Source: Treponema sp. (GTDB lineage: Bacteria; Spirochaetota; Spirochaetia; Treponematales; Treponemataceae). Taken from it: a stretch of DNA of 64,000 nucleotides. The translations under genes and the position numbers were made by a program. The notes under the pieces are model-generated. The model was not told the DNA's origin and did no database searches. It worked only from the letters and a program-made list of their open reading frames with translations. Shown one piece after another: positions 1 to 64,000 of this stretch (positions are counted from its first letter, which is position 1; every line of letters starts with the position of its first letter). The stretch is taken from positions 34,030 through 98,029 of the forward strand of contig JAGAZO010000018.1 in NCBI GenBank assembly GCA_017940005.1, in the 5' to 3' direction.

Positions 1-1714
1 ATTTTTGCCGCAAAGTTTCAATATCTTCAATTTTATAATTATTCGACTTAAAAAGCATTATAAAAGTACAACAGAGTTTTATGAACTCGGAAAAATATTT
101 ATTGCTTTTGCTCGCATACACCGTGTTGAAAATGTCCGTAAAATCGTGTGATTTGAATTCCACTCCGTTTGCAAGCATCAGCTCTTCCAGCTTTGTAAGC
201 AAAATTCCTTCCGAACTGTAATAGGAATAAGTTTCAATCAGTTTGGTGTTGTTCTCCTGATGAAACACCCGCTTCCACTGAATGCCGTCCAAGTATTTCT
301 TTTCCTCAACAGCAGAAAGCCACGGAACGGTAAAATCTTTTGAAACGCCGAAATGCTCCAAGTAAATGTCGTAATCGGTAAGATAAAAATCGGGGCGGTA
401 TGCCTTACGCATCGGGTCATCGCTTTCAAACGGATAGAGTTTTTCATACTCATAATTGATACCATGCATAAAAAGGAAGTTTGCGATTTTTGTTTCCTCA
501 ACGCTTTTTACCCGCTCGTTGTTCAGCGTGGTGTATGACTTTGCCCGTTCAGCCCCAGTTTCTCGGATATAGTTTTCGCGGTCATATTTTGATTTAAGCG
601 TTTCAAGGTCGGCGGTCTTTTCTTCCTCATACAATTCGCCAAGAGAGGAATAACTTTCCATGTTGTCGGGGATTTCAAGAAAGTAGGTGAAGTATTCCGT
701 CAAATCTTTTATCAAGTCAAGGTGATTCAAAAGCTCGTTCTCAAAAAAATCGTGTACGAATCGGCTCAGTTCGTTTTCATCGCACACTTTTGGGTACTTG
801 CTGTCTGCTGTTTTGATTATGTCAAGACCAAGTTTGTGAAAGGTTGTCGCTTCGGCGGAAATTCCGAGTTTATTCTGAATACGTTCCGTCATTTCCTCTG
901 CTGATTTTCTCGTGAATGAAATAAGCAGAATGTCTTTCGGATTTACCTTTTTTACTTCGTACAAATATTTGACTTTTGCGGAAATCGTGAGCGTTTTTCC
1001 GCTTCCCGCGCCCGCAAGCACCAAAATCCTATCCTCGTCTGTAATGACCGCCCGCCGTTGCTGTTCGTCCAAAGATTTTCCGTCGATATTTAAAAACAAA
1101 TCATCATATTTCATTGATTCGTTCTGAATGAAATTTTCATTTGCTGTCTCGAAATAATTATGAAGTGATTTGAAAACAGTTTTGAAGCGTTCAACTTCCG
1201 AAAATTCATCATCATTTTTGCGGACATCTGTTTTTTCCGCGTTTTGCGTAAGATAATTCCATTTTTGATTAAAACCGATTTCAAGTGAATGAGAAACATA
1301 CTGATTTGTCATTTCAAAGAGTTCGGTAAAAAATTGAGCGATTTGTTCAGAGAGAATTTTTATTTCTTCTTTTCGCTTGATTTCTGCGTTTGAGTCTGAA
1401 ATGATTTTGTGGAGATGTTTGTAGGTTTCCTTGAACTGAACAATTTCGGCCAATGCAACAGACTTTTTGGGAATGTGATATTTTGTGACTTCCGAATATA
1501 ATGCTTGCCATTTTGCGATAAAATCAGTTTCTTCAAATTCAGTAACGATGCGCGTTCTTAATGCAAAATATTCAGTGAAAAATGCTTGTATCTGTTCTTG
1601 GAAATACTGAATTTTCTGTGTGAGTTCTTGAGCCAACCATTTTTGTCGCTTTGCATGGAGAATTGCCAGAAAAATAAATATCACGACAACGGCAGGGATA
1701 AGAAAGTAAATCAT
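1..1714 (-). CDS. UvrD/HelD (helicase IV)-like SF1 helicase with N-terminal TM helix and inserted PD-(D/E)xK-like nuclease domain; 3' end runs off the window
   Basis: Manually translated open frame from ATG at 1714 to the edge: MIYFLIPAVVVIFIFLAIL (TM), LDEQQRRAV (Q motif), LAGAGSGKT (Walker A), LISFTRKSA (Ia), TFHKLG (Ib), then NYEYEKLY..YRPDFYL..IYLEHFG. Confidence 0.9.
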   Translation of the reverse strand, partial: MIYFLIPAVVVIFIFLAILHAKRQKWLAQELTQKIQYFQEQIQAFFTEYFALRTRIVTEFEETDFIAKWQALYSEVTKYHIPKKSVALAEIVQFKETYKHLHKIISDSNAEIKRKEEIKILSEQIAQFFTELFEMTNQYVSHSLEIGFNQKWNYLTQNAEKTDVRKNDDEFSEVERFKTVFKSLHNYFETANENFIQNESMKYDDLFLNIDGKSLDEQQRRAVITDEDRILVLAGAGSGKTLTISAKVKYLYEVKKVNPKDILLISFTRKSAEEMTERIQNKLGISAEATTFHKLGLDIIKTADSKYPKVCDENELSRFVHDFFENELLNHLDLIKDLTEYFTYFLEIPDNMESYSSLGELYEEEKTADLETLKSKYDRENYIRETGAERAKSYTTLNNERVKSVEETKIANFLFMHGINYEYEKLYPFESDDPMRKAYRPDFYLTDYDIYLEHFGVSKDFTVPWLSAVEEKKYLDGIQWKRVFHQENNTKLIETYSYYSSEGILLTKLEELMLANGVEFKSHDFTDIFNTVYASKSNKYFSEFIKLCCTFIMLFKSNNYKIEDIETLRQK

Positions 1715-1734
1715 AAAATCTCTAGCATTCGGGT

Positions 1735-2322
1735 TTAGAAAACGGAATCTTGTTCATCTTCAACTATATCTGCATTGTTAAAATAATAATAAAGCACAAG
1801 ATGCCCTGAACCTTCATAAAGTCCGCTATCTGCAATACATTCCAAAGCGACAATATTAAGATTGTCTGCTAATGCTGTGGTCTTTGCCCATACGGCAGAA
1901 AGTTCACGAGAACCTTCTTTTAATGTATAAAACCAATTTTCATCTTTTTGATAATATGATGATAACGAACTATCAATTTTATTATTGATTTTTGGTTTGC
2001 CATAAGTTTTTGCTATCCTGTCTTTTACATTAGTAAAAGCGTTTTGAAGTTCCGTGCCGTATTTATTTGTGGCGATAGTTGCAGACATTGCCCGAATCTG
2101 ATACAAACCAGTTTTTTCATTTACATACGCAGCATAATATTTAAAGAGTGGGTGACTTTTTATTGGCTTTATCAAATAAATACCATCCTCTAAAAATGAT
2201 GGTTCTTCCTCACACGCTTTTTCGATTTCTTCAATAGTCATTCCCATCTTCAAACCAAAGGGAGCGGCAAATGTCAAAGCGGAAATAATCCCGAAAATAA
2301 AAACAAAAAGTATTTTCTTCAT
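1735..2322 (-). CDS. Secreted hypothetical protein
   Basis: 195 aa ORF with signal peptide MKKILFVFIFGIISALTFA; ends 20 bp before the helicase start. Confidence 0.8.
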   Translation of the reverse strand: MKKILFVFIFGIISALTFAAPFGLKMGMTIEEIEKACEEEPSFLEDGIYLIKPIKSHPLFKYYAAYVNEKTGLYQIRAMSATIATNKYGTELQNAFTNVKDRIAKTYGKPKINNKIDSSLSSYYQKDENWFYTLKEGSRELSAVWAKTTALADNLNIVALECIADSGLYEGSGHLVLYYYFNNADIVEDEQDSVF

Positions 2323-2592
2323 TCAATTTTTTCCTTAATCAAATATGTTTTTATTATACCACAAAATTATTAGAATTCGTATCATCATTGCGAGCGTTCA
2401 AGAATTTTCACTATCTCACCGCTCATCAGCCCTACATCCTGATTAGTATCGCGCATGTCCTGTAGCACAAATTCCTCGTCCGCCCACCACAGCTCCGTGC
2501 GTCCCTATCCAAGCAGAATGTGAATAAAACTTAAAGAGGTGCTTGCCGTCTGTTCTTCAATGGAGTATCTTCAAAGATAAGGAATTTTACCG

Positions 2593-2649
2593 ATGAGAAA
2601 ACTGATTGCGTTTTTGCGGGGCGTAACATCGACAGGGGAAAATAGATAA
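2593..2649 (+). pseudogene. N-terminal remnant resembling DUF1697 family
   Basis: MRKLIAFLRGVTSTGENR* resembles the DUF1697 start (xxxIAxLRGxNxxGxN); stops after 18 codons. Confidence 0.4.
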
Positions 2650-2783
2650 ATTCATACAGTGCAGCTTTTCCGATTTTGATAACCTTTATCGTATCCTCAT
2701 CCATTGTTTACCCATTCTACTGCAAGACACCGCCGATTTCCATTCACCCCATCGTCAACCGCGACATTTCCACAGGCGCAGAT

Positions 2784-4031
2784 TTACAATTCCTTTTTCA
2801 AAATCCGATTCACTTTTTCGGCATCAAAGCAGTCTAAATCAATGTCGCTTTTGCCAAGCCAAGCCTTGTAGTTTTCATAGTCCTCACCTGATTTTTTTGC
2901 GAATGCCCTGCGAATGTCACTCAGCCCGCCGATTCCGCCACAATCTTCTATGATGCCAAGCCCTTCGCCAGAAAGTGCCTGCGGTTTTCTCAGCGGCGAT
3001 TGCACTTCTGCATTTTCAAGCTTCAGTTTGAATTCCCAGCCGTCGCCAAAGTCATAGAAAAAAGTACATTCGGGAATTTCTGTTGAGATACAGTTTTTGA
3101 TTTTCATGTGATATGCTTCGCATCGCTTTGGCGGAAGTTGCTTAAGATTATTCAGCATAAACATATCGTCCATAAAATCCATTTGCTCATCTACATAACT
3201 TTCAAGCTCAAGGTTGCGGACATCCTTAAGCCGCTCTTCCATCTGCTCCGCAGTGAGCCTTTGATTTTTAAGCGAGACTTCCATCAGCTTACGCACGGGA
3301 ATTTCAAAACGATACAGATGAGAATTGTCCGCATTGAACAATATCATAAGCACAAACGCCATATCCTCCATGCTTGCGCTGGGGGAAATCAAAAAACGTC
3401 GCCATATTTTCGGCGTGGAGCCTTTCAGTTCTGCATAAAACTGATACAGTGTATGCAGTTTTTTCTCAAGGCGCAACGGCTCATCAGGAACAGGCTTTTT
3501 CATTGTGTCAGAAGTTATGAATCTTTCCGGGAAAATACAGTCACCTGCCTCTGTTGCGGCGCAATTATATGGCATTTTGTTTATATGGTCATCTACAGAG
3601 AAACGAATTTCTTGCTTGTCGATGCCGCCTAAAAACCGTATTCTAAAGGGCAGCCGCTCTTTCATTCCTCTCATGCTTCCCTGCACGCTGCGACTGTTCG
3701 TCTTGGAAAATACAACGTGCTGAAAATGGGGTGCAATATGTTCCGTGAAAACCGCCGTCACATTTTTGTGATTACAGTAATCCTGCAATTCTTGATTTAC
3801 ATGTGCCAAGAATTTTTCCTGCGAAACGATTTCCTCCGCCGGAAAGATAACCGAAAAAAGCGAAAACGCATTCGTCACCAAAAAATAGTTTCTGCCGTTG
3901 GCATCGTTGAACATATCAACAAACCAGTCGCAATATCGGTTCTCTGCCTTTGCATTTTGGGAAAGCGTGATGTTGCCATATTCCGCAGCAGCTTTTGTGC
4001 ATCTAAAAACCATACGCATAGTATAGCACAT
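2784..4031 (-). CDS. Plasmid pRiA4b ORF-3 family protein with an extra N-terminal domain
   Basis: PKIWRRF, HLYRF, FFYDFGDGW, EDCGGIGG motifs; true start probably 4019 or 4013. Confidence 0.8.
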   Translation of the reverse strand: MCYTMRMVFRCTKAAAEYGNITLSQNAKAENRYCDWFVDMFNDANGRNYFLVTNAFSLFSVIFPAEEIVSQEKFLAHVNQELQDYCNHKNVTAVFTEHIAPHFQHVVFSKTNSRSVQGSMRGMKERLPFRIRFLGGIDKQEIRFSVDDHINKMPYNCAATEAGDCIFPERFITSDTMKKPVPDEPLRLEKKLHTLYQFYAELKGSTPKIWRRFLISPSASMEDMAFVLMILFNADNSHLYRFEIPVRKLMEVSLKNQRLTAEQMEERLKDVRNLELESYVDEQMDFMDDMFMLNNLKQLPPKRCEAYHMKIKNCISTEIPECTFFYDFGDGWEFKLKLENAEVQSPLRKPQALSGEGLGIIEDCGGIGGLSDIRRAFAKKSGEDYENYKAWLGKSDIDLDCFDAEKVNRILKKEL

Positions 4032-4319
4032 ACCGTGCGTTTTTGCATGGCTATTTTGAAGCTTGTCGACACCGCGCCGTTGATTTCAACGCCCTGTTGA
4101 TGAGCCGCGTTTTGCGCCCGCAGATTCTCTGCTTCCCACAAATACCTGTCTCAAAAGCGTCAGATTGGCAAACTCATTGCCATTTTTCTACTGAACTTTC
4201 CGCAACACCCCGTTGGCAAAGAACACTGCACGAGGTCGCGCGGCTGACCACCGCTGTGCACGGACGCGTGACAGCGGTGACCATTTTTTGAGGGAGCAAA
4301 CGGTGGGAAGAGCCGCCCT

Positions 4320-4500
4320 TCCAGCCTTCGCTTACGCTTATCCTCCTCGTGTGCCGTTGGCGTCGTAAGCGGCGGTCGGGCTACTCGTGAGTTCGCAAAG
4401 CGAACTCGTACACAAACGGCTTTGCTGTTTGTGCGTTCCGCTAACCGCGCTCCATTGCTCCACGATGTTCCGCAACGGCTATGCCGCTTTCCGTATCCCT
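4320..4500. repeat. GC-rich palindromic REP-like intergenic element
   Basis: Hairpins such as GAGTTCGC-AAA-GCGAACTC and CACAAACGGC..GCTGTTTGTG, at the end of the low-GC ASCH operon. Confidence 0.5.
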
Positions 4501-4517
4501 AATGTGGAGAAAAGAAT

Positions 4518-4886
4518 TTATAAATAAACAAATGACTGTGGTGCTGTTTTTAATCCATAATCTGATAAATCTCTAGGAGGCGAGAAAGTTTTGACATTCC
4601 CCAAAACATATGCATGTGCAATATCCCTATTTGAAAAATAATTAAAATATTTTTCTTTACAAATACCAGCCAATTCTTTTGTTTTATTCCAGAGATTCAC
4701 TGGCGTCTCTGAAATTACGCCTTCCACTTTAACAGCCCCTATTACTTTCATTTGTGGAAAAGTAGAATAAACAAGAATTTCATCAACATTTTTTTTCGCT
4801 ATCTGTCTACGAAATTCATATTTTTTTATTCCTTGCATTATTTTAGTTGAGTATTCTGGTTTTATCGACAATAGTATTCTACACAT
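4518..4886 (-). CDS. ASCH domain protein
   Basis: ILLSIKPEY..KKYEFRR..ILVYSTFP..VIG signature; start overlaps the upstream stop by 8 bp. Confidence 0.85.
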   Translation of the reverse strand: MCRILLSIKPEYSTKIMQGIKKYEFRRQIAKKNVDEILVYSTFPQMKVIGAVKVEGVISETPVNLWNKTKELAGICKEKYFNYFSNRDIAHAYVLGNVKTFSPPRDLSDYGLKTAPQSFVYL

Positions 4887-6411
4887 TGTTTTCTTCTATA
4901 AAAGTTATTTTTGTTTGTGAATCTCGCAAGATATTCCTAAATTGCTCATCTGATATTCTTGTAAAAGGTCTAGGACCATTTGAGGCTGGTATTATATTAC
5001 GATTCCATAAGTATTCAAGCGTTAATCGTTTAGTTAAACTCTTGACAAAAATAAAACGCAACACTAATAAATTTTTGCTATGGTTATTCCAAAAACCGTC
5101 TAATTCAGCTTTTGAGAAAACGCTTCTGTTTTGACAAGTTGCAAGAAATTCTTCTTTATTTCTAAAACCAAATCTGATGTTATCTACTATTCCAACAGTC
5201 GATAAAACCGATTCGTATTTTTTTCGACCATGATTTTCTGCCATTCGATAAAAAACAATTAAATCTCCTGGTTTAATATTTCGTTCTGGAGACCAAGAAA
5301 TATAAACTTTTTGTAGTGCATAGCGATGAGGTTCTTTTCCGAGAAAATCTATTTCATTTTCTGTATTAAGTTTCGAATCAGGCAATAAATTTGTATGATA
5401 TTTCGCATATATAGGTAAGATGAATTTTTGTCGCTTTCTAAATAGAATATTTGGGTAGTTTTGTTTAACAGATAATTGAGAATCATATACTTTCAATTTC
5501 TTTACAAAAACAACCTCCTCTTTTTCATTCGATTGTTTTATACCATACCTATAGAATCCCCATACGGTCAATAAATCTTCAAGTGCTTTTAATTCAGGCC
5601 TGTCTTCAAAAAGGGTAACATATATTTCATCAACATTTCGTTCCAATGCATTATCAAAAATTATTTTTATAAAACGCTCTCCCAAGCGAAAGCCAGAGGT
5701 TTCAATCTTAAAGGTTCCTATTTTCAATCTCTTTTTTGGTTGAAAAACAGGCTTTATGTCCGAATAATTTTCTGTTTCATTTTCAGTTTTTATGTATAAG
5801 AAACCTAGTATATCAGATTTATCGGTTCGACAAATATAAATTTCTTCATTGCTTTTCTTTGCAAACCAATTATCAAATCCAGAATAAGCAACTCTAAATG
5901 TATCAAAAAAAGAATCTTTTACATTAATATTTCCAAAATAATCTTTTTTTACGGCAAGCATTTTATAGCTTATTAAATCAGGATTTTCCGCTGTACATTT
6001 AGATATAAAATCATTGATAGACAAAACCCTTGAACGAAGCGAAAACAATTCGCTCCGTTTTCTTAAATTCTTATCTTCTGTTATTAAAATATCGACCCGA
6101 TTACAATACACTTCATAAAGTAACTGATTATCTATTTTGTCATTTTGGGATTTTTCTTCTGGCAATTTAGATTTAAAGTCATCGGATTGAGTTGCAATTG
6201 TTTGCAAGGTTATATATGCAGGAAGTTTAGCGTCGTATAATGACTGCATATTATTATCTTGAAACTTCCGCAGTTCTTGTTCAGAGTACGGATGAATGCA
6301 TTTTTCATAGTTTAACTTATCAAGCCAATAGAATAGAAGTCCAATTCCATAATTTGAAGCCGTAGTGTTTTCACAATGAATAATAATGTTTGTGTCAAGC
6401 AGAGCTTTCAT
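4879..6411 (-). CDS. PIN nuclease - GNAT acetyltransferase - ASCH/EVE(PUA-like) fusion protein
   Basis: LLDTNIII..LITEDK (PIN); GFLYIK..LKIGTFKI..GERFIKIIF..EIYVT..WGF (GNAT); KVYISW..IKPGDLIVFYR (PUA-like). Confidence 0.85.
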   Translation of the reverse strand: MKALLDTNIIIHCENTTASNYGIGLLFYWLDKLNYEKCIHPYSEQELRKFQDNNMQSLYDAKLPAYITLQTIATQSDDFKSKLPEEKSQNDKIDNQLLYEVYCNRVDILITEDKNLRKRSELFSLRSRVLSINDFISKCTAENPDLISYKMLAVKKDYFGNINVKDSFFDTFRVAYSGFDNWFAKKSNEEIYICRTDKSDILGFLYIKTENETENYSDIKPVFQPKKRLKIGTFKIETSGFRLGERFIKIIFDNALERNVDEIYVTLFEDRPELKALEDLLTVWGFYRYGIKQSNEKEEVVFVKKLKVYDSQLSVKQNYPNILFRKRQKFILPIYAKYHTNLLPDSKLNTENEIDFLGKEPHRYALQKVYISWSPERNIKPGDLIVFYRMAENHGRKKYESVLSTVGIVDNIRFGFRNKEEFLATCQNRSVFSKAELDGFWNNHSKNLLVLRFIFVKSLTKRLTLEYLWNRNIIPASNGPRPFTRISDEQFRNILRDSQTKITFIEENNV

Positions 6412-6475
6412 TGATTATTCCCACCCAAAAATCAACTATTTAATTATAATCCCACGATGATAATAAGTCAATTGT

Positions 6476-7282
6476 TTAACCTTTATTGTTATAATATAAT
6501 GGACTCAAATCATCATGTTCTTTTAGCCATTCATAGTAAGTATCGATTTCAGGTTCTCTAAGATTAATAGCAAATTCAATACCACGAATGATGACTACGA
6601 AATACACAATCGCCAGAATAACATCATCTATTTCTCCTGTCTTTATCAATAAAAAATCACATTCATAAACTTTCTGAACTTTTTTCCCCTTTAGGATTTC
6701 GGATTTTTCCATATCATATACTCTGCGTATGCTGCATGGCCAATTCGTTGGTGTACCCAAACGAGCATGGTTTCTAATCAAGTCGTAATTATCGTCATCT
6801 ATAATCTCATCAAGACTATTTGATATATCTTTTAATTTAAATGCCCAAAACTCTAAAGCCATTTTAGCTATCATACGAGAAATCGTGATACTATTTTCAA
6901 TTTTAGTTTCATTTGTAAATATAGGAATCGATAATTTGCCATTTCCATTTTTAACAATATTGTCAAAATCTTTACTAGACATTATACGGAAACAAAAAGG
7001 CTCCTTATCATCAAAAGATATTGATACTCTCTCACTATTAAAAGAAGCATCAAAAACTGCGGCTCTCCCTTTTTTATTAAGAAGAGATTCATATGCTCGC
7101 CAGAGTTTTATATTATCTATATCCATGAATGGTTTTTCTACTTTTCTAGCAAAAAAATTATTACATTTATCACAAACATATCCTAAAGGAAGAATTAATT
7201 TTTTATTCCCCATCGATTCTGGTATGATATGCTCAACACTTCTCGTATTTGACGAATCTTGCTTACAAAATAAACAACGCAT
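6476..7282 (-). CDS. HNH endonuclease (N-terminal HNH plus uncharacterised C-terminus)
   Basis: CLFC..SVEHIIPESMGN..VCDKCNNFF motif. Confidence 0.85.
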   Translation of the reverse strand: MRCLFCKQDSSNTRSVEHIIPESMGNKKLILPLGYVCDKCNNFFARKVEKPFMDIDNIKLWRAYESLLNKKGRAAVFDASFNSERVSISFDDKEPFCFRIMSSKDFDNIVKNGNGKLSIPIFTNETKIENSITISRMIAKMALEFWAFKLKDISNSLDEIIDDDNYDLIRNHARLGTPTNWPCSIRRVYDMEKSEILKGKKVQKVYECDFLLIKTGEIDDVILAIVYFVVIIRGIEFAINLREPEIDTYYEWLKEHDDLSPLYYNNKG

Positions 7283-7544
7283 AAGTTATAGAATAAACAA
7301 ATATTTGACTTTTGCCTAGTTTCGACACAGATTCCCTACAACCGTCTTTCAATAATCCCTTCAAACTGTGGGCGGCGGCGATGTTGGCAATCATCTCAAA
7401 CGATGGCAGAGTTTTTCCACATTCTATGTCGCCGATTGTGCCTGTTGCACAATCGCACGCTTCTGCCAGTTTCTCTTGCGAAAACTCTTTCTCATTTCTG
7501 TAATACTTTAAATTTTTAACAAATTCTTCTTGTAAAACAGTCAC
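7263..7544 (-). pseudogene. Truncated XRE-family HTH regulator
   Basis: GTG start, FVKNLKYYRNEKEFSQEKLAE..TIGDIECGKTLPSF; C-terminus loses similarity and runs into the HNH start. Confidence 0.6.
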
Positions 7545-7645
7545 AATTCCAATTTTATTGACCACACAGGGAAGACCCCATGTCCACAAACCTTTCCAAA
7601 TTGCGCCATACGACTGCTCTCGCAGAGCCCATCAGATCTCAACAA

Positions 7646-7951
7646 TCACATCTCCCGCAACAAATCCAGTATGACGTATTTTTGCTTTTCGTTTAGCCTG
7701 TTCCATTCGTGCAAAAGTTCTGACTGCGATTGAGTGAGCGTGACAACGTCCGCAAAATCATCAGTAAAAAATTGGGCGAGCGTAATACCAAATGCAGCAC
7801 AGATTTTTTCTACCGACGGAATAGTGGGAATCTGCTTTTTTCTGTACCACGAAGAAATAGTCGATTGCGGCACGCCTGATTTTTCTGCCAGTTGGTATTC
7901 CGTCCAATTCCGCGCTATTCGATATGCTCTTATTTTTTCCAATACATCCAT
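7646..7951 (-). CDS. XRE-family HTH transcriptional regulator
   Basis: IRAYRIARNWTEYQLAEKSGVPQSTISSW..PTIPSVEKICAAFGI. Confidence 0.9.
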   Translation of the reverse strand: MDVLEKIRAYRIARNWTEYQLAEKSGVPQSTISSWYRKKQIPTIPSVEKICAAFGITLAQFFTDDFADVVTLTQSQSELLHEWNRLNEKQKYVILDLLREM

Positions 7952-8160
7952 ACTGCTACGCTATTGCGTATATACTACTTGCTTTTAGCATTGCAAAATA
8001 ATGTTTTTTGACGTATAATATTATCGCTTAAAATAAGTAATCAACAGGATGATATAAGACTTGGGAAATTTTCCCATCTTATCATAGGGAGTTTAGCTCA
8101 AGACAAAAGTTCGTGAAGCACATATTATTTTTAGAACAACAGCAAACGGAGGTATAAGAA

Positions 8161-9160
8161 ATGAAAAAAATAATGAGCGTGGTACGAGTTCTGCTCGTAC
8201 TTGCCCTTGCGCTCGCAGCGGTTGCCGCGTGCAAGCACCCGAACAACAGTGACGACGACAAGGACACACCGAGCGGACCGACGGCGCCCACTATTCCAGA
8301 GACAGTTCCGACCGCAACACGAATAAAAGACGGCGAAGGCAACGACACCGAGTGGGTACAGCTTTCAAGCGGCACCTTTCAGATGGGAAGCACCAGTACG
8401 AATGCACAAGACAACGAAAAACCAGTCCATGCCGTCGGTTTAAGTTCATTTTTAATCTGTGATCACGAGGTAACGCAAAAAGAATATGAAACGTATTGCA
8501 GTTACAGCTCATTACCTATTCCATCTACCAAGAAGGGTAAAGGCGATACGTTTCCAGCGTATTTTGTGAGCTGGTATGACGCAATCGTCTATTGCAATCT
8601 GCGGAGTACAGCAGAAGGGCTTGAGCCATGAAACCGATGTCACCAAGTGGGCTGACATACAAGAAACCAGTGGAAAATACTGCGGCCCTGCAAGTAGTAA
8701 CGCTACATGGGATGGCATAACGCCCAACTGGGACGCAAACGGCTACCGTTTGCCCACAGAAGCGGAGTGGGAATGCGCTGCGCGCGGTGGAGAAACCGAC
8801 ACGGATACGGACGTGTGGGCAGGCACCACCGACAGTACAAAGCTCGGCGACTACGCCTGGTACAAGGACAACAGCAGCGAAAAAGCGCACGAAGTGATGA
8901 AACTAAAGCCGAACGGCTACGGATTATACGACATGAGCGGGAACGTGTGCGAATGGTGCTGGGACCGGTACGGTGACTACACGGCGGCTGCGGAGGCAAA
9001 CCCGACCGGCGCTGCGGGTGGTTCGGGCCACGTCTTCCGCGGCGGCGGCAGGGCCATCTCTGAGGCCGCCGCCGCGCGTGCGTCGTGTCGGGAGAAGATA
9101 ACTCCCGAGAGCAGATACGCCTTCATTGGCTTTCGCCTTGCTCGCTCCTGTTCTAATTAA
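8161..9160 (+). pseudogene. Frameshifted lipoprotein with formylglycine-generating enzyme (FGE/SUMF1, CLec-fold) domain
   Basis: Lipobox AVAAC; GTFQMGS..EKPVH..HEVTQ..VSWYDAIVYCN in 8161-8631; YRLPTEAEWE..YGLYDMSGNVCEWCWD..GFRLARS in 8576-9160; frame break at about 8630. Confidence 0.85.
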
Positions 9161-9318
9161 ACACGGCGCGTCAGTCAGCGGAAGAAACCCGTGAACAAGA
9201 TGAAGAATCAGGAGGAAGATTCTCTTGCCCAACCTATGAGTGAAGTGAAAAATCAGCTTAAAAGCGCATTCGGTCAAGCATGTGGCGGAATGTTCGGGAA
9301 GAAATGAGGAGGAAAATT

Positions 9319-10032
9319 ATGAATGAAAAAGAAATCACAAAGCATGTTCATGCCTTTTACGATTTTATAAAAAAAGATTCCCAACATCGTTATAAGTCTT
9401 GGGAACATTGCTACGCATTTTTCTATGAGCATCACAATAGATTATGCAAAGCAGATATATTAGATAAAGCGGCGTTACATCTTGGAATGTACCTTGCAAG
9501 CTGGGGAATGTTCAGAGGTTCGGGCGGTCTTTTGTGGAAAGATTATACGATTTATAAAGACTTATTGGTAAGAGTTCAGCCGTTGCTTTTTAAGGATGAA
9601 CCAAAAGAATTATCTGACGTAATTGGAAATTTTTTCAATTCTGTAAAAGTAGAAAAAGCAGACAAGATACACAATCCTCCCGAGAATATTGAAGATATTG
9701 ATATAGAAAAAACAGAAGGGAAAAACATAAAGCCGACAATTACACTTGTTTCAAAAATTATGCTTGGTCTTGATGCTTCCTGCACTGCGTTAGATGAATA
9801 TGTCTGCAGCGGAATTGAAAAAAGCTGTAAATGCAAGAATTTTTATCAGAACCCGTATACAGAAATTCCAAATGCATTAGCTGAAGTCAAAAAATTCTAT
9901 GATGAACATAAGCAGGAATTTGATGAGTTGCAAAACGATATACAACTGGAACTGGATTGCGGTGCACAAATTCCCTATCCGCCCATAAAACTGCTTGATA
10001 TGTATTTCTTCCAGATTGGGGAGAGAAAATAA
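9319..10032 (+). CDS. Conserved-looking hypothetical alpha-helical protein
   Basis: RBS GAGGAGG then ATG at 9319; motifs RYKSWEHCY, LHLGMYLASWGMFRGS, KLLDMYFFQIG. Confidence 0.75.
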   Translation: MNEKEITKHVHAFYDFIKKDSQHRYKSWEHCYAFFYEHHNRLCKADILDKAALHLGMYLASWGMFRGSGGLLWKDYTIYKDLLVRVQPLLFKDEPKELSDVIGNFFNSVKVEKADKIHNPPENIEDIDIEKTEGKNIKPTITLVSKIMLGLDASCTALDEYVCSGIEKSCKCKNFYQNPYTEIPNALAEVKKFYDEHKQEFDELQNDIQLELDCGAQIPYPPIKLLDMYFFQIGERK

Positions 10033-10123
10033 TCAAAAAAGCATGGGCACCGCCGATGCATCCGACATCGCGGGAACACACGTGGCGCTCTTAGTCGTGC
10101 GCCCCGTCACATTCCCGCGATTT

Positions 10124-10318
10124 TCAGCAAAAGTACCGTACACTCAAGTTTTTACCACGCAAATGGAATATCACGTCTTCTTTCAATTCGGGTTCCCTAA
10201 AGTCGGCATTTTCTGAGCACACATCAGCAAGAATTGTTTTAAATGTATCTCTGCAGTAATAAGCACGAAGTCCGTTTTCGGTTGCAGGGTTTTCTAATTG
10301 TGCACATGTTAATTCCAT
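10124..10318 (-). CDS. Small ORF or truncated gene coupled to the restriction endonuclease stop
   Basis: 64 aa; ATG overlaps the REase stop at 10318; no family recognised. Confidence 0.35.
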   Translation of the reverse strand: MELTCAQLENPATENGLRAYYCRDTFKTILADVCSENADFREPELKEDVIFHLRGKNLSVRYFC

Positions 10319-11088
10319 TATTTCAATGCTTTAAATTTTGCAAAATATGCATCAATTTCATCGCCCATTTCTATACCGACTTGTTCAAAACAATCCAACA
10401 AAGTTTGATATGCACCTTCGCCACCAAGAAAGTCCCAAAATTCTTCGGCAACTTTTAGTTCTTCCTGCAAATCGAGCATGCCACGCATTGTCCAACGGGC
10501 GTAAGGTTCGGGAGCGTAAGGATTATATGGAATGGCAATGCCCGTGTTAATTTTTGCACTGGGGTTTTCAGCGAGCGTGACAGCAACCCATTCAAGTAAT
10601 GTACGTTTGAATTGCTTAAATTCGTTGGAATTCGGTTTTGCAGATTTTATATCAAAGAAATATAATTCCCCAGATTTTGACTTTACCAGCAAATCAACTT
10701 TTGTCGGCTTGATAGTGTGCATTTCTCCAGATTGACAAACTGCACGGATTTTTTCAATTTCGTCGTGCTTTGCGGGCACGGTTGCGGCAATGTTCAGTCC
10801 ATCGACAATATCTTGAATGACGTGCTGGGAAAGCTCGCTGATTTTATTGTTCGGTGTGAACTGCTTTTTGCTTTCTGCAAAGGTGCTCTGGCCAAGTGCA
10901 AGTGCAACAGGTTCAAAAATAGTTGTTCCAAAATTCGTACATAGTGAATGAATGAAAGAATACAATGCAAGCCTATCCGCTCCTAATAAGCGCGTATGAA
11001 ATGGCATTACGCCTGGTTCTGGATTATATTTTGAAAACTTATTGCGTAATGCAGTCCGCAAAATTTCCTTTATTGCTTCTGTATTCAT
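10318..11088 (-). CDS. Type II restriction endonuclease, TdeIII/MjaII family
   Basis: MPFHTRLLG.DRLALYSFIHSL.TNFGTTIFEP; KVDL..FDIKSAKPN; PYNPY; adjacent to the MTase. Confidence 0.85.
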   Translation of the reverse strand: MNTEAIKEILRTALRNKFSKYNPEPGVMPFHTRLLGADRLALYSFIHSLCTNFGTTIFEPVALALGQSTFAESKKQFTPNNKISELSQHVIQDIVDGLNIAATVPAKHDEIEKIRAVCQSGEMHTIKPTKVDLLVKSKSGELYFFDIKSAKPNSNEFKQFKRTLLEWVAVTLAENPSAKINTGIAIPYNPYAPEPYARWTMRGMLDLQEELKVAEEFWDFLGGEGAYQTLLDCFEQVGIEMGDEIDAYFAKFKALK

Positions 11089-11089
11089 T

Positions 11090-12676
11090 TTACAACTCCT
11101 TGAAATGGAAAATTGTTTCAGAATACGCATTTTTTGCTTTTTCAGTGCGATTCAAAACAGGACGCTCGTAGCGATTGACGATTCTCATCCTCGCTTTTTC
11201 GGCAATGTGCGGATAGAGATTGTATTTGTCATTCGCGACTAAAAACACATTGTAGTCGTCGGCAAGATAGTGTTTGCAATGTGAAAGCACAGCCGCAATC
11301 CCTTCAACATAGGCGGCGCGTGCATCAAGCGTTTGCCCATTGCGCAACGGTCCGATTTCCTGTATATCATGACGCGGAAAACTAAACAGTTCATATGTGT
11401 AGGCGTGCTGTTCGTGATAGTCGATAAGTCCCACATATGGTGGTGAAGAAAAGATGCCCCGTATTTTTTGCGCGCTCATTACGTTGTAGAGCAATTCATT
11501 TTTTTCTCTCAACGCTGAAAGCAAATCGATAGTGCGGCTATCACCAGTCAAACAGATTTGTGCAGTGTTCGTTCGTAATTGACTAAACTGATATAAGCGT
11601 TTCACTGTATCTTTGCTGTAAGTACTCCACCATTTTGTTATAGAAAAAAGCGGCTTACAGATTTTGTAATGTTTAGTGCAGTAATAGGTCGTTTTTACAG
11701 GCTCCAACAGCGTCGCAAGGTCAGAATGGGTAGTCGCACGGCAGGAACGCATTGTTCTGCTTAAAATTACCCTGAGCACATTGCAAATTTTTGCATCGGC
11801 AACTGCGTTGATAAGGTCGCGCATAAGATACAACTCGCTTCGTATACTCGGCAAAAACCATTTTGTGATAAATGATTTGTCGTCAGTTTCAAGCGAGATA
11901 CCGTATTTTTCTATCAGCGCAGTATATGTCGGCAAAAATTCATCAACCTTTTGCTTGCTGTATGTTTTTTCATCAATCGTCTTGGTACGAATTGCATATT
12001 TATAATCATACGCAGAAAAATAGTGCGTATTAAAAGCGTTTAATGCGTCCTGCAACGCTGTATCAAAAGCAGCAAGCATCGTCTGGTTGTAATACTCCTG
12101 TAACTTATGCGTGATGTAGTCGATTTTTTGTTCAAGAGCGAGCATATCCATATCGGCAAGTTTACAGTTTGCAATGAGCGTGTTAAAAAGCGAAACATCA
12201 ATGCCAACTGCGTGCAAGCCGAGTTCGTTTGCTTGTACAAGCGTAGTGCCGCTCCCGCAAAACGGGTCGAGCACAATATCTCCCGCCTTAAAATATGATT
12301 CTTTCTTGAAAACATCAGTATGCATGTCTAAAAAATATTCCACCAACTGCGGAATGAACTTGCCTTTGTATGGGTGCAAGCGATGAACATGCTTGGTTGT
12401 TTCGGCTTCGGTGCAATTTGAAAACGACAGCGCCCAGTTTAGACGTTCGTCTTTCCATTTATTTTCGGTGTATTTTTGATTTTGCTCATAATAGTCCTTG
12501 AGTTCTGCAAGCGAAACCGCGGGAGCGCCGTTTGCGTCGCGTTTTTTGATGAGCGCGTATTGAATGAGGTAGCTGATATTGCTATTAGAAACAGGCTTTT
12601 GTAAAAAAGCAGTTGCCCAGCGACTTGCTTCGGGAATAGTAAGCAGGTCTTTTGTAGCGGAGTTTTCACTAATCAT
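11090..12676 (-). CDS. N4-cytosine/N6-adenine DNA methyltransferase (M.MjaII/TdeIII-like) with N-terminal HTH-like extension
   Basis: HRLHPYKGKFIPQL, DPFCGSGTT (motif I), SPPY (motif IV); about 530 aa. Confidence 0.9.
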   Translation of the reverse strand: MISENSATKDLLTIPEASRWATAFLQKPVSNSNISYLIQYALIKKRDANGAPAVSLAELKDYYEQNQKYTENKWKDERLNWALSFSNCTEAETTKHVHRLHPYKGKFIPQLVEYFLDMHTDVFKKESYFKAGDIVLDPFCGSGTTLVQANELGLHAVGIDVSLFNTLIANCKLADMDMLALEQKIDYITHKLQEYYNQTMLAAFDTALQDALNAFNTHYFSAYDYKYAIRTKTIDEKTYSKQKVDEFLPTYTALIEKYGISLETDDKSFITKWFLPSIRSELYLMRDLINAVADAKICNVLRVILSRTMRSCRATTHSDLATLLEPVKTTYYCTKHYKICKPLFSITKWWSTYSKDTVKRLYQFSQLRTNTAQICLTGDSRTIDLLSALREKNELLYNVMSAQKIRGIFSSPPYVGLIDYHEQHAYTYELFSFPRHDIQEIGPLRNGQTLDARAAYVEGIAAVLSHCKHYLADDYNVFLVANDKYNLYPHIAEKARMRIVNRYERPVLNRTEKAKNAYSETIFHFKEL

Positions 12677-12918
12677 TAAAAGCGAGCGTAGCATTTTTTA
12701 GGGAAAAATAAAAGTAGGCGAAGTTTCACATTTTCTTTTCCGATATGCCGAGCGGATTTATCATTGCAGTACATTCATTCACAATCTGGGAAATTTTCCC
12801 GTTTTGTTTAGATTTACCCGCTCATGACAGGCTCAGTAAGCAGCTCTATACTAGAATATGCATCCCGCAGGTGCGCAGGCGGGACAGCGACATCTCTATA
12901 TACAGGAGCAAGAAATTT

Positions 12919-13353
12919 ATGTCTTTGGAAAAATGGAAAACAGCATCTGTTTTCACAAAAGTAGCGACAGCGTGCGTAGTGCTGAGCGCACTTGTCGGAC
13001 TTATTATCGGCTTTATCACACTGGATGCCCTTGAGGATGCATTTGGGCTGCTCAATTCATTCATTTCTGATATCCGCCCGATGCTTGTCGTCTATCTACT
13101 CGTCTACTACTTGATAGACATTATTGTTGCCATCGGGCTGCTGTTCATTAAGAACTGGGCAAAATCGCTTGCAACATGGTGGGGCATCCTTGCTGCTGTA
13201 AGCATGGTGCTTGCAATAAAAGAGCCACATGCATTGTTCGTCTCATATATTTTGAGCATCGCTGCGGCAGTCTGCCTTTTCTTGGGGAAAGAAGATTTTC
13301 CGCAAAAACGTGCACACGCTGAAAGGGGGCAACATGAATCGTACGATAGGTAA
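12919..13353 (+). CDS. Four-TM membrane protein
   Basis: RBS AGGAG before ATG 12919; four hydrophobic segments. Confidence 0.75.
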   Translation: MSLEKWKTASVFTKVATACVVLSALVGLIIGFITLDALEDAFGLLNSFISDIRPMLVVYLLVYYLIDIIVAIGLLFIKNWAKSLATWWGILAAVSMVLAIKEPHALFVSYILSIAAAVCLFLGKEDFPQKRAHAERGQHESYDR

Positions 13354-13663
13354 ACGCGGCAACATGCTGTTGCTCGTTACAGTGCTTGCAGCAGGGACGC
13401 TCTTTGCCGCAGGCAGCCGTAAGCAAATTGACACCTTTTTGGCTGACTATGAAAAGATTGTCGTAAAAGCGGAAAAAGCGGCGGAAAACGGAACCATGCT
13501 TTCGCTTATATCGTTGCAAGCAGAAGCGGCAAAGCTGGTAGAGAAGTCAGACAAACTCAAGGATATGAGTGACTGGACGGAAGCAGACAGTGTAAAATAT
13601 CTGAAGCTTACCGAACGTTATATGACAGCGATTACAAAACTTTCAGGCTCGCTAACCCCATAA
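13334..13663 (+). CDS. Secreted small helical protein
   Basis: Signal peptide LLLVTVLAAGTLFA; overlaps the upstream gene. Confidence 0.7.
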   Translation: MNRTIGKRGNMLLLVTVLAAGTLFAAGSRKQIDTFLADYEKIVVKAEKAAENGTMLSLISLQAEAAKLVEKSDKLKDMSDWTEADSVKYLKLTERYMTAITKLSGSLTP

Positions 13664-13764
13664 TGCTGATACTATTTTCTCCGACATTTATGGCGGGGAA
13701 AATAGCATAAACAGCGGGGCATTGTAAAATATTTTTAAGAAAATGAAGAAAACAGGAGGAAGAT

Positions 13765-14379
13765 ATGGCATATAAGACATGCGACTGGTGCGGGAGAACG
13801 TATAAACCCATGCTCTCTGCTGACAGGGACGCGGGCAATGCATTTGCAGATGCAATGGGATTAACACTCGGTGTAAAAGCCGTTGGCGGAATTGCACGCC
13901 TTGCAGGGCATCGAAATTTTTGCAGCAGACAATGTAAGCTCGCTTATGAGCAATCTAAAGGAGACGGAAGTGCTAATGACACAACTACAAAGGGTGGCAC
14001 GATAACCCAAAAAGCGGTCGAGGCACAGGCAAGAGCTGCAGAAGATGCCGCAGAACGGGCAAAGGTAGAAGCAATCAAAAATACTGTGTTTTCTAATGAT
14101 GATGCGGCTTTCGCGAAAGAAATCTATGGCTTTATCGCAGACTATAAGGCTTCCGTAAAAGAGCATGATGCCATCCGTACAGCATATAAAGAAAGACTTG
14201 CAAAGGAGTTTTCCGTTCTTAAAATGACTAATCCTGAACGCTATCAGAAATATAATCCCGCGTACGAGGAAGTTCAACAGTATTTTAAGAAGCGATTGAA
14301 GCGAAGTGTTATTATTTATGTGTCGGTGATAGTCGCATTAGTAGTAGCCTTTGTGCTATCTTTACAGTTAATCGAATAG
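13765..14379 (+). CDS. Hypothetical protein with N-terminal Zn-finger-like motif and C-terminal TM anchor
   Basis: CDWC..FCSRQC; terminal VIIYVSVIVALVVAFVLSL; RBS AGGAGG. Confidence 0.75.
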   Translation: MAYKTCDWCGRTYKPMLSADRDAGNAFADAMGLTLGVKAVGGIARLAGHRNFCSRQCKLAYEQSKGDGSANDTTTKGGTITQKAVEAQARAAEDAAERAKVEAIKNTVFSNDDAAFAKEIYGFIADYKASVKEHDAIRTAYKERLAKEFSVLKMTNPERYQKYNPAYEEVQQYFKKRLKRSVIIYVSVIVALVVAFVLSLQLIE

Positions 14380-14463
14380 GATTTAAGTGTGCGGTTCAAG
14401 ACAGCAGAATTATGCGTTGATACAAGGAAAAACATTTTTTAACTCTAGAGGAATTCTATTAGT

Positions 14464-14925
14464 ATGATACACATTACTTCTGAAAAGGATTTAGAACACT
14501 ATATCCGAAAAATCCTAAAAACGAATTTTGGGGACAAAAATCTTATCGTTCTTGAAAACAAAGATATTGCTGATATTGTCATCTTAAACGAAAAGCAGCA
14601 AACGCTTTATTTCCTTGAATTGAAATTCTATAAGAAAAGCCATACACGGCTCGGAATTGGTTCTGGACAAGGAAAAGGGTTCCAAATAGAAATCTTAAAA
14701 TCGAATTATGCTTATTTTGAAAAGCATCTGCGGTGGATTCTTGCCACAGAGGAAGACGATTTCTTTAGATTTTGCACGAATGAACAGATACGGTATAATA
14801 TATCGGGAGATGCCGTTGGAGAAAAATACAATAGCATTTCATTACAGATTTTTAAAGACGAGCGTGCTTTTCTGACAGAAAAAGAACTTGTGACAAAATT
14901 AGGCGAGTGGTTGCTTGCTGAATAA
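14464..14925 (+). CDS. Putative PD-(D/E)xK nuclease-fold protein
   Basis: E..LE..ADIV..FLELK pattern; AT-rich. Confidence 0.6.
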   Translation: MIHITSEKDLEHYIRKILKTNFGDKNLIVLENKDIADIVILNEKQQTLYFLELKFYKKSHTRLGIGSGQGKGFQIEILKSNYAYFEKHLRWILATEEDDFFRFCTNEQIRYNISGDAVGEKYNSISLQIFKDERAFLTEKELVTKLGEWLLAE

Positions 14926-15045
14926 AAATTATTTTTTCTGGCGACAAATAGCGCATCAAAAATGAATTTTACGCAAGCTATTTGAATACATGCTTCTTTG
15001 ATAAAGCAGCTATGAAAAAATCTCTCTATAAATAGCCCAAAACTG

Positions 15046-15100
15046 CATCCTTGCAGAGAGTCCATCTCCATCAGATGAAGAGAGCCTTTCTGCAAGGATG
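15046..15100. repeat. Long inverted repeat or hairpin at the right end of the accessory island
   Basis: CATCCTTGCAGAGAG ... CTTTCTGCAAGGATG (14/15 complementary). Confidence 0.65.
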
Positions 15101-15153
15101 TTCTTTCTTTACTGCCATATCCTATTAAAAAATCATACTATAACGCGCTTTGT

Positions 15154-15196
15154 ACATTTTTTAGAAAAAAAATTTCATTTTTTTTCTAAAAAATGT
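15154..15196. promoter_or_regulatory. Perfect 19-bp AT-rich inverted repeat upstream of the DUF4469 gene
   Basis: ACATTTTTTAGAAAAAAAA-TTTCA-TTTTTTTTCTAAAAAATGT. Confidence 0.6.
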
Positions 15197-15282
15197 GCTT
15201 TTTTTGCAATAAAAATTAAATCTATATATATACACCAATTTTAAAAAATTGGCGAAAACAATAATCATAAAGGAGGACGGTT

Positions 15283-16059
15283 ATGGATAATAAGAAAAAC
15301 GTATTATCCGACACGGTGAATGTCACCATTCACCAATCGTATTTGCAGGACGAAAATGCGTCCTATGGCAAAGTGCAGCGCAACACTGCGTACATCGGCA
15401 ATGTCATCGAGGCGATTGTCAGGCAGAACAACACGCTGAAAGAGGAGACGCTACTGTTTGCCGCAGGCTTGCTGCGTGACGGAATGCTTGAGCTGCTTTC
15501 GCAGGGAAAAGCGGTCGATGTGCTTGAACTTGGCGTTATCTATCCCAAGGTTTCTGAAAGCATGGACACCGCCACACCCGACGTGAGCGACATTCCGCAG
15601 CTGGTGCTCGGCTACACGGCGTCCACAAAGGCACTGTCTGCAGTGGCACATCTGACAGCGGGGGCGACGATTGCCGCGCAGTCAGTGCCTGTCATCAAAG
15701 AAGCGTGGGATATGAAACAGTGCGCCGCAAACGGAACGCTTACCGCAGGACAGGGCGTGCGTTTAACCGGTCGCAAGCTCAAGATTGCGGGCAAAGCGGA
15801 AGCAACGGGCGTGTTCTTTGTTCCTGTTGATGATTCAGGCAGCATTGATGAAAGCGGCTCGAACTGGATTCGTGCAGCAGAAACGAAAAAACTTTCGCAG
15901 AACACGCAGGGAACGCTGCTGTTTGTACTGAACAAAGACATTGCGCCCGGCACCTACAAAATCGTCATCAAGACTGCGTTTGGAAACGGCGAGCGGGTGA
16001 ACAAGACAGTGCGAACTGGCATGATGAGTGCAAGCGTAAAAGTGCGCGCAGACAGCTAA
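15283..16059 (+). CDS. HU-like DNA-binding / DUF4469 domain protein
   Basis: N-terminal HU-like segment (LLSQGKAVDVLELG) plus C-terminal Ig-like LTGRKLKIAG..GVFFV..GTYKIVIKT. Confidence 0.75.
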   Translation: MDNKKNVLSDTVNVTIHQSYLQDENASYGKVQRNTAYIGNVIEAIVRQNNTLKEETLLFAAGLLRDGMLELLSQGKAVDVLELGVIYPKVSESMDTATPDVSDIPQLVLGYTASTKALSAVAHLTAGATIAAQSVPVIKEAWDMKQCAANGTLTAGQGVRLTGRKLKIAGKAEATGVFFVPVDDSGSIDESGSNWIRAAETKKLSQNTQGTLLFVLNKDIAPGTYKIVIKTAFGNGERVNKTVRTGMMSASVKVRADS

Positions 16060-16073
16060 CCGTAATGCGCAGG

Positions 16074-16104
16074 GTGCGGCTGCAAAACGCAGCCGCACTT
16101 TTTT
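16074..16104 (+). terminator. Intrinsic terminator
   Basis: GTGCGGCTGC-AAAAC-GCAGCCGCAC followed by T6. Confidence 0.85.
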
Positions 16105-16133
16105 ACAAGCGGGAATATGCTGCCTCGCCTATC

Positions 16134-16823
16134 CTACTCGCCAATCCCCAATACTCGCGCTGCTTCCACTGCGCCAAGGCGGTCGTGGATGCCGAGCTTT
16201 GCGTAGACGGCGCTCCGCTGATTCTCTACTGTTTTTACGCTTTTTTGAAGCGCGGCGGCAATATCAGGCACGTCGTATTTGCGGGCGAGCAAAAGGAACA
16301 CTTGCTGTTCTTTTGGTGTAAGCGTACGGTAGCGGCGGAACAGTTCTAGCGTGTGACGCTCATCGTCGCTCGTGCTGTATGCAGTACCGCCATTGAACAT
16401 GCTCTCATCTGTCATTGCCTGCATGACGGCCTGCGCTTCGTGGCAGAACGACGGCTTTCCGTCAGCCACTGCACGCACTGCTTCAACAATCTCCGAGAGT
16501 TCTGCCGTTTTGGTGATGTAGCCCTGCACGCCCGCTCTGATTGCATCTACAATCTGCAGCGGTTCAGCGAATGCGGAGTACACAAGCACGCGCACATCAG
16601 GACGGAGCTGCCGCAGTTCTGAAAGCACGGCAAGCCCATTTTCCACACCCAGTTTTACGTCTAAAAGCAGCATGCGGCAGTCGGCGTTTTGTGCGAGCAG
16701 CGATTGTGCTTCTGTGCCATCTTTCGCCTGCAAGAATGCAAAACCGCTAGTTTGTTTTTCGAGCGCGGACACAAGGCTTTGCCGCAGACCTGGATGGTCG
16801 TCGATTACGAGCACTTTAGTCAC
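16134..16823 (-). CDS. NarL/LuxR-family response regulator
   Basis: VLVIDDHP, LLLDVKL, GYITK, and C-terminal LTPKEQQVF..KSVKTVENQRSAVYAKLG HTH. Confidence 0.95.
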   Translation of the reverse strand: MTKVLVIDDHPGLRQSLVSALEKQTSGFAFLQAKDGTEAQSLLAQNADCRMLLLDVKLGVENGLAVLSELRQLRPDVRVLVYSAFAEPLQIVDAIRAGVQGYITKTAELSEIVEAVRAVADGKPSFCHEAQAVMQAMTDESMFNGGTAYSTSDDERHTLELFRRYRTLTPKEQQVFLLLARKYDVPDIAAALQKSVKTVENQRSAVYAKLGIHDRLGAVEAARVLGIGE

Positions 16824-18463
16824 AATAATACCCCCCCCCGATTATCAGAGATTGCCGCGCATATCGGCATGGAGACACAAATCGTTGTGCCGTCGTTTCC
16901 GCTGTGCACTGAAAGCGTTCCGCCCAGTGATTCTGCCCGTTCTCTCATGCTTTCTAATCCGATATGTATGTTCGGCTGCGGCGAGTTTTCCTGCACACAC
17001 TCGCGTGCAAATGGTGTGCTGAAAGCGGAGTTTCCCGCGTCGTCTGTCAAAACAACCGATTCACTTGTGGTGACTATTTCGGCGGTGTCGATATTCACCG
17101 CACAGGCAAATCCTTTCCCGTTATCACGCACCGTTATGTGAAAATCTGCTCCCGCGTCTATCAATTTGATTTCTATTTTTGTCGCATCGGCGTGCTGGGC
17201 TGCGTTGGACAATGCTTCCTTCACAATCCGCACAAGCTCATGCTTGGTGCGCTCCGTAAAACTCGTGGCACACGCTGTTGCTTCAAAGACGCTCACGGGA
17301 ATCCCATAACTTTCCTGAAATATCGCCGCATAGCGCTTCACAATCTGAACAAAACTGGTGGATAAGTCTATTCTCAAATAGCCGATAAGCTCCCGCACTT
17401 CGCGGATGGCGCTATCTACAAAGCGCAGTGCCTTTTCAGTTTCTCCTGCCTGCAAGGCAATCTTGAGTGCTGAAAGTGACTGTGCCGCTCCATCATGCAA
17501 ATCGCGGCTGAATGCTTTCTGTGCATTTTCTCGCACTTTAGAAAGCGCAAGATTTTTTCTCTGCTCCCCTGAACGAACCTGCATGATTATAAACGAAATC
17601 ATAATGAGCGTAAACGAGGTGTACGCAAGCGCATAGTAGCCCTGATGTATGAACGCTTCTTCTGCCCTGACATGCAACAGTTTTTCTGACATGCCGCTTT
17701 CAGAAATCACCGCTTCATATGCTTCGTTAAACTTTTGCGTTGTTTTGTGCTTGAAGAAAAAGGTGAGGATGAGTGTCAAAAGCGCAATCACAAAAAAGAT
17801 ATATTCGGGCTTGATGCCACCTTTGTGTCTGTGGTGTTTGTTTTCACTAAAAAACGCCATGCGTTCAGACAGTTCGGGCAAACCGCCCGCAAGTGGATAT
17901 GGTTTGCTTCCTCTCTGTAGCATTTTATTCGCTATACGATAGATTCCATATGCAATAAATGCGGCAAAAGCTTTATCAACAAGATTCAAAAGCAGACCGC
18001 CCATAAGGTTTGCAAAAATCACTGTTCCGGTTGCGGCAAGAATTCCCTGCTCAATCGCCGTAAGATTGTAGTGCAACATCGCCGCAAAAATCGAGCCGAA
18101 TATGCCGTTCGAGACCGCGCTCGCAATTCCCGCTTGCATAAATGAATCAAACGAAAGGATTTCACTTTCAGTGCGCTTCCGCTCGATAGAAAAAATCAAC
18201 CATGAAAAAACAGCGGTCATGAGCTGGCATACCATGAACACAAGACGAAGCTTTCCCAAAAGCGTGAGCACGCCGTTTGTAAAAAGCGCGCACAAAACTG
18301 CGGGCGCTCCTCCCAGTATCGCCGCGGCGGCAATCGTCGCAAAGCTGTCCATGTACAGTGGAAAATTTACGCGTGTAGAAAGCAGGCTTCCGGCAATGTT
18401 GAGTGCAGCGGCTATGAAGATGCCCGCTAGCAATATCCCGTATTTTTTATAATGCAAAATCAT
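16820..18463 (-). CDS. HisKA_3 sensor histidine kinase with N-terminal ECF S-component-like membrane domain
   Basis: FSRDLHDGAAQ, EALSNAAQHA, VRDNGKGF, GLESMRERA; N-terminus YMDSFATIAAAAILGG. Confidence 0.9.
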   Translation of the reverse strand: MILHYKKYGILLAGIFIAAALNIAGSLLSTRVNFPLYMDSFATIAAAAILGGAPAVLCALFTNGVLTLLGKLRLVFMVCQLMTAVFSWLIFSIERKRTESEILSFDSFMQAGIASAVSNGIFGSIFAAMLHYNLTAIEQGILAATGTVIFANLMGGLLLNLVDKAFAAFIAYGIYRIANKMLQRGSKPYPLAGGLPELSERMAFFSENKHHRHKGGIKPEYIFFVIALLTLILTFFFKHKTTQKFNEAYEAVISESGMSEKLLHVRAEEAFIHQGYYALAYTSFTLIMISFIIMQVRSGEQRKNLALSKVRENAQKAFSRDLHDGAAQSLSALKIALQAGETEKALRFVDSAIREVRELIGYLRIDLSTSFVQIVKRYAAIFQESYGIPVSVFEATACATSFTERTKHELVRIVKEALSNAAQHADATKIEIKLIDAGADFHITVRDNGKGFACAVNIDTAEIVTTSESVVLTDDAGNSAFSTPFARECVQENSPQPNIHIGLESMRERAESLGGTLSVHSGNDGTTICVSMPICAAISDNRGGVLL

Positions 18464-18541
18464 GCATATAAGGTATCACACCGCAGAGATTATCACTAGA
18501 ACCATAAGCTGCAGAGCAGTGAACAAAAAACACTTGTCTCG

Positions 18542-20044
18542 CTAAAATTGCACATTTTCTTTATCCGCAGGACCGACAACTGCAAACCACTGCCCGCTGT
18601 CCTTCGCCCAATATTTTTCAAACGCCACCTGCACTTCTTTTGCGCTCACGTCCGCAATGCGTGCAATTCTTTTGTCATACGCATACGGCTCGCCAAACAT
18701 GAGCAGACTGTACGCAATGCGTGAAGCAACGCTCGAGTTCGTCACAGAAGAAGCATAGAACGAATTGATGTATTGATTTTTATAGCCTTCAAGCCTGTCT
18801 GCAATCGGCGAAAGCGCATATGTACCGTCATCATTTTTGCCATCAATGACAAAGCCGCGAGTAAAAATGTCGTGCGCTTCTCTTTCATATGTTACAACAT
18901 TTTGCAAATCGCTCGCTTTGAAAATATACACGCTCGACATGCCTGCACGCATTGGCGTAATGCTTGCGCTCGGCGTATAACATGCGCCGTATTTTTCGCG
19001 CACAATGTTGAACAGCACTTGCGAATACATCGTTGCGGCAAGAGCTGCGGCTGTCATGTCATCATCAAAAATGGAAGGCCCCGATGCAACTTTTTCAAGA
19101 TAGCCTGTGCCGCTCGCCGCCTCGCTTGTGATAACGACAGGTGCGCCAGAAATAGAAAGCGGCGGTACGACTGCTGTATGCAGTTCATATGATTGCGCAT
19201 CTATTGCCCCGAACGTTTTGTTAAGTTTTTTTGCAAGCGTTTTTGCATTGAAGTTTCCGACAGCAACAATCATGATGCGCCGCGCATCCATATCTCTTTC
19301 GTGAAGACGCATTATATTTTCAATAGTGATATTCTCAATCGAATACGGTCGTACTGCAGAGCTCACTGCATACGGATGATTTTTAAAAACTGTTTGTGTC
19401 ATTTCATATGCGAGCATATTTTGAGAATCTGTCTGTAAACGCTGCATGTCTTGCGCGTATCTTGTCATAAGCATATCGTATTGCTCTTTTTCAAAAGCAG
19501 GATGCAAAAACGCATCGGCAAAAATCGGCAGCACAGTCTCAAAATAATAATCAATGCAACTCATCGACAGGATTGCGCCTTCGCGCGATACTGACGAAGT
19601 GATTGCAAAATTCATTTTGTATGCAAGTTGTTGCAGCGTGTCGTAATTGTATTTTTGAGAACCATATGTCATCATGGAAAAAAGCGCGCTCTCTAGCCCT
19701 GATGTCTCGCGCGTTAAGTACGCGGTTCCTCCTTGCACAATCACCGCGAGGGCAAGTTTCCTGTTTGCCATATTATTTTGTATATACAGCGGAATGCCGT
19801 TTGCAAGCCCTACAATCTGCAACTCGTTTTGAGAAGACGCACTGTCCACCACGCGCATGCTGTTTGACGCTTGCTCGCTGTTTATCGCACGGTCGCCGCC
19901 TGTTGCGCGCATGCTGCTTTGCAACGCCGCCCCATCTGCTGCTCGCACACCGTTTTCGCGTGGAAAAGTTGTTGCGCAAGAGAAAAACGCGCAGCTTGCA
20001 ATCATGCAAACAGATGCACGGAGTATTTTTAGAAGCAATTTCAT
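18542..20044 (-). CDS. M16 (insulinase) family lipoprotein, non-catalytic partner
   Basis: Lipobox FFSC; M16 fold motifs; no HxxEH. Confidence 0.85.
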   Translation of the reverse strand: MKLLLKILRASVCMIASCAFFSCATTFPRENGVRAADGAALQSSMRATGGDRAINSEQASNSMRVVDSASSQNELQIVGLANGIPLYIQNNMANRKLALAVIVQGGTAYLTRETSGLESALFSMMTYGSQKYNYDTLQQLAYKMNFAITSSVSREGAILSMSCIDYYFETVLPIFADAFLHPAFEKEQYDMLMTRYAQDMQRLQTDSQNMLAYEMTQTVFKNHPYAVSSAVRPYSIENITIENIMRLHERDMDARRIMIVAVGNFNAKTLAKKLNKTFGAIDAQSYELHTAVVPPLSISGAPVVITSEAASGTGYLEKVASGPSIFDDDMTAAALAATMYSQVLFNIVREKYGACYTPSASITPMRAGMSSVYIFKASDLQNVVTYEREAHDIFTRGFVIDGKNDDGTYALSPIADRLEGYKNQYINSFYASSVTNSSVASRIAYSLLMFGEPYAYDKRIARIADVSAKEVQVAFEKYWAKDSGQWFAVVGPADKENVQF

Positions 20045-21615
20045 TGCGCCACCTCCCCGTCATTGTACCAGAATGCGCGCTCCGCGCTCATAAGCAAAAA
20101 TCCCGCATCAGCAAACGCGCGCTTTTGCATCTCATACACGGCAGGGTTTACGAGCACTGTCACGAGCGCGTTTTTGCTCGCGACATATTCAGTCAAAAAA
20201 TTATCTATATCTTTTTTAGTAACTTTCATCATGTTGTCCAAGTAGCCGTAATAATACTCATCGCTCACCGTAGTCCACCAAAAGCGCAAATTACTCTTTA
20301 CACGCGAAGCCGTCTCTGCATCTTCAATAAAATTGTCCGTGATTTTTTGATACACGCGCTTAAACTGCTTCTTTGAAAAAGTGTTCTTATTGCTCACAAC
20401 TCGTGGCACAACTTGTTCCGTGAGCGTTTCATAAAAAAGCTTCACGCGCGAAGGCAAATCATATGGCGGCAAACTGTTCACTCCCTTTGCCTCGCCGCCC
20501 GCACGCTCCGTTCCACCGCGCTCACCATGTGCAACGTTCGCCTCGTGCACATCAAGAGCAGCAACAAGCAGTGCGCCAAAATTAAGCGTGCTCGTCGCGC
20601 GCGTTGTCAAATAACTTTCCCACACATACTGCGCGTCGGGAATGCCAAGCAGCGGAATACGCGTCATCGTCTGCACATACACGCTTTGCGGGTCATCAAA
20701 AAAATAGCCAAGCATATCTGCCGCATATGTTGCTTTCTCATCAAAGCCTGCATCAGGCGCGCGATACATCACAGACACTTGTGCAAGTTGCGGAGAAATT
20801 TGTTCATACGGCATGACGCAAAACGTCACGTGTGGAAGCGGATTATTAAGTTGCGCCTCAATTCCTTCGCGCCACGGGTCATCACTGCGCTCCCAAGAAC
20901 CGTACAATTCCTGCGCAAGCGCATGCACCTCATCGGGCATTACATCGCCTGCAACAAAAAGAGCTGCATTATTCGGCACATAGTATGTCTTTTGAATAGC
21001 GCGTATGTCGCTAACAGTCGCCCCACGCACAACATCAGGTGAACCAGAAGGGTCGCATCGCCACGGGAATTTTGGAAAGAGCATTTTCTGCACGCTGTAG
21101 CGGTATACGGTGCCAGGCTCTGAAAGCGTGCCTTCAATTTCTGCGAGCACTACTTTTTTCTCGCGTTCAAGTTCTGCTTCGTCAAGCAGCGGCTCGCGAA
21201 TAGCGTAGCTCCAAAACTCCATTCCTTCGCGCAGCAGCTTTGACGGCACAGTAAAAAAATAATTAACGCATTCAGCTCCTGTCGTGCCGTTCCATTCAGG
21301 TACTCCCATATCGCTGATTGCCCGCTGCACACTCGCAGCATCGCGATACTTTGCATTTCCTTTGAACATCATGTGTTCATACAGATGAAACAATCCCGCG
21401 TTCTCTTGCGTCTGCGCAATGCCTCCCGCTTTCACTGCAATCTCAATGTAGGCAAGAGGAGCCGCATGATTTTCAACGACAAATACTTTCAAACCGTTTT
21501 CAAGCTCGTAGCGATGCACATTTTCAAGCGGTGTTCTTTCTGCAAATGAACTATTAACAATTAATAAAATAATAGCGACAAAACTCGCCGTGCGTTTAGC
21601 AATGTTCATGCACAC
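20041..21615 (-). CDS. M16 family Zn-peptidase, catalytic subunit
   Basis: YELENGLKV..AGLFHLYEHMMFKG (HxxEH). Confidence 0.9.
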   Translation of the reverse strand: MCMNIAKRTASFVAIILLIVNSSFAERTPLENVHRYELENGLKVFVVENHAAPLAYIEIAVKAGGIAQTQENAGLFHLYEHMMFKGNAKYRDAASVQRAISDMGVPEWNGTTGAECVNYFFTVPSKLLREGMEFWSYAIREPLLDEAELEREKKVVLAEIEGTLSEPGTVYRYSVQKMLFPKFPWRCDPSGSPDVVRGATVSDIRAIQKTYYVPNNAALFVAGDVMPDEVHALAQELYGSWERSDDPWREGIEAQLNNPLPHVTFCVMPYEQISPQLAQVSVMYRAPDAGFDEKATYAADMLGYFFDDPQSVYVQTMTRIPLLGIPDAQYVWESYLTTRATSTLNFGALLVAALDVHEANVAHGERGGTERAGGEAKGVNSLPPYDLPSRVKLFYETLTEQVVPRVVSNKNTFSKKQFKRVYQKITDNFIEDAETASRVKSNLRFWWTTVSDEYYYGYLDNMMKVTKKDIDNFLTEYVASKNALVTVLVNPAVYEMQKRAFADAGFLLMSAERAFWYNDGEVAQ

Positions 21616-21661
21616 AGTATAAAAGAAAATGCATTGTTTGTGAATGATGATTTACTCTTGC

Positions 21662-23476
21662 CTACGCTTCATCGGCAGCACTGCGTGCAAGAAAAATTAC
21701 TGAAGAGATTATTAAAACAATAACATACACACCACTGCCTAAAAATAGTGAAAACCTGCTTCCTGCTGCCCCAATGAATACATAGTTTACTAACTTGTAA
21801 AGCCACTGAAGCACCATGCAAATCATATATGCAAGTAGTGAACAAAATGGAAAAACAAAAATATAAGATGCTTTGAACAAAAGATGTTCGCCTATTCTAT
21901 AGTTCCACGCAAATGAAGCGAACACTATAAGAATTATGAGCATAAAGAGCGGATACAGCATCCTATTCAAAAGCACTTGTGCAAAAACTTCTTCTGAATA
22001 GCCAAACTGTTTTGCTTTACTCACAAAACGAAGCAATGAGATAAGTCCCATGTAATCTGCTCCTTGTGACGCATCACACAGCAGCAAAAAATCATCATAT
22101 GAGACAGGGAGCACAATTTGATCAGGACAGCCACTTTTATCTGACGCATATTGATAGCGCGGTCCACTCGTAATGCCTTCGGTGTCTCTGTCAATGGAAC
22201 GCAAAAGAATATACGGAATATATGCAACATCGTCTGCAATGCCGAGCATATGTCTTGTATTGTCATCAAAATCTGATGCAGGCACTTCGAGCATTTTTGC
22301 ATACGGCGCATATACGCTCTGCACATACGCACCATTCATATCAAGTGAAAAAATTGACAGCCCACGCAAGTATTGCACCATGCCTGCAGTGTGTTGTACA
22401 GGCGTAACGCCTTTTATATACACAATATCAGTAACACCCGTTGCATCTACGAGTGAAAAATATACATCAGCAGCAGTTTCAAATCCTTGTGCATCAATTA
22501 TTTCATCGATAAAAAATGTTTCGTTCTCGAGGCGGTTCGTTACAAGCGCAAGATACCGCACAACATCAGGATCGCGTGAAAGCTCTCGCGTTTCAGTGGA
22601 AAGCGTATGGAAAATATAATACGCTCTTAAATTATCACCCTGCATGAATGCAGTATATCCCTCCATCTTACGTGCAAAAATCTTTTCCGACTCAGTGACA
22701 GCGGGCATATCCGACATAGCAAGTTTGTTCCACGAATTTGCTGCTATCTCACGAAGCCGTTCATAATTCGTGTTACGCGGATTTGAAATAGAAACACCCG
22801 TCTGCGCATAGTAGTGCGCGTCAAACCAACGCGCCGCTGCATACGCATTTTCTGCGCGTCTGCGCAATTCCGACACGGTGTACCCTTCTTCGCTTACTGC
22901 CTGCAATGTATCAGAGACCTCATCATTTTTTTTTCGTCCGCTATGCGCGCTTATTGCAGCAACTTCCGTTTCTTTCATAAGGCGCGCAGCCTCTACTGAA
23001 GTGGGATCGATTTTTGCCGCAAGCTCTCCGTATTGATATGCGAGAGCATTGCGTCCTGCTTGCTGCATTTGTTGCCCTACTTTTATGTACTCATTTAAAA
23101 GCACAGGCATACGAACATACTGCCGCTGCTTTGCTTCAAAAACAGGGAATCCTATCTCAGCAATCACTGTTAATAAAAATGAACATGCAAGCGAAATACC
23201 AACCACTTGCCTGTATCGCTTGAACATTGCAGACGAGAATCGACGTTCACTTCCTTCTGGATTGCGCCCAAACGAAACGGCATATCCGACAACAAATCCT
23301 GTGATAATTATGGACGGACATATTTTGCAAAAGAGTTTTAACGCACCAAGAAAACGGTATGCCGTTTCAGTCTTTTGGAGCAGCAAAGGAATATCTGCAA
23401 TAAAAAATTTATAGATGAAGCAGCCGAGTAAACAAAAAACAGCATAACCTAAAAGTATTTGAATTACACGCTTCAT
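21662..23476 (-). CDS. Hypothetical membrane protein with TPR-like central region
   Basis: 604 aa ORF with TM segments at both termini. Confidence 0.8.
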   Translation of the reverse strand: MKRVIQILLGYAVFCLLGCFIYKFFIADIPLLLQKTETAYRFLGALKLFCKICPSIIITGFVVGYAVSFGRNPEGSERRFSSAMFKRYRQVVGISLACSFLLTVIAEIGFPVFEAKQRQYVRMPVLLNEYIKVGQQMQQAGRNALAYQYGELAAKIDPTSVEAARLMKETEVAAISAHSGRKKNDEVSDTLQAVSEEGYTVSELRRRAENAYAAARWFDAHYYAQTGVSISNPRNTNYERLREIAANSWNKLAMSDMPAVTESEKIFARKMEGYTAFMQGDNLRAYYIFHTLSTETRELSRDPDVVRYLALVTNRLENETFFIDEIIDAQGFETAADVYFSLVDATGVTDIVYIKGVTPVQHTAGMVQYLRGLSIFSLDMNGAYVQSVYAPYAKMLEVPASDFDDNTRHMLGIADDVAYIPYILLRSIDRDTEGITSGPRYQYASDKSGCPDQIVLPVSYDDFLLLCDASQGADYMGLISLLRFVSKAKQFGYSEEVFAQVLLNRMLYPLFMLIILIVFASFAWNYRIGEHLLFKASYIFVFPFCSLLAYMICMVLQWLYKLVNYVFIGAAGSRFSLFLGSGVYVIVLIISSVIFLARSAADEA

Positions 23477-23480
23477 ATGG

Positions 23481-24434
23481 TTATCCTCTCCGCTGTTTTT
23501 TTGAGCGCGTATGAGATGCGAGCAATCCGATTAAAATGCATAACATTCCAACGAACATATTTGCAATCACAAGCAACGGCTCGTTAACGGAGAAAAGAAA
23601 CGGCATGCGCATTGCGAGCATAACGTCTAGATTTCTAATAAGCGCAAAATAATCTGAGTAATAAAGCATATTACATGATAAGACGCCTGCTTCCATTATT
23701 AAAAGATACACAATACCTACAAGTCGCCAGTCACTGCAAAAAGTAAGTGCATATGCTGCGCACAGAGCAAATGCAAATGATAAAAAGCACAGCCAGCTTA
23801 TCCAGCCGTTTTTCCATGCATACTCCGCGCGCGAAATAATAGCGCTGATACCTTCGCCTATCCACGCAGGAAAAAGCGGCACTGTTTCTTTTATGAGGAT
23901 GTCGTAGAACGGATGCGCTTCTTTTGCAACATCTTCCCTATAGACAGTGCTCATTGAAATCGTATCGACGGCAGCGCTAAAAACGACAGCGTTCATTTGC
24001 GCGCGGGTAAAATCGTGCGAAAGATAATACACACCGCCAGCGTGAGGGCGAAAATAGCCAGCAGTAAGAGCTACGTGTGGTGCGTTAGCAGCCTGTGGCG
24101 TTTTTGATTTAAATGAAATGAAAAACGGATAAAGTGCGCACCATGTCGCTGCACACAGGACAATATACGCAAGCACAGGCGGCCAGCCTCCGCCAGAATG
24201 ACGCACTCGGTAAAAACTCAAAAACAGTGATGAAAAAATGAGCACAACCGGTACAACGACATATATTCCAGATGCAAGCGCATTACCGCTGAAAAGCGAC
24301 AACGGCCGCCCAGCCACAAGTGCAACCGTGTTAAAATACACCATATATGCGAGTTCACCAATAATGATAAGACTCAGCAAAAGCCATAGATATGTAGGGA
24401 TGAGTAACAGAGCCTTTTTAAACGATGCGCCCAT
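23481..24434 (-). CDS. Hypothetical multi-TM membrane protein
   Basis: 317 aa hydrophobic ORF co-oriented with the downstream gene, RBS GAGAGG. Confidence 0.8.
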   Translation of the reverse strand: MGASFKKALLLIPTYLWLLLSLIIIGELAYMVYFNTVALVAGRPLSLFSGNALASGIYVVVPVVLIFSSLFLSFYRVRHSGGGWPPVLAYIVLCAATWCALYPFFISFKSKTPQAANAPHVALTAGYFRPHAGGVYYLSHDFTRAQMNAVVFSAAVDTISMSTVYREDVAKEAHPFYDILIKETVPLFPAWIGEGISAIISRAEYAWKNGWISWLCFLSFAFALCAAYALTFCSDWRLVGIVYLLIMEAGVLSCNMLYYSDYFALIRNLDVMLAMRMPFLFSVNEPLLVIANMFVGMLCILIGLLASHTRSKKQRRG

Positions 24435-24484
24435 TTTTTGTATTATACTCCAAACATAGTGAAAATGCTACCGCTTCATTGCTA

Positions 24485-24771
24485 TTATCGACAAAACAGG
24501 CAGATTTTTATACAGAGGAGCGCATAAGCTGTAAACGTATTTTCCACAAGTTATCCACAGAACAAAAGAACAGTAAAAAATAAAAATGCTATTTTCATAT
24601 AATACCGATAAATAGAGCATTTTTTCATAATTTTATGTATTTTCTTATAATACAAAGAATTAAAAATATTTTTGCAGTCACAGTAAAATTTTCACATTTT
24701 TTTATATGAAGTGCTTCTGTTGACATACATTATTTCATATTTTCAGACAAGTTTTCAACAACTTATCCACA
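24485..24771 (+). promoter_or_regulatory. DnaA-box cluster flanking an AT-rich segment
   Basis: TTATCCACA at 24551 and 24763; TTTTCCACA at 24540; TTTTCAACA at 24752; TTATCGACA at 24485. Confidence 0.65.
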
Positions 24772-24772
24772 T

Positions 24773-25324
24773 TTAGCCAAGCGATACATATCCCTGTTGG
24801 TCTATTGCAAGAATAGATTTGCATTCCGAACAGCGAAAACGCCCTGCCCTCGTAGCCCGTAAACGCTTTGAACATACAGGACAAGAGAACACTTTAGGGA
24901 ATACGCTGCTTGTAACAGGAGCACTCGTTTTGAAAAACGCTATTGCATCATCAGTTGTGTCTTTAATATTAAAAAACTGTGAAAAACCGAGCAATTGAAA
25001 CACTTCATACACTTTCGGTTGAATTTCGAGAAGAACAATATCGCCACCTTTTGGCTTTACCATTTTAAGAAACGCAGTGAACGAACCAATACCTGTTGAC
25101 GAAACATAATTGAGTGCAGAGCAATTAAAAATCAAATTGATAAAACCAGACTCAACGACCTTTTGGATTTTTTTTTGAAAGAAATTTGAGTTATATGTAT
25201 CGATATATCCATTAAGGTAAATACATAATCCATTTGGTACAGATTCCGTTTTTTCAAGAGAAATTTTAAGACTGTCATCTTTCTCTTCATTGAAACCCGG
25301 TATAAGATTATCGCTATTCGTCAT
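24773..25324 (-). CDS. Anti-sigma factor antagonist (STAS) with C-terminal Zn ribbon
   Basis: LNGYIDTYNS..LNYVSSTGIG; CPVC..CSEC. Confidence 0.9.
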   Translation of the reverse strand: MTNSDNLIPGFNEEKDDSLKISLEKTESVPNGLCIYLNGYIDTYNSNFFQKKIQKVVESGFINLIFNCSALNYVSSTGIGSFTAFLKMVKPKGGDIVLLEIQPKVYEVFQLLGFSQFFNIKDTTDDAIAFFKTSAPVTSSVFPKVFSCPVCSKRLRATRAGRFRCSECKSILAIDQQGYVSLG

Positions 25325-25706
25325 ACACCCCGCCTTCAAAAGCTATCAAAACCCTCTTACTATGTAAACATCATAATACACTAAAAATTACTATAATGTC
25401 AAATGCAAAACGCGCATCCTTGATATAAACAATATAACAAACCACTTATTATATCGACAGTATATATATCATTCTTTAAAAAGTTGTTAAAAAAATGGTT
25501 CCGAAATAGACGGCAATTCTATCCTTAAATATGAAAAACGAATATGGGTACATCATCTGTATATACAAGCGTGCATCAATCTACAATTTAGAGATTTGTT
25601 TTCTTCTGCTGTCTTTTAATAAATATATATAATATAACACCACGCAAAGCATTGAAATATGCATAGGTTACACGAAACACCAACCGCGCCGCACTAATCA
25701 ATTCCC

Positions 25707-25736
25707 TTGCACTGTAATTGTAAAATTACGTATAAT
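25707..25736 (+). promoter_or_regulatory. Sigma70-like promoter directly before the RNA methyltransferase (possibly leaderless)
   Basis: TTGCAC-N18-TATAAT ending 7 nt before ATG 25744. Confidence 0.5.
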
Positions 25737-25743
25737 ACCTAAA

Positions 25744-26499
25744 ATGAATTTAGGGAAGATATGTATTATACTTGCGCGCCCCGAAGAAAATCGCAACATT
25801 GGAGCAGTGTGCCGCGCTATGGCAAACAACGGCATCGCTGACTTACGTATTGTCGGTAGACAAAGAGATTACGACGAAGAAAAAATACGCGCACTCGCAA
25901 TACATGCATTTTCTATTTGGGAATCAACGCATTTTTTTCATTCAATTACGCAAGCCACTCGCGACTGTACGTTGTCTGCAGGGACTACTCGGCGGCGCGG
26001 CAAAAACAGAAAAGGGAAATTGCTGCTTCCCGAAGAATTCAGCGCAAAAGCAAACGACATCACCGGTAACGCGCAAGGAAGCGGAGGTCGCGTGGCCATC
26101 GTATTTGGAAACGAGCGCACAGGTCTTACCGACGAAGAACTTGCGGAATGTACACTCGGCGTTACAATTCCCGCAAGTGAAAACTTTGCCTCGCTCAATC
26201 TCTCGCACGCTGTGCAAATATTGTGTTACCATATATTTCGCGAGCACAGCAATAACATATCAGGTTACACACCGCTTTCGCTTTCTCGTATTGACAAAAC
26301 TGTTTCAATAATCGCAGCCAACTTGCAGAAAATAGGATTCTTTAGCGTTGCCGGCCGAAATGATATGGAACAATTCTGGCGAGCAGTTTTATCTCGCGCC
26401 GCGCTTTCAGAAAGTGAAGCGCAATACATGGAAAGAATATTTACAAAAGCTGCGGGACTTGCAACGCGACACACGAGCACTCACAAAATTAATAATTAA
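25744..26499 (+). CDS. SpoU/TrmJ-family RNA methyltransferase
   Basis: PEENRNIGAVCRAM, VFGNERTGL, SLNLSHAV. Confidence 0.9.
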   Translation: MNLGKICIILARPEENRNIGAVCRAMANNGIADLRIVGRQRDYDEEKIRALAIHAFSIWESTHFFHSITQATRDCTLSAGTTRRRGKNRKGKLLLPEEFSAKANDITGNAQGSGGRVAIVFGNERTGLTDEELAECTLGVTIPASENFASLNLSHAVQILCYHIFREHSNNISGYTPLSLSRIDKTVSIIAANLQKIGFFSVAGRNDMEQFWRAVLSRAALSESEAQYMERIFTKAAGLATRHTSTHKINN

Positions 26500-27625
26500 T
26501 AAAATCAGATTGAATGACTTCATCTTTTGACATAATCCATGCGCGGCGCAAACAGTTTTTCAATTGACGTATATTTCCCGGCCAGTCATATTGCATAAGC
26601 TTGGCAAGAGCACTATCTGAAAGCTCTTTATTTTTACCTGCAAGAAAAAAATCGACTATAGCTTTAATATCTCCGAGCCGTTTTCTGAGCGGCGGCATAA
26701 CGATTGTATAGTCCTCCATGCGATAATACAAATCGCTGCGGAATCTTCCCTCACGAACACTCCGCGGAAGATTCTCATTTGTAGCGCAAATAAGGCGTAT
26801 ATCAACATGATGCTCTATGTCGCTCCCAACGTTGCAATAATTCCCCGTCTCTATTACTCGAAGCAATTTCGGTTGCAATGAGAGCGGCACTTCACCGATT
26901 TCATCGAGAAACAGCGTACCGCCGTCTGCACGTGCAAATTTTCCAGCGCGTCGTACAGCACCTGTGTATGCGCCCGGTACTGTACCAAATAAATCGCTTT
27001 CCGCAAGTCCTTCAACAACAGTAGCCATATCCACAGAAATAAAATTTTTACTGCGTCTACATGAATTGTTATGAATCAATTTTGCAGCAAGCGTTTTTCC
27101 CGTGCCGCTTTCGCCAAGCAAAAGCACTGTCAACTCTTTTGCAGCAACACGTGCAAGCTGCCGTTTTACATCAGTGATAACTTCAGAGCTACCGATGAGC
27201 TGCTCAAATCCACTTGTGTCTATATTTCCTATCGCATGCTTTCTGCGCATGGGCAAGAGTTGGATGTCAGAAATAAATGGAAAACGAGATTTTACTGTTT
27301 CACGCAGTATTTCAAGATCACAGGGAAATGGCACACAACTGCTGTACATCATGTATTCTTCGAGCAAATAATTATTCCTGCGCACCAGAAAAATGAATTG
27401 AGAATATTTTACCGATACCCCAGCAAGCTGTGCAACAGCATTTGTAAAAGACTCTGTATCGATAATGACAGGATTGGAAAATACGCGCAATGAAAGTATC
27501 GACTGTGAAATCGACTCGACCACTTGAATCTTGCAAAAAGATTCCAATGCTCTTCTACATAAATTAATGACGCTCCGATTGCACGAGAAGAGAATAACAT
27601 TGCTTATATTTGAAATATCTGACAC
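26489..27625 (-). CDS. Sigma54-interaction AAA+ regulator lacking a C-terminal HTH
   Basis: [38 protein letters not shown]. Confidence 0.9.
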
Positions 27626-27658
27626 CCCTTTTCCCTGCCTGATGCTATCGTCGATATT

Positions 27659-28399
27659 TCAAGTATTATTAAAAAGACGATGCCAGATTAATAATAGCGT
27701 ATACCACAAATATGGAAAAATCAAAAAAATTTTAAATGGGTTGTGAAGAATTTCAACAACAATCTCAAGCCTACTGTTAAAAATTTTATCAGCCATGCGT
27801 TTCTTGCGATCAGCAAAAATTGCAAAGGCATCACGATAGTAGACAAAAATGCTCGACGCAAAACAATTTCGCCGATTATATGCCCATACATCTTTTTCTT
27901 TAATGCCTTCGCTCACAAGTACAAGAGAGGGCATCGCTTTATAAATAGCTGCAACCACAGCATCTTCAGAAGCACGGGAATAGTAGCCAGTGCAACGCCC
28001 CACAATCTGCAAATCGGGAAATGTATCTCGCACATTTGATTCAGCTTTTTGCAATGTGAGATTATGCGCACCAAGCAAATATATTGATTTATAATGTCGC
28101 TCGAGCACGGAAAGCATCTCAATAACAGCACTAAATCGATTGTATCGAACAGGTATTGATTTTTTTAAAAACTTTGCCCCTTTGATAATGCTTTTTGAAA
28201 TAGGCAAAATTAAGTCAGCGTTACGCACACATTCACCGTAATCATTTTTTCTACGTGCCTTAAGTAAATCCCAAATTGATAAAAACACAATCTGCTTTGT
28301 GCCGGGCTTTGCAAGCAATTCAAGCACTCCGCCTTCAATATCTTCAGGTAGACATACATCAACAGGCACACCCACAACATTTATTCGCTGAATAGACAT
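27659..28399 (-). CDS. WecB/TagA/CpsF-family glycosyltransferase
   Basis: IYLLGA..PDLQIVG..GYY pattern. Confidence 0.85.
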   Translation of the reverse strand: MSIQRINVVGVPVDVCLPEDIEGGVLELLAKPGTKQIVFLSIWDLLKARRKNDYGECVRNADLILPISKSIIKGAKFLKKSIPVRYNRFSAVIEMLSVLERHYKSIYLLGAHNLTLQKAESNVRDTFPDLQIVGRCTGYYSRASEDAVVAAIYKAMPSLVLVSEGIKEKDVWAYNRRNCFASSIFVYYRDAFAIFADRKKRMADKIFNSRLEIVVEILHNPFKIFLIFPYLWYTLLLIWHRLFNNT

Positions 28400-28479
28400 A
28401 TATGCATCATTTTACATTTCCATGTAATATTTTGCAAGATAGTTGTGCATATTCATCATTGAAAGAAAATTAATAAAAC

Positions 28480-28509
28480 TTGACAAATCAAATGAAACGC
28501 ATCTATAAT
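28480..28509 (+). promoter_or_regulatory. Consensus sigma70 promoter of the ABC operon
   Basis: TTGACA-N18-TATAAT. Confidence 0.75.
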
Positions 28510-28546
28510 TTGTACTGATGATATTATTTTACGGAGGCGTATTATC

Positions 28547-29575
28547 GTGAACGCAGTATTCAAAAAAGCTGGCGTGCTTATGCTCATCGCAAGCATCGCA
28601 GCTGTTTCGTTATCAAGTTGCTCAAAGAGCAAAGAGTCGGAAGACGAGGTGAGTGTCTATTCAATCATGCCAGAAAAATATGCAACGCAAGTCTTTGCAG
28701 AATTTACAAAAGACACTGGCATAAAAGTAAACTTTGTGCGCCTCTCTTCTGGCGAAGCGTTGTCACGTCTTATCGCAGAAAAGAACAATCCGCAAGTTGA
28801 CGCGCTGTGGGGCGGTCCGTCAGATACATACGATGCGGGCATCGATGAAGGCATTTTCGAGCAGTACAAGCCGTCGGAAGCAGACAAGATTCCCGCAAAT
28901 TACCGTTCGCCCGACAACTGGTGGACGGGCATCGGAATCATTCCGTTGTGCTTCCTCACAAATACAGACTTCCTCGAAAAAAACAATCTCCCTGTTCCAA
29001 CAAGCTGGGATGATTATCTGCATCCTGCATACGTGAACGGTTTGCAGATGGCAGATGCACGCACATCGGGCACGGCAACAGAGCGCATCTATTCGCTTGT
29101 CAAAGCACGCGGCAGCGAAGACGCTGCGTTCGATTATCAGAAGAAACTCAACAAAAATGTGCAGCTCTATACAAAGAGTGGCGCGGGCGGGGCGCTTCCT
29201 GCTGCAAACGGGCAAGCTGCTGGCGGCATTTTCTACCTTGTTGATGCACTCGACATCGTGAGTCAGGGCTATCCGCTCGTCATCTCATATCCAAAAGAAG
29301 GCGTTACGTATGGCGTTGAAGGCTCTGGCATTGTAAAAGGCTGCAAGCATCCAGCAGCTGCAAAAAAATTGATGGACTGGGCTTCTACGAAAAAGCTCGG
29401 CGACTTCATGGTTGCAAACAAGATTTTCTACATTCCGACGCGGCCTGATGTTGTTGTTTCTGACCCTGCGCTCGACATGACAAAGATGAGCCTTATTGAT
29501 GCGTCGAGCATTTGGAAGGGCGAAAAGCGCCAGGAATATGTTGAACGATGGATAGCTGAAGTTATTCAACAGTAG
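28547..29575 (+). CDS. ABC transporter substrate-binding lipoprotein (Fe3+/AfuA/FbpA-like family)
   Basis: Lipobox LSSC; SSGEALSRLIAEKNNPQVD, ARTSGTA. Confidence 0.9.
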   Translation: MNAVFKKAGVLMLIASIAAVSLSSCSKSKESEDEVSVYSIMPEKYATQVFAEFTKDTGIKVNFVRLSSGEALSRLIAEKNNPQVDALWGGPSDTYDAGIDEGIFEQYKPSEADKIPANYRSPDNWWTGIGIIPLCFLTNTDFLEKNNLPVPTSWDDYLHPAYVNGLQMADARTSGTATERIYSLVKARGSEDAAFDYQKKLNKNVQLYTKSGAGGALPAANGQAAGGIFYLVDALDIVSQGYPLVISYPKEGVTYGVEGSGIVKGCKHPAAAKKLMDWASTKKLGDFMVANKIFYIPTRPDVVVSDPALDMTKMSLIDASSIWKGEKRQEYVERWIAEVIQQ

Positions 29576-29596
29576 TTTTTGACTTCACGCAAAAAG

Positions 29597-29624
29597 GCCG
29601 TCTTTTTAGGGCGGCTCTTTTTGT
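29597..29624 (+). terminator. Stem-loop between the binding-protein and permease genes
   Basis: AAAAAGGCCGTC-TTTTTA-GGGCGGCTCTTTTT. Confidence 0.6.
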
Positions 29625-29643
29625 ATAACTTGCAAGGTAGCAT

Positions 29644-31377
29644 ATGCAGAATCATGCTGAACAAAAAAAACGTCGCGAGCTGTTTCACAACCTCAACACA
29701 GGCGGCAAAACATTTTCTTTTACACGAGTGAAAAAAGATTCCGCGCTGTTTTGCGCGCTTGTCATCATATGGCTCTGTTTTGCCATATTCATCTTTTATC
29801 CATTGCTCACGCTGCTGCACACGGCATTTTTTTCAAACGGGCGAATCTCTATAGAAATGCTCAAAAAGAATTTTTTGAACACATATACGCTGAAATCTCT
29901 TGCAAACAGCCTTGTGCTCGCAACAGCAGTGAGCGTATGTGGTACTATGCTCGGCTACATCTTTGCGCTCGTCGTAAACAGGACAAACTTGCCGCGCATT
30001 CTCAAAACGCTCATCAGTGCAATCACCATACTGCCGCTCATCTCTCCGCCGTTCACAAGCAGCATCTCTTTGACGCTTGCGCTCGGACCGAACGGCACAT
30101 TGCTCAAATTGCTCGGCATGCCAAATGCAAACATCTACGGATTTGTCGGAACGTGGATTTCTGAAACGCTCACATACTTTCCTGTCGCCTATATGGTCAT
30201 CTCTGCAATTCTCAACACGATGAGCTCAAATCTCGACGACGCGGCATCGAGTCTCGGCGCAAAGCGTGCGAGGATTTTCCGCACAATCACCGTTCCGCTT
30301 TCTGTGCCCGCCATTGCAAATTCGCTGCTGCTTTTGTTTGGTTCAAGCCTTGCAGATTTCGCAACGCCGCTCATTCTCGGCGGCCATAAATTTCCCATTT
30401 TGCCAACGCAGGCATACTTGCAGATCACTGGCATGTTTGATTTAAAAGGCGGCTCCTCTCTGTCGTTTCTGCTCATCATTCCGGCGCTGCTCGTGTTTTT
30501 ATTCCAGCAAGTGCTTGTCGGCAAAAAGAGCTATGTTACCGTTTCGGGCAAAAGCGCAGCGCAGTCGCAGTTTACGCCGCTTCCCAAATTATTAAAAATA
30601 TTGTGCTACGTCATTGCGCTGCTCGTCATCGCATTTGTAATCTATCTGTATTTTATCATACTCGCCGGCTCATTTGTAAAAGTGTGGGGCATCGACAACA
30701 CGCTCACGCTGCAAAATTACCGCTATGTTTTTGCACACGGCAAAAAAGCGATTACAGACACGCTCAAAATCGCAGTTGTCTCAACGCTGCTCGGCGCAGT
30801 TCTTGCAGTTGTACTCGGCTACATCATTCAGCGCAAAGAGTTTCCCGCAAAGCGCGTGCTCGATTTTTCTGCAATGCTCAACTACGCGCTTCCGGGAACT
30901 GTCGTTGGCATCGCATACATCGCTGCATTCAACAAGCCACCACTTTTACTGACAGGCACCATGACGATTCTTGTTGCTACATATATTTTCCGCTATTATG
31001 CAACAGGCATACGCTCTGTCATCGCTTCGCTGCAGCAGATTGATCCCGCGCTTGAAGAAGCGTCTGCAAGCCTCGGCGCAAATTCCGTGCGCACATTCAC
31101 GCACGTCACTGTTCCGCTCATCATTCCGGCAGTGCTCACCGGCATGCGCTACTTATTCATTCACTGCATGACTGCGATAAGCGCGACAATCTTTCTCGTG
31201 TCTGCGCGGTGGACGCTGCTCACAACACGCATTCTCGAAAGCATGACTGAATTGCAGTTTCCAACAGCATCTGCATTTTCGGTTGTGCTTATCATTTTTG
31301 TATTTGCGGCAGACACGCTTATTGCTCTTGCAATGAAAGCATACACATCGCAGTTTTCTGGAAAAAGGCGCACATAA
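29644..31377 (+). CDS. ABC transporter permease (two TM modules)
   Basis: Two EAA loops (LDDAASSLGA; LEEASASLGA). Confidence 0.95.
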   Translation: MQNHAEQKKRRELFHNLNTGGKTFSFTRVKKDSALFCALVIIWLCFAIFIFYPLLTLLHTAFFSNGRISIEMLKKNFLNTYTLKSLANSLVLATAVSVCGTMLGYIFALVVNRTNLPRILKTLISAITILPLISPPFTSSISLTLALGPNGTLLKLLGMPNANIYGFVGTWISETLTYFPVAYMVISAILNTMSSNLDDAASSLGAKRARIFRTITVPLSVPAIANSLLLLFGSSLADFATPLILGGHKFPILPTQAYLQITGMFDLKGGSSLSFLLIIPALLVFLFQQVLVGKKSYVTVSGKSAAQSQFTPLPKLLKILCYVIALLVIAFVIYLYFIILAGSFVKVWGIDNTLTLQNYRYVFAHGKKAITDTLKIAVVSTLLGAVLAVVLGYIIQRKEFPAKRVLDFSAMLNYALPGTVVGIAYIAAFNKPPLLLTGTMTILVATYIFRYYATGIRSVIASLQQIDPALEEASASLGANSVRTFTHVTVPLIIPAVLTGMRYLFIHCMTAISATIFLVSARWTLLTTRILESMTELQFPTASAFSVVLIIFVFAADTLIALAMKAYTSQFSGKRRT

Positions 31378-31379
31378 TT

Positions 31380-32480
31380 TTGGAGAATACTATGGCAGAT
31401 GCAACACTTGTTTTAAAAGATGTAACAAAAACATTCCGCGAAGATGACGGCAGCTTGTTCAATGCTGTCGATGCAGTCAATATTTCTGTTGAAAAAGGCG
31501 AGATGGTCACCTTTCTCGGACCGTCTGGCTGCGGCAAAACAACGACGCTCCGCATGATAGCAGGCTTTGAAATTCCTACAAGCGGCACAATTACCATTGC
31601 TGGCAAGGACATGACGAATGTACCAGTGAACGAGCGCGCAATAGGATTTGTGTTTCAAAATTACGCGCTCTTTCCGCACATGACGATTTACAACAATGTA
31701 GGCTACGGGCTGAAAGCGCGCGGCGAAAAAGACATCCACGACAAAATTATCAATGCGCTTAAGCTTGTCGGATTGAGCGGCGATGAAAACCGCTACCCGA
31801 ACCAGCTTTCAGGTGGCGAGCAGCAGCGCGTTGCTCTTGCGCGCGTCATCGTCATGGAGCCGTCGCTTTTGCTCATGGACGAACCGCTTTCAAATCTCGA
31901 CGCAAAGCTCCGCATCTACATGCGCACGGAAATCCGCCGCATTCAAAAATCACTCGGCATTACGTGCCTGTACGTTACGCACGACCAGTCGGAAGCGCTC
32001 ACTGTATCTGACAGAATTGTTGTGATGAGTCGCGGCAAAGTCGAGCAGATTGGAACGCCGCTCGAAATTTACAGCACGCCCGCTTCCACGTTCGTTGCAG
32101 ATTTTATCGGGCAGGCAAATATCATTCCCGCAAAAATGCAGTCACGCACAGACGACAAAAAAATCACTGCGTCTATTTCCGCTGCAAACGCGGTAACGGC
32201 GGCATGGCACGAAAGCGACATTCCCGCGCAAAATGCAGACGTGTTCCTCGTGGTACGACCTGAAAATATTGCTGTGCGCGATGCAGGAAAAACTCCGATT
32301 GCGGCGACTGTACAAAACAGCGTGTTTGTCGGAAGCCACGTTGAATACGACATGCTCTTTGACGGTAAAACGACAATCAAAGCGAGCATCGATTTTAAAC
32401 CAGATATGCAGTTGTACAAAAGCGGCGATGTCGTTTCGCTTGCATTTGATGAATCGACTGCGTTGTTTTTGAACAAGTGA
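31380..32480 (+). CDS. ABC transporter ATP-binding protein
   Basis: [24 protein letters not shown]-terminus. Confidence 0.95.
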
Positions 32481-32579
32481 GTTGTTGGGCGCGTTTGCTC
32501 ACCGCATGACGCACTGTATGTTTGCTGGGTATCTTTCTGTGTCGTTGTCGGCACTTGTTGTTTTTGCTATACTACATGT

Positions 32580-34007
32580 ATGGTAATCGCTTCGATTGAT
32601 TTGAAAGACGGTCGCGTTGTGCAGCTTAAAAATGGAAAATCGCTTGTGCTTGAACGCAATGATGCAGACGCGCTCATAGAAGAGTTCAACCGCTATGGCG
32701 AAGTTGCTGTTATAGATGTAGATGCCGCGCTTGGAAACAGCGATGAAAAAGGCAATACAAAAAATACAGAGCTTTTGAAACGCCTTTTGCGAAAAGGAAA
32801 TGTGCGCGTAGGCGGTGGCATTCGGAGCGTCAAGCGTGCAAAAGAGCTTGTTGCGCTCGGCGCAGAAAAAGTGATTGTCGGCTCCGCCGCGTGGAATATC
32901 AGAGCAGCGGAGCAGAGGAAAAGCGCGATACCTGACAGTGCGACTGCTCGCAGCGCGAGTGCTTGTGTAATTAATGCGGCAGATGGCGACGCGGTTAGCG
33001 TGTCTGATGCAACTGCAAGTGATGCGACTGCTCACAGCGCGAAATCAGACATTATCAACGCGGCATTTCTTGACGAACTCGTTTCTGCAATCGGAAAGCA
33101 GCGAGTCATCATTGCTGTTGATTCAATAGGCGGAAACATTGCAGTAAATGGCTGGACGGAAACAGTAAATGTGCCGCTCGTGCAAGGCGCACAGCTTGCA
33201 GAAAAATATTGTAGCGAGCTGCTGTTCACGTGCGTAGAAAAAGAAGGTTGCATGAGTGGCACAGACATGACGCTTGTGCAGCAGCTTCGGAGCGCAGTAT
33301 CATGTCGCGTTGTCGCAGCGGGCGGCGTTTCCTCTGTTCCAGAGATTGCAGCTCTTGAAAAAATTGGGTGCGATGTGCAGCTTGGCATGGCGCTGTACAC
33401 AGGCGCAGTCTCGCTCAAAGATGCGTTTATTGGCTGCTTGAACTGGGCAAAATCGCCACTCATTCCTGTGATTGCGCAGAGCGTAAACGGAGACGTACTC
33501 ATGCTCGGCTACGCAAATCAAGAAGCGTTTGCGAAATCATTTGATACAAACCGCCTTACGTTTTTTAGTCGCACGCGTGGCACGCTGTGGACAAAAGGCG
33601 AGACGAGCGGCAACTACCTTGAGCTTGTAAAACTCCGTGCAGACTGCGACCGCGACACAGTGCTTGCAACTGTCGTGCCGCGTGGAAATGTATGCCACAC
33701 CGGTGCATTCACATGCTTTTCGGGCGAAGCGGCAGAGCCGTCATCTGCGGGGAAACTGTACAATATCATCGCTGAACGATTTGCGCATCCTACTCCTGGC
33801 TCGTACACAGCAACGCTCGACGACACGCGCGTGCGCGAAAAGATTATGGAAGAAGCGGAAGAGCTGTGCGACGAAGCGCAAACAAAGCAGGATGTTGTTT
33901 GGGAAACGGCAGATTTGTTTTACTTTTTAAACGTGCTCATGTATAAAGAAGGCGTTACATGGAAAGACGTGTACGACGAGCTTGACAGACGGCATCGAGA
34001 GCGGTAG
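32580..34007 (+). CDS. hisIE: Fusion of HisA-like barrel + HisI (PR-AMP cyclohydrolase) + HisE (PR-ATP pyrophosphatase)
   Basis: SIDLKDGRVVQL; KGETSGN..DCDRD..CHTG; SYTA..KIMEEAEE..ETADL. Confidence 0.9.
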   Translation: MVIASIDLKDGRVVQLKNGKSLVLERNDADALIEEFNRYGEVAVIDVDAALGNSDEKGNTKNTELLKRLLRKGNVRVGGGIRSVKRAKELVALGAEKVIVGSAAWNIRAAEQRKSAIPDSATARSASACVINAADGDAVSVSDATASDATAHSAKSDIINAAFLDELVSAIGKQRVIIAVDSIGGNIAVNGWTETVNVPLVQGAQLAEKYCSELLFTCVEKEGCMSGTDMTLVQQLRSAVSCRVVAAGGVSSVPEIAALEKIGCDVQLGMALYTGAVSLKDAFIGCLNWAKSPLIPVIAQSVNGDVLMLGYANQEAFAKSFDTNRLTFFSRTRGTLWTKGETSGNYLELVKLRADCDRDTVLATVVPRGNVCHTGAFTCFSGEAAEPSSAGKLYNIIAERFAHPTPGSYTATLDDTRVREKIMEEAEELCDEAQTKQDVVWETADLFYFLNVLMYKEGVTWKDVYDELDRRHRER

Positions 34008-34234
34008 CAAGTTTTAATAATTGAGTTATCTATAATTCAGTTCATTTGTATTTCGGTCAGTTTGTGTTTTGTTTATTTGTTTTTTTGCCGACCTGTCGAA
34101 AATGGAGGGGCGGATTATTTCCAAAGATTGCACCTCCGCCACGTCCATTTACGGGAATGTAAAGCTAGCAGTCTTTAGGTCGGTTTCCTGGTTCACGTTC
34201 TCATAAATGAACGTCTGCCACTTGCTACTGGGAG

Positions 34235-34589
34235 AAAAGTCTTGCGGATTCTGACACTGAACTTGTGTACAATCAGAAGTTTACGCGGCACTTGCCGAGA
34301 ACTATCCAGAAAGTAGCGTTGCGAAAGCTGATAATGATAGACAATGCAAAGTGCCTGAATGACCTGCGCGTACCGCCTGGCACAGGAAATAAACGTGCCC
34401 GTCTCGCGCGTACAGGACATCCTGCATGACCGCCGCAAGATTACTGTTGATACGTCGCTTCGGTTTGCAAAATTCTTCAGTGTGTCGGAAGGCTATTTTA
34501 TGTCATTGCAGAATGACATAGATATCCGCAACGCCCGCATTGAACTTGCGCCGCAGATAGAGCAGATAAAAGCGTATGCCTACGCATAA
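34235..34589 (+). pseudogene. Collapsed higBA toxin-antitoxin remnant (HigB 5' half fused to HigA 3' part)
   Basis: KSLADSDTELVYNQ..ALRKLIMIDNAKCLNDLRVPPG (HigB-like) joined at 34371-34382 to AYRLAQEINVPVSRVQDILHDRRKITVDTSLRFAKFF (HigA-like). Confidence 0.85.
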
Positions 34590-34650
34590 AATCTATGCTA
34601 CTTACATGAGTAACGGTAAAGAGGAGGCAGTTTGGTTCGTTTTGCCGAGT

Positions 34651-34986
34651 TTAGTTTAGGTTGTTTTGTTTAGGAAGAAGCGTTGGCAGTTTTAGTGGTT
34701 CAACTGTTTTTTCCAAAACACAAACTTCCAAACTGTCTGCCATTGCACGACATGGTTCAATCATATCATCGGCAAGATTGAAGCTGTTAAAATCATTGTG
34801 ATGGTGAATGCACAATGAAATCCTGTTGAAAGCAATGCTCTGATGATATAACTCCTGATGATTGCATAGCTGTAATTGAGCGCGCTGTTTACTTCATCGG
34901 GGGGATTGATTTGCTCAAATAACATTCGCGCGTTTTTCTATGTGCACTTCCGATGGCTTTATAATTTCTGCAATTCGATATGCCAT
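34651..34986 (-). pseudogene. cas1: Internally deleted type II cas1 remnant
   Basis: Pieces in different frames: MAYRIAEIIKPSEVHIEK / DEVNSALNYSYAIIRSYIIRALLSTGFHCAF / HHHNDFNSFNLADDMIEPCRAMAD / LKLPTLLP*. Confidence 0.85.
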
Positions 34987-35153
34987 GTCGCAATTGTAAC
35001 ATGAAATCAACGAGAATTGTAATTTGTGGCTGTTCACATGTTGTATGGCATATTCTATTTTTTTTTGCTATACTGCATGCAGCTGTTGCATGCAGATTGT
35101 GCACGCTTGGAAAATTGTGCGTATGGTGTACGCAGCAGCAAAGCAGTAACGCC

Positions 35154-36602
35154 ATGATACAAATACAAAATGCATCAGATGTTGAAGACTCATTTTTTGC
35201 GCCACGCGATTTTACCGGTTCGTCAGAGCTTGTGCGCGCTGTGCTTGACGACGTAAAAGCACGCGGAGATGATGCGCTTCGCGAGTACGGCGAAAAGTTT
35301 GACGGCATGCGCACCGAATCGTTTTTGATTTGCGAACGTGAGCTTGCACGGGCGGCGGAAAAATTGCAGCGCGAGAATGAACGCGTGTATGACGCGCTCG
35401 TATATTCGCGCGACTTGGCGTTGCGCTTTGCGCTCAAGCAAAAAGAATCGTTCACTGATTTTGAAGTGGAGCTTGAGCGTGGGCTTTTTACCGGACAAAA
35501 GATAATTCCCGTTTCTCGCGCAGGCGTGTATGTTCCCGCAGGACGCTTTCCGCTTGTGTCAACAGTTGTTATGACAGCAACGCCAGCAGTTGCAGCGGGC
35601 GTGCAGGAAATTGTGCTGTGCACTCCGCCGCGCGTGCATCCCGATGACGTGCAGCGCAACGCAGGCGGCGCAAGCTGTGCAGATGCCGCATGTGGCACAA
35701 ATCGTGCAAACAGTACAACGACGGGCAATGCGGTAGCGGGCAGCGCAACGGCGGTCACCATGCGCAACAATGCAGACAGCGTAAGCGGCAAGCCATATGC
35801 AGATGAAATGATTCTTGCTGCAGCCCACATTTGCGGCGTAAAAAATGTATACGCAGTTGGCGGCGCGCAAGCGATTGCAGCTATGGCGTTCGGTACGCAG
35901 ACAATTCCCGCATGCGATGTAATCGTGGGACCGGGAAATAAATTTGTTGCCGCCGCAAAAAAAGAAGTGTACGGCACTGTTGGCATAGACATGATTGCGG
36001 GGCCTACAGAAGTGTTCATCATTGCGGACAGTTCTGCGAATCCTGCATGGCTTGCCGCCGACTTGCTCGCGCAGGCCGAGCACGATGTCGAGGCACAACC
36101 AGTGCTCGCCACACCCGACAAGCAACTGGCGCAACATGTTGCAGCGGAAATTGAAAAGCAGCTGGCGCTTCTCCCCACGCGCAAAACAGCAGAGGCGAGC
36201 ATTGAAACGTGCGGCAGGATTATCATCACTGAGTCGTTTGAGCAGGCGGCGGAACTTGCGAATCGCAAAGCGCCGGAGCACCTTGAACTTGCAATGGAAC
36301 GTGGAAGCGCGCGCGAAAAAATTGTGTCACTCGTTCACAATTACGGCTCGCTCTTTGTGGGGCACTACGCGGCAGAAGTGCTCGGCGACTATGCCGCAGG
36401 ATTAAATCACACGCTGCCAACTTCTGGTTCCGCGCGATTTACCGGTGGCTTGAGCGTGCGTTGCTTTTTGAAAACGGTGACAACGCTCCGCGCAGAAAAA
36501 GATGCTGACGGTTTGAAAAAAAGTGCAGCGGCAAGCGCGCATTTGGGAGATGCGGAAGGTCTTGCCGCCCACGCGAATGCCGCACGGTTGCGCATGCAGT
36601 GA
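35154..36602 (+). CDS. hisD: Histidinol dehydrogenase
   Basis: GVYVPAG, VGGAQAIAAMAFGT, GPGNKFV, DMIAGPTE, AQAEHD, APEHLEL, GLNHTLPT; start at ATG 35154 rather than 34980. Confidence 0.95.
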   Translation: MIQIQNASDVEDSFFAPRDFTGSSELVRAVLDDVKARGDDALREYGEKFDGMRTESFLICERELARAAEKLQRENERVYDALVYSRDLALRFALKQKESFTDFEVELERGLFTGQKIIPVSRAGVYVPAGRFPLVSTVVMTATPAVAAGVQEIVLCTPPRVHPDDVQRNAGGASCADAACGTNRANSTTTGNAVAGSATAVTMRNNADSVSGKPYADEMILAAAHICGVKNVYAVGGAQAIAAMAFGTQTIPACDVIVGPGNKFVAAAKKEVYGTVGIDMIAGPTEVFIIADSSANPAWLAADLLAQAEHDVEAQPVLATPDKQLAQHVAAEIEKQLALLPTRKTAEASIETCGRIIITESFEQAAELANRKAPEHLELAMERGSAREKIVSLVHNYGSLFVGHYAAEVLGDYAAGLNHTLPTSGSARFTGGLSVRCFLKTVTTLRAEKDADGLKKSAAASAHLGDAEGLAAHANAARLRMQ

Positions 36603-36638
36603 AAAATTGCCAAGCGAATCTGACAATGCGGAGCAGAA

Positions 36639-36763
36639 TGATGAAGCGCATGCGGTGCGCCAGCAATAAAACGCACACCATGTGTTAATGACAGAGCGCG
36701 TACCATGCGCTACTGACAGGGCGAGCGTTGTGCGTTAATAACAAAACGCGCGCAATGCGTTAA
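36639..36763. repeat. Five degenerate 25-bp tandem repeats
   Basis: Units start at 36639, 36664, 36689, 36714 and 36739; consensus about TGACAAAGCGCGCACCATGCGTTAA. Confidence 0.65.
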
Positions 36764-36824
36764 CGATAAGGGCATCCTTAAAAAGCTAAAGTTTTTAGAG
36801 GCGCCCTGAAACAGGAGCTTTATT

Positions 36825-37391
36825 GTGATAAAGATTTACAAACTTGGCGAAGATGTTTTGCGCGAAAAAGCAGAACCTGTCGCAGAAGTAACAGATGAAA
36901 TACGGAAGCTCATCGACGACATGTTTGAAGCGATGATTGCTCACGAGGGCGTGGGACTTGCGGGTCCGCAAGTTGGCAAAAAGCTGCGCATATTCATTGC
37001 GCTTGCCGACGATAACGTGCGCCGCGTATTTATCAATCCGCAGATTGTCTCCACATCGCAGGAGTTGAGCGACTATGAAGAAGGCTGTCTCTCAATTCCA
37101 GGCGTGTACGAAACAATCCGCCGTCCCATGCGCGTAACAGTGCAAGCGCTCAACGAAAAAGGCAAGCCGTTCACGCTCGAAGCAGACGGGCTGCTTGCGC
37201 GAATCATTCAGCACGAGGTAGACCACTTGAACGGCATTTTGTTCATAGACCGCGGCGACAAAGCGTTTGCAGAAAAAACAACGTTGCAGTTCAAGCGGCG
37301 CGAAGAAAAGCTCGCCAAGAAAAAAGCGGAACGCGAGCGCAAGCAGCAGCGCATTGCGGCAAAAATCGCAGCAAAAGAAAAACGCGCATAG
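36825..37391 (+). CDS. def: Peptide deformylase
   Basis: GVGLAGPQVG, EGCLS, QHEVDHLNG. Confidence 0.97.
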   Translation: MIKIYKLGEDVLREKAEPVAEVTDEIRKLIDDMFEAMIAHEGVGLAGPQVGKKLRIFIALADDNVRRVFINPQIVSTSQELSDYEEGCLSIPGVYETIRRPMRVTVQALNEKGKPFTLEADGLLARIIQHEVDHLNGILFIDRGDKAFAEKTTLQFKRREEKLAKKKAERERKQQRIAAKIAAKEKRA

Positions 37392-37455
37392 GCTTGCCGC
37401 GTGACAAAATGGCGATGCGTAGTATTTTATCTCGCAATGTGGTAGTATCGCTGGT

Positions 37456-38478
37456 ATGATTCGAGTGCTCTATGCAGGAAGCCCCTCCGCTTCTGCAACA
37501 ACATTTTCGCTGCTTGCTCAAAACGCAACCGATTATGAAATTGTCGGCGTGCTCACAAATCCCGCAAGCGCACAAGGGCGACACAAAACGCCCGTGCCAA
37601 CGCCTGTTGCAACTGCCGCCCGCGAGCGCGGCATTCCTGTTTTTACACCAGAGCATCTCGATGCTGCATGCCGCGAACAGATTACCGCAGTCAGCCCCGA
37701 CATGCTTGTGTGCTTTGCATACGGTCATATTTTCGGGCCGAAATTTCTTGCGTTGTTCAAATACGGCGGCATCAACCTTCATCCATCACTGCTGCCAAAA
37801 TATCGCGGTGCCACTCCGGTAAATGCGGCAATTTTAAATGGAGATGCGCAAACAGGAATCACCGTGCAGCGTCTTGCGCTCGCTATGGACGAGGGCGATA
37901 TTCTTGCACAGGAAATTGTTGCGCTGCATGGCACGGAGACTGCTGGCTCGTTGCTCGACTACAGCGCGCTTCGCGGCGCAGAACTTATTAAACATGTACT
38001 CGCTCATTGCGCAACATACAACGCGCTGCCGGATGGAACGGCGCAACATGGCGAAGCGTCATACACAAACGTGATTGCAAAAAACGATTGCCACATCAAC
38101 TGGGAAAAAAGCGCACAAGAGATTGACGCGCATGTGCGCGCGTATTCACCTGAACCGAGCGCATGGACGCTTGCAGATGGCGAGCAGCTGAAAATACTCG
38201 AGGCGCATGTTGCACAAGGAGATGTGGAACGCGTCGCATGTAAGGACAGCTGCGCATATGACACAAAAGCTGCTGCCTGCGAAACTGATGCTGCCAGCAA
38301 AAATCCTGTCGCACCAAGCGGCACGGTGCTGTCGTTTCACAAAAAGCACGGCATCTTTGTAAAAACAGGAAACGGCTTGCTCGTCGTCACCAAGCTGCAA
38401 AAGCAAGGCAAAAGAGCGATGGATGCAGCAGCGTTTATGAACGGCGCGCGCGATTTTGTGGGAATGTTATTAAAGTAG
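37456..38478 (+). CDS. fmt: Methionyl-tRNA formyltransferase
   Basis: INLHPSLLPKYRGATP, MDEGDI. Confidence 0.97.
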   Translation: MIRVLYAGSPSASATTFSLLAQNATDYEIVGVLTNPASAQGRHKTPVPTPVATAARERGIPVFTPEHLDAACREQITAVSPDMLVCFAYGHIFGPKFLALFKYGGINLHPSLLPKYRGATPVNAAILNGDAQTGITVQRLALAMDEGDILAQEIVALHGTETAGSLLDYSALRGAELIKHVLAHCATYNALPDGTAQHGEASYTNVIAKNDCHINWEKSAQEIDAHVRAYSPEPSAWTLADGEQLKILEAHVAQGDVERVACKDSCAYDTKAAACETDAASKNPVAPSGTVLSFHKKHGIFVKTGNGLLVVTKLQKQGKRAMDAAAFMNGARDFVGMLLK

Positions 38479-38520
38479 CAGTAAAAAATCATCTTTAATC
38501 TTTTTCCATCTTTTTCGGGC

Positions 38521-38620
38521 GTTGCGGGCTTTAGCCCGCCGGCGCTTCCGCAATTTCGCTTTCGCTCCAGCCGCTTCACTCGCATAGCTCGCTCCAGTGG
38601 CCGCTTCGCCTGTCTAGATA
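38521..38620. repeat. REP-like palindromic intergenic element
   Basis: GCGGGCTTTAGCCCGC hairpin and repeated CGCTCCAG/CCGCTTC units. Confidence 0.5.
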
Positions 38621-38728
38621 CTTTCCCTATTTGCGTTCAAAATATATATCAGTTAAACTGTATCACACAGACAGGCTTCGCGTTGCTCCACCGCCTAACG
38701 CATTGTTACATGCATTGCAACGATATGC

Positions 38729-39775
38729 GTGAAATTCTATAATATCATCATGACGCATTTTGAAAAAATGAGGAGCCGCGCTTTTTTGCACGCGTTGTTT
38801 TATACGCGCATTGTGCGCGTGGCAGCAGCAGCTTTTTTTGCGTGCGTGTTGCTTGCCTCGTGTGGAACAGTTGCAAAGGCAGATGCAAACGGCTGGTATC
38901 ACAATTTTGACGCGGCAAAAAAGATTGCGCAAAAGCAGCATAAAAATATACTGCTCGTCTTCTCACATGCACGCGCGCATGCAGCAGGGCAAAACAGCAC
39001 GCTGCAAGAAACTGTTTTCACAAAAAAGGAATTCGTTGACGCGGTTTCAGATGCGCTTGTACTCGTGAACATTGATTTTTCTGACGATGCAGAAAAGAGC
39101 GAGGAGCAGCGCGAAAAAGAATCGCACCTTCTGCTCATATATAATGTTGTCGATATGCCGTCAGTTTTTTTGCTGACAGGCGAAGGCTACTACCTTGCTG
39201 AAATCATCTACGACAGCGCGTACAATTCGCCTGAATCATATGCGCGCATGCTGAACGAGCAGCAAACTGAAAGCGAACAAATGCGTGCTGCGGTGGCGGC
39301 GTTAAAAAAATCACGCGGGGCTGAAAAAGTGCGCGCGCTCGATGCGCTGTACGAACGCATGCCTGACGGTCGCGGATGGTGCCTTCTCGATGTCATGCGC
39401 TCTGTGCCTGCGCTCGACAAAAAAAACGAAACAGGGCTCGTGCCAAAATATGTGCTTGAAGCGGCAACGGCAGATGCGCTCTTTGCATTTTCAAAACAAG
39501 ATGTAGCAGGCGCGGCGCACTGTTTTGTGCATGCGGCAACATCGGGGAAACTCGACGCAGATTATACACAACAGGCGTACTATCTTGCAGGCACTATGCT
39601 CGCATCTGGCGGTTCAACTGACTACGATGCAATACTGCGGTATTTTCAACTTTCATACGATGCCGCGCCTCAAAGCATGTACGCAGAAATCATTCGGCAA
39701 ACGGCAACGCATCTTGAAACGCTCGTTGCAGAAGAGCGCGCGGCGCAAACGGCACGTGCAGCAGACGCAAAGTAA
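38729..39775 (+). CDS. Thioredoxin-like lipoprotein lacking CxxC, with TPR-like C-terminus
   Basis: LASC lipobox; WYHNFDAAKKIAQKQHKNILLVF..VLVNIDF. Confidence 0.75.
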   Translation: MKFYNIIMTHFEKMRSRAFLHALFYTRIVRVAAAAFFACVLLASCGTVAKADANGWYHNFDAAKKIAQKQHKNILLVFSHARAHAAGQNSTLQETVFTKKEFVDAVSDALVLVNIDFSDDAEKSEEQREKESHLLLIYNVVDMPSVFLLTGEGYYLAEIIYDSAYNSPESYARMLNEQQTESEQMRAAVAALKKSRGAEKVRALDALYERMPDGRGWCLLDVMRSVPALDKKNETGLVPKYVLEAATADALFAFSKQDVAGAAHCFVHAATSGKLDADYTQQAYYLAGTMLASGGSTDYDAILRYFQLSYDAAPQSMYAEIIRQTATHLETLVAEERAAQTARAADAK

Positions 39776-39777
39776 TT

Positions 39778-41061
39778 ATGGAAACAGAACCTCCCGGAAA
39801 TTTATTAATAATTTTACTCATCGCGGCGGCAGTTGTTTTGCTGCTGCTTTCTGCACTTTTTTCAATCTCTGAAAGCTCTTTCCTTTCGATGAATAAATTG
39901 CGCCTTCGCATAAAACAAAAGAGCGGCGACAAACGCGCAGCCCGCGTAAGCCGTTTGCTCAAACAAAAAGATGTGCTCATCAATACGCTGCTCGTCGCAA
40001 ATGATTTAGTAAATATTTTGCTCTCTGCAATTCTTGCCGCTGTTGCGCTTGCGCTTTTTGGCGAGCGCGGTGTTGGCATTGCCGCACTTGCAACAACAGT
40101 GCTCTTGTTAATTTTTGGTGAAATCACACCGAAGTCGCTTTCCACGCGCAATCCCGATTTTTTTGCATACGGGCTTTCAGGATTCGTTGCGGCAAGCGTA
40201 GCGATTTTTAAGCCGGTGTCACGCGTGTTCACCGCGGTCGCACATGCAGTGCTTCATCTTTTTGGCATGAGCACAAAGCCGCGCACGCAATCATTTACCG
40301 AAGAAGAAATCAAAACATTTATCGATGTGGGCACTGAAAACGGCGTGCTCGAAAAAACTGAAAACGCCATGATGCGCCGCGTGTTCAAGTTTACTGATTT
40401 AGAAGTGCAAGACATCATGCTGCCGCGCACAAAAATCACTGCGCTCCGTAACAGCGCAACGTATCACGAAATTCTTGAAACTGCAGAGCGCACGCATTTT
40501 TCGCGCTTTCCTGTTTTTCGCAAAGACATTGACGACATCGTTGGCGTGCTGTACATAAAAGATTTACTTGCATACAAAACAAACCCGCAAAAATTTTCTA
40601 TGCACAATGTGATGCGCGAGCCGCTTTTTATACTCGGCACAAAAAAAATGTCTTCAGCGCAGCATATGCTTACAGAAAACAGGCAGTCGCTTGCAATTGT
40701 CGTTGACGAGTATTCTGGCACTGACGGCATCATCACGCAAGATGACATCTCTCAAGAGATTTTTGGCGTAACAGAAAAAAGTGTGCGCAACAAAACAGCG
40801 CATGTCAAAATAGAAAACACGCGTGATTTTATTGCGCACGGTAGCATGCTCTTGCGTGATGTAAACGAGTTACTGCATATTTCGCTAACCTCTGAAATAA
40901 ACGAAACGCTTGGCGGCTGGCTCACTGAAAAAATTAATAATCTTCCGCAGACGGGAGACAGCGTCATATTTGATGAATATCGTTTCGTTGTGCTGTCAAT
41001 CAAAGAGCGTCGTGTTAATAAAGTGCATGTGACGCACATTGAATCAAGAGGAGATACGTGA
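39778..41061 (+). CDS. CNNM/HlyC-CorC family CBS-domain membrane protein
   Basis: FSISESS, IFGEITPK, FSRFPV, VDEYSGTDG, TLGGWL. Confidence 0.92.
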   Translation: METEPPGNLLIILLIAAAVVLLLLSALFSISESSFLSMNKLRLRIKQKSGDKRAARVSRLLKQKDVLINTLLVANDLVNILLSAILAAVALALFGERGVGIAALATTVLLLIFGEITPKSLSTRNPDFFAYGLSGFVAASVAIFKPVSRVFTAVAHAVLHLFGMSTKPRTQSFTEEEIKTFIDVGTENGVLEKTENAMMRRVFKFTDLEVQDIMLPRTKITALRNSATYHEILETAERTHFSRFPVFRKDIDDIVGVLYIKDLLAYKTNPQKFSMHNVMREPLFILGTKKMSSAQHMLTENRQSLAIVVDEYSGTDGIITQDDISQEIFGVTEKSVRNKTAHVKIENTRDFIAHGSMLLRDVNELLHISLTSEINETLGGWLTEKINNLPQTGDSVIFDEYRFVVLSIKERRVNKVHVTHIESRGDT

Positions 41062-42353
41062 TGATGCGCATCATTGTCATTCTGCTCGTGTTGCTGCTGT
41101 TTGTCTCGCTCATTGCATTTTTTGCAGCATCTGAAACAGCGTACCTTTCGCTTTCAAAAATAAAGCTGCGGCATCTTGTACAGAGCAACAAACGCAACGC
41201 AAAAACTGCACTGCATCTCCGAAACGATATCGACAAATTGCTTACGCTCGTGCTCGTAGGCACCAATTTTTTCAACGCCGCGTCTGCATCCCTTGCAACG
41301 GCACTTGCAGTTTCGCTCGTAGGGCAGAGCGGCGTAGGCATTGCAACAGTTGCGATTACTGCGCTCGTCGCGATTTTTGGCAATATTGTTCCAAAAACTG
41401 CCGCTGTGCTGTACCCTGAAAAAATTGCGCTCACATTTGCGCCTGCGCTCAACGCGTTAAAAAAAATATTTTTTCTTGTCGTATGGTTTTTCTCGCAGAT
41501 TGCTCGTGGCGTTTCATATGTCGCAGGCGCATTTTGGAAAAGCACTGGCGATGAAGTGACTGAAGACGACATTAAAATGCTCATTCAAGTGGGGCTTCGA
41601 GAAGGAACGCTTGAGGCAGACGAGAGCAAAATGCTCACCAAAATATTTGAGTTTAGCGATTTGAGCGCGCATGACATTATGAAGCATCGTTCGTTTGTCA
41701 ATGCCATATCTGTAGACAGCACAGGCAGCGAGGCAACGACGCTGTTCTTGTCGTCTGGCTGTTCGCGTGTACCTGTATACGAACATTCGCTCGATTCAAT
41801 TGTCGGCGTGCTCGATTACAAAGCGGTGCTTTTTGCGTCAAGCAAAGATTTTGAGCGCAGTGATTTTATTAAACGCAACATGACAGATGCGCTTTTTGTG
41901 CCTGAAACATTTACCGCGCTCGAAGTGCTTGCGTCATTCAAAAAAGCACACAACGATTTCGCTGTAGTGCTCGATGAGCAGGGATGCACTGCTGGAATCG
42001 TTACGCTGGATGATGTCATGCGCGTCGTGTTTGGCCGCATGACTGACGAAAATGCCACGAGCGATGTTGCGCCCGAAGCGCGCATAAAAATTATCAACAT
42101 GTCTGAATACGTTGTACCAGGCGACATGAAGCTCGACGATGTAAACGAGATTATCAAGCTGCATTTGGAGTCTGAAGATTTCAACACGCTCGGCGGCTGG
42201 CTGCTTGAAAAATTCGGCTATCTTCCGAATGCAGGAGATGTGCTTGTAGACGGCACTACTATATACATCGTGGAAGACCAAGCGCGGCGGCGCATACTTT
42301 CTGTTCGCATCAAAAAAGGCGTTGACAGAATGCGAAAGCAACTTGCAAAATGA
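41058..42353 (+). CDS. CNNM/HlyC-CorC family CBS-domain membrane protein (tandem paralog)
   Basis: FAASETA, IFGNIVPK, SRVPV, LDEQGCTAG, TLGGWL. Confidence 0.92.
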   Translation: MMMRIIVILLVLLLFVSLIAFFAASETAYLSLSKIKLRHLVQSNKRNAKTALHLRNDIDKLLTLVLVGTNFFNAASASLATALAVSLVGQSGVGIATVAITALVAIFGNIVPKTAAVLYPEKIALTFAPALNALKKIFFLVVWFFSQIARGVSYVAGAFWKSTGDEVTEDDIKMLIQVGLREGTLEADESKMLTKIFEFSDLSAHDIMKHRSFVNAISVDSTGSEATTLFLSSGCSRVPVYEHSLDSIVGVLDYKAVLFASSKDFERSDFIKRNMTDALFVPETFTALEVLASFKKAHNDFAVVLDEQGCTAGIVTLDDVMRVVFGRMTDENATSDVAPEARIKIINMSEYVVPGDMKLDDVNEIIKLHLESEDFNTLGGWLLEKFGYLPNAGDVLVDGTTIYIVEDQARRRILSVRIKKGVDRMRKQLAK

Positions 42354-42449
42354 GATGCGGCAATTTCTGCACACGCAAAAAAACGAAACAGTATGTGCCA
42401 GTTCTTGCGCGTCAAAAAGCAAAATGATATGCGCCGATTCCCGCGCATG

Positions 42450-43550
42450 TCAAAAGGCGAAGCGGTATGTGCCGCCGAGCGAGATGTCAACATAGTTGAA
42501 GCCCGCGCCGCTGCGATCGTTTGACTGTCGCCACGGACCTGATTCTGATACAGCCCAATAAGTTGTGCCCTGCAATATCTGCGAAAGCGTCCAGCGTATA
42601 TTGAATGAAAACAAAAAATTTTTTGTCACATCATATGATACTATCGCTTCTGTTTTACATGCGGCAAAGAATCCGTGTACTACATCGGCATAATATGTTG
42701 TACTGATAATTTCTTTTGTTGCTTTACGCATTTTATGATGACTATCAAGCGATTGAAAATAAAGATACGGCGAAATTGCAAACGCAAGCGACAGGGACAA
42801 GCGATTCTTTACAAATCTCATATCCATTGCACTACCAAGCCATGTAATAACTTCTTCGCGCATGTAATCAATAGGACTTAAGTCACCTTTGTTGTACACG
42901 ACTGCTTTTTCGTCAGTATATGGCAACCCGATATGAGCCCCCAACGTATTGGCATCAGCATACCACCCATAGCCATTTTGTGCGTTAAGCATAATATGAT
43001 TAAAATCGAGTCCGCAAAAGACATTAATTGCAAATGAATCTGTTTTTCTGCATGTATATGAAAATGCTCCACCTACAGCATATGCATTTTTCAAAGAGTT
43101 TTCGTTTATTGAATAGTTCGTTTTTGTTTTTGTGTCACCGTACTCGCGTACATTTGTCCAATCAGAATCATACATAGCTCCGCATCGCATCGGAATAAAA
43201 CCACGCCCGTATCCTAAAAGTGCAAGCCCTCTCCACGCTACTGAAATTTTTCCGCCATAATAAAGAATTGGTTTTATCTCCCAATCAAGTTCACTAACTT
43301 TTTCATATGTTCCCGCTACAGATTGTCCAAACAAGTATTCATAAATCGTTCCGCTGTAAAATCCAAAACATGGTGTAATGGTAATGCGCCAGTCATTTGC
43401 AAATGCTTTTGATGAAAAGCTCGCGCTAACGACGATAAGTAGAAAATTAATAATTATTAATCTTAACCACGCAAGATTTTTTTTTGAAAATCTATTGCAT
43501 TGAATATTTTGATAGTATGCATGTATTGCCACTGCGTTAGTTTGATTCAT
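42450..43550 (-). CDS. Omptin-family outer membrane protease
   Basis: VSELDW, MYDSDW and DSH catalytic-like motifs; terminal YRFAF beta-strand. Confidence 0.8.
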   Translation of the reverse strand: MNQTNAVAIHAYYQNIQCNRFSKKNLAWLRLIIINFLLIVVSASFSSKAFANDWRITITPCFGFYSGTIYEYLFGQSVAGTYEKVSELDWEIKPILYYGGKISVAWRGLALLGYGRGFIPMRCGAMYDSDWTNVREYGDTKTKTNYSINENSLKNAYAVGGAFSYTCRKTDSFAINVFCGLDFNHIMLNAQNGYGWYADANTLGAHIGLPYTDEKAVVYNKGDLSPIDYMREEVITWLGSAMDMRFVKNRLSLSLAFAISPYLYFQSLDSHHKMRKATKEIISTTYYADVVHGFFAACKTEAIVSYDVTKNFLFSFNIRWTLSQILQGTTYWAVSESGPWRQSNDRSGAGFNYVDISLGGTYRFAF

Positions 43551-44292
43551 TGAGCGGATCTACCTTATATAGTTTTCCAAGCTGCTTACGTGTAACATCC
43601 ATATCTTTTTGATACGGTGCGATAAATGTCATGCGCTCATTTGTGGTTGGATGCAAAATTGTTAATATATATGCATGGAGCGCAAGACGGCTTAAAATCG
43701 GTTTTTCTGAAAACTCATCTCCGCGCCATGTACGTTTTATTTCACTCAACCGCACGGGCATTTGCTTGCCACCGTAAAGTGGATCGCATACAATGTACAC
43801 GCCATTTGCGGCAAGATGCGCGCGTATTTGATGCGTGCGTCCAGTTTTAGGAACGGCCTTAATCCATGAGTATGCTCCACACGCACCGAGCAACCAAAAG
43901 TCAGTGACTGAATATTTGCCGCTTTTTTTGTTTACAACAGTGCGGTGTCGCGCATCGCCATTAGGAAGCAGAGGAAGTGTTACATGAAGGTTTTTCCATA
44001 ACGGGCGACCATGCACAAGGCAGTGATATATTTTTTCAACACTTCTGTTCTCAAACTGCTGTGAAAGCGAACGATGAGTCTGTTCATTCCGCGCATATAC
44101 AATAACACCAGATGTATCTTTGTCAATGCGGTGCACGGCAAACAATTTACCAAACTCTCTTTCAGCAAGCATGTCGAGGCGCAGAGCAGTTTCATCATAT
44201 CTGTCGCTCGCCACAAGCAATCCGCTCCGTTTGTTGAACACAGCTATATCATTATCAGAGTAAAGCACTGTGTAGTCAGGGATACTATGCAT
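43537..44292 (-). CDS. RluA-family pseudouridine synthase
   Basis: HRIDKDTSG, TGRTHQIRAHL, RLALHA. Confidence 0.93.
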   Translation of the reverse strand: MHSIPDYTVLYSDNDIAVFNKRSGLLVASDRYDETALRLDMLAEREFGKLFAVHRIDKDTSGVIVYARNEQTHRSLSQQFENRSVEKIYHCLVHGRPLWKNLHVTLPLLPNGDARHRTVVNKKSGKYSVTDFWLLGACGAYSWIKAVPKTGRTHQIRAHLAANGVYIVCDPLYGGKQMPVRLSEIKRTWRGDEFSEKPILSRLALHAYILTILHPTTNERMTFIAPYQKDMDVTRKQLGKLYKVDPLNESN

Positions 44293-44507
44293 ACTATCAG
44301 CATAATGGAATAAGACGCATTCTGCAACGGCTACAAAACGAACAAATACCATTTATGGCTGCATGCAAACAGTGCATTGCAGATAAGATAAATATTTTAT
44401 TGACATACATATGAGTAATGGTTTATTATTTTACAGTACTTGTATAAAATAATGATATACCTATAACATGCAATCTGTTGTTACGACTCTGTTTTCTTGA
44501 GAGGAAT

Positions 44508-44987
44508 ATGGTGCAGCCATCAGATAAAACCACAAACTACATCGTTTGGGATAAAAAATTTGAACTTGGCATTCCTATGATTGATGCACAGCATAAAAAA
44601 ATCGTTGACATGTGCAATGAACTATATCAAGTTCTTGCACACACAAATCGTGAAGATGAAAAAGCATGGCAGAATGCGATGCGCAAAACACTGCAAGAGG
44701 CTGCAAAGTATGTAAACGAACATTTCCGAAGCGAAGAAGGGTTGCTCAAAGCCGCTTGCTATAAAAATTTCGACGGACATAAATGCAAGCATACAGAATT
44801 CATAAAAGAAATTCTTAACAAAATAGAAAATTTCAATACACTCACATACAACGATGCATTTAAATTTGTTAAATTTCTCTATGATTGGCTTTTGACGCAC
44901 ATTGCATACGTAGACAAAGATTATGTGCCTACAGTCAAAGCATATGCGCTCAAACGAGAACAGGAAAACGGTGCATATCATTCATAA
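44508..44987 (+). CDS. Bacteriohemerythrin
   Basis: IDAQHKK, HFRSEE, HKCKH, WLLTHI..D. Confidence 0.9.
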   Translation: MVQPSDKTTNYIVWDKKFELGIPMIDAQHKKIVDMCNELYQVLAHTNREDEKAWQNAMRKTLQEAAKYVNEHFRSEEGLLKAACYKNFDGHKCKHTEFIKEILNKIENFNTLTYNDAFKFVKFLYDWLLTHIAYVDKDYVPTVKAYALKREQENGAYHS

Positions 44988-44994
44988 TATACCG

Positions 44995-45585
44995 TTACAC
45001 TTCTACTCTGCCGCGGAAGCTCCGCATGAGCGTAAGCTTGTCTGTGTATTCTAAATCGCCGCCGACAGGAATGCCAGATGCCAGGCGCGTCACTTTTATG
45101 CCGTCGTGTTTTGCCAAAAGCTGCTGTATGTACAATGCTGTCGTGTCGCCTTCAACAGTGGGATTTGTTGCAATAATCACTTCCTGTATGCCGCCATCTT
45201 TTACGCGGGAAGCAAGTTGTGCAATGCGCAGTTGGTCTGGACCTATGCCATCAATCGGAGAGATTGCACCGCCAAGCACGTGATACAAGCCCGTGTATTC
45301 GTGCGCGCTTTCGATTATTTCCACGTCTTGCGGCTGCTCCACAACGCAGATAATCGTTTTGTCGCGCAATGTGTTCGAGCAAATCGGGCACGGGTCGTCT
45401 TCTGTCCACGAACCGCAAATTGAGCACTGTTTGATTTTTTCTTGGAGCGTTGCCATTTGCCGCGCAAATCGTTGTACATACAGAGCGTCTGCTCGCAGCA
45501 AGTAATTAACAATTCGCGATGCGCTTTTTTTCCCGATACCCGGTAAATGTGAAAATGATTCTACAAGTTCTTCAAGTGCGTTCAT
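44995..45585 (-). CDS. recR: Recombination mediator RecR
   Basis: LPGIGKKSA, C4 Zn finger, YHVLGGAISP, EVIIATNPTVEGDTTA. Confidence 0.97.
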   Translation of the reverse strand: MNALEELVESFSHLPGIGKKSASRIVNYLLRADALYVQRFARQMATLQEKIKQCSICGSWTEDDPCPICSNTLRDKTIICVVEQPQDVEIIESAHEYTGLYHVLGGAISPIDGIGPDQLRIAQLASRVKDGGIQEVIIATNPTVEGDTTALYIQQLLAKHDGIKVTRLASGIPVGGDLEYTDKLTLMRSFRGRVEV

Positions 45586-45595
45586 GGCGTTTTCG

Positions 45596-45907
45596 TTAAA
45601 GCGTAAGTCCTGGAATATTGAGGCCTTGTAAAAGCGTGCCCGATTTTGCTTTGAGCTGTTCTTGCACGTTTTCTATTGCGCTGTGATGCGCCGCCACAAT
45701 CAAATCTTCAAGCATTTTTACATCGCGGTTGTCTACACAAACAGGATCAAGATGAATCGCCGTCATCTCCATTTTTCCGTTTACTGTAACAGTGACCATT
45801 TTGCCGCCTGATGAACCTTCCGCAGAAATTTGCGCAAGTTCTGTTTTCATCTTTTCTGCTTCTTCTTGCAGCTTTGCAGTATTTTTTAATATGTCAAATG
45901 GATTCAT
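45596..45907 (-). CDS. ybaB: YbaB/EbfC nucleoid-associated protein
   Basis: GSSGGKMV..MLEDLIVAA; lies between dnaX and recR. Confidence 0.92.
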   Translation of the reverse strand: MNPFDILKNTAKLQEEAEKMKTELAQISAEGSSGGKMVTVTVNGKMEMTAIHLDPVCVDNRDVKMLEDLIVAAHHSAIENVQEQLKAKSGTLLQGLNIPGLTL

Positions 45908-45956
45908 TCATTCCCCCAACAACGATAATTTTGAGCAGTTGTATTGCATGTTGCAT

Positions 45957-48098
45957 TCACTGTTTCCCACCAATGATGCTCCCTTTAAAAACACTCTGCA
46001 AAATTTTTACCTGCTGCGGTATTTCTATCGCATGCGTCCTATTTTCCACCTCTACCAACTGCACGGAAAAATCAACAGGCTGCCCGCATAATTTTGCGAG
46101 CGCTTGTAAAATCATATTTTTTTGTTGGTCAATCCGCGTTTTTTGATATGCTGCACCAATGCATGCTGTAATAACATTGCCTGTAATCTGCCATGAATTT
46201 GTTTGCATAAGCGCAGTTGCTGTCATTACATCGCTTGACGAAAGTTCTGCTATAACACTGTCACGCAACTGCGTGATTGCAATAGTTCGTCCATCTGCCA
46301 TCGTATACAGCTGCGACGACTGCAGGGCATTTGCGTTACTGCGTATTTCATGGGAAAGATTTTCTGACGAGTATTCATCGTGCGGTACATATTCCTCATC
46401 AGGTGCACCATTATCCTCCCATTCGTCTGATTCCCATTGATTTTCCGCCATTTGTTCAGGCGGCACGGCTCCGCCATCATAAAAAGGGCACGCTGCTTGT
46501 ATTTCGCTTTGTACCGCTTGCTGCATACCAGTGCTCTGCGCTTCCCATGTCTGTCCTGCACTCGATTGTGAATTAGGCTGTGATAGCACATCTACGTGTT
46601 GCGTCTCTGCTGCCGACTTTGTAAGCTCATCGAATACAGCAAAATGGGGCATTGCACGCACACGAGAAGCTGCTGTTTGAGCAGCATCCTGTATTGCGTT
46701 AGACGCACTGCTCACGCTATTGCACATGCCGCTGTTCACGGTGTTGACGACTGCAGCTGTATTACCTGTTACACCAGCATTCACGCTATCCACTTTGTTA
46801 TCGTCATCAGCGTTTATCGCATTGCTTGTCACTCCATTATAATCACTTGCATTTGCTGCACTGCTTGCACTACCGCCTGCATTTGCGTCGCCTACACTGT
46901 TGTCGCTTGTATTAACCGTCCTGCCGACAAGTACACTACTACCATGTGCGCTGTCATCACCGAGCAGCGCGCGCGCATTGTCAATAGCAAGCTTTACTTC
47001 TGCAGGCGATACATACTGCGAAAGCCAGCACAATCGCGAAAACGCAAGTTCCAACTCATAGCGCGGCGAAAGTGAATAGCGCATGTCGCGATAGAGCTGC
47101 AAAAAAATTGAAAGCGCGCGCTCAACTTGCACTGTATTCCAAGCGGCAACAACATTTTGACTGTAGCGTTCGGGCGAATTGCCAAGCAGCGCTTCTTTTG
47201 TGATGCCGTTTTTAATAAGCAAGAGACTGCGGATATAATTTGTGCTGTTCGCAATGAGCTGTTCAATCGAAACGCCCGACTGCAAATAGTCATCGAGCAC
47301 AGAAAGCGCGTCATCGCTTTTTCCTGCGGCACATGTTTCAAATAATTCGTTCAACTTGTCTACGCCAACAAGCCCGAGTTTGTCGCGAATTTTTTCATAC
47401 GTGATGACGCTGTCGCTAAACGCGGCAACTTGGTCGAACAGCGTATATGCATCGCGCACAGAACCAGTCGATTCGCGTGCAATCCAGTACAACGCTTCGT
47501 CATCTGCTTGTATGTTCAGTTCCGCCGCCGCGCTTGCAAGCAGCTGTTTGATTTTTTCAACAGACACAAGCCTAAACGTAAACTGCTGACAGCGACTTTT
47601 GATTGTGGCGGGAACCTTTTGCAGCTCAGTCGTCGCAAATATGAACACGACATACGGCGGCGGCTCTTCAATCGTTTTTAACAATGCGTTGAACGCGCTC
47701 GTTGAAAGCATGTGCACTTCGTCAATGATGTAGATTTTATAGCGCGAAGCATTTGGCGGAAACAGCACTTCATCTTTGATTTGACGCACATCGTTCACGC
47801 TCGTATTTGACGCGCCATCTATCTCGATAACATCAAGACTTGAACCGCTCGTGATTTCCTTGCAGCGCGTACATGTTCCGCATGGTGTTGCAGTAGGTCC
47901 GCTTTCGCAGTTGAGCGCTTTTGCAAGGATACGCGCTGTAGATGTTTTGCCGCACCCACGCGGTCCTGAAAAAAGATATGCGTGCGCAATTTGTTTTGAT
48001 GTGATTGAATTTTTAAGCGTTTCTGCGACAAATTCCTGCCCGACTAAATCTTCAAATTGCTGCGGCCGTCGCCGCGTAGCAGTTACTTCAAAAGCCAT
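45957..48098 (-). CDS. dnaX: DNA polymerase III gamma/tau with long low-complexity linker
   Basis: RRRPQQFEDLVGQE, GPRGCGKTS, EIDGASN, IDEVHML; start MAFEV at 48098. Confidence 0.97.
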   Translation of the reverse strand: MAFEVTATRRRPQQFEDLVGQEFVAETLKNSITSKQIAHAYLFSGPRGCGKTSTARILAKALNCESGPTATPCGTCTRCKEITSGSSLDVIEIDGASNTSVNDVRQIKDEVLFPPNASRYKIYIIDEVHMLSTSAFNALLKTIEEPPPYVVFIFATTELQKVPATIKSRCQQFTFRLVSVEKIKQLLASAAAELNIQADDEALYWIARESTGSVRDAYTLFDQVAAFSDSVITYEKIRDKLGLVGVDKLNELFETCAAGKSDDALSVLDDYLQSGVSIEQLIANSTNYIRSLLLIKNGITKEALLGNSPERYSQNVVAAWNTVQVERALSIFLQLYRDMRYSLSPRYELELAFSRLCWLSQYVSPAEVKLAIDNARALLGDDSAHGSSVLVGRTVNTSDNSVGDANAGGSASSAANASDYNGVTSNAINADDDNKVDSVNAGVTGNTAAVVNTVNSGMCNSVSSASNAIQDAAQTAASRVRAMPHFAVFDELTKSAAETQHVDVLSQPNSQSSAGQTWEAQSTGMQQAVQSEIQAACPFYDGGAVPPEQMAENQWESDEWEDNGAPDEEYVPHDEYSSENLSHEIRSNANALQSSQLYTMADGRTIAITQLRDSVIAELSSSDVMTATALMQTNSWQITGNVITACIGAAYQKTRIDQQKNMILQALAKLCGQPVDFSVQLVEVENRTHAIEIPQQVKILQSVFKGSIIGGKQ

Positions 48099-48188
48099 AC
48101 AAGCAGTGTACTGCAAAATGTCAAAATCGGCAACGGGAATGGTTAAAGAAACGTTTAAAATGCGTACTGATATAGCCGTGCTTAACTC

Positions 48189-48243
48189 CGAGTTTTCACA
48201 GAAAACTTGCATATGTACGTGTACGCTAACGTGTAACTGCACG
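48189..48243 (-). repeat. Copy of the CGAGTTTT-N5-AAAACTCG REP-like family
   Basis: CGAGTTTTCACAGAAAACTTG plus a flank similar to 56661-56720. Confidence 0.6.
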
Positions 48244-48291
48244 CGCGAGCAAGATAGAACTTGCGAGCACGTGCTCTTTTAAAGAGCAATT

Positions 48292-48831
48292 TTATTGCAC
48301 ATTCGAATTACATATGCAGCTGTACGCATCGATCAGTTTTTCAATAGGCCATCGTCCTTGATTTGCAGGACTTGTGGATGGTAAACACACTGCTTGTATA
48401 TGCGTCTTGCTCTCACACAACTTTGTATACAGTTTATATGCGGTTTGCCCCGTACAATATATGCGCGTAATATGCGATTCGGTAAGCAACTTTGAAAAAT
48501 CATTCGGCACAGGATTTTTTATACTCGCATCTGACGCGCCACTAATGGTACATGAGGCAAGCACATCCCACAAAGCAACACGATGGCGAAGCACAAGCGC
48601 ATGCCGTTCTGCAATCGCTGCCTCGCCATCAGAATTTGCGTAGCACAACGTTTCTCCAAAAATAGCGGCGAGCACACGCCAAAATCTGTTTTGTTCGTGC
48701 ATGTAATAAAACCCTGCACTACGCGATCGAGGCGACGGCATCGTTCCAAGAACAAGCGCAACACTCTGCTCATTCCACACAGGTTCAAGCGGATGCACAA
48801 TGTGGGAAACGGTTACTTCGTTCATAGTCAC
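48292..48831 (-). CDS. UDG-superfamily glycosylase (deoxyinosine/MUG-like)
   Basis: VLGTMPS..GFYYMH.QNRFW, WDVL, LPSTSPAN. Confidence 0.88.
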   Translation of the reverse strand: MTMNEVTVSHIVHPLEPVWNEQSVALVLGTMPSPRSRSAGFYYMHEQNRFWRVLAAIFGETLCYANSDGEAAIAERHALVLRHRVALWDVLASCTISGASDASIKNPVPNDFSKLLTESHITRIYCTGQTAYKLYTKLCESKTHIQAVCLPSTSPANQGRWPIEKLIDAYSCICNSNVQ

Positions 48832-50096
48832 CGAAATGATTGCACGCCTTCCATGTCGAGCGTGGCAAAATAATCGTCAAGCGTTTCTCGCCTGCGGATT
48901 TCTTTAAATGAGCCGTCGCTTCGTAAAAGCACTTCGCCGCAACGCAATTTGCCGTTGTAGTTGAAGCCCATTGAACGCCCGTGCGCTCCCGCGTCGTGAA
49001 TGAGTAAAATATCGCCTATGTCGATTTTTGGCAATTTTCGCTGCACCGCAAATTTGTCGCAATTTTCGCACAGAGAGCCGACAACATCGTACACGCAATC
49101 TTTTGGTGCGTGCTCTTTTCCGCTCACGGTGATTTCATGGTACGCGCCGTACATGCCGGGGCGCATTAAGTCTGCCATGCATGCGTCCACGCCTATGTAG
49201 TTTCGGTAAATGCGTTTTTCGTGAATCGCTTTTGTGACAAGCCAACCATACGGTCCGGTGATGGGGCGACCGCATTCCCAGTATATGCCGAGCGGCGATA
49301 AATCATTCGGAACGATTTTTTCGTCGTACAATTTTTTTATGCCGCGCGCAACATAATCTAAATCGACAGCAGTTTGGTCTGCCGTATACGGGATTCCTAT
49401 GCCGCCGCCTAAATCAACAAACGCAATTTTTATGCCGAGCTTTTTTTTCAACTCCACGCACAAATCAAACAAGATGCGCGCCGTGTCAATAAAAAAATCG
49501 GGATTGAGCTCGTTCGAGGCGACCATAGTGTGCAAGCCCAATTTTTTTACGCCTTCTTGTTTGCAACGCTCGTATGCTAAAAAAAGCTGCTCGCGCGTAA
49601 GACCGTATTTTGCTTCTTCTGGTTTTCCAATGATTGCATTGCCGCCTGCTTTGAGCGGGCCGGGGTTGTAGCGGAAGCAGAGCGTGTCGGGCAGTTTTCC
49701 TGCAAGCGCGTTTTTCAAAAAATCGATGTGCGTGATGTCGTCTAAATTGATGATGGCGCCACACTCATGCGCGTATCGATACTCGCTTGCAGGCGTTTCA
49801 TTCGACGTAAATATGACGTGCTCGCCTGTGATGCCCGCTGTCTTTGAGAGCACAAGTTCCGCAAGACTTGAGCAATCTGTGCCGCATCCTTCGTCTGCAA
49901 GGATTTTTAATATGTATGGATTGGGAAGCGCTTTTACTGCAAAGTGCTCACGGAAAACGGGAAACATGCTGAACGATTTTGTGAACGCCCTCATATTTTT
50001 TCTGATTGCGTTTTCATCGTACAGGTAAAACGGCGTGGAAAATTGTTTTGTTAAGGAAACAAGCTCGTCATGCGAGAGCGGAAAATAGGTGCTCAT
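48828..50096 (-). CDS. lysA: Diaminopimelate decarboxylase
   Basis: TPFYLYDE, FAVKALPN, DLGGG, VGSLCENCD, GAHG. Confidence 0.95.
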   Translation of the reverse strand: MSTYFPLSHDELVSLTKQFSTPFYLYDENAIRKNMRAFTKSFSMFPVFREHFAVKALPNPYILKILADEGCGTDCSSLAELVLSKTAGITGEHVIFTSNETPASEYRYAHECGAIINLDDITHIDFLKNALAGKLPDTLCFRYNPGPLKAGGNAIIGKPEEAKYGLTREQLFLAYERCKQEGVKKLGLHTMVASNELNPDFFIDTARILFDLCVELKKKLGIKIAFVDLGGGIGIPYTADQTAVDLDYVARGIKKLYDEKIVPNDLSPLGIYWECGRPITGPYGWLVTKAIHEKRIYRNYIGVDACMADLMRPGMYGAYHEITVSGKEHAPKDCVYDVVGSLCENCDKFAVQRKLPKIDIGDILLIHDAGAHGRSMGFNYNGKLRCGEVLLRSDGSFKEIRRRETLDDYFATLDMEGVQSFR

Positions 50097-50189
50097 GCAT
50101 TCAGTATGGCAAAAAACGACGCAACAGGCAACTGTGTAAAGCACACAAACAGCGTGGAAATGTCACGCGTTCGCGCGTTGCGCATGAAG

Positions 50190-50340
50190 CGCAAGGGATG
50201 CGAAAGGCGGCGAAGCCGTTGCGGTGGGAGCGCAGGTTTCTGCGCGACCAGAGCAATGAAGCCGAAAAGGCGCAACCTGCAGCAGCCCGACCTCACGAGC
50301 AAACGCGAATGCGTGCGCTCGTGAGGGTGCGCCCAAATTA
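50190..50340. repeat. GC-rich palindromic intergenic element
   Basis: CCTCACGAGC..GCTCGTGAGG hairpin; AGCCCGACC shared with the reverse of the 4320-4400 element. Confidence 0.45.
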
Positions 50341-50356
50341 TTAATTAATAAAATAA

Positions 50357-51637
50357 CTACACAGTTACACGCTCAATGTGTGCGCCGATTGACTGAAGCC
50401 GTTCCACAAGATGTTCGTATCCGCGCTCGATTTGATACACATTGCTGATTCTGCTTTCGCCATGCGCCGCCATTGCTGCAATCACCATCGCCATGCCTGC
50501 ACGCACATCGGGCGAAACAAGATTGTCGCCGTGCAAAATGCGCGGACCGGTGACGACAGCGCGATGCGGGTCACACAGCGTAATGCATGCGCCCATGTTT
50601 ATTAATTTATCTACAAAGAACATGCGCGACTCAAACATTTTTTCAAAAATCAACACAGTGCCTTCAACTTGCGTTGCGACGACTGTCATGATGCTTGTTA
50701 AATCTGGCGGGAATCCCGGCCACGGCGCGTCATCAATTTTGGGCGTCCCGTTTCCAATGTCGGTGTTCACTTTGAGTTCTTGCACAGAGGGAACAGAGAG
50801 CGTTGTGCCATTTACATTCCACGAAATGCCGAGCTTTGAAAATCCGAGTTTGAGCGGGCGCATGTCAGCAGGATTGATTCCCGTAATGGTGATTGAGCCG
50901 TGCGTCGCTGCGGCAAGTCCGATGAACGAGCCAATCTCCATAAAGTCAGGACCGATTGCAAACTCACATCCGTGCAATTCACTCACGCCTGTAATGCGTA
51001 AAATGTTGCTGCCTATTCCGTCAATTTTTGCGCCCATGCTTACGAGCATATTGCACAGCGACTGCACGTGCGGCTCGCTTGCCGCATTTGAAATAATTGT
51101 GCTGCCCTCTGCAAGTACAGATGCCATAATAGCATTTTCTGTTGCAGTGACTGACGCTTCGTCGAGAAAAATATCTGCGCCACGCAACTTGTTTGCAGTA
51201 AACAAAAATTTCCCGTTTATTTCAACGCGAGCGCCAAGCTCAGTGAGCGCAAGAAAATGCGTGTCGAGCCGTCGTCTGCCTATGACATCGCCGCCTGGTG
51301 GAAGCATCTCTGCTTTGCCGCACCGTGCAATGAGCGCCCCTGCAAATAAAATCGACGCGCGAATTTTTTTTGAAAGCTCTGGCGGAATTGTTGTGCTTGT
51401 TAATGTTTCCGCAGTGATTTTCCAGCTGTTCTTGCCAATATTTTCTGCGCGCGCTCCGAATGACTGCAAAATATTCAGCATGACAGCTGTATCTTCAATG
51501 TCGGGAATATTGTGCAGCGTAACAGGCTCCGCCGTGAGCAACGCCGCAGCAATGCATGGAAGCGCCGCGTTTTTGTTGCCGCTCGCTGCAATAGTTCCTT
51601 TGATGGGAAAGCCGCCGTCGATTATGTACTCATGCAT
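50357..51637 (-). CDS. murA: UDP-N-acetylglucosamine 1-carboxyvinyltransferase (Asp at the Cys115 position)
   Basis: SGNKNAALP, IRASIL, PGGDVIG, ASVTATEN, PGFPPD, DVRAG. Confidence 0.97.
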   Translation of the reverse strand: MHEYIIDGGFPIKGTIAASGNKNAALPCIAAALLTAEPVTLHNIPDIEDTAVMLNILQSFGARAENIGKNSWKITAETLTSTTIPPELSKKIRASILFAGALIARCGKAEMLPPGGDVIGRRRLDTHFLALTELGARVEINGKFLFTANKLRGADIFLDEASVTATENAIMASVLAEGSTIISNAASEPHVQSLCNMLVSMGAKIDGIGSNILRITGVSELHGCEFAIGPDFMEIGSFIGLAAATHGSITITGINPADMRPLKLGFSKLGISWNVNGTTLSVPSVQELKVNTDIGNGTPKIDDAPWPGFPPDLTSIMTVVATQVEGTVLIFEKMFESRMFFVDKLINMGACITLCDPHRAVVTGPRILHGDNLVSPDVRAGMAMVIAAMAAHGESRISNVYQIERGYEHLVERLQSIGAHIERVTV

Positions 51638-51686
51638 AGTTTGCTCCGTTCATGCAATTTGCTACATTATCGGCAACAGCCGCCCG

Positions 51687-52949
51687 TTATTTTACAATCT
51701 GCGCTAAATTTATCAATACATCCGCTGCCTTGCACATCTGCGAAAGCGACGCCCACTCTGAACGCGAGTGAAAATTGTGCGCGCCTGTAAAAATATTCGG
51801 CGTAGGGATTCCCAGCTCTGTGAGGCGCGAGCCGTCCGTACCGCCGCGAATAGGCGTAAACACAGGCGCGACATTTGCCGCTTCATACGCTTTTATCAAA
51901 TCGCCCGCAACAGCAGGCTGTGCATCGAGCTTGTGCTTCATATTCACGTATTGCGTTTTGTGCACTACTTCAACGCCGCCTTTAAAAGATGCTGCAACAG
52001 CGCGTGCAAGCTGCTCTACAAGCGTCTTACGTTTTTCCATTGCGTCGCTTTCAAAATCGCGCAGCAAAAGATAGACGCTCGACTTCTCTATGGTGCCTGC
52101 AATGTCGAGCGGTGCAAAAAATCCTTCAAGCCCGTCAGTTGTCTCCGGCAGTTCACGAGACGGCAGCAGCGTAACAAATGTTGCAGCCATAGCGATTGCG
52201 TTTATCATTCCCGCGTTGCGTGCATTTCCCGTGTGCGCCGCTTTTCCCGTGAACGTCACAGTAGTGCCGACCGCATTGAAGCACTCCGTTTCAAGTTCGC
52301 CTATGTGCCCGCCGTCTACTGTGTACGCGCGTTTCGACTGTATCAACTCAAGCGGCACATTGTCCATGCCGTGCCCCGTCTCTTCGTCAGGCGAAAAGAC
52401 AACTTCTATTTTGCCATGTGCAATCTCTTTGTGCGCCGCAAGGTATGACACCGCTGTCATAATCGCTGCAATGCCTGCTTTGTCATCTGCACCGAGCAAT
52501 GTGTTGCCATCTGTCGTGATGATTGTGTCTCGCTCGCGTGCAGCCTGCGCAAGCGCTGCATCGGTTTCAGGAGCGTGCAAAACGCCGTGCGCTAAATCAA
52601 TATGTTTGCCGTCGTAGTTTTCGTGCACTTGCGGATTCACGTTTTTTCCAGTGACTTCGTCAACAGTGTCTAAATGCGCGAGCACGCAGAATGGAGGAAT
52701 TGATTCGCATCCGGAAGATGCAGGCAGCACTCCATACACGTATGAAAAATCAGTGACCTGTACATGTGCAAGACCAATTGCAGTAAGCTCTGTTGCAAGC
52801 ATGCGCGCAAAATCTTTTTGTTGCAATGTTGATGGGAACACGCCGTTGTCGGCAGCAGTTGAATCGCTTTCTGAATACGTTTTAACATAACGTAAAAATC
52901 TTGTTAATAATTCTTTTTGTTCATGTGAATTTTTAGTGATGTAGTTCAT
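51687..52949 (-). CDS. pepT: Peptidase T
   Basis: LAHLDT, LLGADDKAG, PDEETG, IRGGTDG, GAHNFH. Confidence 0.95.
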   Translation of the reverse strand: MNYITKNSHEQKELLTRFLRYVKTYSESDSTAADNGVFPSTLQQKDFARMLATELTAIGLAHVQVTDFSYVYGVLPASSGCESIPPFCVLAHLDTVDEVTGKNVNPQVHENYDGKHIDLAHGVLHAPETDAALAQAARERDTIITTDGNTLLGADDKAGIAAIMTAVSYLAAHKEIAHGKIEVVFSPDEETGHGMDNVPLELIQSKRAYTVDGGHIGELETECFNAVGTTVTFTGKAAHTGNARNAGMINAIAMAATFVTLLPSRELPETTDGLEGFFAPLDIAGTIEKSSVYLLLRDFESDAMEKRKTLVEQLARAVAASFKGGVEVVHKTQYVNMKHKLDAQPAVAGDLIKAYEAANVAPVFTPIRGGTDGSRLTELGIPTPNIFTGAHNFHSRSEWASLSQMCKAADVLINLAQIVK

Positions 52950-53054
52950 AGTTTTATAATAAGATTTTGCGCTGCTTTTGCATAGTGGCAATATTGTGAA
53001 TATACGGCATTCCTTGAAATTGCACAAGCGAGCAAATTTCAACTTGCGAGCGCA

Positions 53055-53311
53055 GGCAGTTGGTGCGCAGTTGCACGGAGTGCACGCGCACATGGGCGAG
53101 TTTTCCGCGAAAACTCGTAGCTAAAAACGCCGCGCTATTTCAGCGGCGTTTTTAAACTTCCTTAATTTTGAACAGTGAACGATTTTTCAAAATCGAAAGC
53201 TGTTCAAAACTGCGCGGGCGCAATGAAATGAGCCCGCGCAATCAATGCACGAGTTTGCGCAAGAAAACTCGTAGCTAAAAACGGCACGCTATTTTAGTGC
53301 CGTTTTTAAAC
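53055..53311 (+). repeat. BIME/REP-like composite: two direct copies (53097-53157, 53250-53311) separated by two hairpins
   Basis: AAAACTCGTAGCTAAAAACG..GCTATTT..CGTTTTTAAAC in both copies; inner IRs TTTTGAACAG/CTGTTCAAAA and TGCGCGGGC/GCCCGCGCA. Confidence 0.85.
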
Positions 53312-53412
53312 ATTTTGTTTATCACCGTGACGTCTTGATAACCACTATTTCTCAATATGCTGCCGCTCGCTGTGTTGGTAATAAATTTGTTTTATGCTAC
53401 AATAATATAATC

Positions 53413-54717
53413 ATGCGCTTTGCAAGTACAAGAAATAAAACTCATACAGTAGGATTTGCGCATGCCGTTCTCAACTGCATGCCCGATGACGGCGGTCTCT
53501 ATGTGCCGTGCAACACAGAAGACATGCGCCGCTGGATTTTATACACTGATGAAAAAACATCGTTTGTCTCAATCGCGGGTGCGCTCACATCTGCTTTTAT
53601 CAAAGATGAATTCAGCCCGATTGTCTGCGAAGCGATTGCAACAAAAGCATTTCCGTTTTCTCCACAGCTTCGCAAACTAGACGACACTCATTTTATACTC
53701 GAATTGTTCCATGGACCATCTGGCTGCCATCGCGATTTTGGCATTGCGTATCTATGCGCATGTCTCGAAACTATTTTGCACATGCAGAACAGCCGCGCAA
53801 CGATTCTTGCAGTATCACGCCGCAAGTTCGGAGCAGTGCTTGCACATGAGTTGCGCGACAAAAAACACGTAAAAGCTGTCGTCGTGTATCCCAAAGGCGA
53901 AGTGCACGGCATGAACGAACGTGATTACGCGTGGAATGGAGGAAACATATATCCCGTAGAAGTTGATGGGAATGAAAACGACTGCCGCGCATTTGTGCGA
54001 ACGATTTTCGCAGACAAAGAATTTGTTAAGGAGAATAAGCTTACTGTTGCAAACACGGCAAATATCGGACGACTTTTGCCACAGACATTCTTCTATCCAT
54101 TTGCATTCTCTCGTCTTAAAAAAGATGTGCGCGGCGACATATACTACGCGCTTGCACCCGGTAACTATAGCAATGTTGTGGCAGGATTATATAGCTGGTG
54201 TTTTGGGCTTCCGTTGAGCGGCTTTTTTGTTCCTGTAACAGATGAGCTTTCTGTAAATGATACTGATGATTTTGTACTGTTCAATACATCGTATCGACAC
54301 GTGAACGCTGATCCGACAGAACCGTCCAACATGGAACGGCTCAAAGAAGTATTTAGCGTAAACAAACTGATGATGCGCAATTTTATGTATACTGCACAAA
54401 TTGATGACAACGAAACATGCGCTGCAGTAAAAGAACTTTTTGATAAGTATCACATTCTCGCAGATAAACATACAGGCGGCGCATACGCGGCAGCACAAAA
54501 ATTTGAACCACTGCTTTCAGAAGATAACGGTGTTGTTGTGATTACTGCGCAAGACCATCCTGCGCTATCACCCGATTACATATGCAACGTAACAGGAGTT
54601 ACACCTGAAATACCAGAAAATATTGATAACATACTGCAACCCGCAACCATATACAAGCCTGTCATCACATCACCTGATGAACTGCAGGCAGCAATCATTA
54701 ATTTTAATAATTATTAA
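53413..54717 (+). CDS. Threonine synthase-like protein with PLP lysine replaced by Arg
   Basis: MRFASTR..DGGLYVP, LELFHGPSGCHRDF, ANTANIGRL, PGNYSN. Confidence 0.85.
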   Translation: MRFASTRNKTHTVGFAHAVLNCMPDDGGLYVPCNTEDMRRWILYTDEKTSFVSIAGALTSAFIKDEFSPIVCEAIATKAFPFSPQLRKLDDTHFILELFHGPSGCHRDFGIAYLCACLETILHMQNSRATILAVSRRKFGAVLAHELRDKKHVKAVVVYPKGEVHGMNERDYAWNGGNIYPVEVDGNENDCRAFVRTIFADKEFVKENKLTVANTANIGRLLPQTFFYPFAFSRLKKDVRGDIYYALAPGNYSNVVAGLYSWCFGLPLSGFFVPVTDELSVNDTDDFVLFNTSYRHVNADPTEPSNMERLKEVFSVNKLMMRNFMYTAQIDDNETCAAVKELFDKYHILADKHTGGAYAAAQKFEPLLSEDNGVVVITAQDHPALSPDYICNVTGVTPEIPENIDNILQPATIYKPVITSPDELQAAIINFNNY

Positions 54718-54905
54718 TTTAAAACTAATCGCAAACGCTGCAACAGAGTTTTACGGTTGCAGTTCCCTGCACAAATCGGCGAGCGTTCAAGCAGGAAATT
54801 TGTAAAGCATCTTGTATCCGTGTAGCATCGCCGCGTGCCTGTGGTCAATAACAGCGACCGCATACCTAGCCACACGCCTATCACTTGTGTTATAATGATT
54901 GAATT

Positions 54906-56477
54906 ATGATTATACTTGACGGTGAAAATCTCTCGATTGATGATGTATGTGCCATCGCGTACAAAAATGAAACTGTCGCGTTTCCTGAAGACGCACGCTT
55001 TACCGAAACGCTTGAGCGCTCACGTGCATTTCTTGAAGACTACATTGCAAAAGGCTATCCTACATACGGTGTTACAACAGGTTTTGGCGACAGTTGCGCA
55101 AATCAAATCAATTACGCAAAGGCACAGGAGTTGCAAAAATCGATTGTGCATTTTCACGGAATTGGGCTTGGCAAAAAGTTCAGCCGCGAGGAAGCGCGCG
55201 CCGTTGTTGCGTGCCGCCTCAACTCTGATGTAAAAGGTGGTCATTCTGCAATTCGCGTGGAGCTTGCTCACATGCTCCGCACGCTTTTAAACCGCGACAT
55301 CATTCCCGTCATTCCAGAACTTGGTTCTGTCGGTGCATCGGGAGATTTAACGCCGCTTTCATATGTGGCGGCTGTTGTCATGGGCGAGCGCAACGTGTAT
55401 TACAAAGGGCGCATTGTTTCCGCGCTTGAAGCGTTCGAGCAAGAAGGATTAGCGCCATTGCCGCTCGCCGCAAAAGAAGGGCTTGCAATCATGAATGGCA
55501 CCTCTGTAATGACAGCCGTTGCATCTCTTGCGTGGAAAGATGCGCGCCGTCTTGCAAATATTTCTGATTTCATAACGGCGGCAACTGCCGAGATTGTGCG
55601 CGGCAACGAAGTGCCATTCCGCAAAAAAGTTTCCGAGATGAAAAATCACGCGGGGCAAATTGCGAGCGCAGCATATATTTACAACATTGTGAAAGATTCA
55701 CGGCGCGTATATCGTTACGAAGATTTGCTTGAAAAAATCGGCACGATTGGCGAAGCGCAGTTTGAAACGCAGGCAATAAAAATTCAAGACCGCTATTCAA
55801 TTCGTTGTGCGCCGCAAATCAACGGTGTGCTGCGCGACACGCTGTCTGTAACAAAGCAGTGGATTGAAGAAGAAATCAACTCGTCAAACGACAACCCGCT
55901 TGTAAATGTAGAAACGGGCGAACTGTACAACACAGGAAACTTTTACGGCGGGCACATATGCGCCGCGTGTGATTATTTGCGCGTGGCTCTTGCTAATGTG
56001 AGCGATTTAGCAGACAAGCAGGCAGAAATCATTATCGACGGGAAGTTTAATAATCTTACGGAAAACCTCATTCCGTTCACTGCTCCTACAGACGAGCGCG
56101 CAGGCTTGCGCTTCGGTTTTAAGGCGGCGCAAATCACTATGTCTGCGCTTCGTGCAGAGATTCAGCACTACTGCACTGCGATGAGCATTCACTCAAGCCC
56201 GACTGAAGCGCTCAATCAAGACAAAGTATCTATGGGCACAATCTCTTCACGCAAACTCCGCGACCAGATTGAATTGCTGTATTTGCAATTCGCCGTGCAT
56301 GTGCTTGCAATTTGCCAAGCAGTCGATTTGGCGGGCAAAGAGCAGTTTTCCGCTTTTACGCAAAATGTTCACACGAGTGTGCGGAACAGTTCCGCCATGG
56401 TGATTGACGACAGGCAGCTTGACAGCGACGCGGAAAAAGTTGCGGCATGGCTCAAAAGCGCGGAGGTGTTTGCATAG
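54906..56477 (+). CDS. MIO-dependent aromatic amino acid ammonia-lyase (HAL/PAL/TAL family)
   Basis: YGVTTGFG, SVGASGDL (ASG), KEGLAIMNGT, QDRYSIRC, DNP, NQDKVSMG. Confidence 0.95.
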   Translation: MIILDGENLSIDDVCAIAYKNETVAFPEDARFTETLERSRAFLEDYIAKGYPTYGVTTGFGDSCANQINYAKAQELQKSIVHFHGIGLGKKFSREEARAVVACRLNSDVKGGHSAIRVELAHMLRTLLNRDIIPVIPELGSVGASGDLTPLSYVAAVVMGERNVYYKGRIVSALEAFEQEGLAPLPLAAKEGLAIMNGTSVMTAVASLAWKDARRLANISDFITAATAEIVRGNEVPFRKKVSEMKNHAGQIASAAYIYNIVKDSRRVYRYEDLLEKIGTIGEAQFETQAIKIQDRYSIRCAPQINGVLRDTLSVTKQWIEEEINSSNDNPLVNVETGELYNTGNFYGGHICAACDYLRVALANVSDLADKQAEIIIDGKFNNLTENLIPFTAPTDERAGLRFGFKAAQITMSALRAEIQHYCTAMSIHSSPTEALNQDKVSMGTISSRKLRDQIELLYLQFAVHVLAICQAVDLAGKEQFSAFTQNVHTSVRNSSAMVIDDRQLDSDAEKVAAWLKSAEVFA

Positions 56478-56660
56478 CACGGTGGATGTCGGGCAAAAGT
56501 AAAATCTCATGTTGCTTGTTACCGTCTGTATGTTTCTGCATATCTATCGTGCAGACGCGAATATTCACAGCATCAGAAAAATGAATATATCACCAAAGTG
56601 ATTAGCGGTTACCATACGAACGTAAAAAAATGTCACTGAAATGACATACTGTTTTTAACT

Positions 56661-56720
56661 TCGAGTTTTCGCGGAAAACTCGTTCATGTACGGGTGCGCT
56701 TACGCGTACCAACTGCGCAC
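56661..56720 (-). repeat. Copy of the CGAGTTTTCCGCGAAAACTCG family in inverted orientation
   Basis: 21-bp core identical to 53097-53117 plus a shared GTGCGCAGTTG flank. Confidence 0.75.
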
Positions 56721-56816
56721 TAATGCGACATATAGAATAATATAAAAAAATCATATATACTGTGTTAATATACATACTGTAAGATTGTTGTAAGCTGATT
56801 TTTATAGGGGGTAATT

Positions 56817-58709
56817 ATGTTAAATACGAGCTTGCAAAAAAATGCAAAAATACAAGGCATGACTGGCAAAACATTCGCTGTTTTATTATTAAGTTATATT
56901 GTGCCATATCTGTTTTATATGACAGCAACATTTTTGTCAGGAATGCTCACATTCAAACAATTCCTGTCAACATTGAGTATTTTTCATATAGTCGTCATAG
57001 TACTGATAGAAATGATATTAGGCGCTTGCTGTTGGATTTTTAATAGTCATATAACAAAATATGACTATACAGAAGAATCAGCACATCAAATAAATAGAAA
57101 AGTCATTTTATTTGAACGACTCATGGTTATTGTTGGTTTTTCCATCTTAATACTCGCTGCTTTCGCTACCGCAGAATTTCATATGATTACAAACCGTCCG
57201 CATTTTATAGAAGCTGCTGCACCACGAATCCTTTTTGACATATTTTGTATGATTGGTGTTACATGCGTATCTGCGTGCGGCCCGTATATATTTTTTCTCA
57301 ATGACCTTGAAAGAAAACTTACATGGCTCCCCTTCAGCAACAAAGATGTAGGATTTTCGTTCCTTGCTCGTTCTATAATTATCACAGAAATGGGATTGAT
57401 AGGTATTGTCATTCTTACAGTACAATTATTTTTTGTCCCCAACAATCTTGCCATGTCCAAGACTGCGCTCATATTCCAAAGAATTATTCCAACAATGAGT
57501 GTTGTCATTGCATTTTGTGCATTTGGCATATATGTCAACGCTAAAACTATACTAACCAATATAGGCTCTATTACTAAATTTTCAGACTCCATTGCAAATA
57601 AAAACTATGGAATAATGGAGATGCCTGTCGACAGTCGTACAGAAATAGGGATGCTTATATTAAACTTAAACAAATGGTTTGCATCTGGAAAAGGATTGTT
57701 AAAACGAGTAAAAGAAGCTTCAAATTTATCCGTAGAGATGACAGAACAGCTTGTACAGCGCATGAATAACGCATCTTCAAATGTTACCCAAATCACCGAC
57801 GGCATAACATCTGTTCAAAATGAAATGACGAACCAATCTGCTGGCGTTGATGAAACGAATGCATCCATAAACCAGATTATGGGAAGCATTCGTGAGCTCG
57901 GTGAAAGCATTGACTCGCAAGCAGCAAGTGTAAGCGAGTCTTCTGCTGCAATTGACGAAATGGTTGCAAATATCAGAAGCATGACGCAGATACTTGAAAA
58001 AAATATGGTGTCTGTAAAAGAACTTTCAAATGCTTCTGACGAAGGACGCAACAGCGTTCAAAGCGCGGTCGAAACGTCGCAAGGTATCATTGAGCAGTCG
58101 GCATCGCTTATGGAAGCGAGCACAATCATTCAAACAATAGCAAGCCAGACAAACTTGCTCGCCATGAATGCTGCAATCGAATCTGCACACGCAGGTGAAG
58201 CAGGCAAAGGTTTTGCTGTTGTTGCAGACGAAATCAGAAAGCTTGCAGAGCAATCAAGTCAGCAGGGAAAGGCTATTAACGACAACTTGAAAGCGCTTTC
58301 TGCGTCAATCGCAGATGTTGCAGAGGACACAAAAGAGGTGCAGCAGAAGTTCGACGTAATTTACGATTTGTCACAAGTAGTACGCAATCAAGAAAACGTG
58401 ATAATGAATGCGATGAGCGAACAAGCATCAGGAAATCAGCAAGTGCTCGAAGCTATGAAAAATATCAATGACACAACAAGCGCTGTACGCGATCGTTCGC
58501 ACGAAATGGTTTCAGGCGGTGAGCAAATTGTTAAAGAGATGGCTATTTTAAGCGATGTCACTGGCAAGATAAGCGAGCGCATGAATGCCATGACCGACAA
58601 TATTTCACAAATTGACGAAGGAATGCAAGAAGTAAACGAATCGTCAGCGCAAACGATGTCTGACATGTCAAAGCTAGCTTCTATTGTCAATTCGTTTACG
58701 CTTGACTAG
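56817..58709 (+). CDS. Methyl-accepting chemotaxis protein with polytopic membrane sensor
   Basis: [38 protein letters not shown]. Confidence 0.97.
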
Positions 58710-58745
58710 GCAGAACAAAGACAGCTGTTCTCCTGCACGGCATCG

Positions 58746-59252
58746 TCATTTTAGTGCAAACGCCTCTGCTTCGGTTGTTGCAGTCCAGAACTGACTGCGC
58801 CCAATGCCCGCGCCTATTTCGCCGCGCATTTCAAGCGTGTCTGTTTTATATTTTTTGCCATTTGCCTTGCGAAATGTGATTTTGCATTTATACCGCTTGC
58901 CGTTATTTGGGTCAACGATGTAGCCTTTGTGCCACACGCCTTCTTCTTTCTTTTCTAAATCGTAAATCCATGTAGTACCGATAACAGTCATGTCTTCCAT
59001 GTTGCCAGATTGCGGAAATCCATCATAGGGACCGCGCCCTTTTGCACCGACAGCTTTTTGATCTGCCGCGTACCCAACAAGCGACACCATTTTACCGTAG
59101 AGCTTGCCACCTTCTTCCCATATTCTCCATGCGCCGGTTGGTTTGTTTGTTTCTTCATCGATGCTTACCCAATAACCGAACACGGGATCAGCAGTAAAAC
59201 AAGCACTTGCACACACCAATAGGACAGCGAGCACCATATACACTTTCTTCAT
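58746..59252 (-). CDS. DUF2147-family secreted protein
   Basis: GYWVSID..GKLYGK..W.KG.IVDP.NGKRY. Confidence 0.8.
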   Translation of the reverse strand: MKKVYMVLAVLLVCASACFTADPVFGYWVSIDEETNKPTGAWRIWEEGGKLYGKMVSLVGYAADQKAVGAKGRGPYDGFPQSGNMEDMTVIGTTWIYDLEKKEEGVWHKGYIVDPNNGKRYKCKITFRKANGKKYKTDTLEMRGEIGAGIGRSQFWTATTEAEAFALK

Positions 59253-59464
59253 TATGACCTCCATCAAAAATCCATACAAAAAAACGCGTATGAAATTAGC
59301 ATTTTTACACATGTGATTTTAGAATAGCTTGAGTATATGCGAGTTACAGAGAAAAAACAAGTGCGCGTTTTTGATGTTTGGAAGAGAAAAGTCCGAGAAG
59401 AGAAACCTTTTGAAAGGTGTCGCTTCTCGGAGTATTGTGTAAAATTTGCTATAACCGAAAAATA

Positions 59465-60541
59465 TTATTTAATAAGTCCAGTAGCAGAAGCCGCTACGGT
59501 AGTTCTGCCAGATTTTATTGCCTCAAACGCTTCGTTTGCACGGCGCTGTGCTTCTGCAGAAAGGTTTGGATTTTGAACAGGAATGCCAACACCGTCGTTT
59601 GCTGCAGTAAACTCAAGTTCTTTTCCACCGGGGAATGTGCCTTCAAGCTCTGCTTTTATCATGTCGAATACAGCGCGATCGAGGAATTTCATTGCTGATG
59701 TGAGCACTGCGCTCTTTCCGTTCGGCATGATGCCATCGTTATACTGGTCTACGTCTACACCAACACACCATACATCTTTACCTGTTGAGCGACGTGTCTT
59801 TGCTTCATTGATAACACCAACACCAACGCCACCAGCAGCCGCGTGAATGACCTTAACGCCGTTGTCAAACATTGTAGCGGCAATCTGCTGTCCCGCCGCA
59901 ACATCAGTGAATGTACCCTGATACACGACGTTTTTCGCCTGAATAGAGATTTTTGTGCCGAAATGTTCATTCGCGTATTTAATGCCCTGCTGCCAGCCCC
60001 AGTTGAATTTCTGCACAGCAGGAATTTCCATACCGCCGATAAAACCAAATTCACCTTCTTTTACGTGAACAGCAGCTGCTACACCAGCTATAAACGCAGA
60101 CTGATTTTCAAGCCACGAAATTGCTGCAACGTTTGAGCCTGTTCTGTATGTAGAATAATCTGCGCTATGTGGCTGTCCGTCGAGAATGACAAATTTGACA
60201 TTCGGATATCTGTCTTGTGCCACATAAACAGCTGTTTCAAATTTATAGCCCGGACAGACAATCATTTGATACCCTGCGTCTGCGAGATTGCTGATTTCTT
60301 TGAGGTAATCTGCTTCTGTCGTGCCTGACGGCTTCAGATATTTGCAAGAAATACCTAACTCTTTTTGTGCGCGTACAATGCCTTCCCAAGCGCCCTGATT
60401 GAACGATTTGTCGTCAATTGTTCCTGCATCAGTGACCATGCCAACACGAAGCGATTTCCCCGACGATGCATCGTTTGTTCCCATTGCAAATACGAGCGTT
60501 GCTGCAAACAATGTACATAAAAGTGTGATAATTTTCTTCAT
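59465..60541 (-). CDS. BMP-family (purine nucleoside-type) substrate-binding protein
   Basis: DAGTIDDKSFNQGAWEG, GGMEIP, AAGGVG, IGVD-like VGVDVDQ, SAMK. Confidence 0.93.
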   Translation of the reverse strand: MKKIITLLCTLFAATLVFAMGTNDASSGKSLRVGMVTDAGTIDDKSFNQGAWEGIVRAQKELGISCKYLKPSGTTEADYLKEISNLADAGYQMIVCPGYKFETAVYVAQDRYPNVKFVILDGQPHSADYSTYRTGSNVAAISWLENQSAFIAGVAAAVHVKEGEFGFIGGMEIPAVQKFNWGWQQGIKYANEHFGTKISIQAKNVVYQGTFTDVAAGQQIAATMFDNGVKVIHAAAGGVGVGVINEAKTRRSTGKDVWCVGVDVDQYNDGIMPNGKSAVLTSAMKFLDRAVFDMIKAELEGTFPGGKELEFTAANDGVGIPVQNPNLSAEAQRRANEAFEAIKSGRTTVAASATGLIK

Positions 60542-60638
60542 TTTTTTCTCCTAAAATGGAAATAGTATACTAATAAGTGTATCACCGTAACAACAAAAAA
60601 GCAAGCTATTTTTTCACCAGTTTTTTGATTTTTGTATT

Positions 60639-61901
60639 TTACATATACATCATAACAGCATCAGATTTTTTATCACGTGACAAATCTTCCGTCCTATGCA
60701 ATAACTTTACAGTGAGCAAATCGCCGGAAAAAATTGCTGCGTCAGAGGCATTTACTGCAAGCGTAAGCCCGTATTCGCTGCACGCATAGTAGCCGTGCTG
60801 TAGTCCAGGCAAGGAGATTCTATCGCTTGCAATGCGCAGCTGCACAACAGTATCGAGAGCAGAAGCAGAAACTTGTTGTATATTTGATGCCAACACAAAA
60901 CTCGTAACAATGCGCTCTTTTTGGATACCTGCATCGGCAGCAATCTTTTTTAAGGCAGGAGGAGTATTTTTAGTTGTAAAAACAAAATTACACCATTTCG
61001 ATTTTCCCCCCTTCCGTGCATTCAGCCCATCCATTGCGCATTTTTTTTCGTGTGGACACGGCGCAATGATTTTCAACTTTTTTTCAATTAATAAATCGCG
61101 CATTAAACTGATTATGCGAGCATTGTGCGGTACGCCGGGTTCGAGTACAAGCACGCTGCATTTTTTTGCGCCATATGCAAGCAGCTGTAACACAACTGTT
61201 TTTGCAAAAGCAACATCGCGCTGTACAGTCGTATCGCATATTTCATTCAGCATATCTGCACAGGTAACAAGCTGCGCTTTTTGATGTAGTACTGTGCCGA
61301 GCGCTCCTTTTACACGTATAATTTTCCAACATCTCTCTGCATTTTTGTTTGACGGTGGGGTACGTGCCGCAATCGATAAATAGAGATTTTCTCCAAGCGT
61401 AAGTGAAGCCTGTGAAATATCAAGGCAATACCACGTGAGTTTTTTATTGCGCAATTCAGGACACGCAAGCCACAATGCAATTACCACTGTAAGCGGTCCG
61501 CTGCCAACATCAACGCATACGTTGCCGTCATTAAGCGGGAATGAAATAGCGCCAAGATTTGCAAAAATTTCTGCAAAACGAATTATGTTCCACCACGAAA
61601 AATAACGCACATATGCAGAAAGCGTTGCTGTTGTATTCATGTAGCCAAGCCTGCGCTTGCCACGCTCATCGGTAAGCCCGTGCGAAAGCGTGCGTACAAC
61701 TTTTGGGAGCGAAAGCCGCTGCTTGCTGTTCATTGGAAATACGCTCTGCACAATCTCGTCAAAAGCATTGATAACACGGTGGGCATCTTCAGGAATTGCA
61801 GAAGAGGAAAACAGATGCGTATTTTTAATAATTTTTGCATTAGGTATTTTATTAATTGATGCATACTCTATGCTATCGAATTCATCGCTCATTCGTTTCA
61901 T
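60639..61901 (-). CDS. Rsm22-like SAM-dependent methyltransferase
   Basis: AYVRYFSWWN, DVGSGP, LEPG, APCPHE..C. Confidence 0.8.
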   Translation of the reverse strand: MKRMSDEFDSIEYASINKIPNAKIIKNTHLFSSSAIPEDAHRVINAFDEIVQSVFPMNSKQRLSLPKVVRTLSHGLTDERGKRRLGYMNTTATLSAYVRYFSWWNIIRFAEIFANLGAISFPLNDGNVCVDVGSGPLTVVIALWLACPELRNKKLTWYCLDISQASLTLGENLYLSIAARTPPSNKNAERCWKIIRVKGALGTVLHQKAQLVTCADMLNEICDTTVQRDVAFAKTVVLQLLAYGAKKCSVLVLEPGVPHNARIISLMRDLLIEKKLKIIAPCPHEKKCAMDGLNARKGGKSKWCNFVFTTKNTPPALKKIAADAGIQKERIVTSFVLASNIQQVSASALDTVVQLRIASDRISLPGLQHGYYACSEYGLTLAVNASDAAIFSGDLLTVKLLHRTEDLSRDKKSDAVMMYM

Positions 61902-62229
61902 GTGCTCTGTATTTCCGTACCAAAAGAAATGTTGTTGTTAAGTCTGCACGCAGGTTGTGAATATTCTGAATTGTGTCGGCAATGCTGTCAATGTTATCTG
62001 CTTCTTCAATGATTTGGCTTCGCGCACCTTCAATCGTAAATTTTTTTTCAGTGATAAGAAATTTCAAACGTAGTATTATATCGATTTCGCGCTGAGAATA
62101 TACGCGTCTACCCGCCATATTTTTTTGTGGCGCAAATCCTGGAATAACGCTTTCCCAATAGCGCAGTGTATGAGCTTTTACGCCGGTAATATCTTCTACA
62201 TCACCGATAGAATATAATGCCATTGGCAA
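61882..62229 (-). CDS. MerR-family transcriptional regulator
   Basis: YSIGDVEDITGVKAHTLRYWE..GRRVY..TIEGA. Confidence 0.93.
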   Translation of the reverse strand: MPMALYSIGDVEDITGVKAHTLRYWESVIPGFAPQKNMAGRRVYSQREIDIILRLKFLITEKKFTIEGARSQIIEEADNIDSIADTIQNIHNLRADLTTTFLLVRKYRAHETNER

Positions 62230-62237
62230 TCTCCATT

Positions 62238-63695
62238 TTAACTGCTCACTCTATCTTCCCATTTCTGTCTGCTCGCTTTCAATTCGAGCTGCACGGGAAT
62301 ATTTTCAAAGCCTAAATCTGTTCTAATTTTATTTTTTAAATACGCAATGTACGAGAGCGGAATAACTTCCGGCTTCGTCGCAAAAATCAGAAAAGATACA
62401 GGATTCACGTTTGTTTGCGTCATGTAGCGTACTTTAAAACGCATCGCTTTTGAAGCAGGTGGCGGATACTGCATAAGCCAGTCTTTGAGTGCAAGATTGA
62501 GTACAGACGTGTCTATTTTTTTGTTAAGCTGTTCATGCAATGCAATACACGTATTGAGTAAATCTTTTATACCTTTTCCTTCAAGGGCAGACAGGGCAAG
62601 AATAGGAGCGTACTCCATTTGCCCAAACATAATGTGAATATTTTCCACCATTTTTCTAAATGGCGCGCGTCCTTTTTCTTGCGTGTCCCATTTATTAAGC
62701 GCAAAGATAATACCACGTCCACGTTCATGTGCAAGCGCGCACAGTTTTTTTACTTGCTCATCGAGACCATCTTGTGCGTCAATTAATAAAATTGCAATGT
62801 CGCATTCATTGAGCGTTTTAATTGCACGATTCACTGAATAGTATTCAACATTTTCTTTCACTTTTGATTTTCTGCGTATGCCCGCAGTATCAAGCACTTG
62901 AAAATTCTTCCCTGCATATGTGAATGCGCCTTCAACTACATCGCGTGTTGTACCTGCGTAATCGCTCACAATCGATGCATCTGAATGGGTAAGGTGATTT
63001 GACAGCGTCGATTTTCCTGTATTTGGCTTACCGAGTATTGCAAGACGGATAGCATATTGCTTTTCTGTTTCAATAACGTTTGAAAAATCAAGGCGCGACA
63101 CAACCTTTTCCGAAAGTTCTGAAATATGGTCGCCATGTTCAGCAGAAATAAATACAAGCTCATTGAATCCAAAACGAGCATATTCATATGCCTCAGCTTT
63201 ATTTCTTCCACCTTCAGTTTTATTGACAACTGCAATCACCTTGCTCCAATACGGACGTAGCTCTAAAATTAACTCCTCGTCTTCTGTAGTAAGTGCGTCG
63301 GGTTCAAGTAAAAGCAAAATTACATCTGCCCTTTTCATCAGAGCGCGAGAACGGTTCACAACGAGCTCATCGAGCAGAGCTTCTTGCGTTCCCGCTTTAC
63401 GCTCAAGTTTATAACCTCCCGTATCGACAAGGTACACTGGTTTGCCATTTAAAAACGCCGTGCATTCAACAGGATCACGTGTTACTCCAGGCGTTGGATC
63501 CGTGATGGCAATTTTCTTTTTCATAAAACGATTGAAGAGCGTCGATTTCCCCACATTTGGACGACCCGCAATTACGACAATAGGACAATTCAAAAACGAC
63601 TTGTTTTGCATTTCTTGAGCAGTTTTGTCAATTTTTTCTTCTACTCGTTTTTCTTTGTTCGGTTTTGAAAAATCGGGTTTTGCTTTCTTTGCCAT
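62238..63695 (-). CDS. der: Ribosome biogenesis GTPase Der (EngA)
   Basis: Two G-domains: GRPNVGKST/DTGG/NKTE and GKPNTGKST/DTAG/NKWD. Confidence 0.97.
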   Translation of the reverse strand: MAKKAKPDFSKPNKEKRVEEKIDKTAQEMQNKSFLNCPIVVIAGRPNVGKSTLFNRFMKKKIAITDPTPGVTRDPVECTAFLNGKPVYLVDTGGYKLERKAGTQEALLDELVVNRSRALMKRADVILLLLEPDALTTEDEELILELRPYWSKVIAVVNKTEGGRNKAEAYEYARFGFNELVFISAEHGDHISELSEKVVSRLDFSNVIETEKQYAIRLAILGKPNTGKSTLSNHLTHSDASIVSDYAGTTRDVVEGAFTYAGKNFQVLDTAGIRRKSKVKENVEYYSVNRAIKTLNECDIAILLIDAQDGLDEQVKKLCALAHERGRGIIFALNKWDTQEKGRAPFRKMVENIHIMFGQMEYAPILALSALEGKGIKDLLNTCIALHEQLNKKIDTSVLNLALKDWLMQYPPPASKAMRFKVRYMTQTNVNPVSFLIFATKPEVIPLSYIAYLKNKIRTDLGFENIPVQLELKASRQKWEDRVSS

Positions 63696-63711
63696 ATTAT
63701 TAATTCCATCT

Positions 63712-64000
63712 TTATAAATTATTAATATGTCTTGCAGAAATTGCATGAAGCTCTTCAATGGTAAACTGTGAAAGCGTTTCTTTTATACTGGGAATAAGCT
63801 TTGCACTCATGCTTAACGTACGGAAACCCATTCCTGCAAGCACGAGCACACTATCTTTTTTTCCGGCCATTTCGCCACACACTTCCGCAGGAATGTTTGC
63901 CTTGTACGCACAGTCAAGCGTGCGTGCTATGAAACGTAACACTGCAAGATTAAATTCGTCGTACAAACTTGCAACAGATTGATTTTCACGATCAACAGCA
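63712..64000 (-). CDS. ptsI: PEP-protein phosphotransferase (PTS enzyme I) C-terminus, 5' part outside the window
   Basis: VDREN..AVLRFI..VCGEMAG..LAGMG..LSMS. Confidence 0.9.
   Translation of the reverse strand, partial: AVDRENQSVASLYDEFNLAVLRFIARTLDCAYKANIPAEVCGEMAGKKDSVLVLAGMGFRTLSMSAKLIPSIKETLSQFTIEELHAISARHINNL

What the first reader, a model, noticed from the sequence alone, without database searches (positions are those of the whole stretch)
4518..7282. HNH + PIN-GNAT-ASCH + ASCH operon: candidate acetylation-based nucleic-acid conflict or defence system
Seen: three co-oriented, markedly AT-rich genes (about 30% GC by eye, versus about 45% in the core). The last two overlap by 8 bp, and the operon sits in a defence island beside an R-M system. 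Established: PIN domains are RNases, GNATs are acetyltransferases, and ASCH/EVE are PUA-like nucleic-acid binders. The E. coli ASCH protein YqfB hydrolyses N4-acetylcytidine. Inference: a writer/reader-eraser/effector module in which the GNAT acetylates RNA, DNA or protein, ASCH reads or removes the mark, and PIN/HNH cut. I know of no experimental characterisation of this three-gene arrangement.
Basis: partly seen in the sequence, partly recalled or inferred. Interest (0 to 1): 0.8.

Follow-up and report, generated by a model that had tools for sequence, protein, structure and literature searches.

The report
PIN-GNAT-EVE/ASCH cassette with HNH add-on
The three AT-rich genes are a horizontally acquired copy of an already catalogued but never tested candidate anti-phage module (PIN-GNAT-like-EVE protein plus ASCH protein, PADLOC "PDC-M11"), here in a variant with an extra HNH nuclease that proves to be a recurrent, dedicated add-on of such modules.

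Summary
Three intact minus-strand genes lie at 6476-7282 (HNH), 4879-6411 (A) and 4518-4886 (B). A and B overlap by 8 bp. Each gene has 30% GC, against 44% for the window.

The core is not new. A and B match PADLOC PDC-M11A and PDC-M11B over their full length (E 5e-192 and 1e-43). This is the "(PIN)-GNAT-EVE + ASCH" operon described by Matelska 2017 and Bell 2020 (who credit Iyer 2013). I found no experimental test of it.

- **The HNH link is real.** Of 28 metagenomic HNH-family loci with 3 kb or more on both sides, 19 carry an A and/or B relative within 3 kb, in many gene orders. The reverse is rare: 0 of 20 other Spirochaetota A loci have the HNH.
- **B belongs to the ZmASCH family** (E 3e-23), an in-vitro single-stranded RNase. 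It keeps the S7/K21/E24/R26 set described for ASCH N4-acetylcytidine deacetylases.
- **A's middle domain has a GNAT fold** but lacks the canonical acetyl-CoA motif A. Even so, it holds most of the family's invariant polar residues.

Verdict: a new variant of a known, uncharacterised candidate defence module. The acetylation mechanism remains plausible but unproven.

The parts
7263..7589 (-). Proximal XRE-family HTH gene, the likely regulator of the cassette. The real start is probably the GTG near 7538. The 3' third has diverged from the orthologous cassettes and the ORF runs 20 bp into the HNH start.
   Evidence: Pfam HTH_3 on residues 27-73. It is 78% identical over residues 19-73 to the HTH directly upstream of the HNH in L005. 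Nucleotide homology to L005/L018 covers 7370-7557 only.
6476..7282 (-). HNH_5 nuclease core (residues 1-55: Cys4 zinc site C3/C6/C37/C40, H18, N41/N42) followed by a ~210-residue C-terminal domain with no matched fold. Accessory nuclease of the cassette.
   Evidence: Pfam HNH_5 E 6e-13. Family invariants. AlphaFold pLDDT 91.2, pTM 0.89. No Foldseek match at E<=1e-3 in PDB or BFVD. Linkage to A/B.
6443..6471 (-). Sigma-70-like promoter (TTGACT, 17-nt spacer, TATAAT) in the HNH-A intergenic gap, followed by a GGGTGGGA ribosome-binding-site-like stretch before the A start codon.
   Evidence: Consensus scan, 11 of 12 matches; sequence read. This is a consensus match only, with no transcription data.
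5977..6411 (-). Protein A, residues ~1-145: PIN nuclease domain, with D6, E46, D94, D107 and the T111-E112-D113 motif intact.
   Evidence: PIN_4 in 56 of 67 homologues, best E 1e-5. Invariant acidic residues. Alternating strand/helix pattern in the model.
5482..5964 (-). Protein A, residues ~150-310: GNAT-fold domain without the canonical motif A. It carries most of the family's invariant polar residues (Y176, W182, K208, E210, K230, K235, Y264, T266, E299).
   Evidence: Foldseek top 50 hits are almost all GNAT-type acetyltransferases, best E 9e-7, target TM-score up to 0.70. phrog_13728 'acetyltransferase' on 155-302, E 7e-22. Conservation across 113 representatives. Motif A absent (sequence ETSGFRLGERF).
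4879..5454 (-). Protein A, residues ~320-510: EVE-like (PUA-like) beta-barrel domain, a presumed reader of a modified base or nucleotide; K368 is invariant.
   Evidence: Pfam EVE in 39 of 67 homologues, best E 9e-4; own E 0.14. phrog_30943 on 317-505. Classified as EVE by Bell et al. 2020.
4518..4886 (-). Protein B: stand-alone ASCH protein of the ZmASCH / PDC-M11B family, overlapping A by 8 bp (consistent with translational coupling). Invariant K21, E24, R26, Y40, W66, P116-Q117; S7 and S118 nearly invariant.
   Evidence: PADLOC PDC-M11B E 1e-43. Pfam ASCH. The family profile hits ZmASCH 5GUS at E 3e-23 over its full length. Invariants. A natural A-B fusion exists, P0241.
7646..7951 (-). Second XRE-family HTH gene upstream. 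This is context only; its membership in the cassette is not shown.
   Evidence: Pfam HTH_3 E 5e-14. Only 25% identical to the cassette HTH of L005, and outside the block of nucleotide homology.

Best explanation
The locus is a horizontally acquired, intact, XRE-associated copy of the (PIN)-GNAT-EVE + ASCH conflict module (PADLOC candidate PDC-M11). It is a minority variant that carries a dedicated HNH_5 nuclease.

Shown:
- Family membership of A and B.
- A and B are kept as an adjacent pair in almost every relative, and are fused into one protein in some.
- The HNH family lives mostly next to such modules.
- The block HTH-HNH-A-B recurs in a different genomic context.

Inferred mechanism:
1. 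A and B form one sensor-effector complex.
2. Their two PUA-like pockets (EVE in A, ASCH in B) bind a modified base. The most likely ligand is an N-acylated or otherwise modified nucleobase, in RNA or DNA or as a released nucleotide.
3. The strongly conserved GNAT-fold domain of A transfers, or at least binds, an acyl-type group.
4. B, which has the K-x-x-E-x-R pocket of ASCH amidohydrolases and belongs to the family of the RNA-cleaving ZmASCH, removes or processes the mark or the RNA.
5. This balance gates the nucleases. PIN acts on RNA and the add-on HNH acts on DNA.

The outcome would be restriction of phage or other invading DNA, or growth arrest of the infected cell.
For: - **Identity.** PDC-M11A at E 4.7e-192 over 1-505 of 501 profile positions; PDC-M11B at E 1.3e-43. 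The literature describes the same architecture and ASCH partner.
- **A-B pairing.** B is adjacent in L001-L004 and in 19 of 20 other Spirochaetota loci. The genes overlap by 8 bp. P0241 is a natural fusion, 47% identical to B, E 1e-35.
- **HNH linkage.** The nearest HNH relatives (72%, 59%, 58% and 43% identity) all sit by an A+B pair, in three different gene orders. Of 28 well-flanked metagenome loci, 19 have an A and/or B relative within 3 kb. More than 20 gene orders occur. A Rhizobium plasmid shows the same neighbourhood. HNH also sits beside variants with a canonical GNAT domain.
- **Unit of transfer.** Positions 4518-7282 are 80% identical at the nucleotide level to L005/L018, together with the proximal HTH, in a different flanking context in L005. 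All three genes have GC 0.30, the lowest in the window. A occurs in only 26 of 401 genomes of the phylum and in none of 20 listed same-genus genomes.
- **Catalytic sites.** The PIN acidic residues are intact. The HNH Cys4/His/Asn residues are invariant. The invariant polar residues concentrate in the GNAT-fold domain. B has K21/E24/R26/S7 and the Tyr47/Ser128 equivalents of ZmASCH.
- **Defence context.** Type I restriction-modification genes lie next to A-B in L002 and L004 (ORF lengths and N-termini only; no domain scan was run). A type II system lies 3 kb away here. PDC systems were defined by being embedded in restriction-modification, BREX or DISARM loci.
Against: - No member of the A family has been tested, and I found no phage-protection or toxicity data.
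- The GNAT-like domain lacks motif A (Q/R-x-x-G-x-G/A). Matelska et al. conclude that it probably does not acetylate.
- B shows no sequence-level hit to YqfB or EOLA1 at E<=10, so the deacylase idea rests on a short motif.
- The reported ZmASCH RNase activity has no identified metal site.
- HNH is absent from 20 of 20 other Spirochaetota A loci, so it is not needed for the core function.
- A strong promoter-like site separates HNH from A-B.
- No transcription data exist: only DNA metagenome runs hold the sequence.
- The proximal HTH has a diverged 3' end, so regulation here may be impaired.
Confidence: 0.55

Rival explanations
1. Type II-like toxin-antitoxin module. The PIN (and/or GNAT-like) part of A is a growth-arresting toxin and the small ASCH protein B is its neutralising partner. 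The cassette mainly stabilises the island or causes persistence. HNH is a passenger.
For: Matelska 2017 classes these PIN domains as VapC-like potential toxins, and Bell 2020 files the operons under toxin-antitoxin systems. The gene pair is small and translationally coupled. HTH-ASCH fusions occur in alpha-proteobacteria. Distribution is patchy and mobile.
Against: A and B are fused into one polypeptide in some genomes, and ASCH is also fused N-terminally to A in ~620-aa forms. That is unusual for a labile antitoxin. B has invariant enzyme-like residues and its relative ZmASCH is a monomeric nucleic-acid-binding enzyme. The most conserved part of A is the GNAT-fold domain, not the PIN. PIN-less GNAT-EVE forms still keep B.
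Confidence: 0.2
2. [quoted passage not shown] The GNAT domain writes an acetyl mark on a base of host DNA or RNA. EVE and ASCH read or erase it. PIN and HNH destroy nucleic acid that lacks or carries the mark.
For: GNAT fold. Invariant putative catalytic residues in that domain. B carries the K/E/R(+S) set of ac4C-deacetylating ASCH proteins. HNH-linked variants add a canonical GNAT with motif A intact in five of the six variants read (L070 degenerate). The module is embedded in restriction-modification loci.
Against: Motif A is absent from A's GNAT-like domain (and the sequence). HNH, the only obvious DNase, is missing from most A loci. Phage-borne GNAT-EVE + ASCH pairs without any nuclease exist. 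No acetylated DNA base is known in bacteria, to my knowledge.
Confidence: 0.15
3. The HNH gene is an independent single-gene nuclease (for example a type IV-like or solitary defence nuclease). It merely shares defence islands with PDC-M11 and has no functional tie to A and B.
For: It has its own reading frame with a promoter-like site between it and A. Solitary copies exist (P0146 and P0158 contexts; 9 of 28 well-flanked loci). A loci usually lack it.
Against: 68% co-location within 3 kb, often with 0-4 bp gaps or overlaps and in many permutations with the K, X, A and B genes. This holds from 35% to 72% identity and across Spirochaetota, Bacillota and Alphaproteobacteria. Several 'solitary' copies still sit beside AAA_17-like or GNAT/ASCH variants. 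GC content is identical to A and B.
Confidence: 0.1

Closest known systems
PADLOC phage defence candidate PDC-M11 (A+B), from Payne et al. 2024, bioRxiv 10.1101/2024.01.29.577857 (PDC set defined by embedding in RM/BREX/DISARM loci)
   Same: Both proteins match the family HMMs over their full length (E 4.7e-192 and 1.3e-43). The order and co-orientation are the same and the genes overlap.
   Different: PDC-M11 is defined as two genes and is untested. Here an HNH_5-CTD nuclease and an XRE regulator travel with it. The copy is not embedded in a type I restriction-modification system; it lies 3 kb from a type II system.
(PIN)-GNAT-EVE + ASCH operons (Bell, Wolf and Koonin 2020, PMC7641849, who credit Iyer et al. 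2013, NAR 41:7635) and the PIN_15/PIN_17 groups (Matelska et al. 2017, PMC5499597)
   Same: PIN, then a GNAT-like domain, then a PUA-like/EVE fusion, with a separate ASCH gene. Defence-island setting and sporadic distribution.
   Different: Those papers name an AAA_17 ATPase and HTH-ASCH fusions as accessories. The two I could read (Bell 2020, Matelska 2017) do not link an HNH nuclease to this system. This locus has no AAA_17 gene and none of the ~340-aa 'X' gene seen in relatives. Iyer et al. 2013 was not available to check.
ZmASCH from Zymomonas mobilis (PDB 5GUS/5GUQ; Kim et al. 2017, PMC5615036)
   Same: The B family profile aligns to it end to end at E 3e-23. The Tyr47 and Ser128 equivalents (Y40, S118) are conserved.
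   Different: ZmASCH was studied alone as a Mg-dependent single-stranded RNase. Its operon context was not discussed and I could not check its neighbours. The Lys53 position is shifted by one residue in B.
YqfB / EOLA1 ASCH N4-acetylcytidine amidohydrolases (bioRxiv 10.64898/2026.08.01.741249)
   Same: B has S7, K21, E24 and R26 at the same positions as the EOLA1 catalytic set. K21, E24 and R26 are invariant in the family.
   Different: No detectable sequence-profile match to the PDB entries for YqfB or EOLA1 at E<=10. Activity is unknown. This is a motif resemblance, not demonstrated membership.
Septu PtuB (HNH nuclease partner of the PtuA ATPase)
   Same: Weak HMM match limited to the HNH core, residues 2-74 (E 3.6e-4).
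   Different: There is no PtuA. The C-terminal ~210 residues are unrelated. The partners here are GNAT/PUA-like proteins.

Membership tests
PADLOC PDC-M11 | Protein matching a PDC-M11A HMM | tested here: met
   PDLC04422 E 4.7e-192, residues 1-505 against profile 1-499 of 501
PADLOC PDC-M11 | Adjacent protein matching a PDC-M11B HMM | tested here: met
   PDLC04425 E 1.3e-43, residues 3-122; same strand, 8-bp overlap
PADLOC PDC-M11 | Anti-phage activity | not testable with these tools
   It is a candidate only. No paper in the library reports a test.
(PIN)-GNAT-EVE + ASCH operon | N-terminal PIN domain with the acidic active site | tested here: met
   PIN_4 in 56 of 67 homologues. D6, E46, D94, D107 and E112 are invariant and T111 and D113 nearly so among close homologues. 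D6, E46, D94, D107, T111 and D113 are each kept in about 65-85% of the divergent representatives (E112 in 54%).
(PIN)-GNAT-EVE + ASCH operon | Central GNAT-fold domain | tested here: met
   Foldseek against PDB: top hits are GNATs, E 9e-7, target TM-score 0.5-0.7. phrog_13728 acetyltransferase E 7e-22.
(PIN)-GNAT-EVE + ASCH operon | C-terminal EVE (PUA-like) domain | tested here: inconclusive
   Pfam EVE E 0.14 for this protein; 39 of 67 homologues reach E<=1, best 9e-4. hhalign against the ASCH family is not significant. The Foldseek list was saturated by GNAT hits.
(PIN)-GNAT-EVE + ASCH operon | Separate ASCH gene in the same operon | tested here: met
   B is ASCH (Pfam E 1.4e-5) and conserved next to A in nearly all relatives
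GNAT acetyltransferases (catalytically competent) | Motif A, Q/R-x-x-G-x-G/A, which binds the acetyl-CoA pyrophosphate | tested here: not met
   The loop between the fourth strand and the third helix reads ETSGFRLGERF (237-247), and no register fits the motif. This agrees with Matelska 2017. R242, G244, E245 and R246 are nevertheless conserved.
GNAT acetyltransferases (catalytically competent) | Acetyl-CoA binding and acyl transfer | not testable with these tools
   Needs biochemistry. The invariant K208, E210, K230, K235, Y264, T266 and E299 suggest an active site of some kind.
ZmASCH-type ASCH proteins | Full-length homology and conserved nucleic-acid-binding residues (Tyr47, Ser128) | tested here: met
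   Profile E 3.2e-23 over 3-122 against 9-132. Y40 is invariant and S118 nearly so.
YqfB/EOLA1 ac4C amidohydrolases | Catalytic K21, T/E24, R26 (plus Ser7) | tested here: met
   B has S7, K21, E24 and R26. K21, E24 and R26 are invariant and S7 is at least 90% conserved in 24 family members. The residues are as defined.
YqfB/EOLA1 ac4C amidohydrolases | Detectable homology to YqfB or EOLA1 beyond the shared fold | tested here: not met
   Neither the single-sequence nor the profile search of PDB sequences returns YqfB (1TE7, 9KYH) or EOLA1 (5Y7D) at E<=10
HNH endonucleases | HNH core (beta-beta-alpha metal finger) with a zinc-binding Cys4 and the catalytic His | tested here: met
   Pfam HNH_5 E 5.8e-13. 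C3, C6, H18, C37, N41 and N42 are invariant and C40 is at least 90% conserved.
Septu (PtuA/PtuB) | PtuA ATPase partner and full-length PtuB homology | tested here: not met
   Only residues 2-74 match PtuB HMMs (E 3.6e-4). There is no PtuA-like gene in the neighbourhood.
Type II toxin-antitoxin pair | Separate labile antitoxin that neutralises the toxin | tested here: inconclusive
   The genes are coupled, but natural A-B and ASCH-A fusions exist. Toxicity cannot be tested here.

The most novel reading that the evidence does not exclude
The HNH_5-CTD / PIN-GNAT-like-EVE / ASCH cassette is an acyl-mark-based immune system. The GNAT-fold domain writes an acyl group on a nucleobase in tRNA, other RNA or DNA, or senses an acylated nucleotide. 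The ASCH protein, with its K-E-R pocket, erases the mark. The EVE pocket reads it. The write/erase balance licenses two nucleases, PIN on RNA and the add-on HNH on DNA. That would be a chemically new self/non-self or danger signal in prokaryotic immunity. It would also make the HNH C-terminal domain, which has no structural match, a dedicated adaptor to this module.
Probability: 0.15. Interest if true: 0.85.

Novelty: new variant of a known kind. Interest (0 to 1): 0.45.

Why it matters
The PIN-GNAT-EVE/ASCH pair is widespread. A full-library search found 1,731 clusters at 50% identity, and the pair is also present in phages (PHROG families). It has been predicted to act in defence or as a toxin-antitoxin pair since 2013, yet its chemistry is unknown.

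This locus is a compact, intact, four-gene version with two nuclease outputs. Together with the comparative data it yields three concrete, testable points:
- The HNH_5-CTD family is a dedicated accessory of these modules, which gives a DNA-level readout.
- The ASCH partner belongs to the same family as a crystallised enzyme (ZmASCH) and carries the catalytic set of ac4C deacetylases.
- The GNAT-fold domain, although it lacks motif A, is the most constrained part of the system.

Resolving whether an acyl mark is written and erased would settle the disagreement between Bell 2020 (who report that Iyer 2013 proposed base acetylation) and Matelska 2017 (a degenerate GNAT).

Tried and rejected
- **Direct family and structure searches for A.** Pfam, NCBIfam and PDB sequence searches of A alone or as a profile gave nothing. 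The domains emerged only from homologue-wise Pfam scans, PADLOC and PHROG models, and the structure model.
- **Fold search for the HNH protein.** Searches against PDB and BFVD gave no match at E<=1e-3 despite a pLDDT-91 model. The C-terminal domain stays unassigned.
- **EVE to ASCH link.** hhalign of the A family against the B family, meant to show that EVE and ASCH are related, was not significant (probability 1.3%).
- **RNA features.** Rfam and tRNA scans of 1-16000 found nothing, so there is no tRNA integration site and no RNA component.
- **Transcription evidence.** Only gut-metagenome DNA runs hold the sequence.
- **Iyer et al. 2013.** The paper (PMC3763556) is not held in the library, so I cannot say whether it already noted the HNH.
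- **'HNH is just a neighbour'.** This was my first guess, and the linkage counts rejected it.
- **Septu PtuB identity.** Rejected: only the HNH core matches and there is no PtuA.
- **Single operon from one promoter.** Doubtful because of the intergenic promoter-like site.


Full report
**1. The observation**

- a 268-aa protein at 6476-7282;
- a 510-aa protein (A) at 4879-6411;
- a 122-aa protein (B) at 4518-4886.

A and B overlap by 8 bp. A 64-nt gap separates the first gene from A.

GC content is 0.306, 0.303 and 0.304 for the three genes, against 0.444 for the window. This is the lowest-GC 2.77-kb stretch in the 64 kb.

All three frames are intact and full-length relative to their families.

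A TdeIII-type restriction enzyme and an N6/N4 methylase lie at 10318-12694. Two XRE-type HTH genes lie directly upstream, at 7263-7589 and 7646-7951.

**2. What the genes are**

*First protein (HNH).* It has an HNH_5 core on residues 3-53 (E 6e-13). The Cys4/His/Asn set is invariant in 39 relatives.

*Protein A.* On its own it has no Pfam, NCBIfam or PDB sequence hit. The domains come from other evidence:
- It matches PADLOC PDC-M11A over its whole length (E 4.7e-192).
- Its homologues hit PIN_4 (56 of 67) and EVE (39 of 67).
- PHROG models split it into an acetyltransferase-like part (155-302) and a C-terminal part (317-505).
- An AlphaFold model (pLDDT 83.5) matches GNAT structures (best E 9e-7; the top 50 hits are almost all GNAT-type acetyltransferases).

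So A is PIN, then a GNAT fold, then an EVE-like domain. It is the sister PUA-like family, EVE.

*Protein B.* It is PDC-M11B (E 1.3e-43) and carries an ASCH domain.

**3. The core is already known, as a prediction**

- Bell, Wolf and Koonin 2020 describe '(PIN)-GNAT-EVE' proteins. Their operons 'almost all' encode an ASCH protein and often an AAA_17 ATPase, and they frequently sit beside type I restriction-modification systems. The authors credit Iyer et al. 2013 and state that none of the modules has been characterised.
- Matelska et al. 2017 describe the same PIN-GNAT-PUA operons as PIN_15 and PIN_17. They argue that the GNAT-like domain is degenerate because motif A is missing.
- Payne et al. 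2024 generated the PDC candidates from genes embedded in RM, BREX or DISARM loci. They tested other candidates (the HEC series), not the PDC set.
- Full-text searches for PDC-M11, GNAT-EVE, PIN-GNAT and related word sets found no experimental study.

The family is large. There are 1,731 representative clusters at E<=1e-3. They come in ~500-aa forms, PIN-less ~350-aa forms, ~620-aa forms with an extra N-terminal ASCH domain, and A-B fusion forms.

**4. The HNH gene belongs with the cassette**

I first expected a chance neighbour. The evidence says otherwise.

- The four closest sub-lineages of the HNH family that I looked up (72%, 59%, 58% and 43% identity) all sit by an A+B pair, in three different arrangements: HTH-HNH-A-B, AAA_17-X-A-B-HNH and HNH-X-A-B. 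The last is from a Bacillota genome. Two lineages at 49% identity showed no A/B pair; for one of them the sequence upstream of the HNH is cut off by a contig end.
- A metagenome scan with the family alignment returned 80 loci. Of the 28 with at least 3 kb on both sides, 19 (68%) have an A and/or B relative within 3 kb, often with 0-4 bp gaps. More than 20 gene orders involving the K (AAA_17), X, HNH, A and B genes occur.
- Three of those 19 counted loci carry only an ASCH relative, next to variant proteins with a canonical GNAT domain. Three of the nine loci with no A or B hit still place the HNH beside a P-loop (AAA_17-like) gene.
- A Rhizobium plasmid has the HNH converging on an operon annotated 'AAA family ATPase / GNAT family N-acetyltransferase (511 aa) / HTH protein'.
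- The family is absent from 50,697 phage records.

The reverse link is weak:
- None of 20 other Spirochaetota A loci has the HNH within 7 kb.
- None of L001-L004 has it.
- On an A tree the HNH label needs at least six gains or losses. The sampling for that tree is biased, so this shows interspersion, not a rate.

HNH_5-CTD is therefore a dedicated but optional add-on. Its ~210-residue C-terminal domain is confidently modelled (pLDDT 91). It has no structural match in PDB or BFVD.

**5. The unit in this genome**

- Nucleotide homology to L005 and L018 (about 80%) runs uninterrupted from 4518 to 7282. It resumes at 7370-7557 inside the proximal HTH gene. The L005 flanks are different genes. HTH-HNH-A-B therefore recurs as one block in a different context.
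- The 3' end of the proximal HTH gene has diverged here.
- A occurs in 26 of 401 genomes of the phylum and in none of 20 listed same-genus genomes. This fits recent acquisition.
- A near-consensus promoter-like site and a ribosome-binding-site-like stretch precede A. A-B probably can be transcribed without HNH.
- No RNA data exist.

**6. Clues to mechanism**

(a) A and B very likely act as one complex. They are translationally coupled and almost always adjacent. They are fused in P0241.

(b) Across 113 divergent representatives, the residues that never change lie mostly in the GNAT-fold domain: Y176, W182, K208, E210, K230, K235, Y264, T266, G285, F286 and E299. One more, K368, lies in the EVE domain. 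The PIN acidic residues are kept in only about 65-85% of representatives. The GNAT-fold domain is therefore the constrained core, although it lacks motif A (sequence 237-247).

(c) The B family matches the crystallised ZmASCH at E 3e-23 over its full length. It keeps the Tyr47 and Ser128 equivalents. ZmASCH binds nucleic acids and cleaves single-stranded RNA in vitro.

(d) B also has S7, K21, E24 and R26. K21, E24 and R26 are invariant in the family. This is the constellation that a 2026 preprint defines as the catalytic pocket of the ASCH ac4C deacetylase EOLA1 (K21/T24/R26 in YqfB). That preprint notes bacterial relatives in restriction-modification operons beside endoRNases. No sequence-level match to YqfB or EOLA1 was found, so this is a lead only.

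(e) HNH-linked variants carry an additional canonical GNAT domain, with motif A intact in five of the six read. This keeps acyl transfer on the table for the wider system.

**7. Best reading and rivals**

*Best reading (0.55).* This is a modified-base-sensing conflict module. The EVE and ASCH pockets and the GNAT-fold domain handle an acylated or otherwise modified base or nucleotide. They gate PIN (RNA) and, in this variant, HNH (DNA).

*Rivals.*
- A plain toxin-antitoxin pair (0.2).
- An unrelated HNH neighbour (0.1).

None of the steps beyond family membership, linkage and residue conservation is shown. All activities are inferred.

**8. Novelty**

The A+B core is already known as an untested candidate. 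The HNH_5-CTD partnership, the shuffled five-gene repertoire (AAA_17, X, HNH, A, B) and the ZmASCH and K-E-R links for B are refinements. I did not find them in the papers I could read.

Earlier agent notes of this scan reached the same view of the HNH in other genomes. I saw those notes only after my own linkage analysis. They supplied two references, which I then read.

The locus is a new variant of a known kind. It is worth an experiment and is not categorically new.

Noticed in passing
window 8161-9160 (+): An FGE-sulfatase (SUMF1-like) lipoprotein gene is split into two overlapping frames. ORF 8161-8631 matches profile positions 3-109 and ORF 8576-9160 matches 105-255. This is either a frameshifted pseudogene or an assembly error. 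GC is 0.50-0.59, well above the window mean.
   Followed up: partly
window 4032-4517: A GC-rich (0.55) stretch of ~490 bp with no substantial ORF lies directly downstream of the AT-rich cassette. It contains short imperfect repeats of the type cggaa(a/c)gc...gccgtt. There is no Rfam or tRNA hit.
   Followed up: partly
window 7263-7369: The 3' third of the proximal XRE gene has no counterpart in the orthologous cassettes L005 and L018. About 80 nt seem to be missing, and the ORF reads into the HNH start. The regulator may be damaged.
   Followed up: partly
L022:131-2233, L044:1342-3552, L053:4868-7144, L071:1880-3946, L090:301-2439, L070:10912-12975: Variant partner proteins of ~690-760 aa. Three scanned HNH partners (L022, L070, L047) have a Pfam canonical GNAT domain; L022 combines it with a PIN and an EVE-like C-terminus. 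L044, L053, L071 and L090 show the same PIN and EVE-like matches, and their N-termini read as GNAT with motif A. Each sits beside an ASCH gene and an HNH_5-CTD gene. This looks like a separate subtype of the system.
   Followed up: partly
L006:2805-3833, L009:2797-3825, L013:6869-7795, L127:8527-9606, L138:6361-7356: A recurrent ~310-340-aa accessory protein ('X') with no Pfam match is encoded directly upstream of A in several cassettes. It is often preceded by an AAA_17 P-loop gene. It is absent from this window.
   Followed up: no
P0241 (632 aa); P0254-P0280 (~612-635 aa): Natural fusions exist: A with B at its C-terminus, and forms with an extra N-terminal ASCH-like domain in front of the PIN.
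   Followed up: partly
window 2784-4031 (-): A DUF6933 + PRiA4_ORF3 protein with weak matches to PADLOC candidate PDC-S63 (E 2e-5). It lies immediately downstream of the cassette on the same strand.
   Followed up: no
window 9280-10032 (+): A 250-aa ORF at GC ~0.36 with no hit in Pfam, NCBIfam or PADLOC, lying between the FGE pseudogene and the TdeIII restriction-modification system.
   Followed up: no
window 4518-4886 (B) vs NCBIfam NF008917: B resembles the C-terminal 'unknown domain' of the 'L22/unknown domain fusion protein' model (E 3e-14, profile positions 191-310). An ASCH domain of this type is therefore fused to a ribosomal protein in some bacteria, which hints at an RNA or ribosome connection.
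   Followed up: no

Follow-up and report, generated by a model that had tools for sequence, protein, structure and literature searches.

A decayed cas1 in the his cluster of a Treponema genome as the probable remnant of a Cas9-less cas1-cas2 module with a long-spacer array

The adaptation modules of type II-C CRISPR-Cas systems, of the Helicobacter and Neisseria type, contain a Cas1 of the TIGR03639 family whose gene overlaps cas2. A 36-nt repeat with the 3' end AAAAC or ACAAC follows right after cas2, and the spacers are about 30 nt long. In casposons, a Cas1-family integrase is tied to the insertion of kilobase DNA. Integrons carry intI beside attI, followed by attC sites of about 57–140 nt. 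Chromosomal integrons are present in Treponema species, where the attC sites measure 63–132 bp (PMC3607928). The locus described here can be compared with each of these systems, and with decayed or orphan CRISPR-Cas loci.

We analysed a stretch of 64,000 nucleotides from Treponema sp. (the window; contig JAGAZO010000018.1). On its minus strand, positions 34986–34651 hold four collinear remnant pieces of a type II-family cas1, distributed over two reading frames (Table 1). The intact relatives of this gene share with type II-C modules the TIGR03639 Cas1, the overlapping cas1-cas2 genes, and the 36-nt repeat with its characteristic 3' end right after cas2; the Helicobacter type II-C Cas1 proteins form the sister group, with 54–57% core identity. 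Unlike type II-C systems, the Treponema clade has no cas9 in the locus or in the genome. Instead of delimiting 30-nt spacers, its strongly palindromic repeats lie 0.2–2.2 kb apart with genes or gene fragments between them, and the window copy is a pseudogene without cas2. The clade resembles casposons in that a Cas1-family enzyme is associated with kilobase insertion; it differs in the presence of Cas2, in the position of the array at one fixed locus, and in that no terminal inverted repeats or polB were seen. With chromosomal integrons, those of Treponema included, it has in common gene-sized units, palindromic repeats, and a strain-specific content rich in toxin-antitoxin genes. Unlike integrons, it has cas1-cas2 instead of an adjacent IntI, its repeats measure 36 nt as opposed to the 57–140 nt of attC, and many of the Treponema units consist of cut gene fragments, oriented either way. 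Finally, as in decayed or orphan CRISPR-Cas loci, the cas gene in the window has been inactivated by internal deletions and frame changes and has lost its partners. In contrast to such loci, the parent is not a standard CRISPR-Cas type, and large cas1 deletions with nearly coincident end points occur clade-wide. Our main reading, to which we assign a probability of about 65%, is that positions 34084–35043 represent a dead foreign island that consisted of a Cas9-less cas1-cas2 pair of type II-C ancestry and a short array of 36-nt repeats with long spacers.

Table 1. Features between and around the hisAIE and hisD genes, in window coordinates
Feature	Position	Strand	Description
hisA/F-hisIE fusion gene, left flank	32580..34007	+	PF00977, PF01502, PF01503
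putative degenerate 36-nt repeat copy	34084..34117	-	24/33 bases, closest to the L162 form CCTAAACGACCTTCCGATTTCGGAAGGTCGTAAAAC
Mu-like phage 'DNA circularisation protein' gene fragment	34123..34235	-	PF07157; E 7e-11
higB'	34235..34381	+	residues 3-51 of 93-aa HigB; PF05015 E 1e-4; E 1e-21
'higA	34365..34589	+	HigA residues 25-98 and stop; TIGR02607 E 1e-14
cas2/first-repeat gap	34592..34650	.	cas2 of ~306 nt and first 36-nt repeat expected; nothing recognisable
cas1 3' piece	34651..34743	-	MADSLEVCVLEKTVEPLKLPTLLPKQNNLN and stop; L162 codons 269-292 (MADSFKAAIMKKDPEKLELPLLTD)
cas1 catalytic-region piece	34744..34805	-	(H)HHNDFNSFNLADDMIEPCRA; original frame, codons ~200-221
cas1 middle piece	34806..34910	-	INPPDEVNSALNYSYAIIRSYIIRALLSTGFHCAF; frame +1, L162 codons ~162-197
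cas1 5' piece	34911..34986	-	codons 1-25 of L162 MPYRIVQITKPSECHITNHHLIIEQ
native hisD upstream region	35044..35153	+	78% identical to G074 (closest species found)
hisD, right flank	35154..36602	+	PF00815

Several independent searches identified the remnant. The NCBIfam model TIGR03639 (type II Cas1) matches it at positions 170–202 (E = 4e-8) and 201–228 (E = 1e-8). The two fragment scores (32.7 and 34.8 bits) are below the 120-bit family cut-off and cover only positions 170–228, which fits a fragmentary pseudogene. The Pfam Cas1 model matches with E = 1e-4. In tblastn searches with intact relatives, the core was found with E = 4e-20 and the N-terminal 23 residues with E = 0.013, and the 3' piece aligns collinearly with its counterpart in the nearest intact gene (L162; blastn E = 0.27). 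We also built a profile from six intact clade members and ran it against all 3147 pieces of a six-frame translation of the window. The top three matches are adjacent, collinear pieces of the fossil, at profile positions 168–201 (E = 5.6e-15), 196–232 (E = 2e-10), and 1–18 (E = 0.029). The C-terminal piece appears as a weak second domain (positions 269–292, score 4.9), and all remaining pieces of the window give E values above 0.5. Since the fossil pieces rank first and everything else stays above this value, we conclude that the cas1 remnant is real, far beyond chance. The initial annotation had recognised hidden cas1 pieces at 34651–34986 from motifs that it considered typical of type II Cas1. 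Family model, tblastn, and window-wide profile search all agree with this assignment.

To describe the decay, the remnant was mapped codon by codon onto L162, a gene on a metagenome contig that encodes a Cas1 of 294 amino acids. Codons 1–23 (34986–34915, minus strand, frame 0) read MAYRIAEIIKPSEVHIEKRANVI and end in a stop; an extra T at 34917 after codon 23 creates a TGA, and codons 24–25 (GAG CAA, EQ) come next. In frame +1 the fossil translates as EQINPPDEVNSALNYSYAIIRSYIIRALLSTGFHCAF, and the middle segment ends with DEVNSALNYSYAIIRSYIIRALLSTGFHCAF at 34806. A first deletion of about 408 nt (codons 26–161) lies at the 5' edge of the middle piece; the catalytic Glu region (NIEAQ, around codon 148) falls within it and is absent from the fossil. 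Relative to L162, two further codons are lost near positions 164–169. The segment from 34805 to 34744 on the minus strand reads HHHNDFNSFNLADDMIEPCRA and retains the His and Asp motifs (HHH, DD). It is preceded by a 7-nt deletion at 34806|34805 (Gly198-Ile199), where the window has GCATTC|ACCATCAC, L162 has GCC CTG GGA ATA CAT CAT, and all eight relatives compared have seven more bases. A third deletion of 141 nt (codons 222–268) is in frame and is located between two ATGGNNGAC motifs. Jointly, the +1 and -7 changes bring back the original frame for the last third of the gene, where frame 0 reads HHHNDFNSFNLADDMIEPCRAMADSLEVCVLEKTVEPLKLPTLLPKQNNLN and ends in a stop. At least three joining deletions had been proposed from the window sequence, and the comparison with L162 bears this out.

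The proposed cause of these deletions, serial losses between microhomologies, holds in part. The ends of the 141-nt deletion, ATGGTTGAC (AMVD) and ATGGCAGAC (LMAD), have 4 exact bases in common and agree at 7 of 9 overall, and because this near-repeat is common to other clade members, microhomology is plausible there. For the other two deletions it cannot be shown, as their junctions have diverged too far or leave the ancestral bases ambiguous. The loss of 7 bp is real, as the eight longer relatives attest, but the ancestor GCATTC-G-GCATTC suggested for it is not favoured, because the relatives encode this glycine as GGA (GGA ATN). An ATTC-GGA-ATTC ancestor or a 1-nt overlap are equally possible. 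Because of the stop behind codon 23 and the shifts of +1 and -7, the remnant offers no intact reading frame with the Glu-His-Asp set. Nonsynonymous divergence (dN) between the window copy and the others is 0.10–0.21, compared to 0.016–0.11 among the others, with synonymous sites saturated. This elevated dN fits a long period of relaxed constraint. Judged from its sequence, nothing in this remnant is expected to work, and the locus would be a dead, non-functional copy.

Relatives were sought in 301 congeneric genomes, in one genome per GTDB species, and in JGI metagenomes. This search returned about 20 loci of a single Treponema clade; their sources are MAGs from rumen and gut as well as the isolate Treponema sp. 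C6A8. The intact members carry full-length cas1 reading frames of 294–311 codons with all motifs. Identity to the fossil core is 81% for L162 and 70–77% for the others. A maximum-likelihood tree, in which the fossil covers 36% of the columns, places it within an 11-row Treponema Cas1 clade (support 98/89), where it forms a long basal branch. Together with a sister Treponema clade this group comprises 17 rows (100/100), and the next group out is the Helicobacter type II-C Cas1. The genes upstream of the clade cas1 encode PBP1A, an OmpA-like protein, GuaA, a GalE-like protein, or an aminotransferase. These genes are unrelated. The cas1 of this clade is found in many different genomic contexts, and its left boundary is sharp, about 43 nt ahead of the ATG. 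In the window, the start of cas1 is preceded by about 57 nt of upstream DNA on the island side, and 167 nt separate the 5' end of the fossil from hisD. The genome also has a Cas1 of its own on contig C10, an intact type II protein (279.7 bits) with cas2 and an array of 65–66 nt period. Since the identity between this protein and the fossil is only about 47%, and the two belong to different clades, we rejected the idea that the fossil is a recent copy of it.

What sets these loci apart is the DNA that follows cas2. About 20 nt past the cas2 stop lies a 36-nt palindromic repeat, for example ACTGAATGACCTTCCGTTTTCGGCAGGTGATACAAC or, in L162, CCTAAACGACCTTCCGATTTCGGAAGGTCGTAAAAC. Identical copies return downstream at spacings of 190–2173 nt; a single MAG contains nine copies on one contig (G354:C159) and four on another (C70). 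Those genomes do not carry the repeat dispersed at other places, and controls with the reversed pattern gave zero matches. The sister clade has its own 36-nt repeat with a spacing of 222–306 nt. Repeat length and 3' end (ACAAC/AAAAC) match those of Cas9-linked type II repeats in Treponema and Helicobacter, and the repeat period in cas9-bearing controls is 65–67 nt. The clade repeats enclose whole genes, including Gp49/HTH and DUF4258/YokU-like toxin-antitoxin pairs, a barstar-like gene, and a 575-aa reading frame that may encode a family-5 glycoside hydrolase. Other genes are cut at a repeat, such as the first third (N-terminus) of a YrdC/Sua5 gene and sigma region 4. Three pairs of loci (L054/L167, L165/L168, and L055/L171) are 92–99.6% identical through cas1-cas2 and repeat 1, and in each pair the homology stops exactly at the end of repeat 1. 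Such a break would indicate insertion or exchange at this point, and the inserting agent is presumably the Cas1-Cas2 integrase. Searching the literature, we found no description of Cas1-linked cassette or long-spacer arrays.

The interval in the window carries traces of the same arrangement. The gap between hisAIE and hisD is 1147 nt long, whereas most congeners, like other genera of the order, have 5–100 nt there. The toxin-antitoxin module that the initial annotation had placed beside cas1 in the his cluster is indeed there, as a higBA remnant. Neither of its reading frames is complete: higB' has no start codon and no C-terminal half (HigB residues 3–51 of 93), and 'higA, which shares 81% identity with the intact HigA in a congener, lacks the N-terminus (residues 25–98 of 98). 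The two are joined by a deletion that, measured against the intact G245 pair, removed about 278 nt, and both run antisense to cas1. Next to higB' lies an internal fragment of about 40 codons (residues 14 to ~50) from the 'DNA circularisation protein' gene of a Mu-like phage, a gene which in congeners adjoins a tape-measure gene; the fragment has one in-frame stop and is the sole copy in the genome. The foreign cargo between cas1 and the repeat remnant thus consists of the higBA remnants and this unique phage fragment. Cargo of the same type also occurs in two clade loci (L055 and G128). As no repeat separates higB' from the phage fragment, this junction calls for either a deletion or a composite insert.

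The initial annotation had recognised no cas2, no cas9, and no array, and for the two genes our searches concur. No match in the window to the cas2 of the clade was obtained by tblastn or blastn; a MAFFT alignment gave a hint of a cas2 remnant at 34560–34650, which we rejected given these empty searches. A candidate for the first repeat at 34617–34650 (CCTAAACTAAACTCGGCAAAACG...) was also discarded, because its score is not above that of shuffled sequences. Six-frame reading-frame translations of the interval show no cas9. The interval contains no CRISPR array either, but one putative degenerate repeat copy is detectable in it, 534 nt past the cas1 stop. One in 1000 shuffles reaches its score against the L162 repeat, and the generic repeat set gives p = 0.025. 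The match is weak (p ~0.001 after two related tests) and is unreported by nhmmer. This element probably represents the final repeat of the array that once stood here.

On the other side, the native region upstream of hisD (positions 35044–35153) appears to mark the right-hand limit of the foreign DNA, which would then span roughly 34084–35043. It contains a promoter-like site, ATGGCA-18-TATACT with a TG, of which a 32-nt core recurs upstream of another gene of the same genome. By all appearances hisD is served by this conserved region of its own. Apart from this site, Rfam, promoter, and terminator scans of 33900–35300 gave nothing above chance. Fuller versions of the locus were looked for among strain variants, and all 7 contigs with identical HisD, as well as 4 metagenome DNA runs, have the same sequence. 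It had also been suggested to look for an intact cas locus in the hisIE-hisD interval of related strains. Among 18 congeners, some orthologous hisAIE-hisD intervals carry other inserted genes, and none carries cas or higBA. In G074, hisAIE is inverted relative to hisD, and the junction is therefore rearranged.

Taken together, these observations suggest how the locus may have come about. The island would have inserted between hisAIE and hisD, and we infer that it was once complete at this site. The 'spacers' of its array would have been gene-sized pieces of DNA, namely the higBA pair and a piece of a Mu-like phage, in keeping with intact relatives in which long DNA seems to be inserted or exchanged exactly at the cas2-proximal repeat. 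Subsequent decay would have removed about 408, 7, and 141 nt from cas1 and added one, and cas2 would have been lost together with repeat 1. The higBA pair would have lost its start codon along with about 278 nt, the piece of phage DNA would have been cut on both sides, and a single degenerate repeat would have been left behind.

The initial annotation had inferred that a Cas9 system once occupied this place. Such a history, in which cas9, cas2, a tracrRNA, and a normal array were deleted from a complete type II locus and pieces of cas1 were left, accords with the membership of this Cas1 in the type II family (TIGR03639), with the position of the cas9-bearing Helicobacter type II-C loci as the outgroup of the clade, and with the many Cas9-linked loci of the genus Treponema, one of which resides in this genome. 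We consider it improbable on several grounds. The fossil sits inside two enclosing Treponema clades, and no cas9 accompanies cas1 in any of their loci with readable flanks (17 members), in contrast to Helicobacter type II-C and the other outgroups, where cas9 is directly upstream and the array period is about 66 nt. Most of the relatives are MAG or metagenome contigs of 2–13 kb, so that for any individual locus a distant cas9 is possible; genome-wide searches with TIGR01865 found no Cas9 in seven genomes of 69–99% completeness (G354–G358, G131, and G245). In the present genome the only TIGR01865 match is the Cas9 on C10, encoded 11.6 kb upstream of Cas1, and no Cas9-like fragment was seen among the six-frame translations of the interval. 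The remaining neighbours, namely the toxin-antitoxin remnants, the phage fragment, and a putative repeat of the clade type, also match the long-spacer layout, with repeats 0.2–2.2 kb apart, and not an array of 30-nt spacers. Another history would have the locus never complete at this site, an already truncated cas1 having arrived with a piece of a toxin-antitoxin module by recombination or transfer, its source being a different strain or a mobile element. The many unrelated contexts of the clade cas1 with their sharp left boundary, the frequency of truncated copies in the clade, and the rearranged junction in G074 lend this some weight. We nevertheless regard it as unlikely, because both natural ends of the module, the cas1 start and a putative terminal repeat, are present in the right order and orientation, because the raised dN fits long decay in place, and because fragment transfer is without direct evidence.

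We see very little room for the view that the remnant was retained for a function, be it as a small Cas1-derived peptide, an antisense RNA, or an element of the hisD promoter. Deletions of the Cas1 N-terminal domain do recur in the clade, mostly in frame, and the 5' end of the fossil is close to hisD (167 nt). Against a protein function stand the early stop, the two frame changes, and the deleted catalytic Glu region. The part of the hisD upstream region that is conserved with G074 lies outside the fossil, within which neither an Rfam family nor a promoter or terminator signal exceeding chance was detected. An equally remote alternative concerns the relatives, whose repeats might be attC-like sites of Treponema chromosomal integrons with cas1-cas2 merely adjacent. 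Such integrons exist in the genus (PMC3607928), the content of the arrays is cassette-like, the repeats are imperfect palindromes, and two of the genomes encode true integron integrases (G358 and G131) and a third a broken one (G354). These integrases are on contigs other than the repeat-bearing ones, and no 36-nt repeat occurs within 7–8 kb of them; in G000, G355, G356, and G357 no integron integrase scores above the family cut-off. Moreover, the repeats are 36 nt long compared to 63–132 bp for Treponema attC sites (PMC3607928), the first one always follows cas2 at about 20 nt, and both their length and their ACAAC/AAAAC 3' end are those of Cas9-linked type II repeats. On the basis of repeat size and integrase location we rejected the attC assignment, with some residual doubt.

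By itself, the fossil is an ordinary pseudogene in the spacer of a housekeeping operon, and its value is that of a pointer to its relatives. Tracing these led to a Treponema clade with Cas9-less cas1-cas2 genes and CRISPR-type repeats that bound gene-sized inserts. We offer as a possibility, short of an even chance, that the fossil represents a dead member of a Treponema lineage, so far undescribed, whose Cas1-Cas2 integrases derive from type II-C, have lost both Cas9 and the spacer-length limit, and write 0.2–2 kb of foreign DNA, including toxin-antitoxin and other whole genes, at the cas2-proximal repeat. On this proposal the lineage would have been silenced repeatedly by large, mostly in-frame cas1 deletions whose end points nearly coincide between independent events, either by selection against an active long-DNA integrase or through a sequence-specific liability of it. 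If Cas1-Cas2 is the enzyme that inserts, these loci would exemplify natural site-specific writing of kilobase DNA into a chromosome, and a second way, derived from CRISPR, of building cassette arrays like those of integrons. Together with its many broken relatives, the fossil also suggests that these modules do not last long and lose their activity in a stereotyped manner.

Truncated cas1 copies are common in the Treponema clade, where large internal deletions recur. In a 301-aa numbering, the first window deletion runs from 25 to 162, that of G128 from 23 to 160 (out of frame), the L055-type from 19 to 159 (in frame), and the L070-type from 10 to ~88 (in frame). L168 lacks 180 nt in frame, with 1-nt microhomology relative to a 99.2%-identical allele, and G288 lacks 41 codons in frame; the other large window deletion (141 nt) is likewise in frame. 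A single old pseudogene shared by the window and G128 was considered and rejected. With dN/dS at 0.04, synonymous sites saturated, and G128 grouping with the intact L169 (99/83), the deletions in the two copies must be independent. This pattern of deletions suggests either a hot spot or selection. The fraction of in-frame cas1 deletions is 5/6 or 5/7, depending on the count, with a binomial p of ~0.02–0.05 for this small sample. In the window, G128, and L055-type deletions, both end points coincide within a few codons.

The cas1 genes of the Treponema clade, the group of Cas9-less cas1-cas2 loci within which the decayed cas1 of the window falls, have repeatedly suffered large internal deletions in independent events (see the table below). 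The end points of these deletions almost coincide, on the left at codons 10-25 and on the right at codons 158-162, or at ~88 and 145, and five of the 6-7 events are in frame. A deletion hot spot or selection may account for this recurrence.

Intact Cas9-less cas1-cas2 modules are followed on their 3' side by 36-nt repeats that are identical and recur at intervals of 190-2173 nt. The DNA between these repeats carries whole genes and cut gene fragments, and among near-identical loci, homology ends precisely where repeat 1, the first repeat after cas2, ends. The sister Treponema Cas1 clade carries its own, different 36-nt repeat, GGTTGACGACCCTCCAAAAATTGCGGGTCGTTATACC (L024 (G131) 375-940; L022-L027), with a spacing of 222-306 nt. 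Cas9 is absent from the sister-clade genomes. In Ca. Treponema merdequi, clade-type repeats flank gene blocks of 0.5-3.4 kb (L183 (G356:C47) 123-5581) on a contig without cas1-cas2. The sole cas1-cas2 of this organism lies on C14 and is decayed: cas1 is truncated at the 5' end and has an internal deletion, cas2 contains two stops, and half a repeat is present.

Intact repeat-bearing modules, deleted cas1 genes and loci upstream of hisD with inserts
Feature	Locus	Positions
Intact module + repeats	L052 with L182 (G354:C159)	1395-4358 with 132-398
Intact module + repeats	L055	2599-4491
Intact module + repeats	L053	1713-2515
Intact module + repeats	L162 (nearest intact relative of the window cas1)	3704-3964
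Deleted cas1	L055	1899-2387
Deleted cas1	L070	3734-4291
Deleted cas1	L168	380-1111
Deleted cas1	L021 (G128)	1426-1760
Deleted cas1	L020 (G288)	1440-2000
hisD upstream, with insert	L134 (G010), L135 (G002), L138 (G013), L142 (G016), L145 (G009)	

The source genome G000 has a type II locus of its own outside the window (G000:C10:23938-41155). Its cas9 is intact (about 1290 aa) and separated from cas1-cas2-array by ~11.6 kb of other genes that may have been inserted there.

In G074, the closest species found (HisD 83% and Def 95% identical), an inverted hisAIE stands head-to-head with hisD, with 125 nt between them (L186 (G074:C42) 547-3292). The junction between hisAIE and hisD has thus undergone rearrangement in this lineage. 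Several other congeners hold different inserted genes at this junction, which by reading alone we take to be a putative lipoprotein, a flavin reductase-like gene, a glycosidase and an AsnC-type regulator. Gene insertion is recurrent at this junction.

At residues ~167-210, HisD of the window (gene 35154-36602) contains a low-complexity, Ala-, Gly-, Thr- and Asn-rich insert about 40 residues long. This insert is missing from HisD of all compared congeners, including G074. Upstream of hisD lies a promoter-like 32-nt element, TGGCATATTCTNTTTTTTTTTGCTATACT (window 35044-35075), with a second copy of 94% identity upstream of an unrelated gene (G000:C3:70746-70777).
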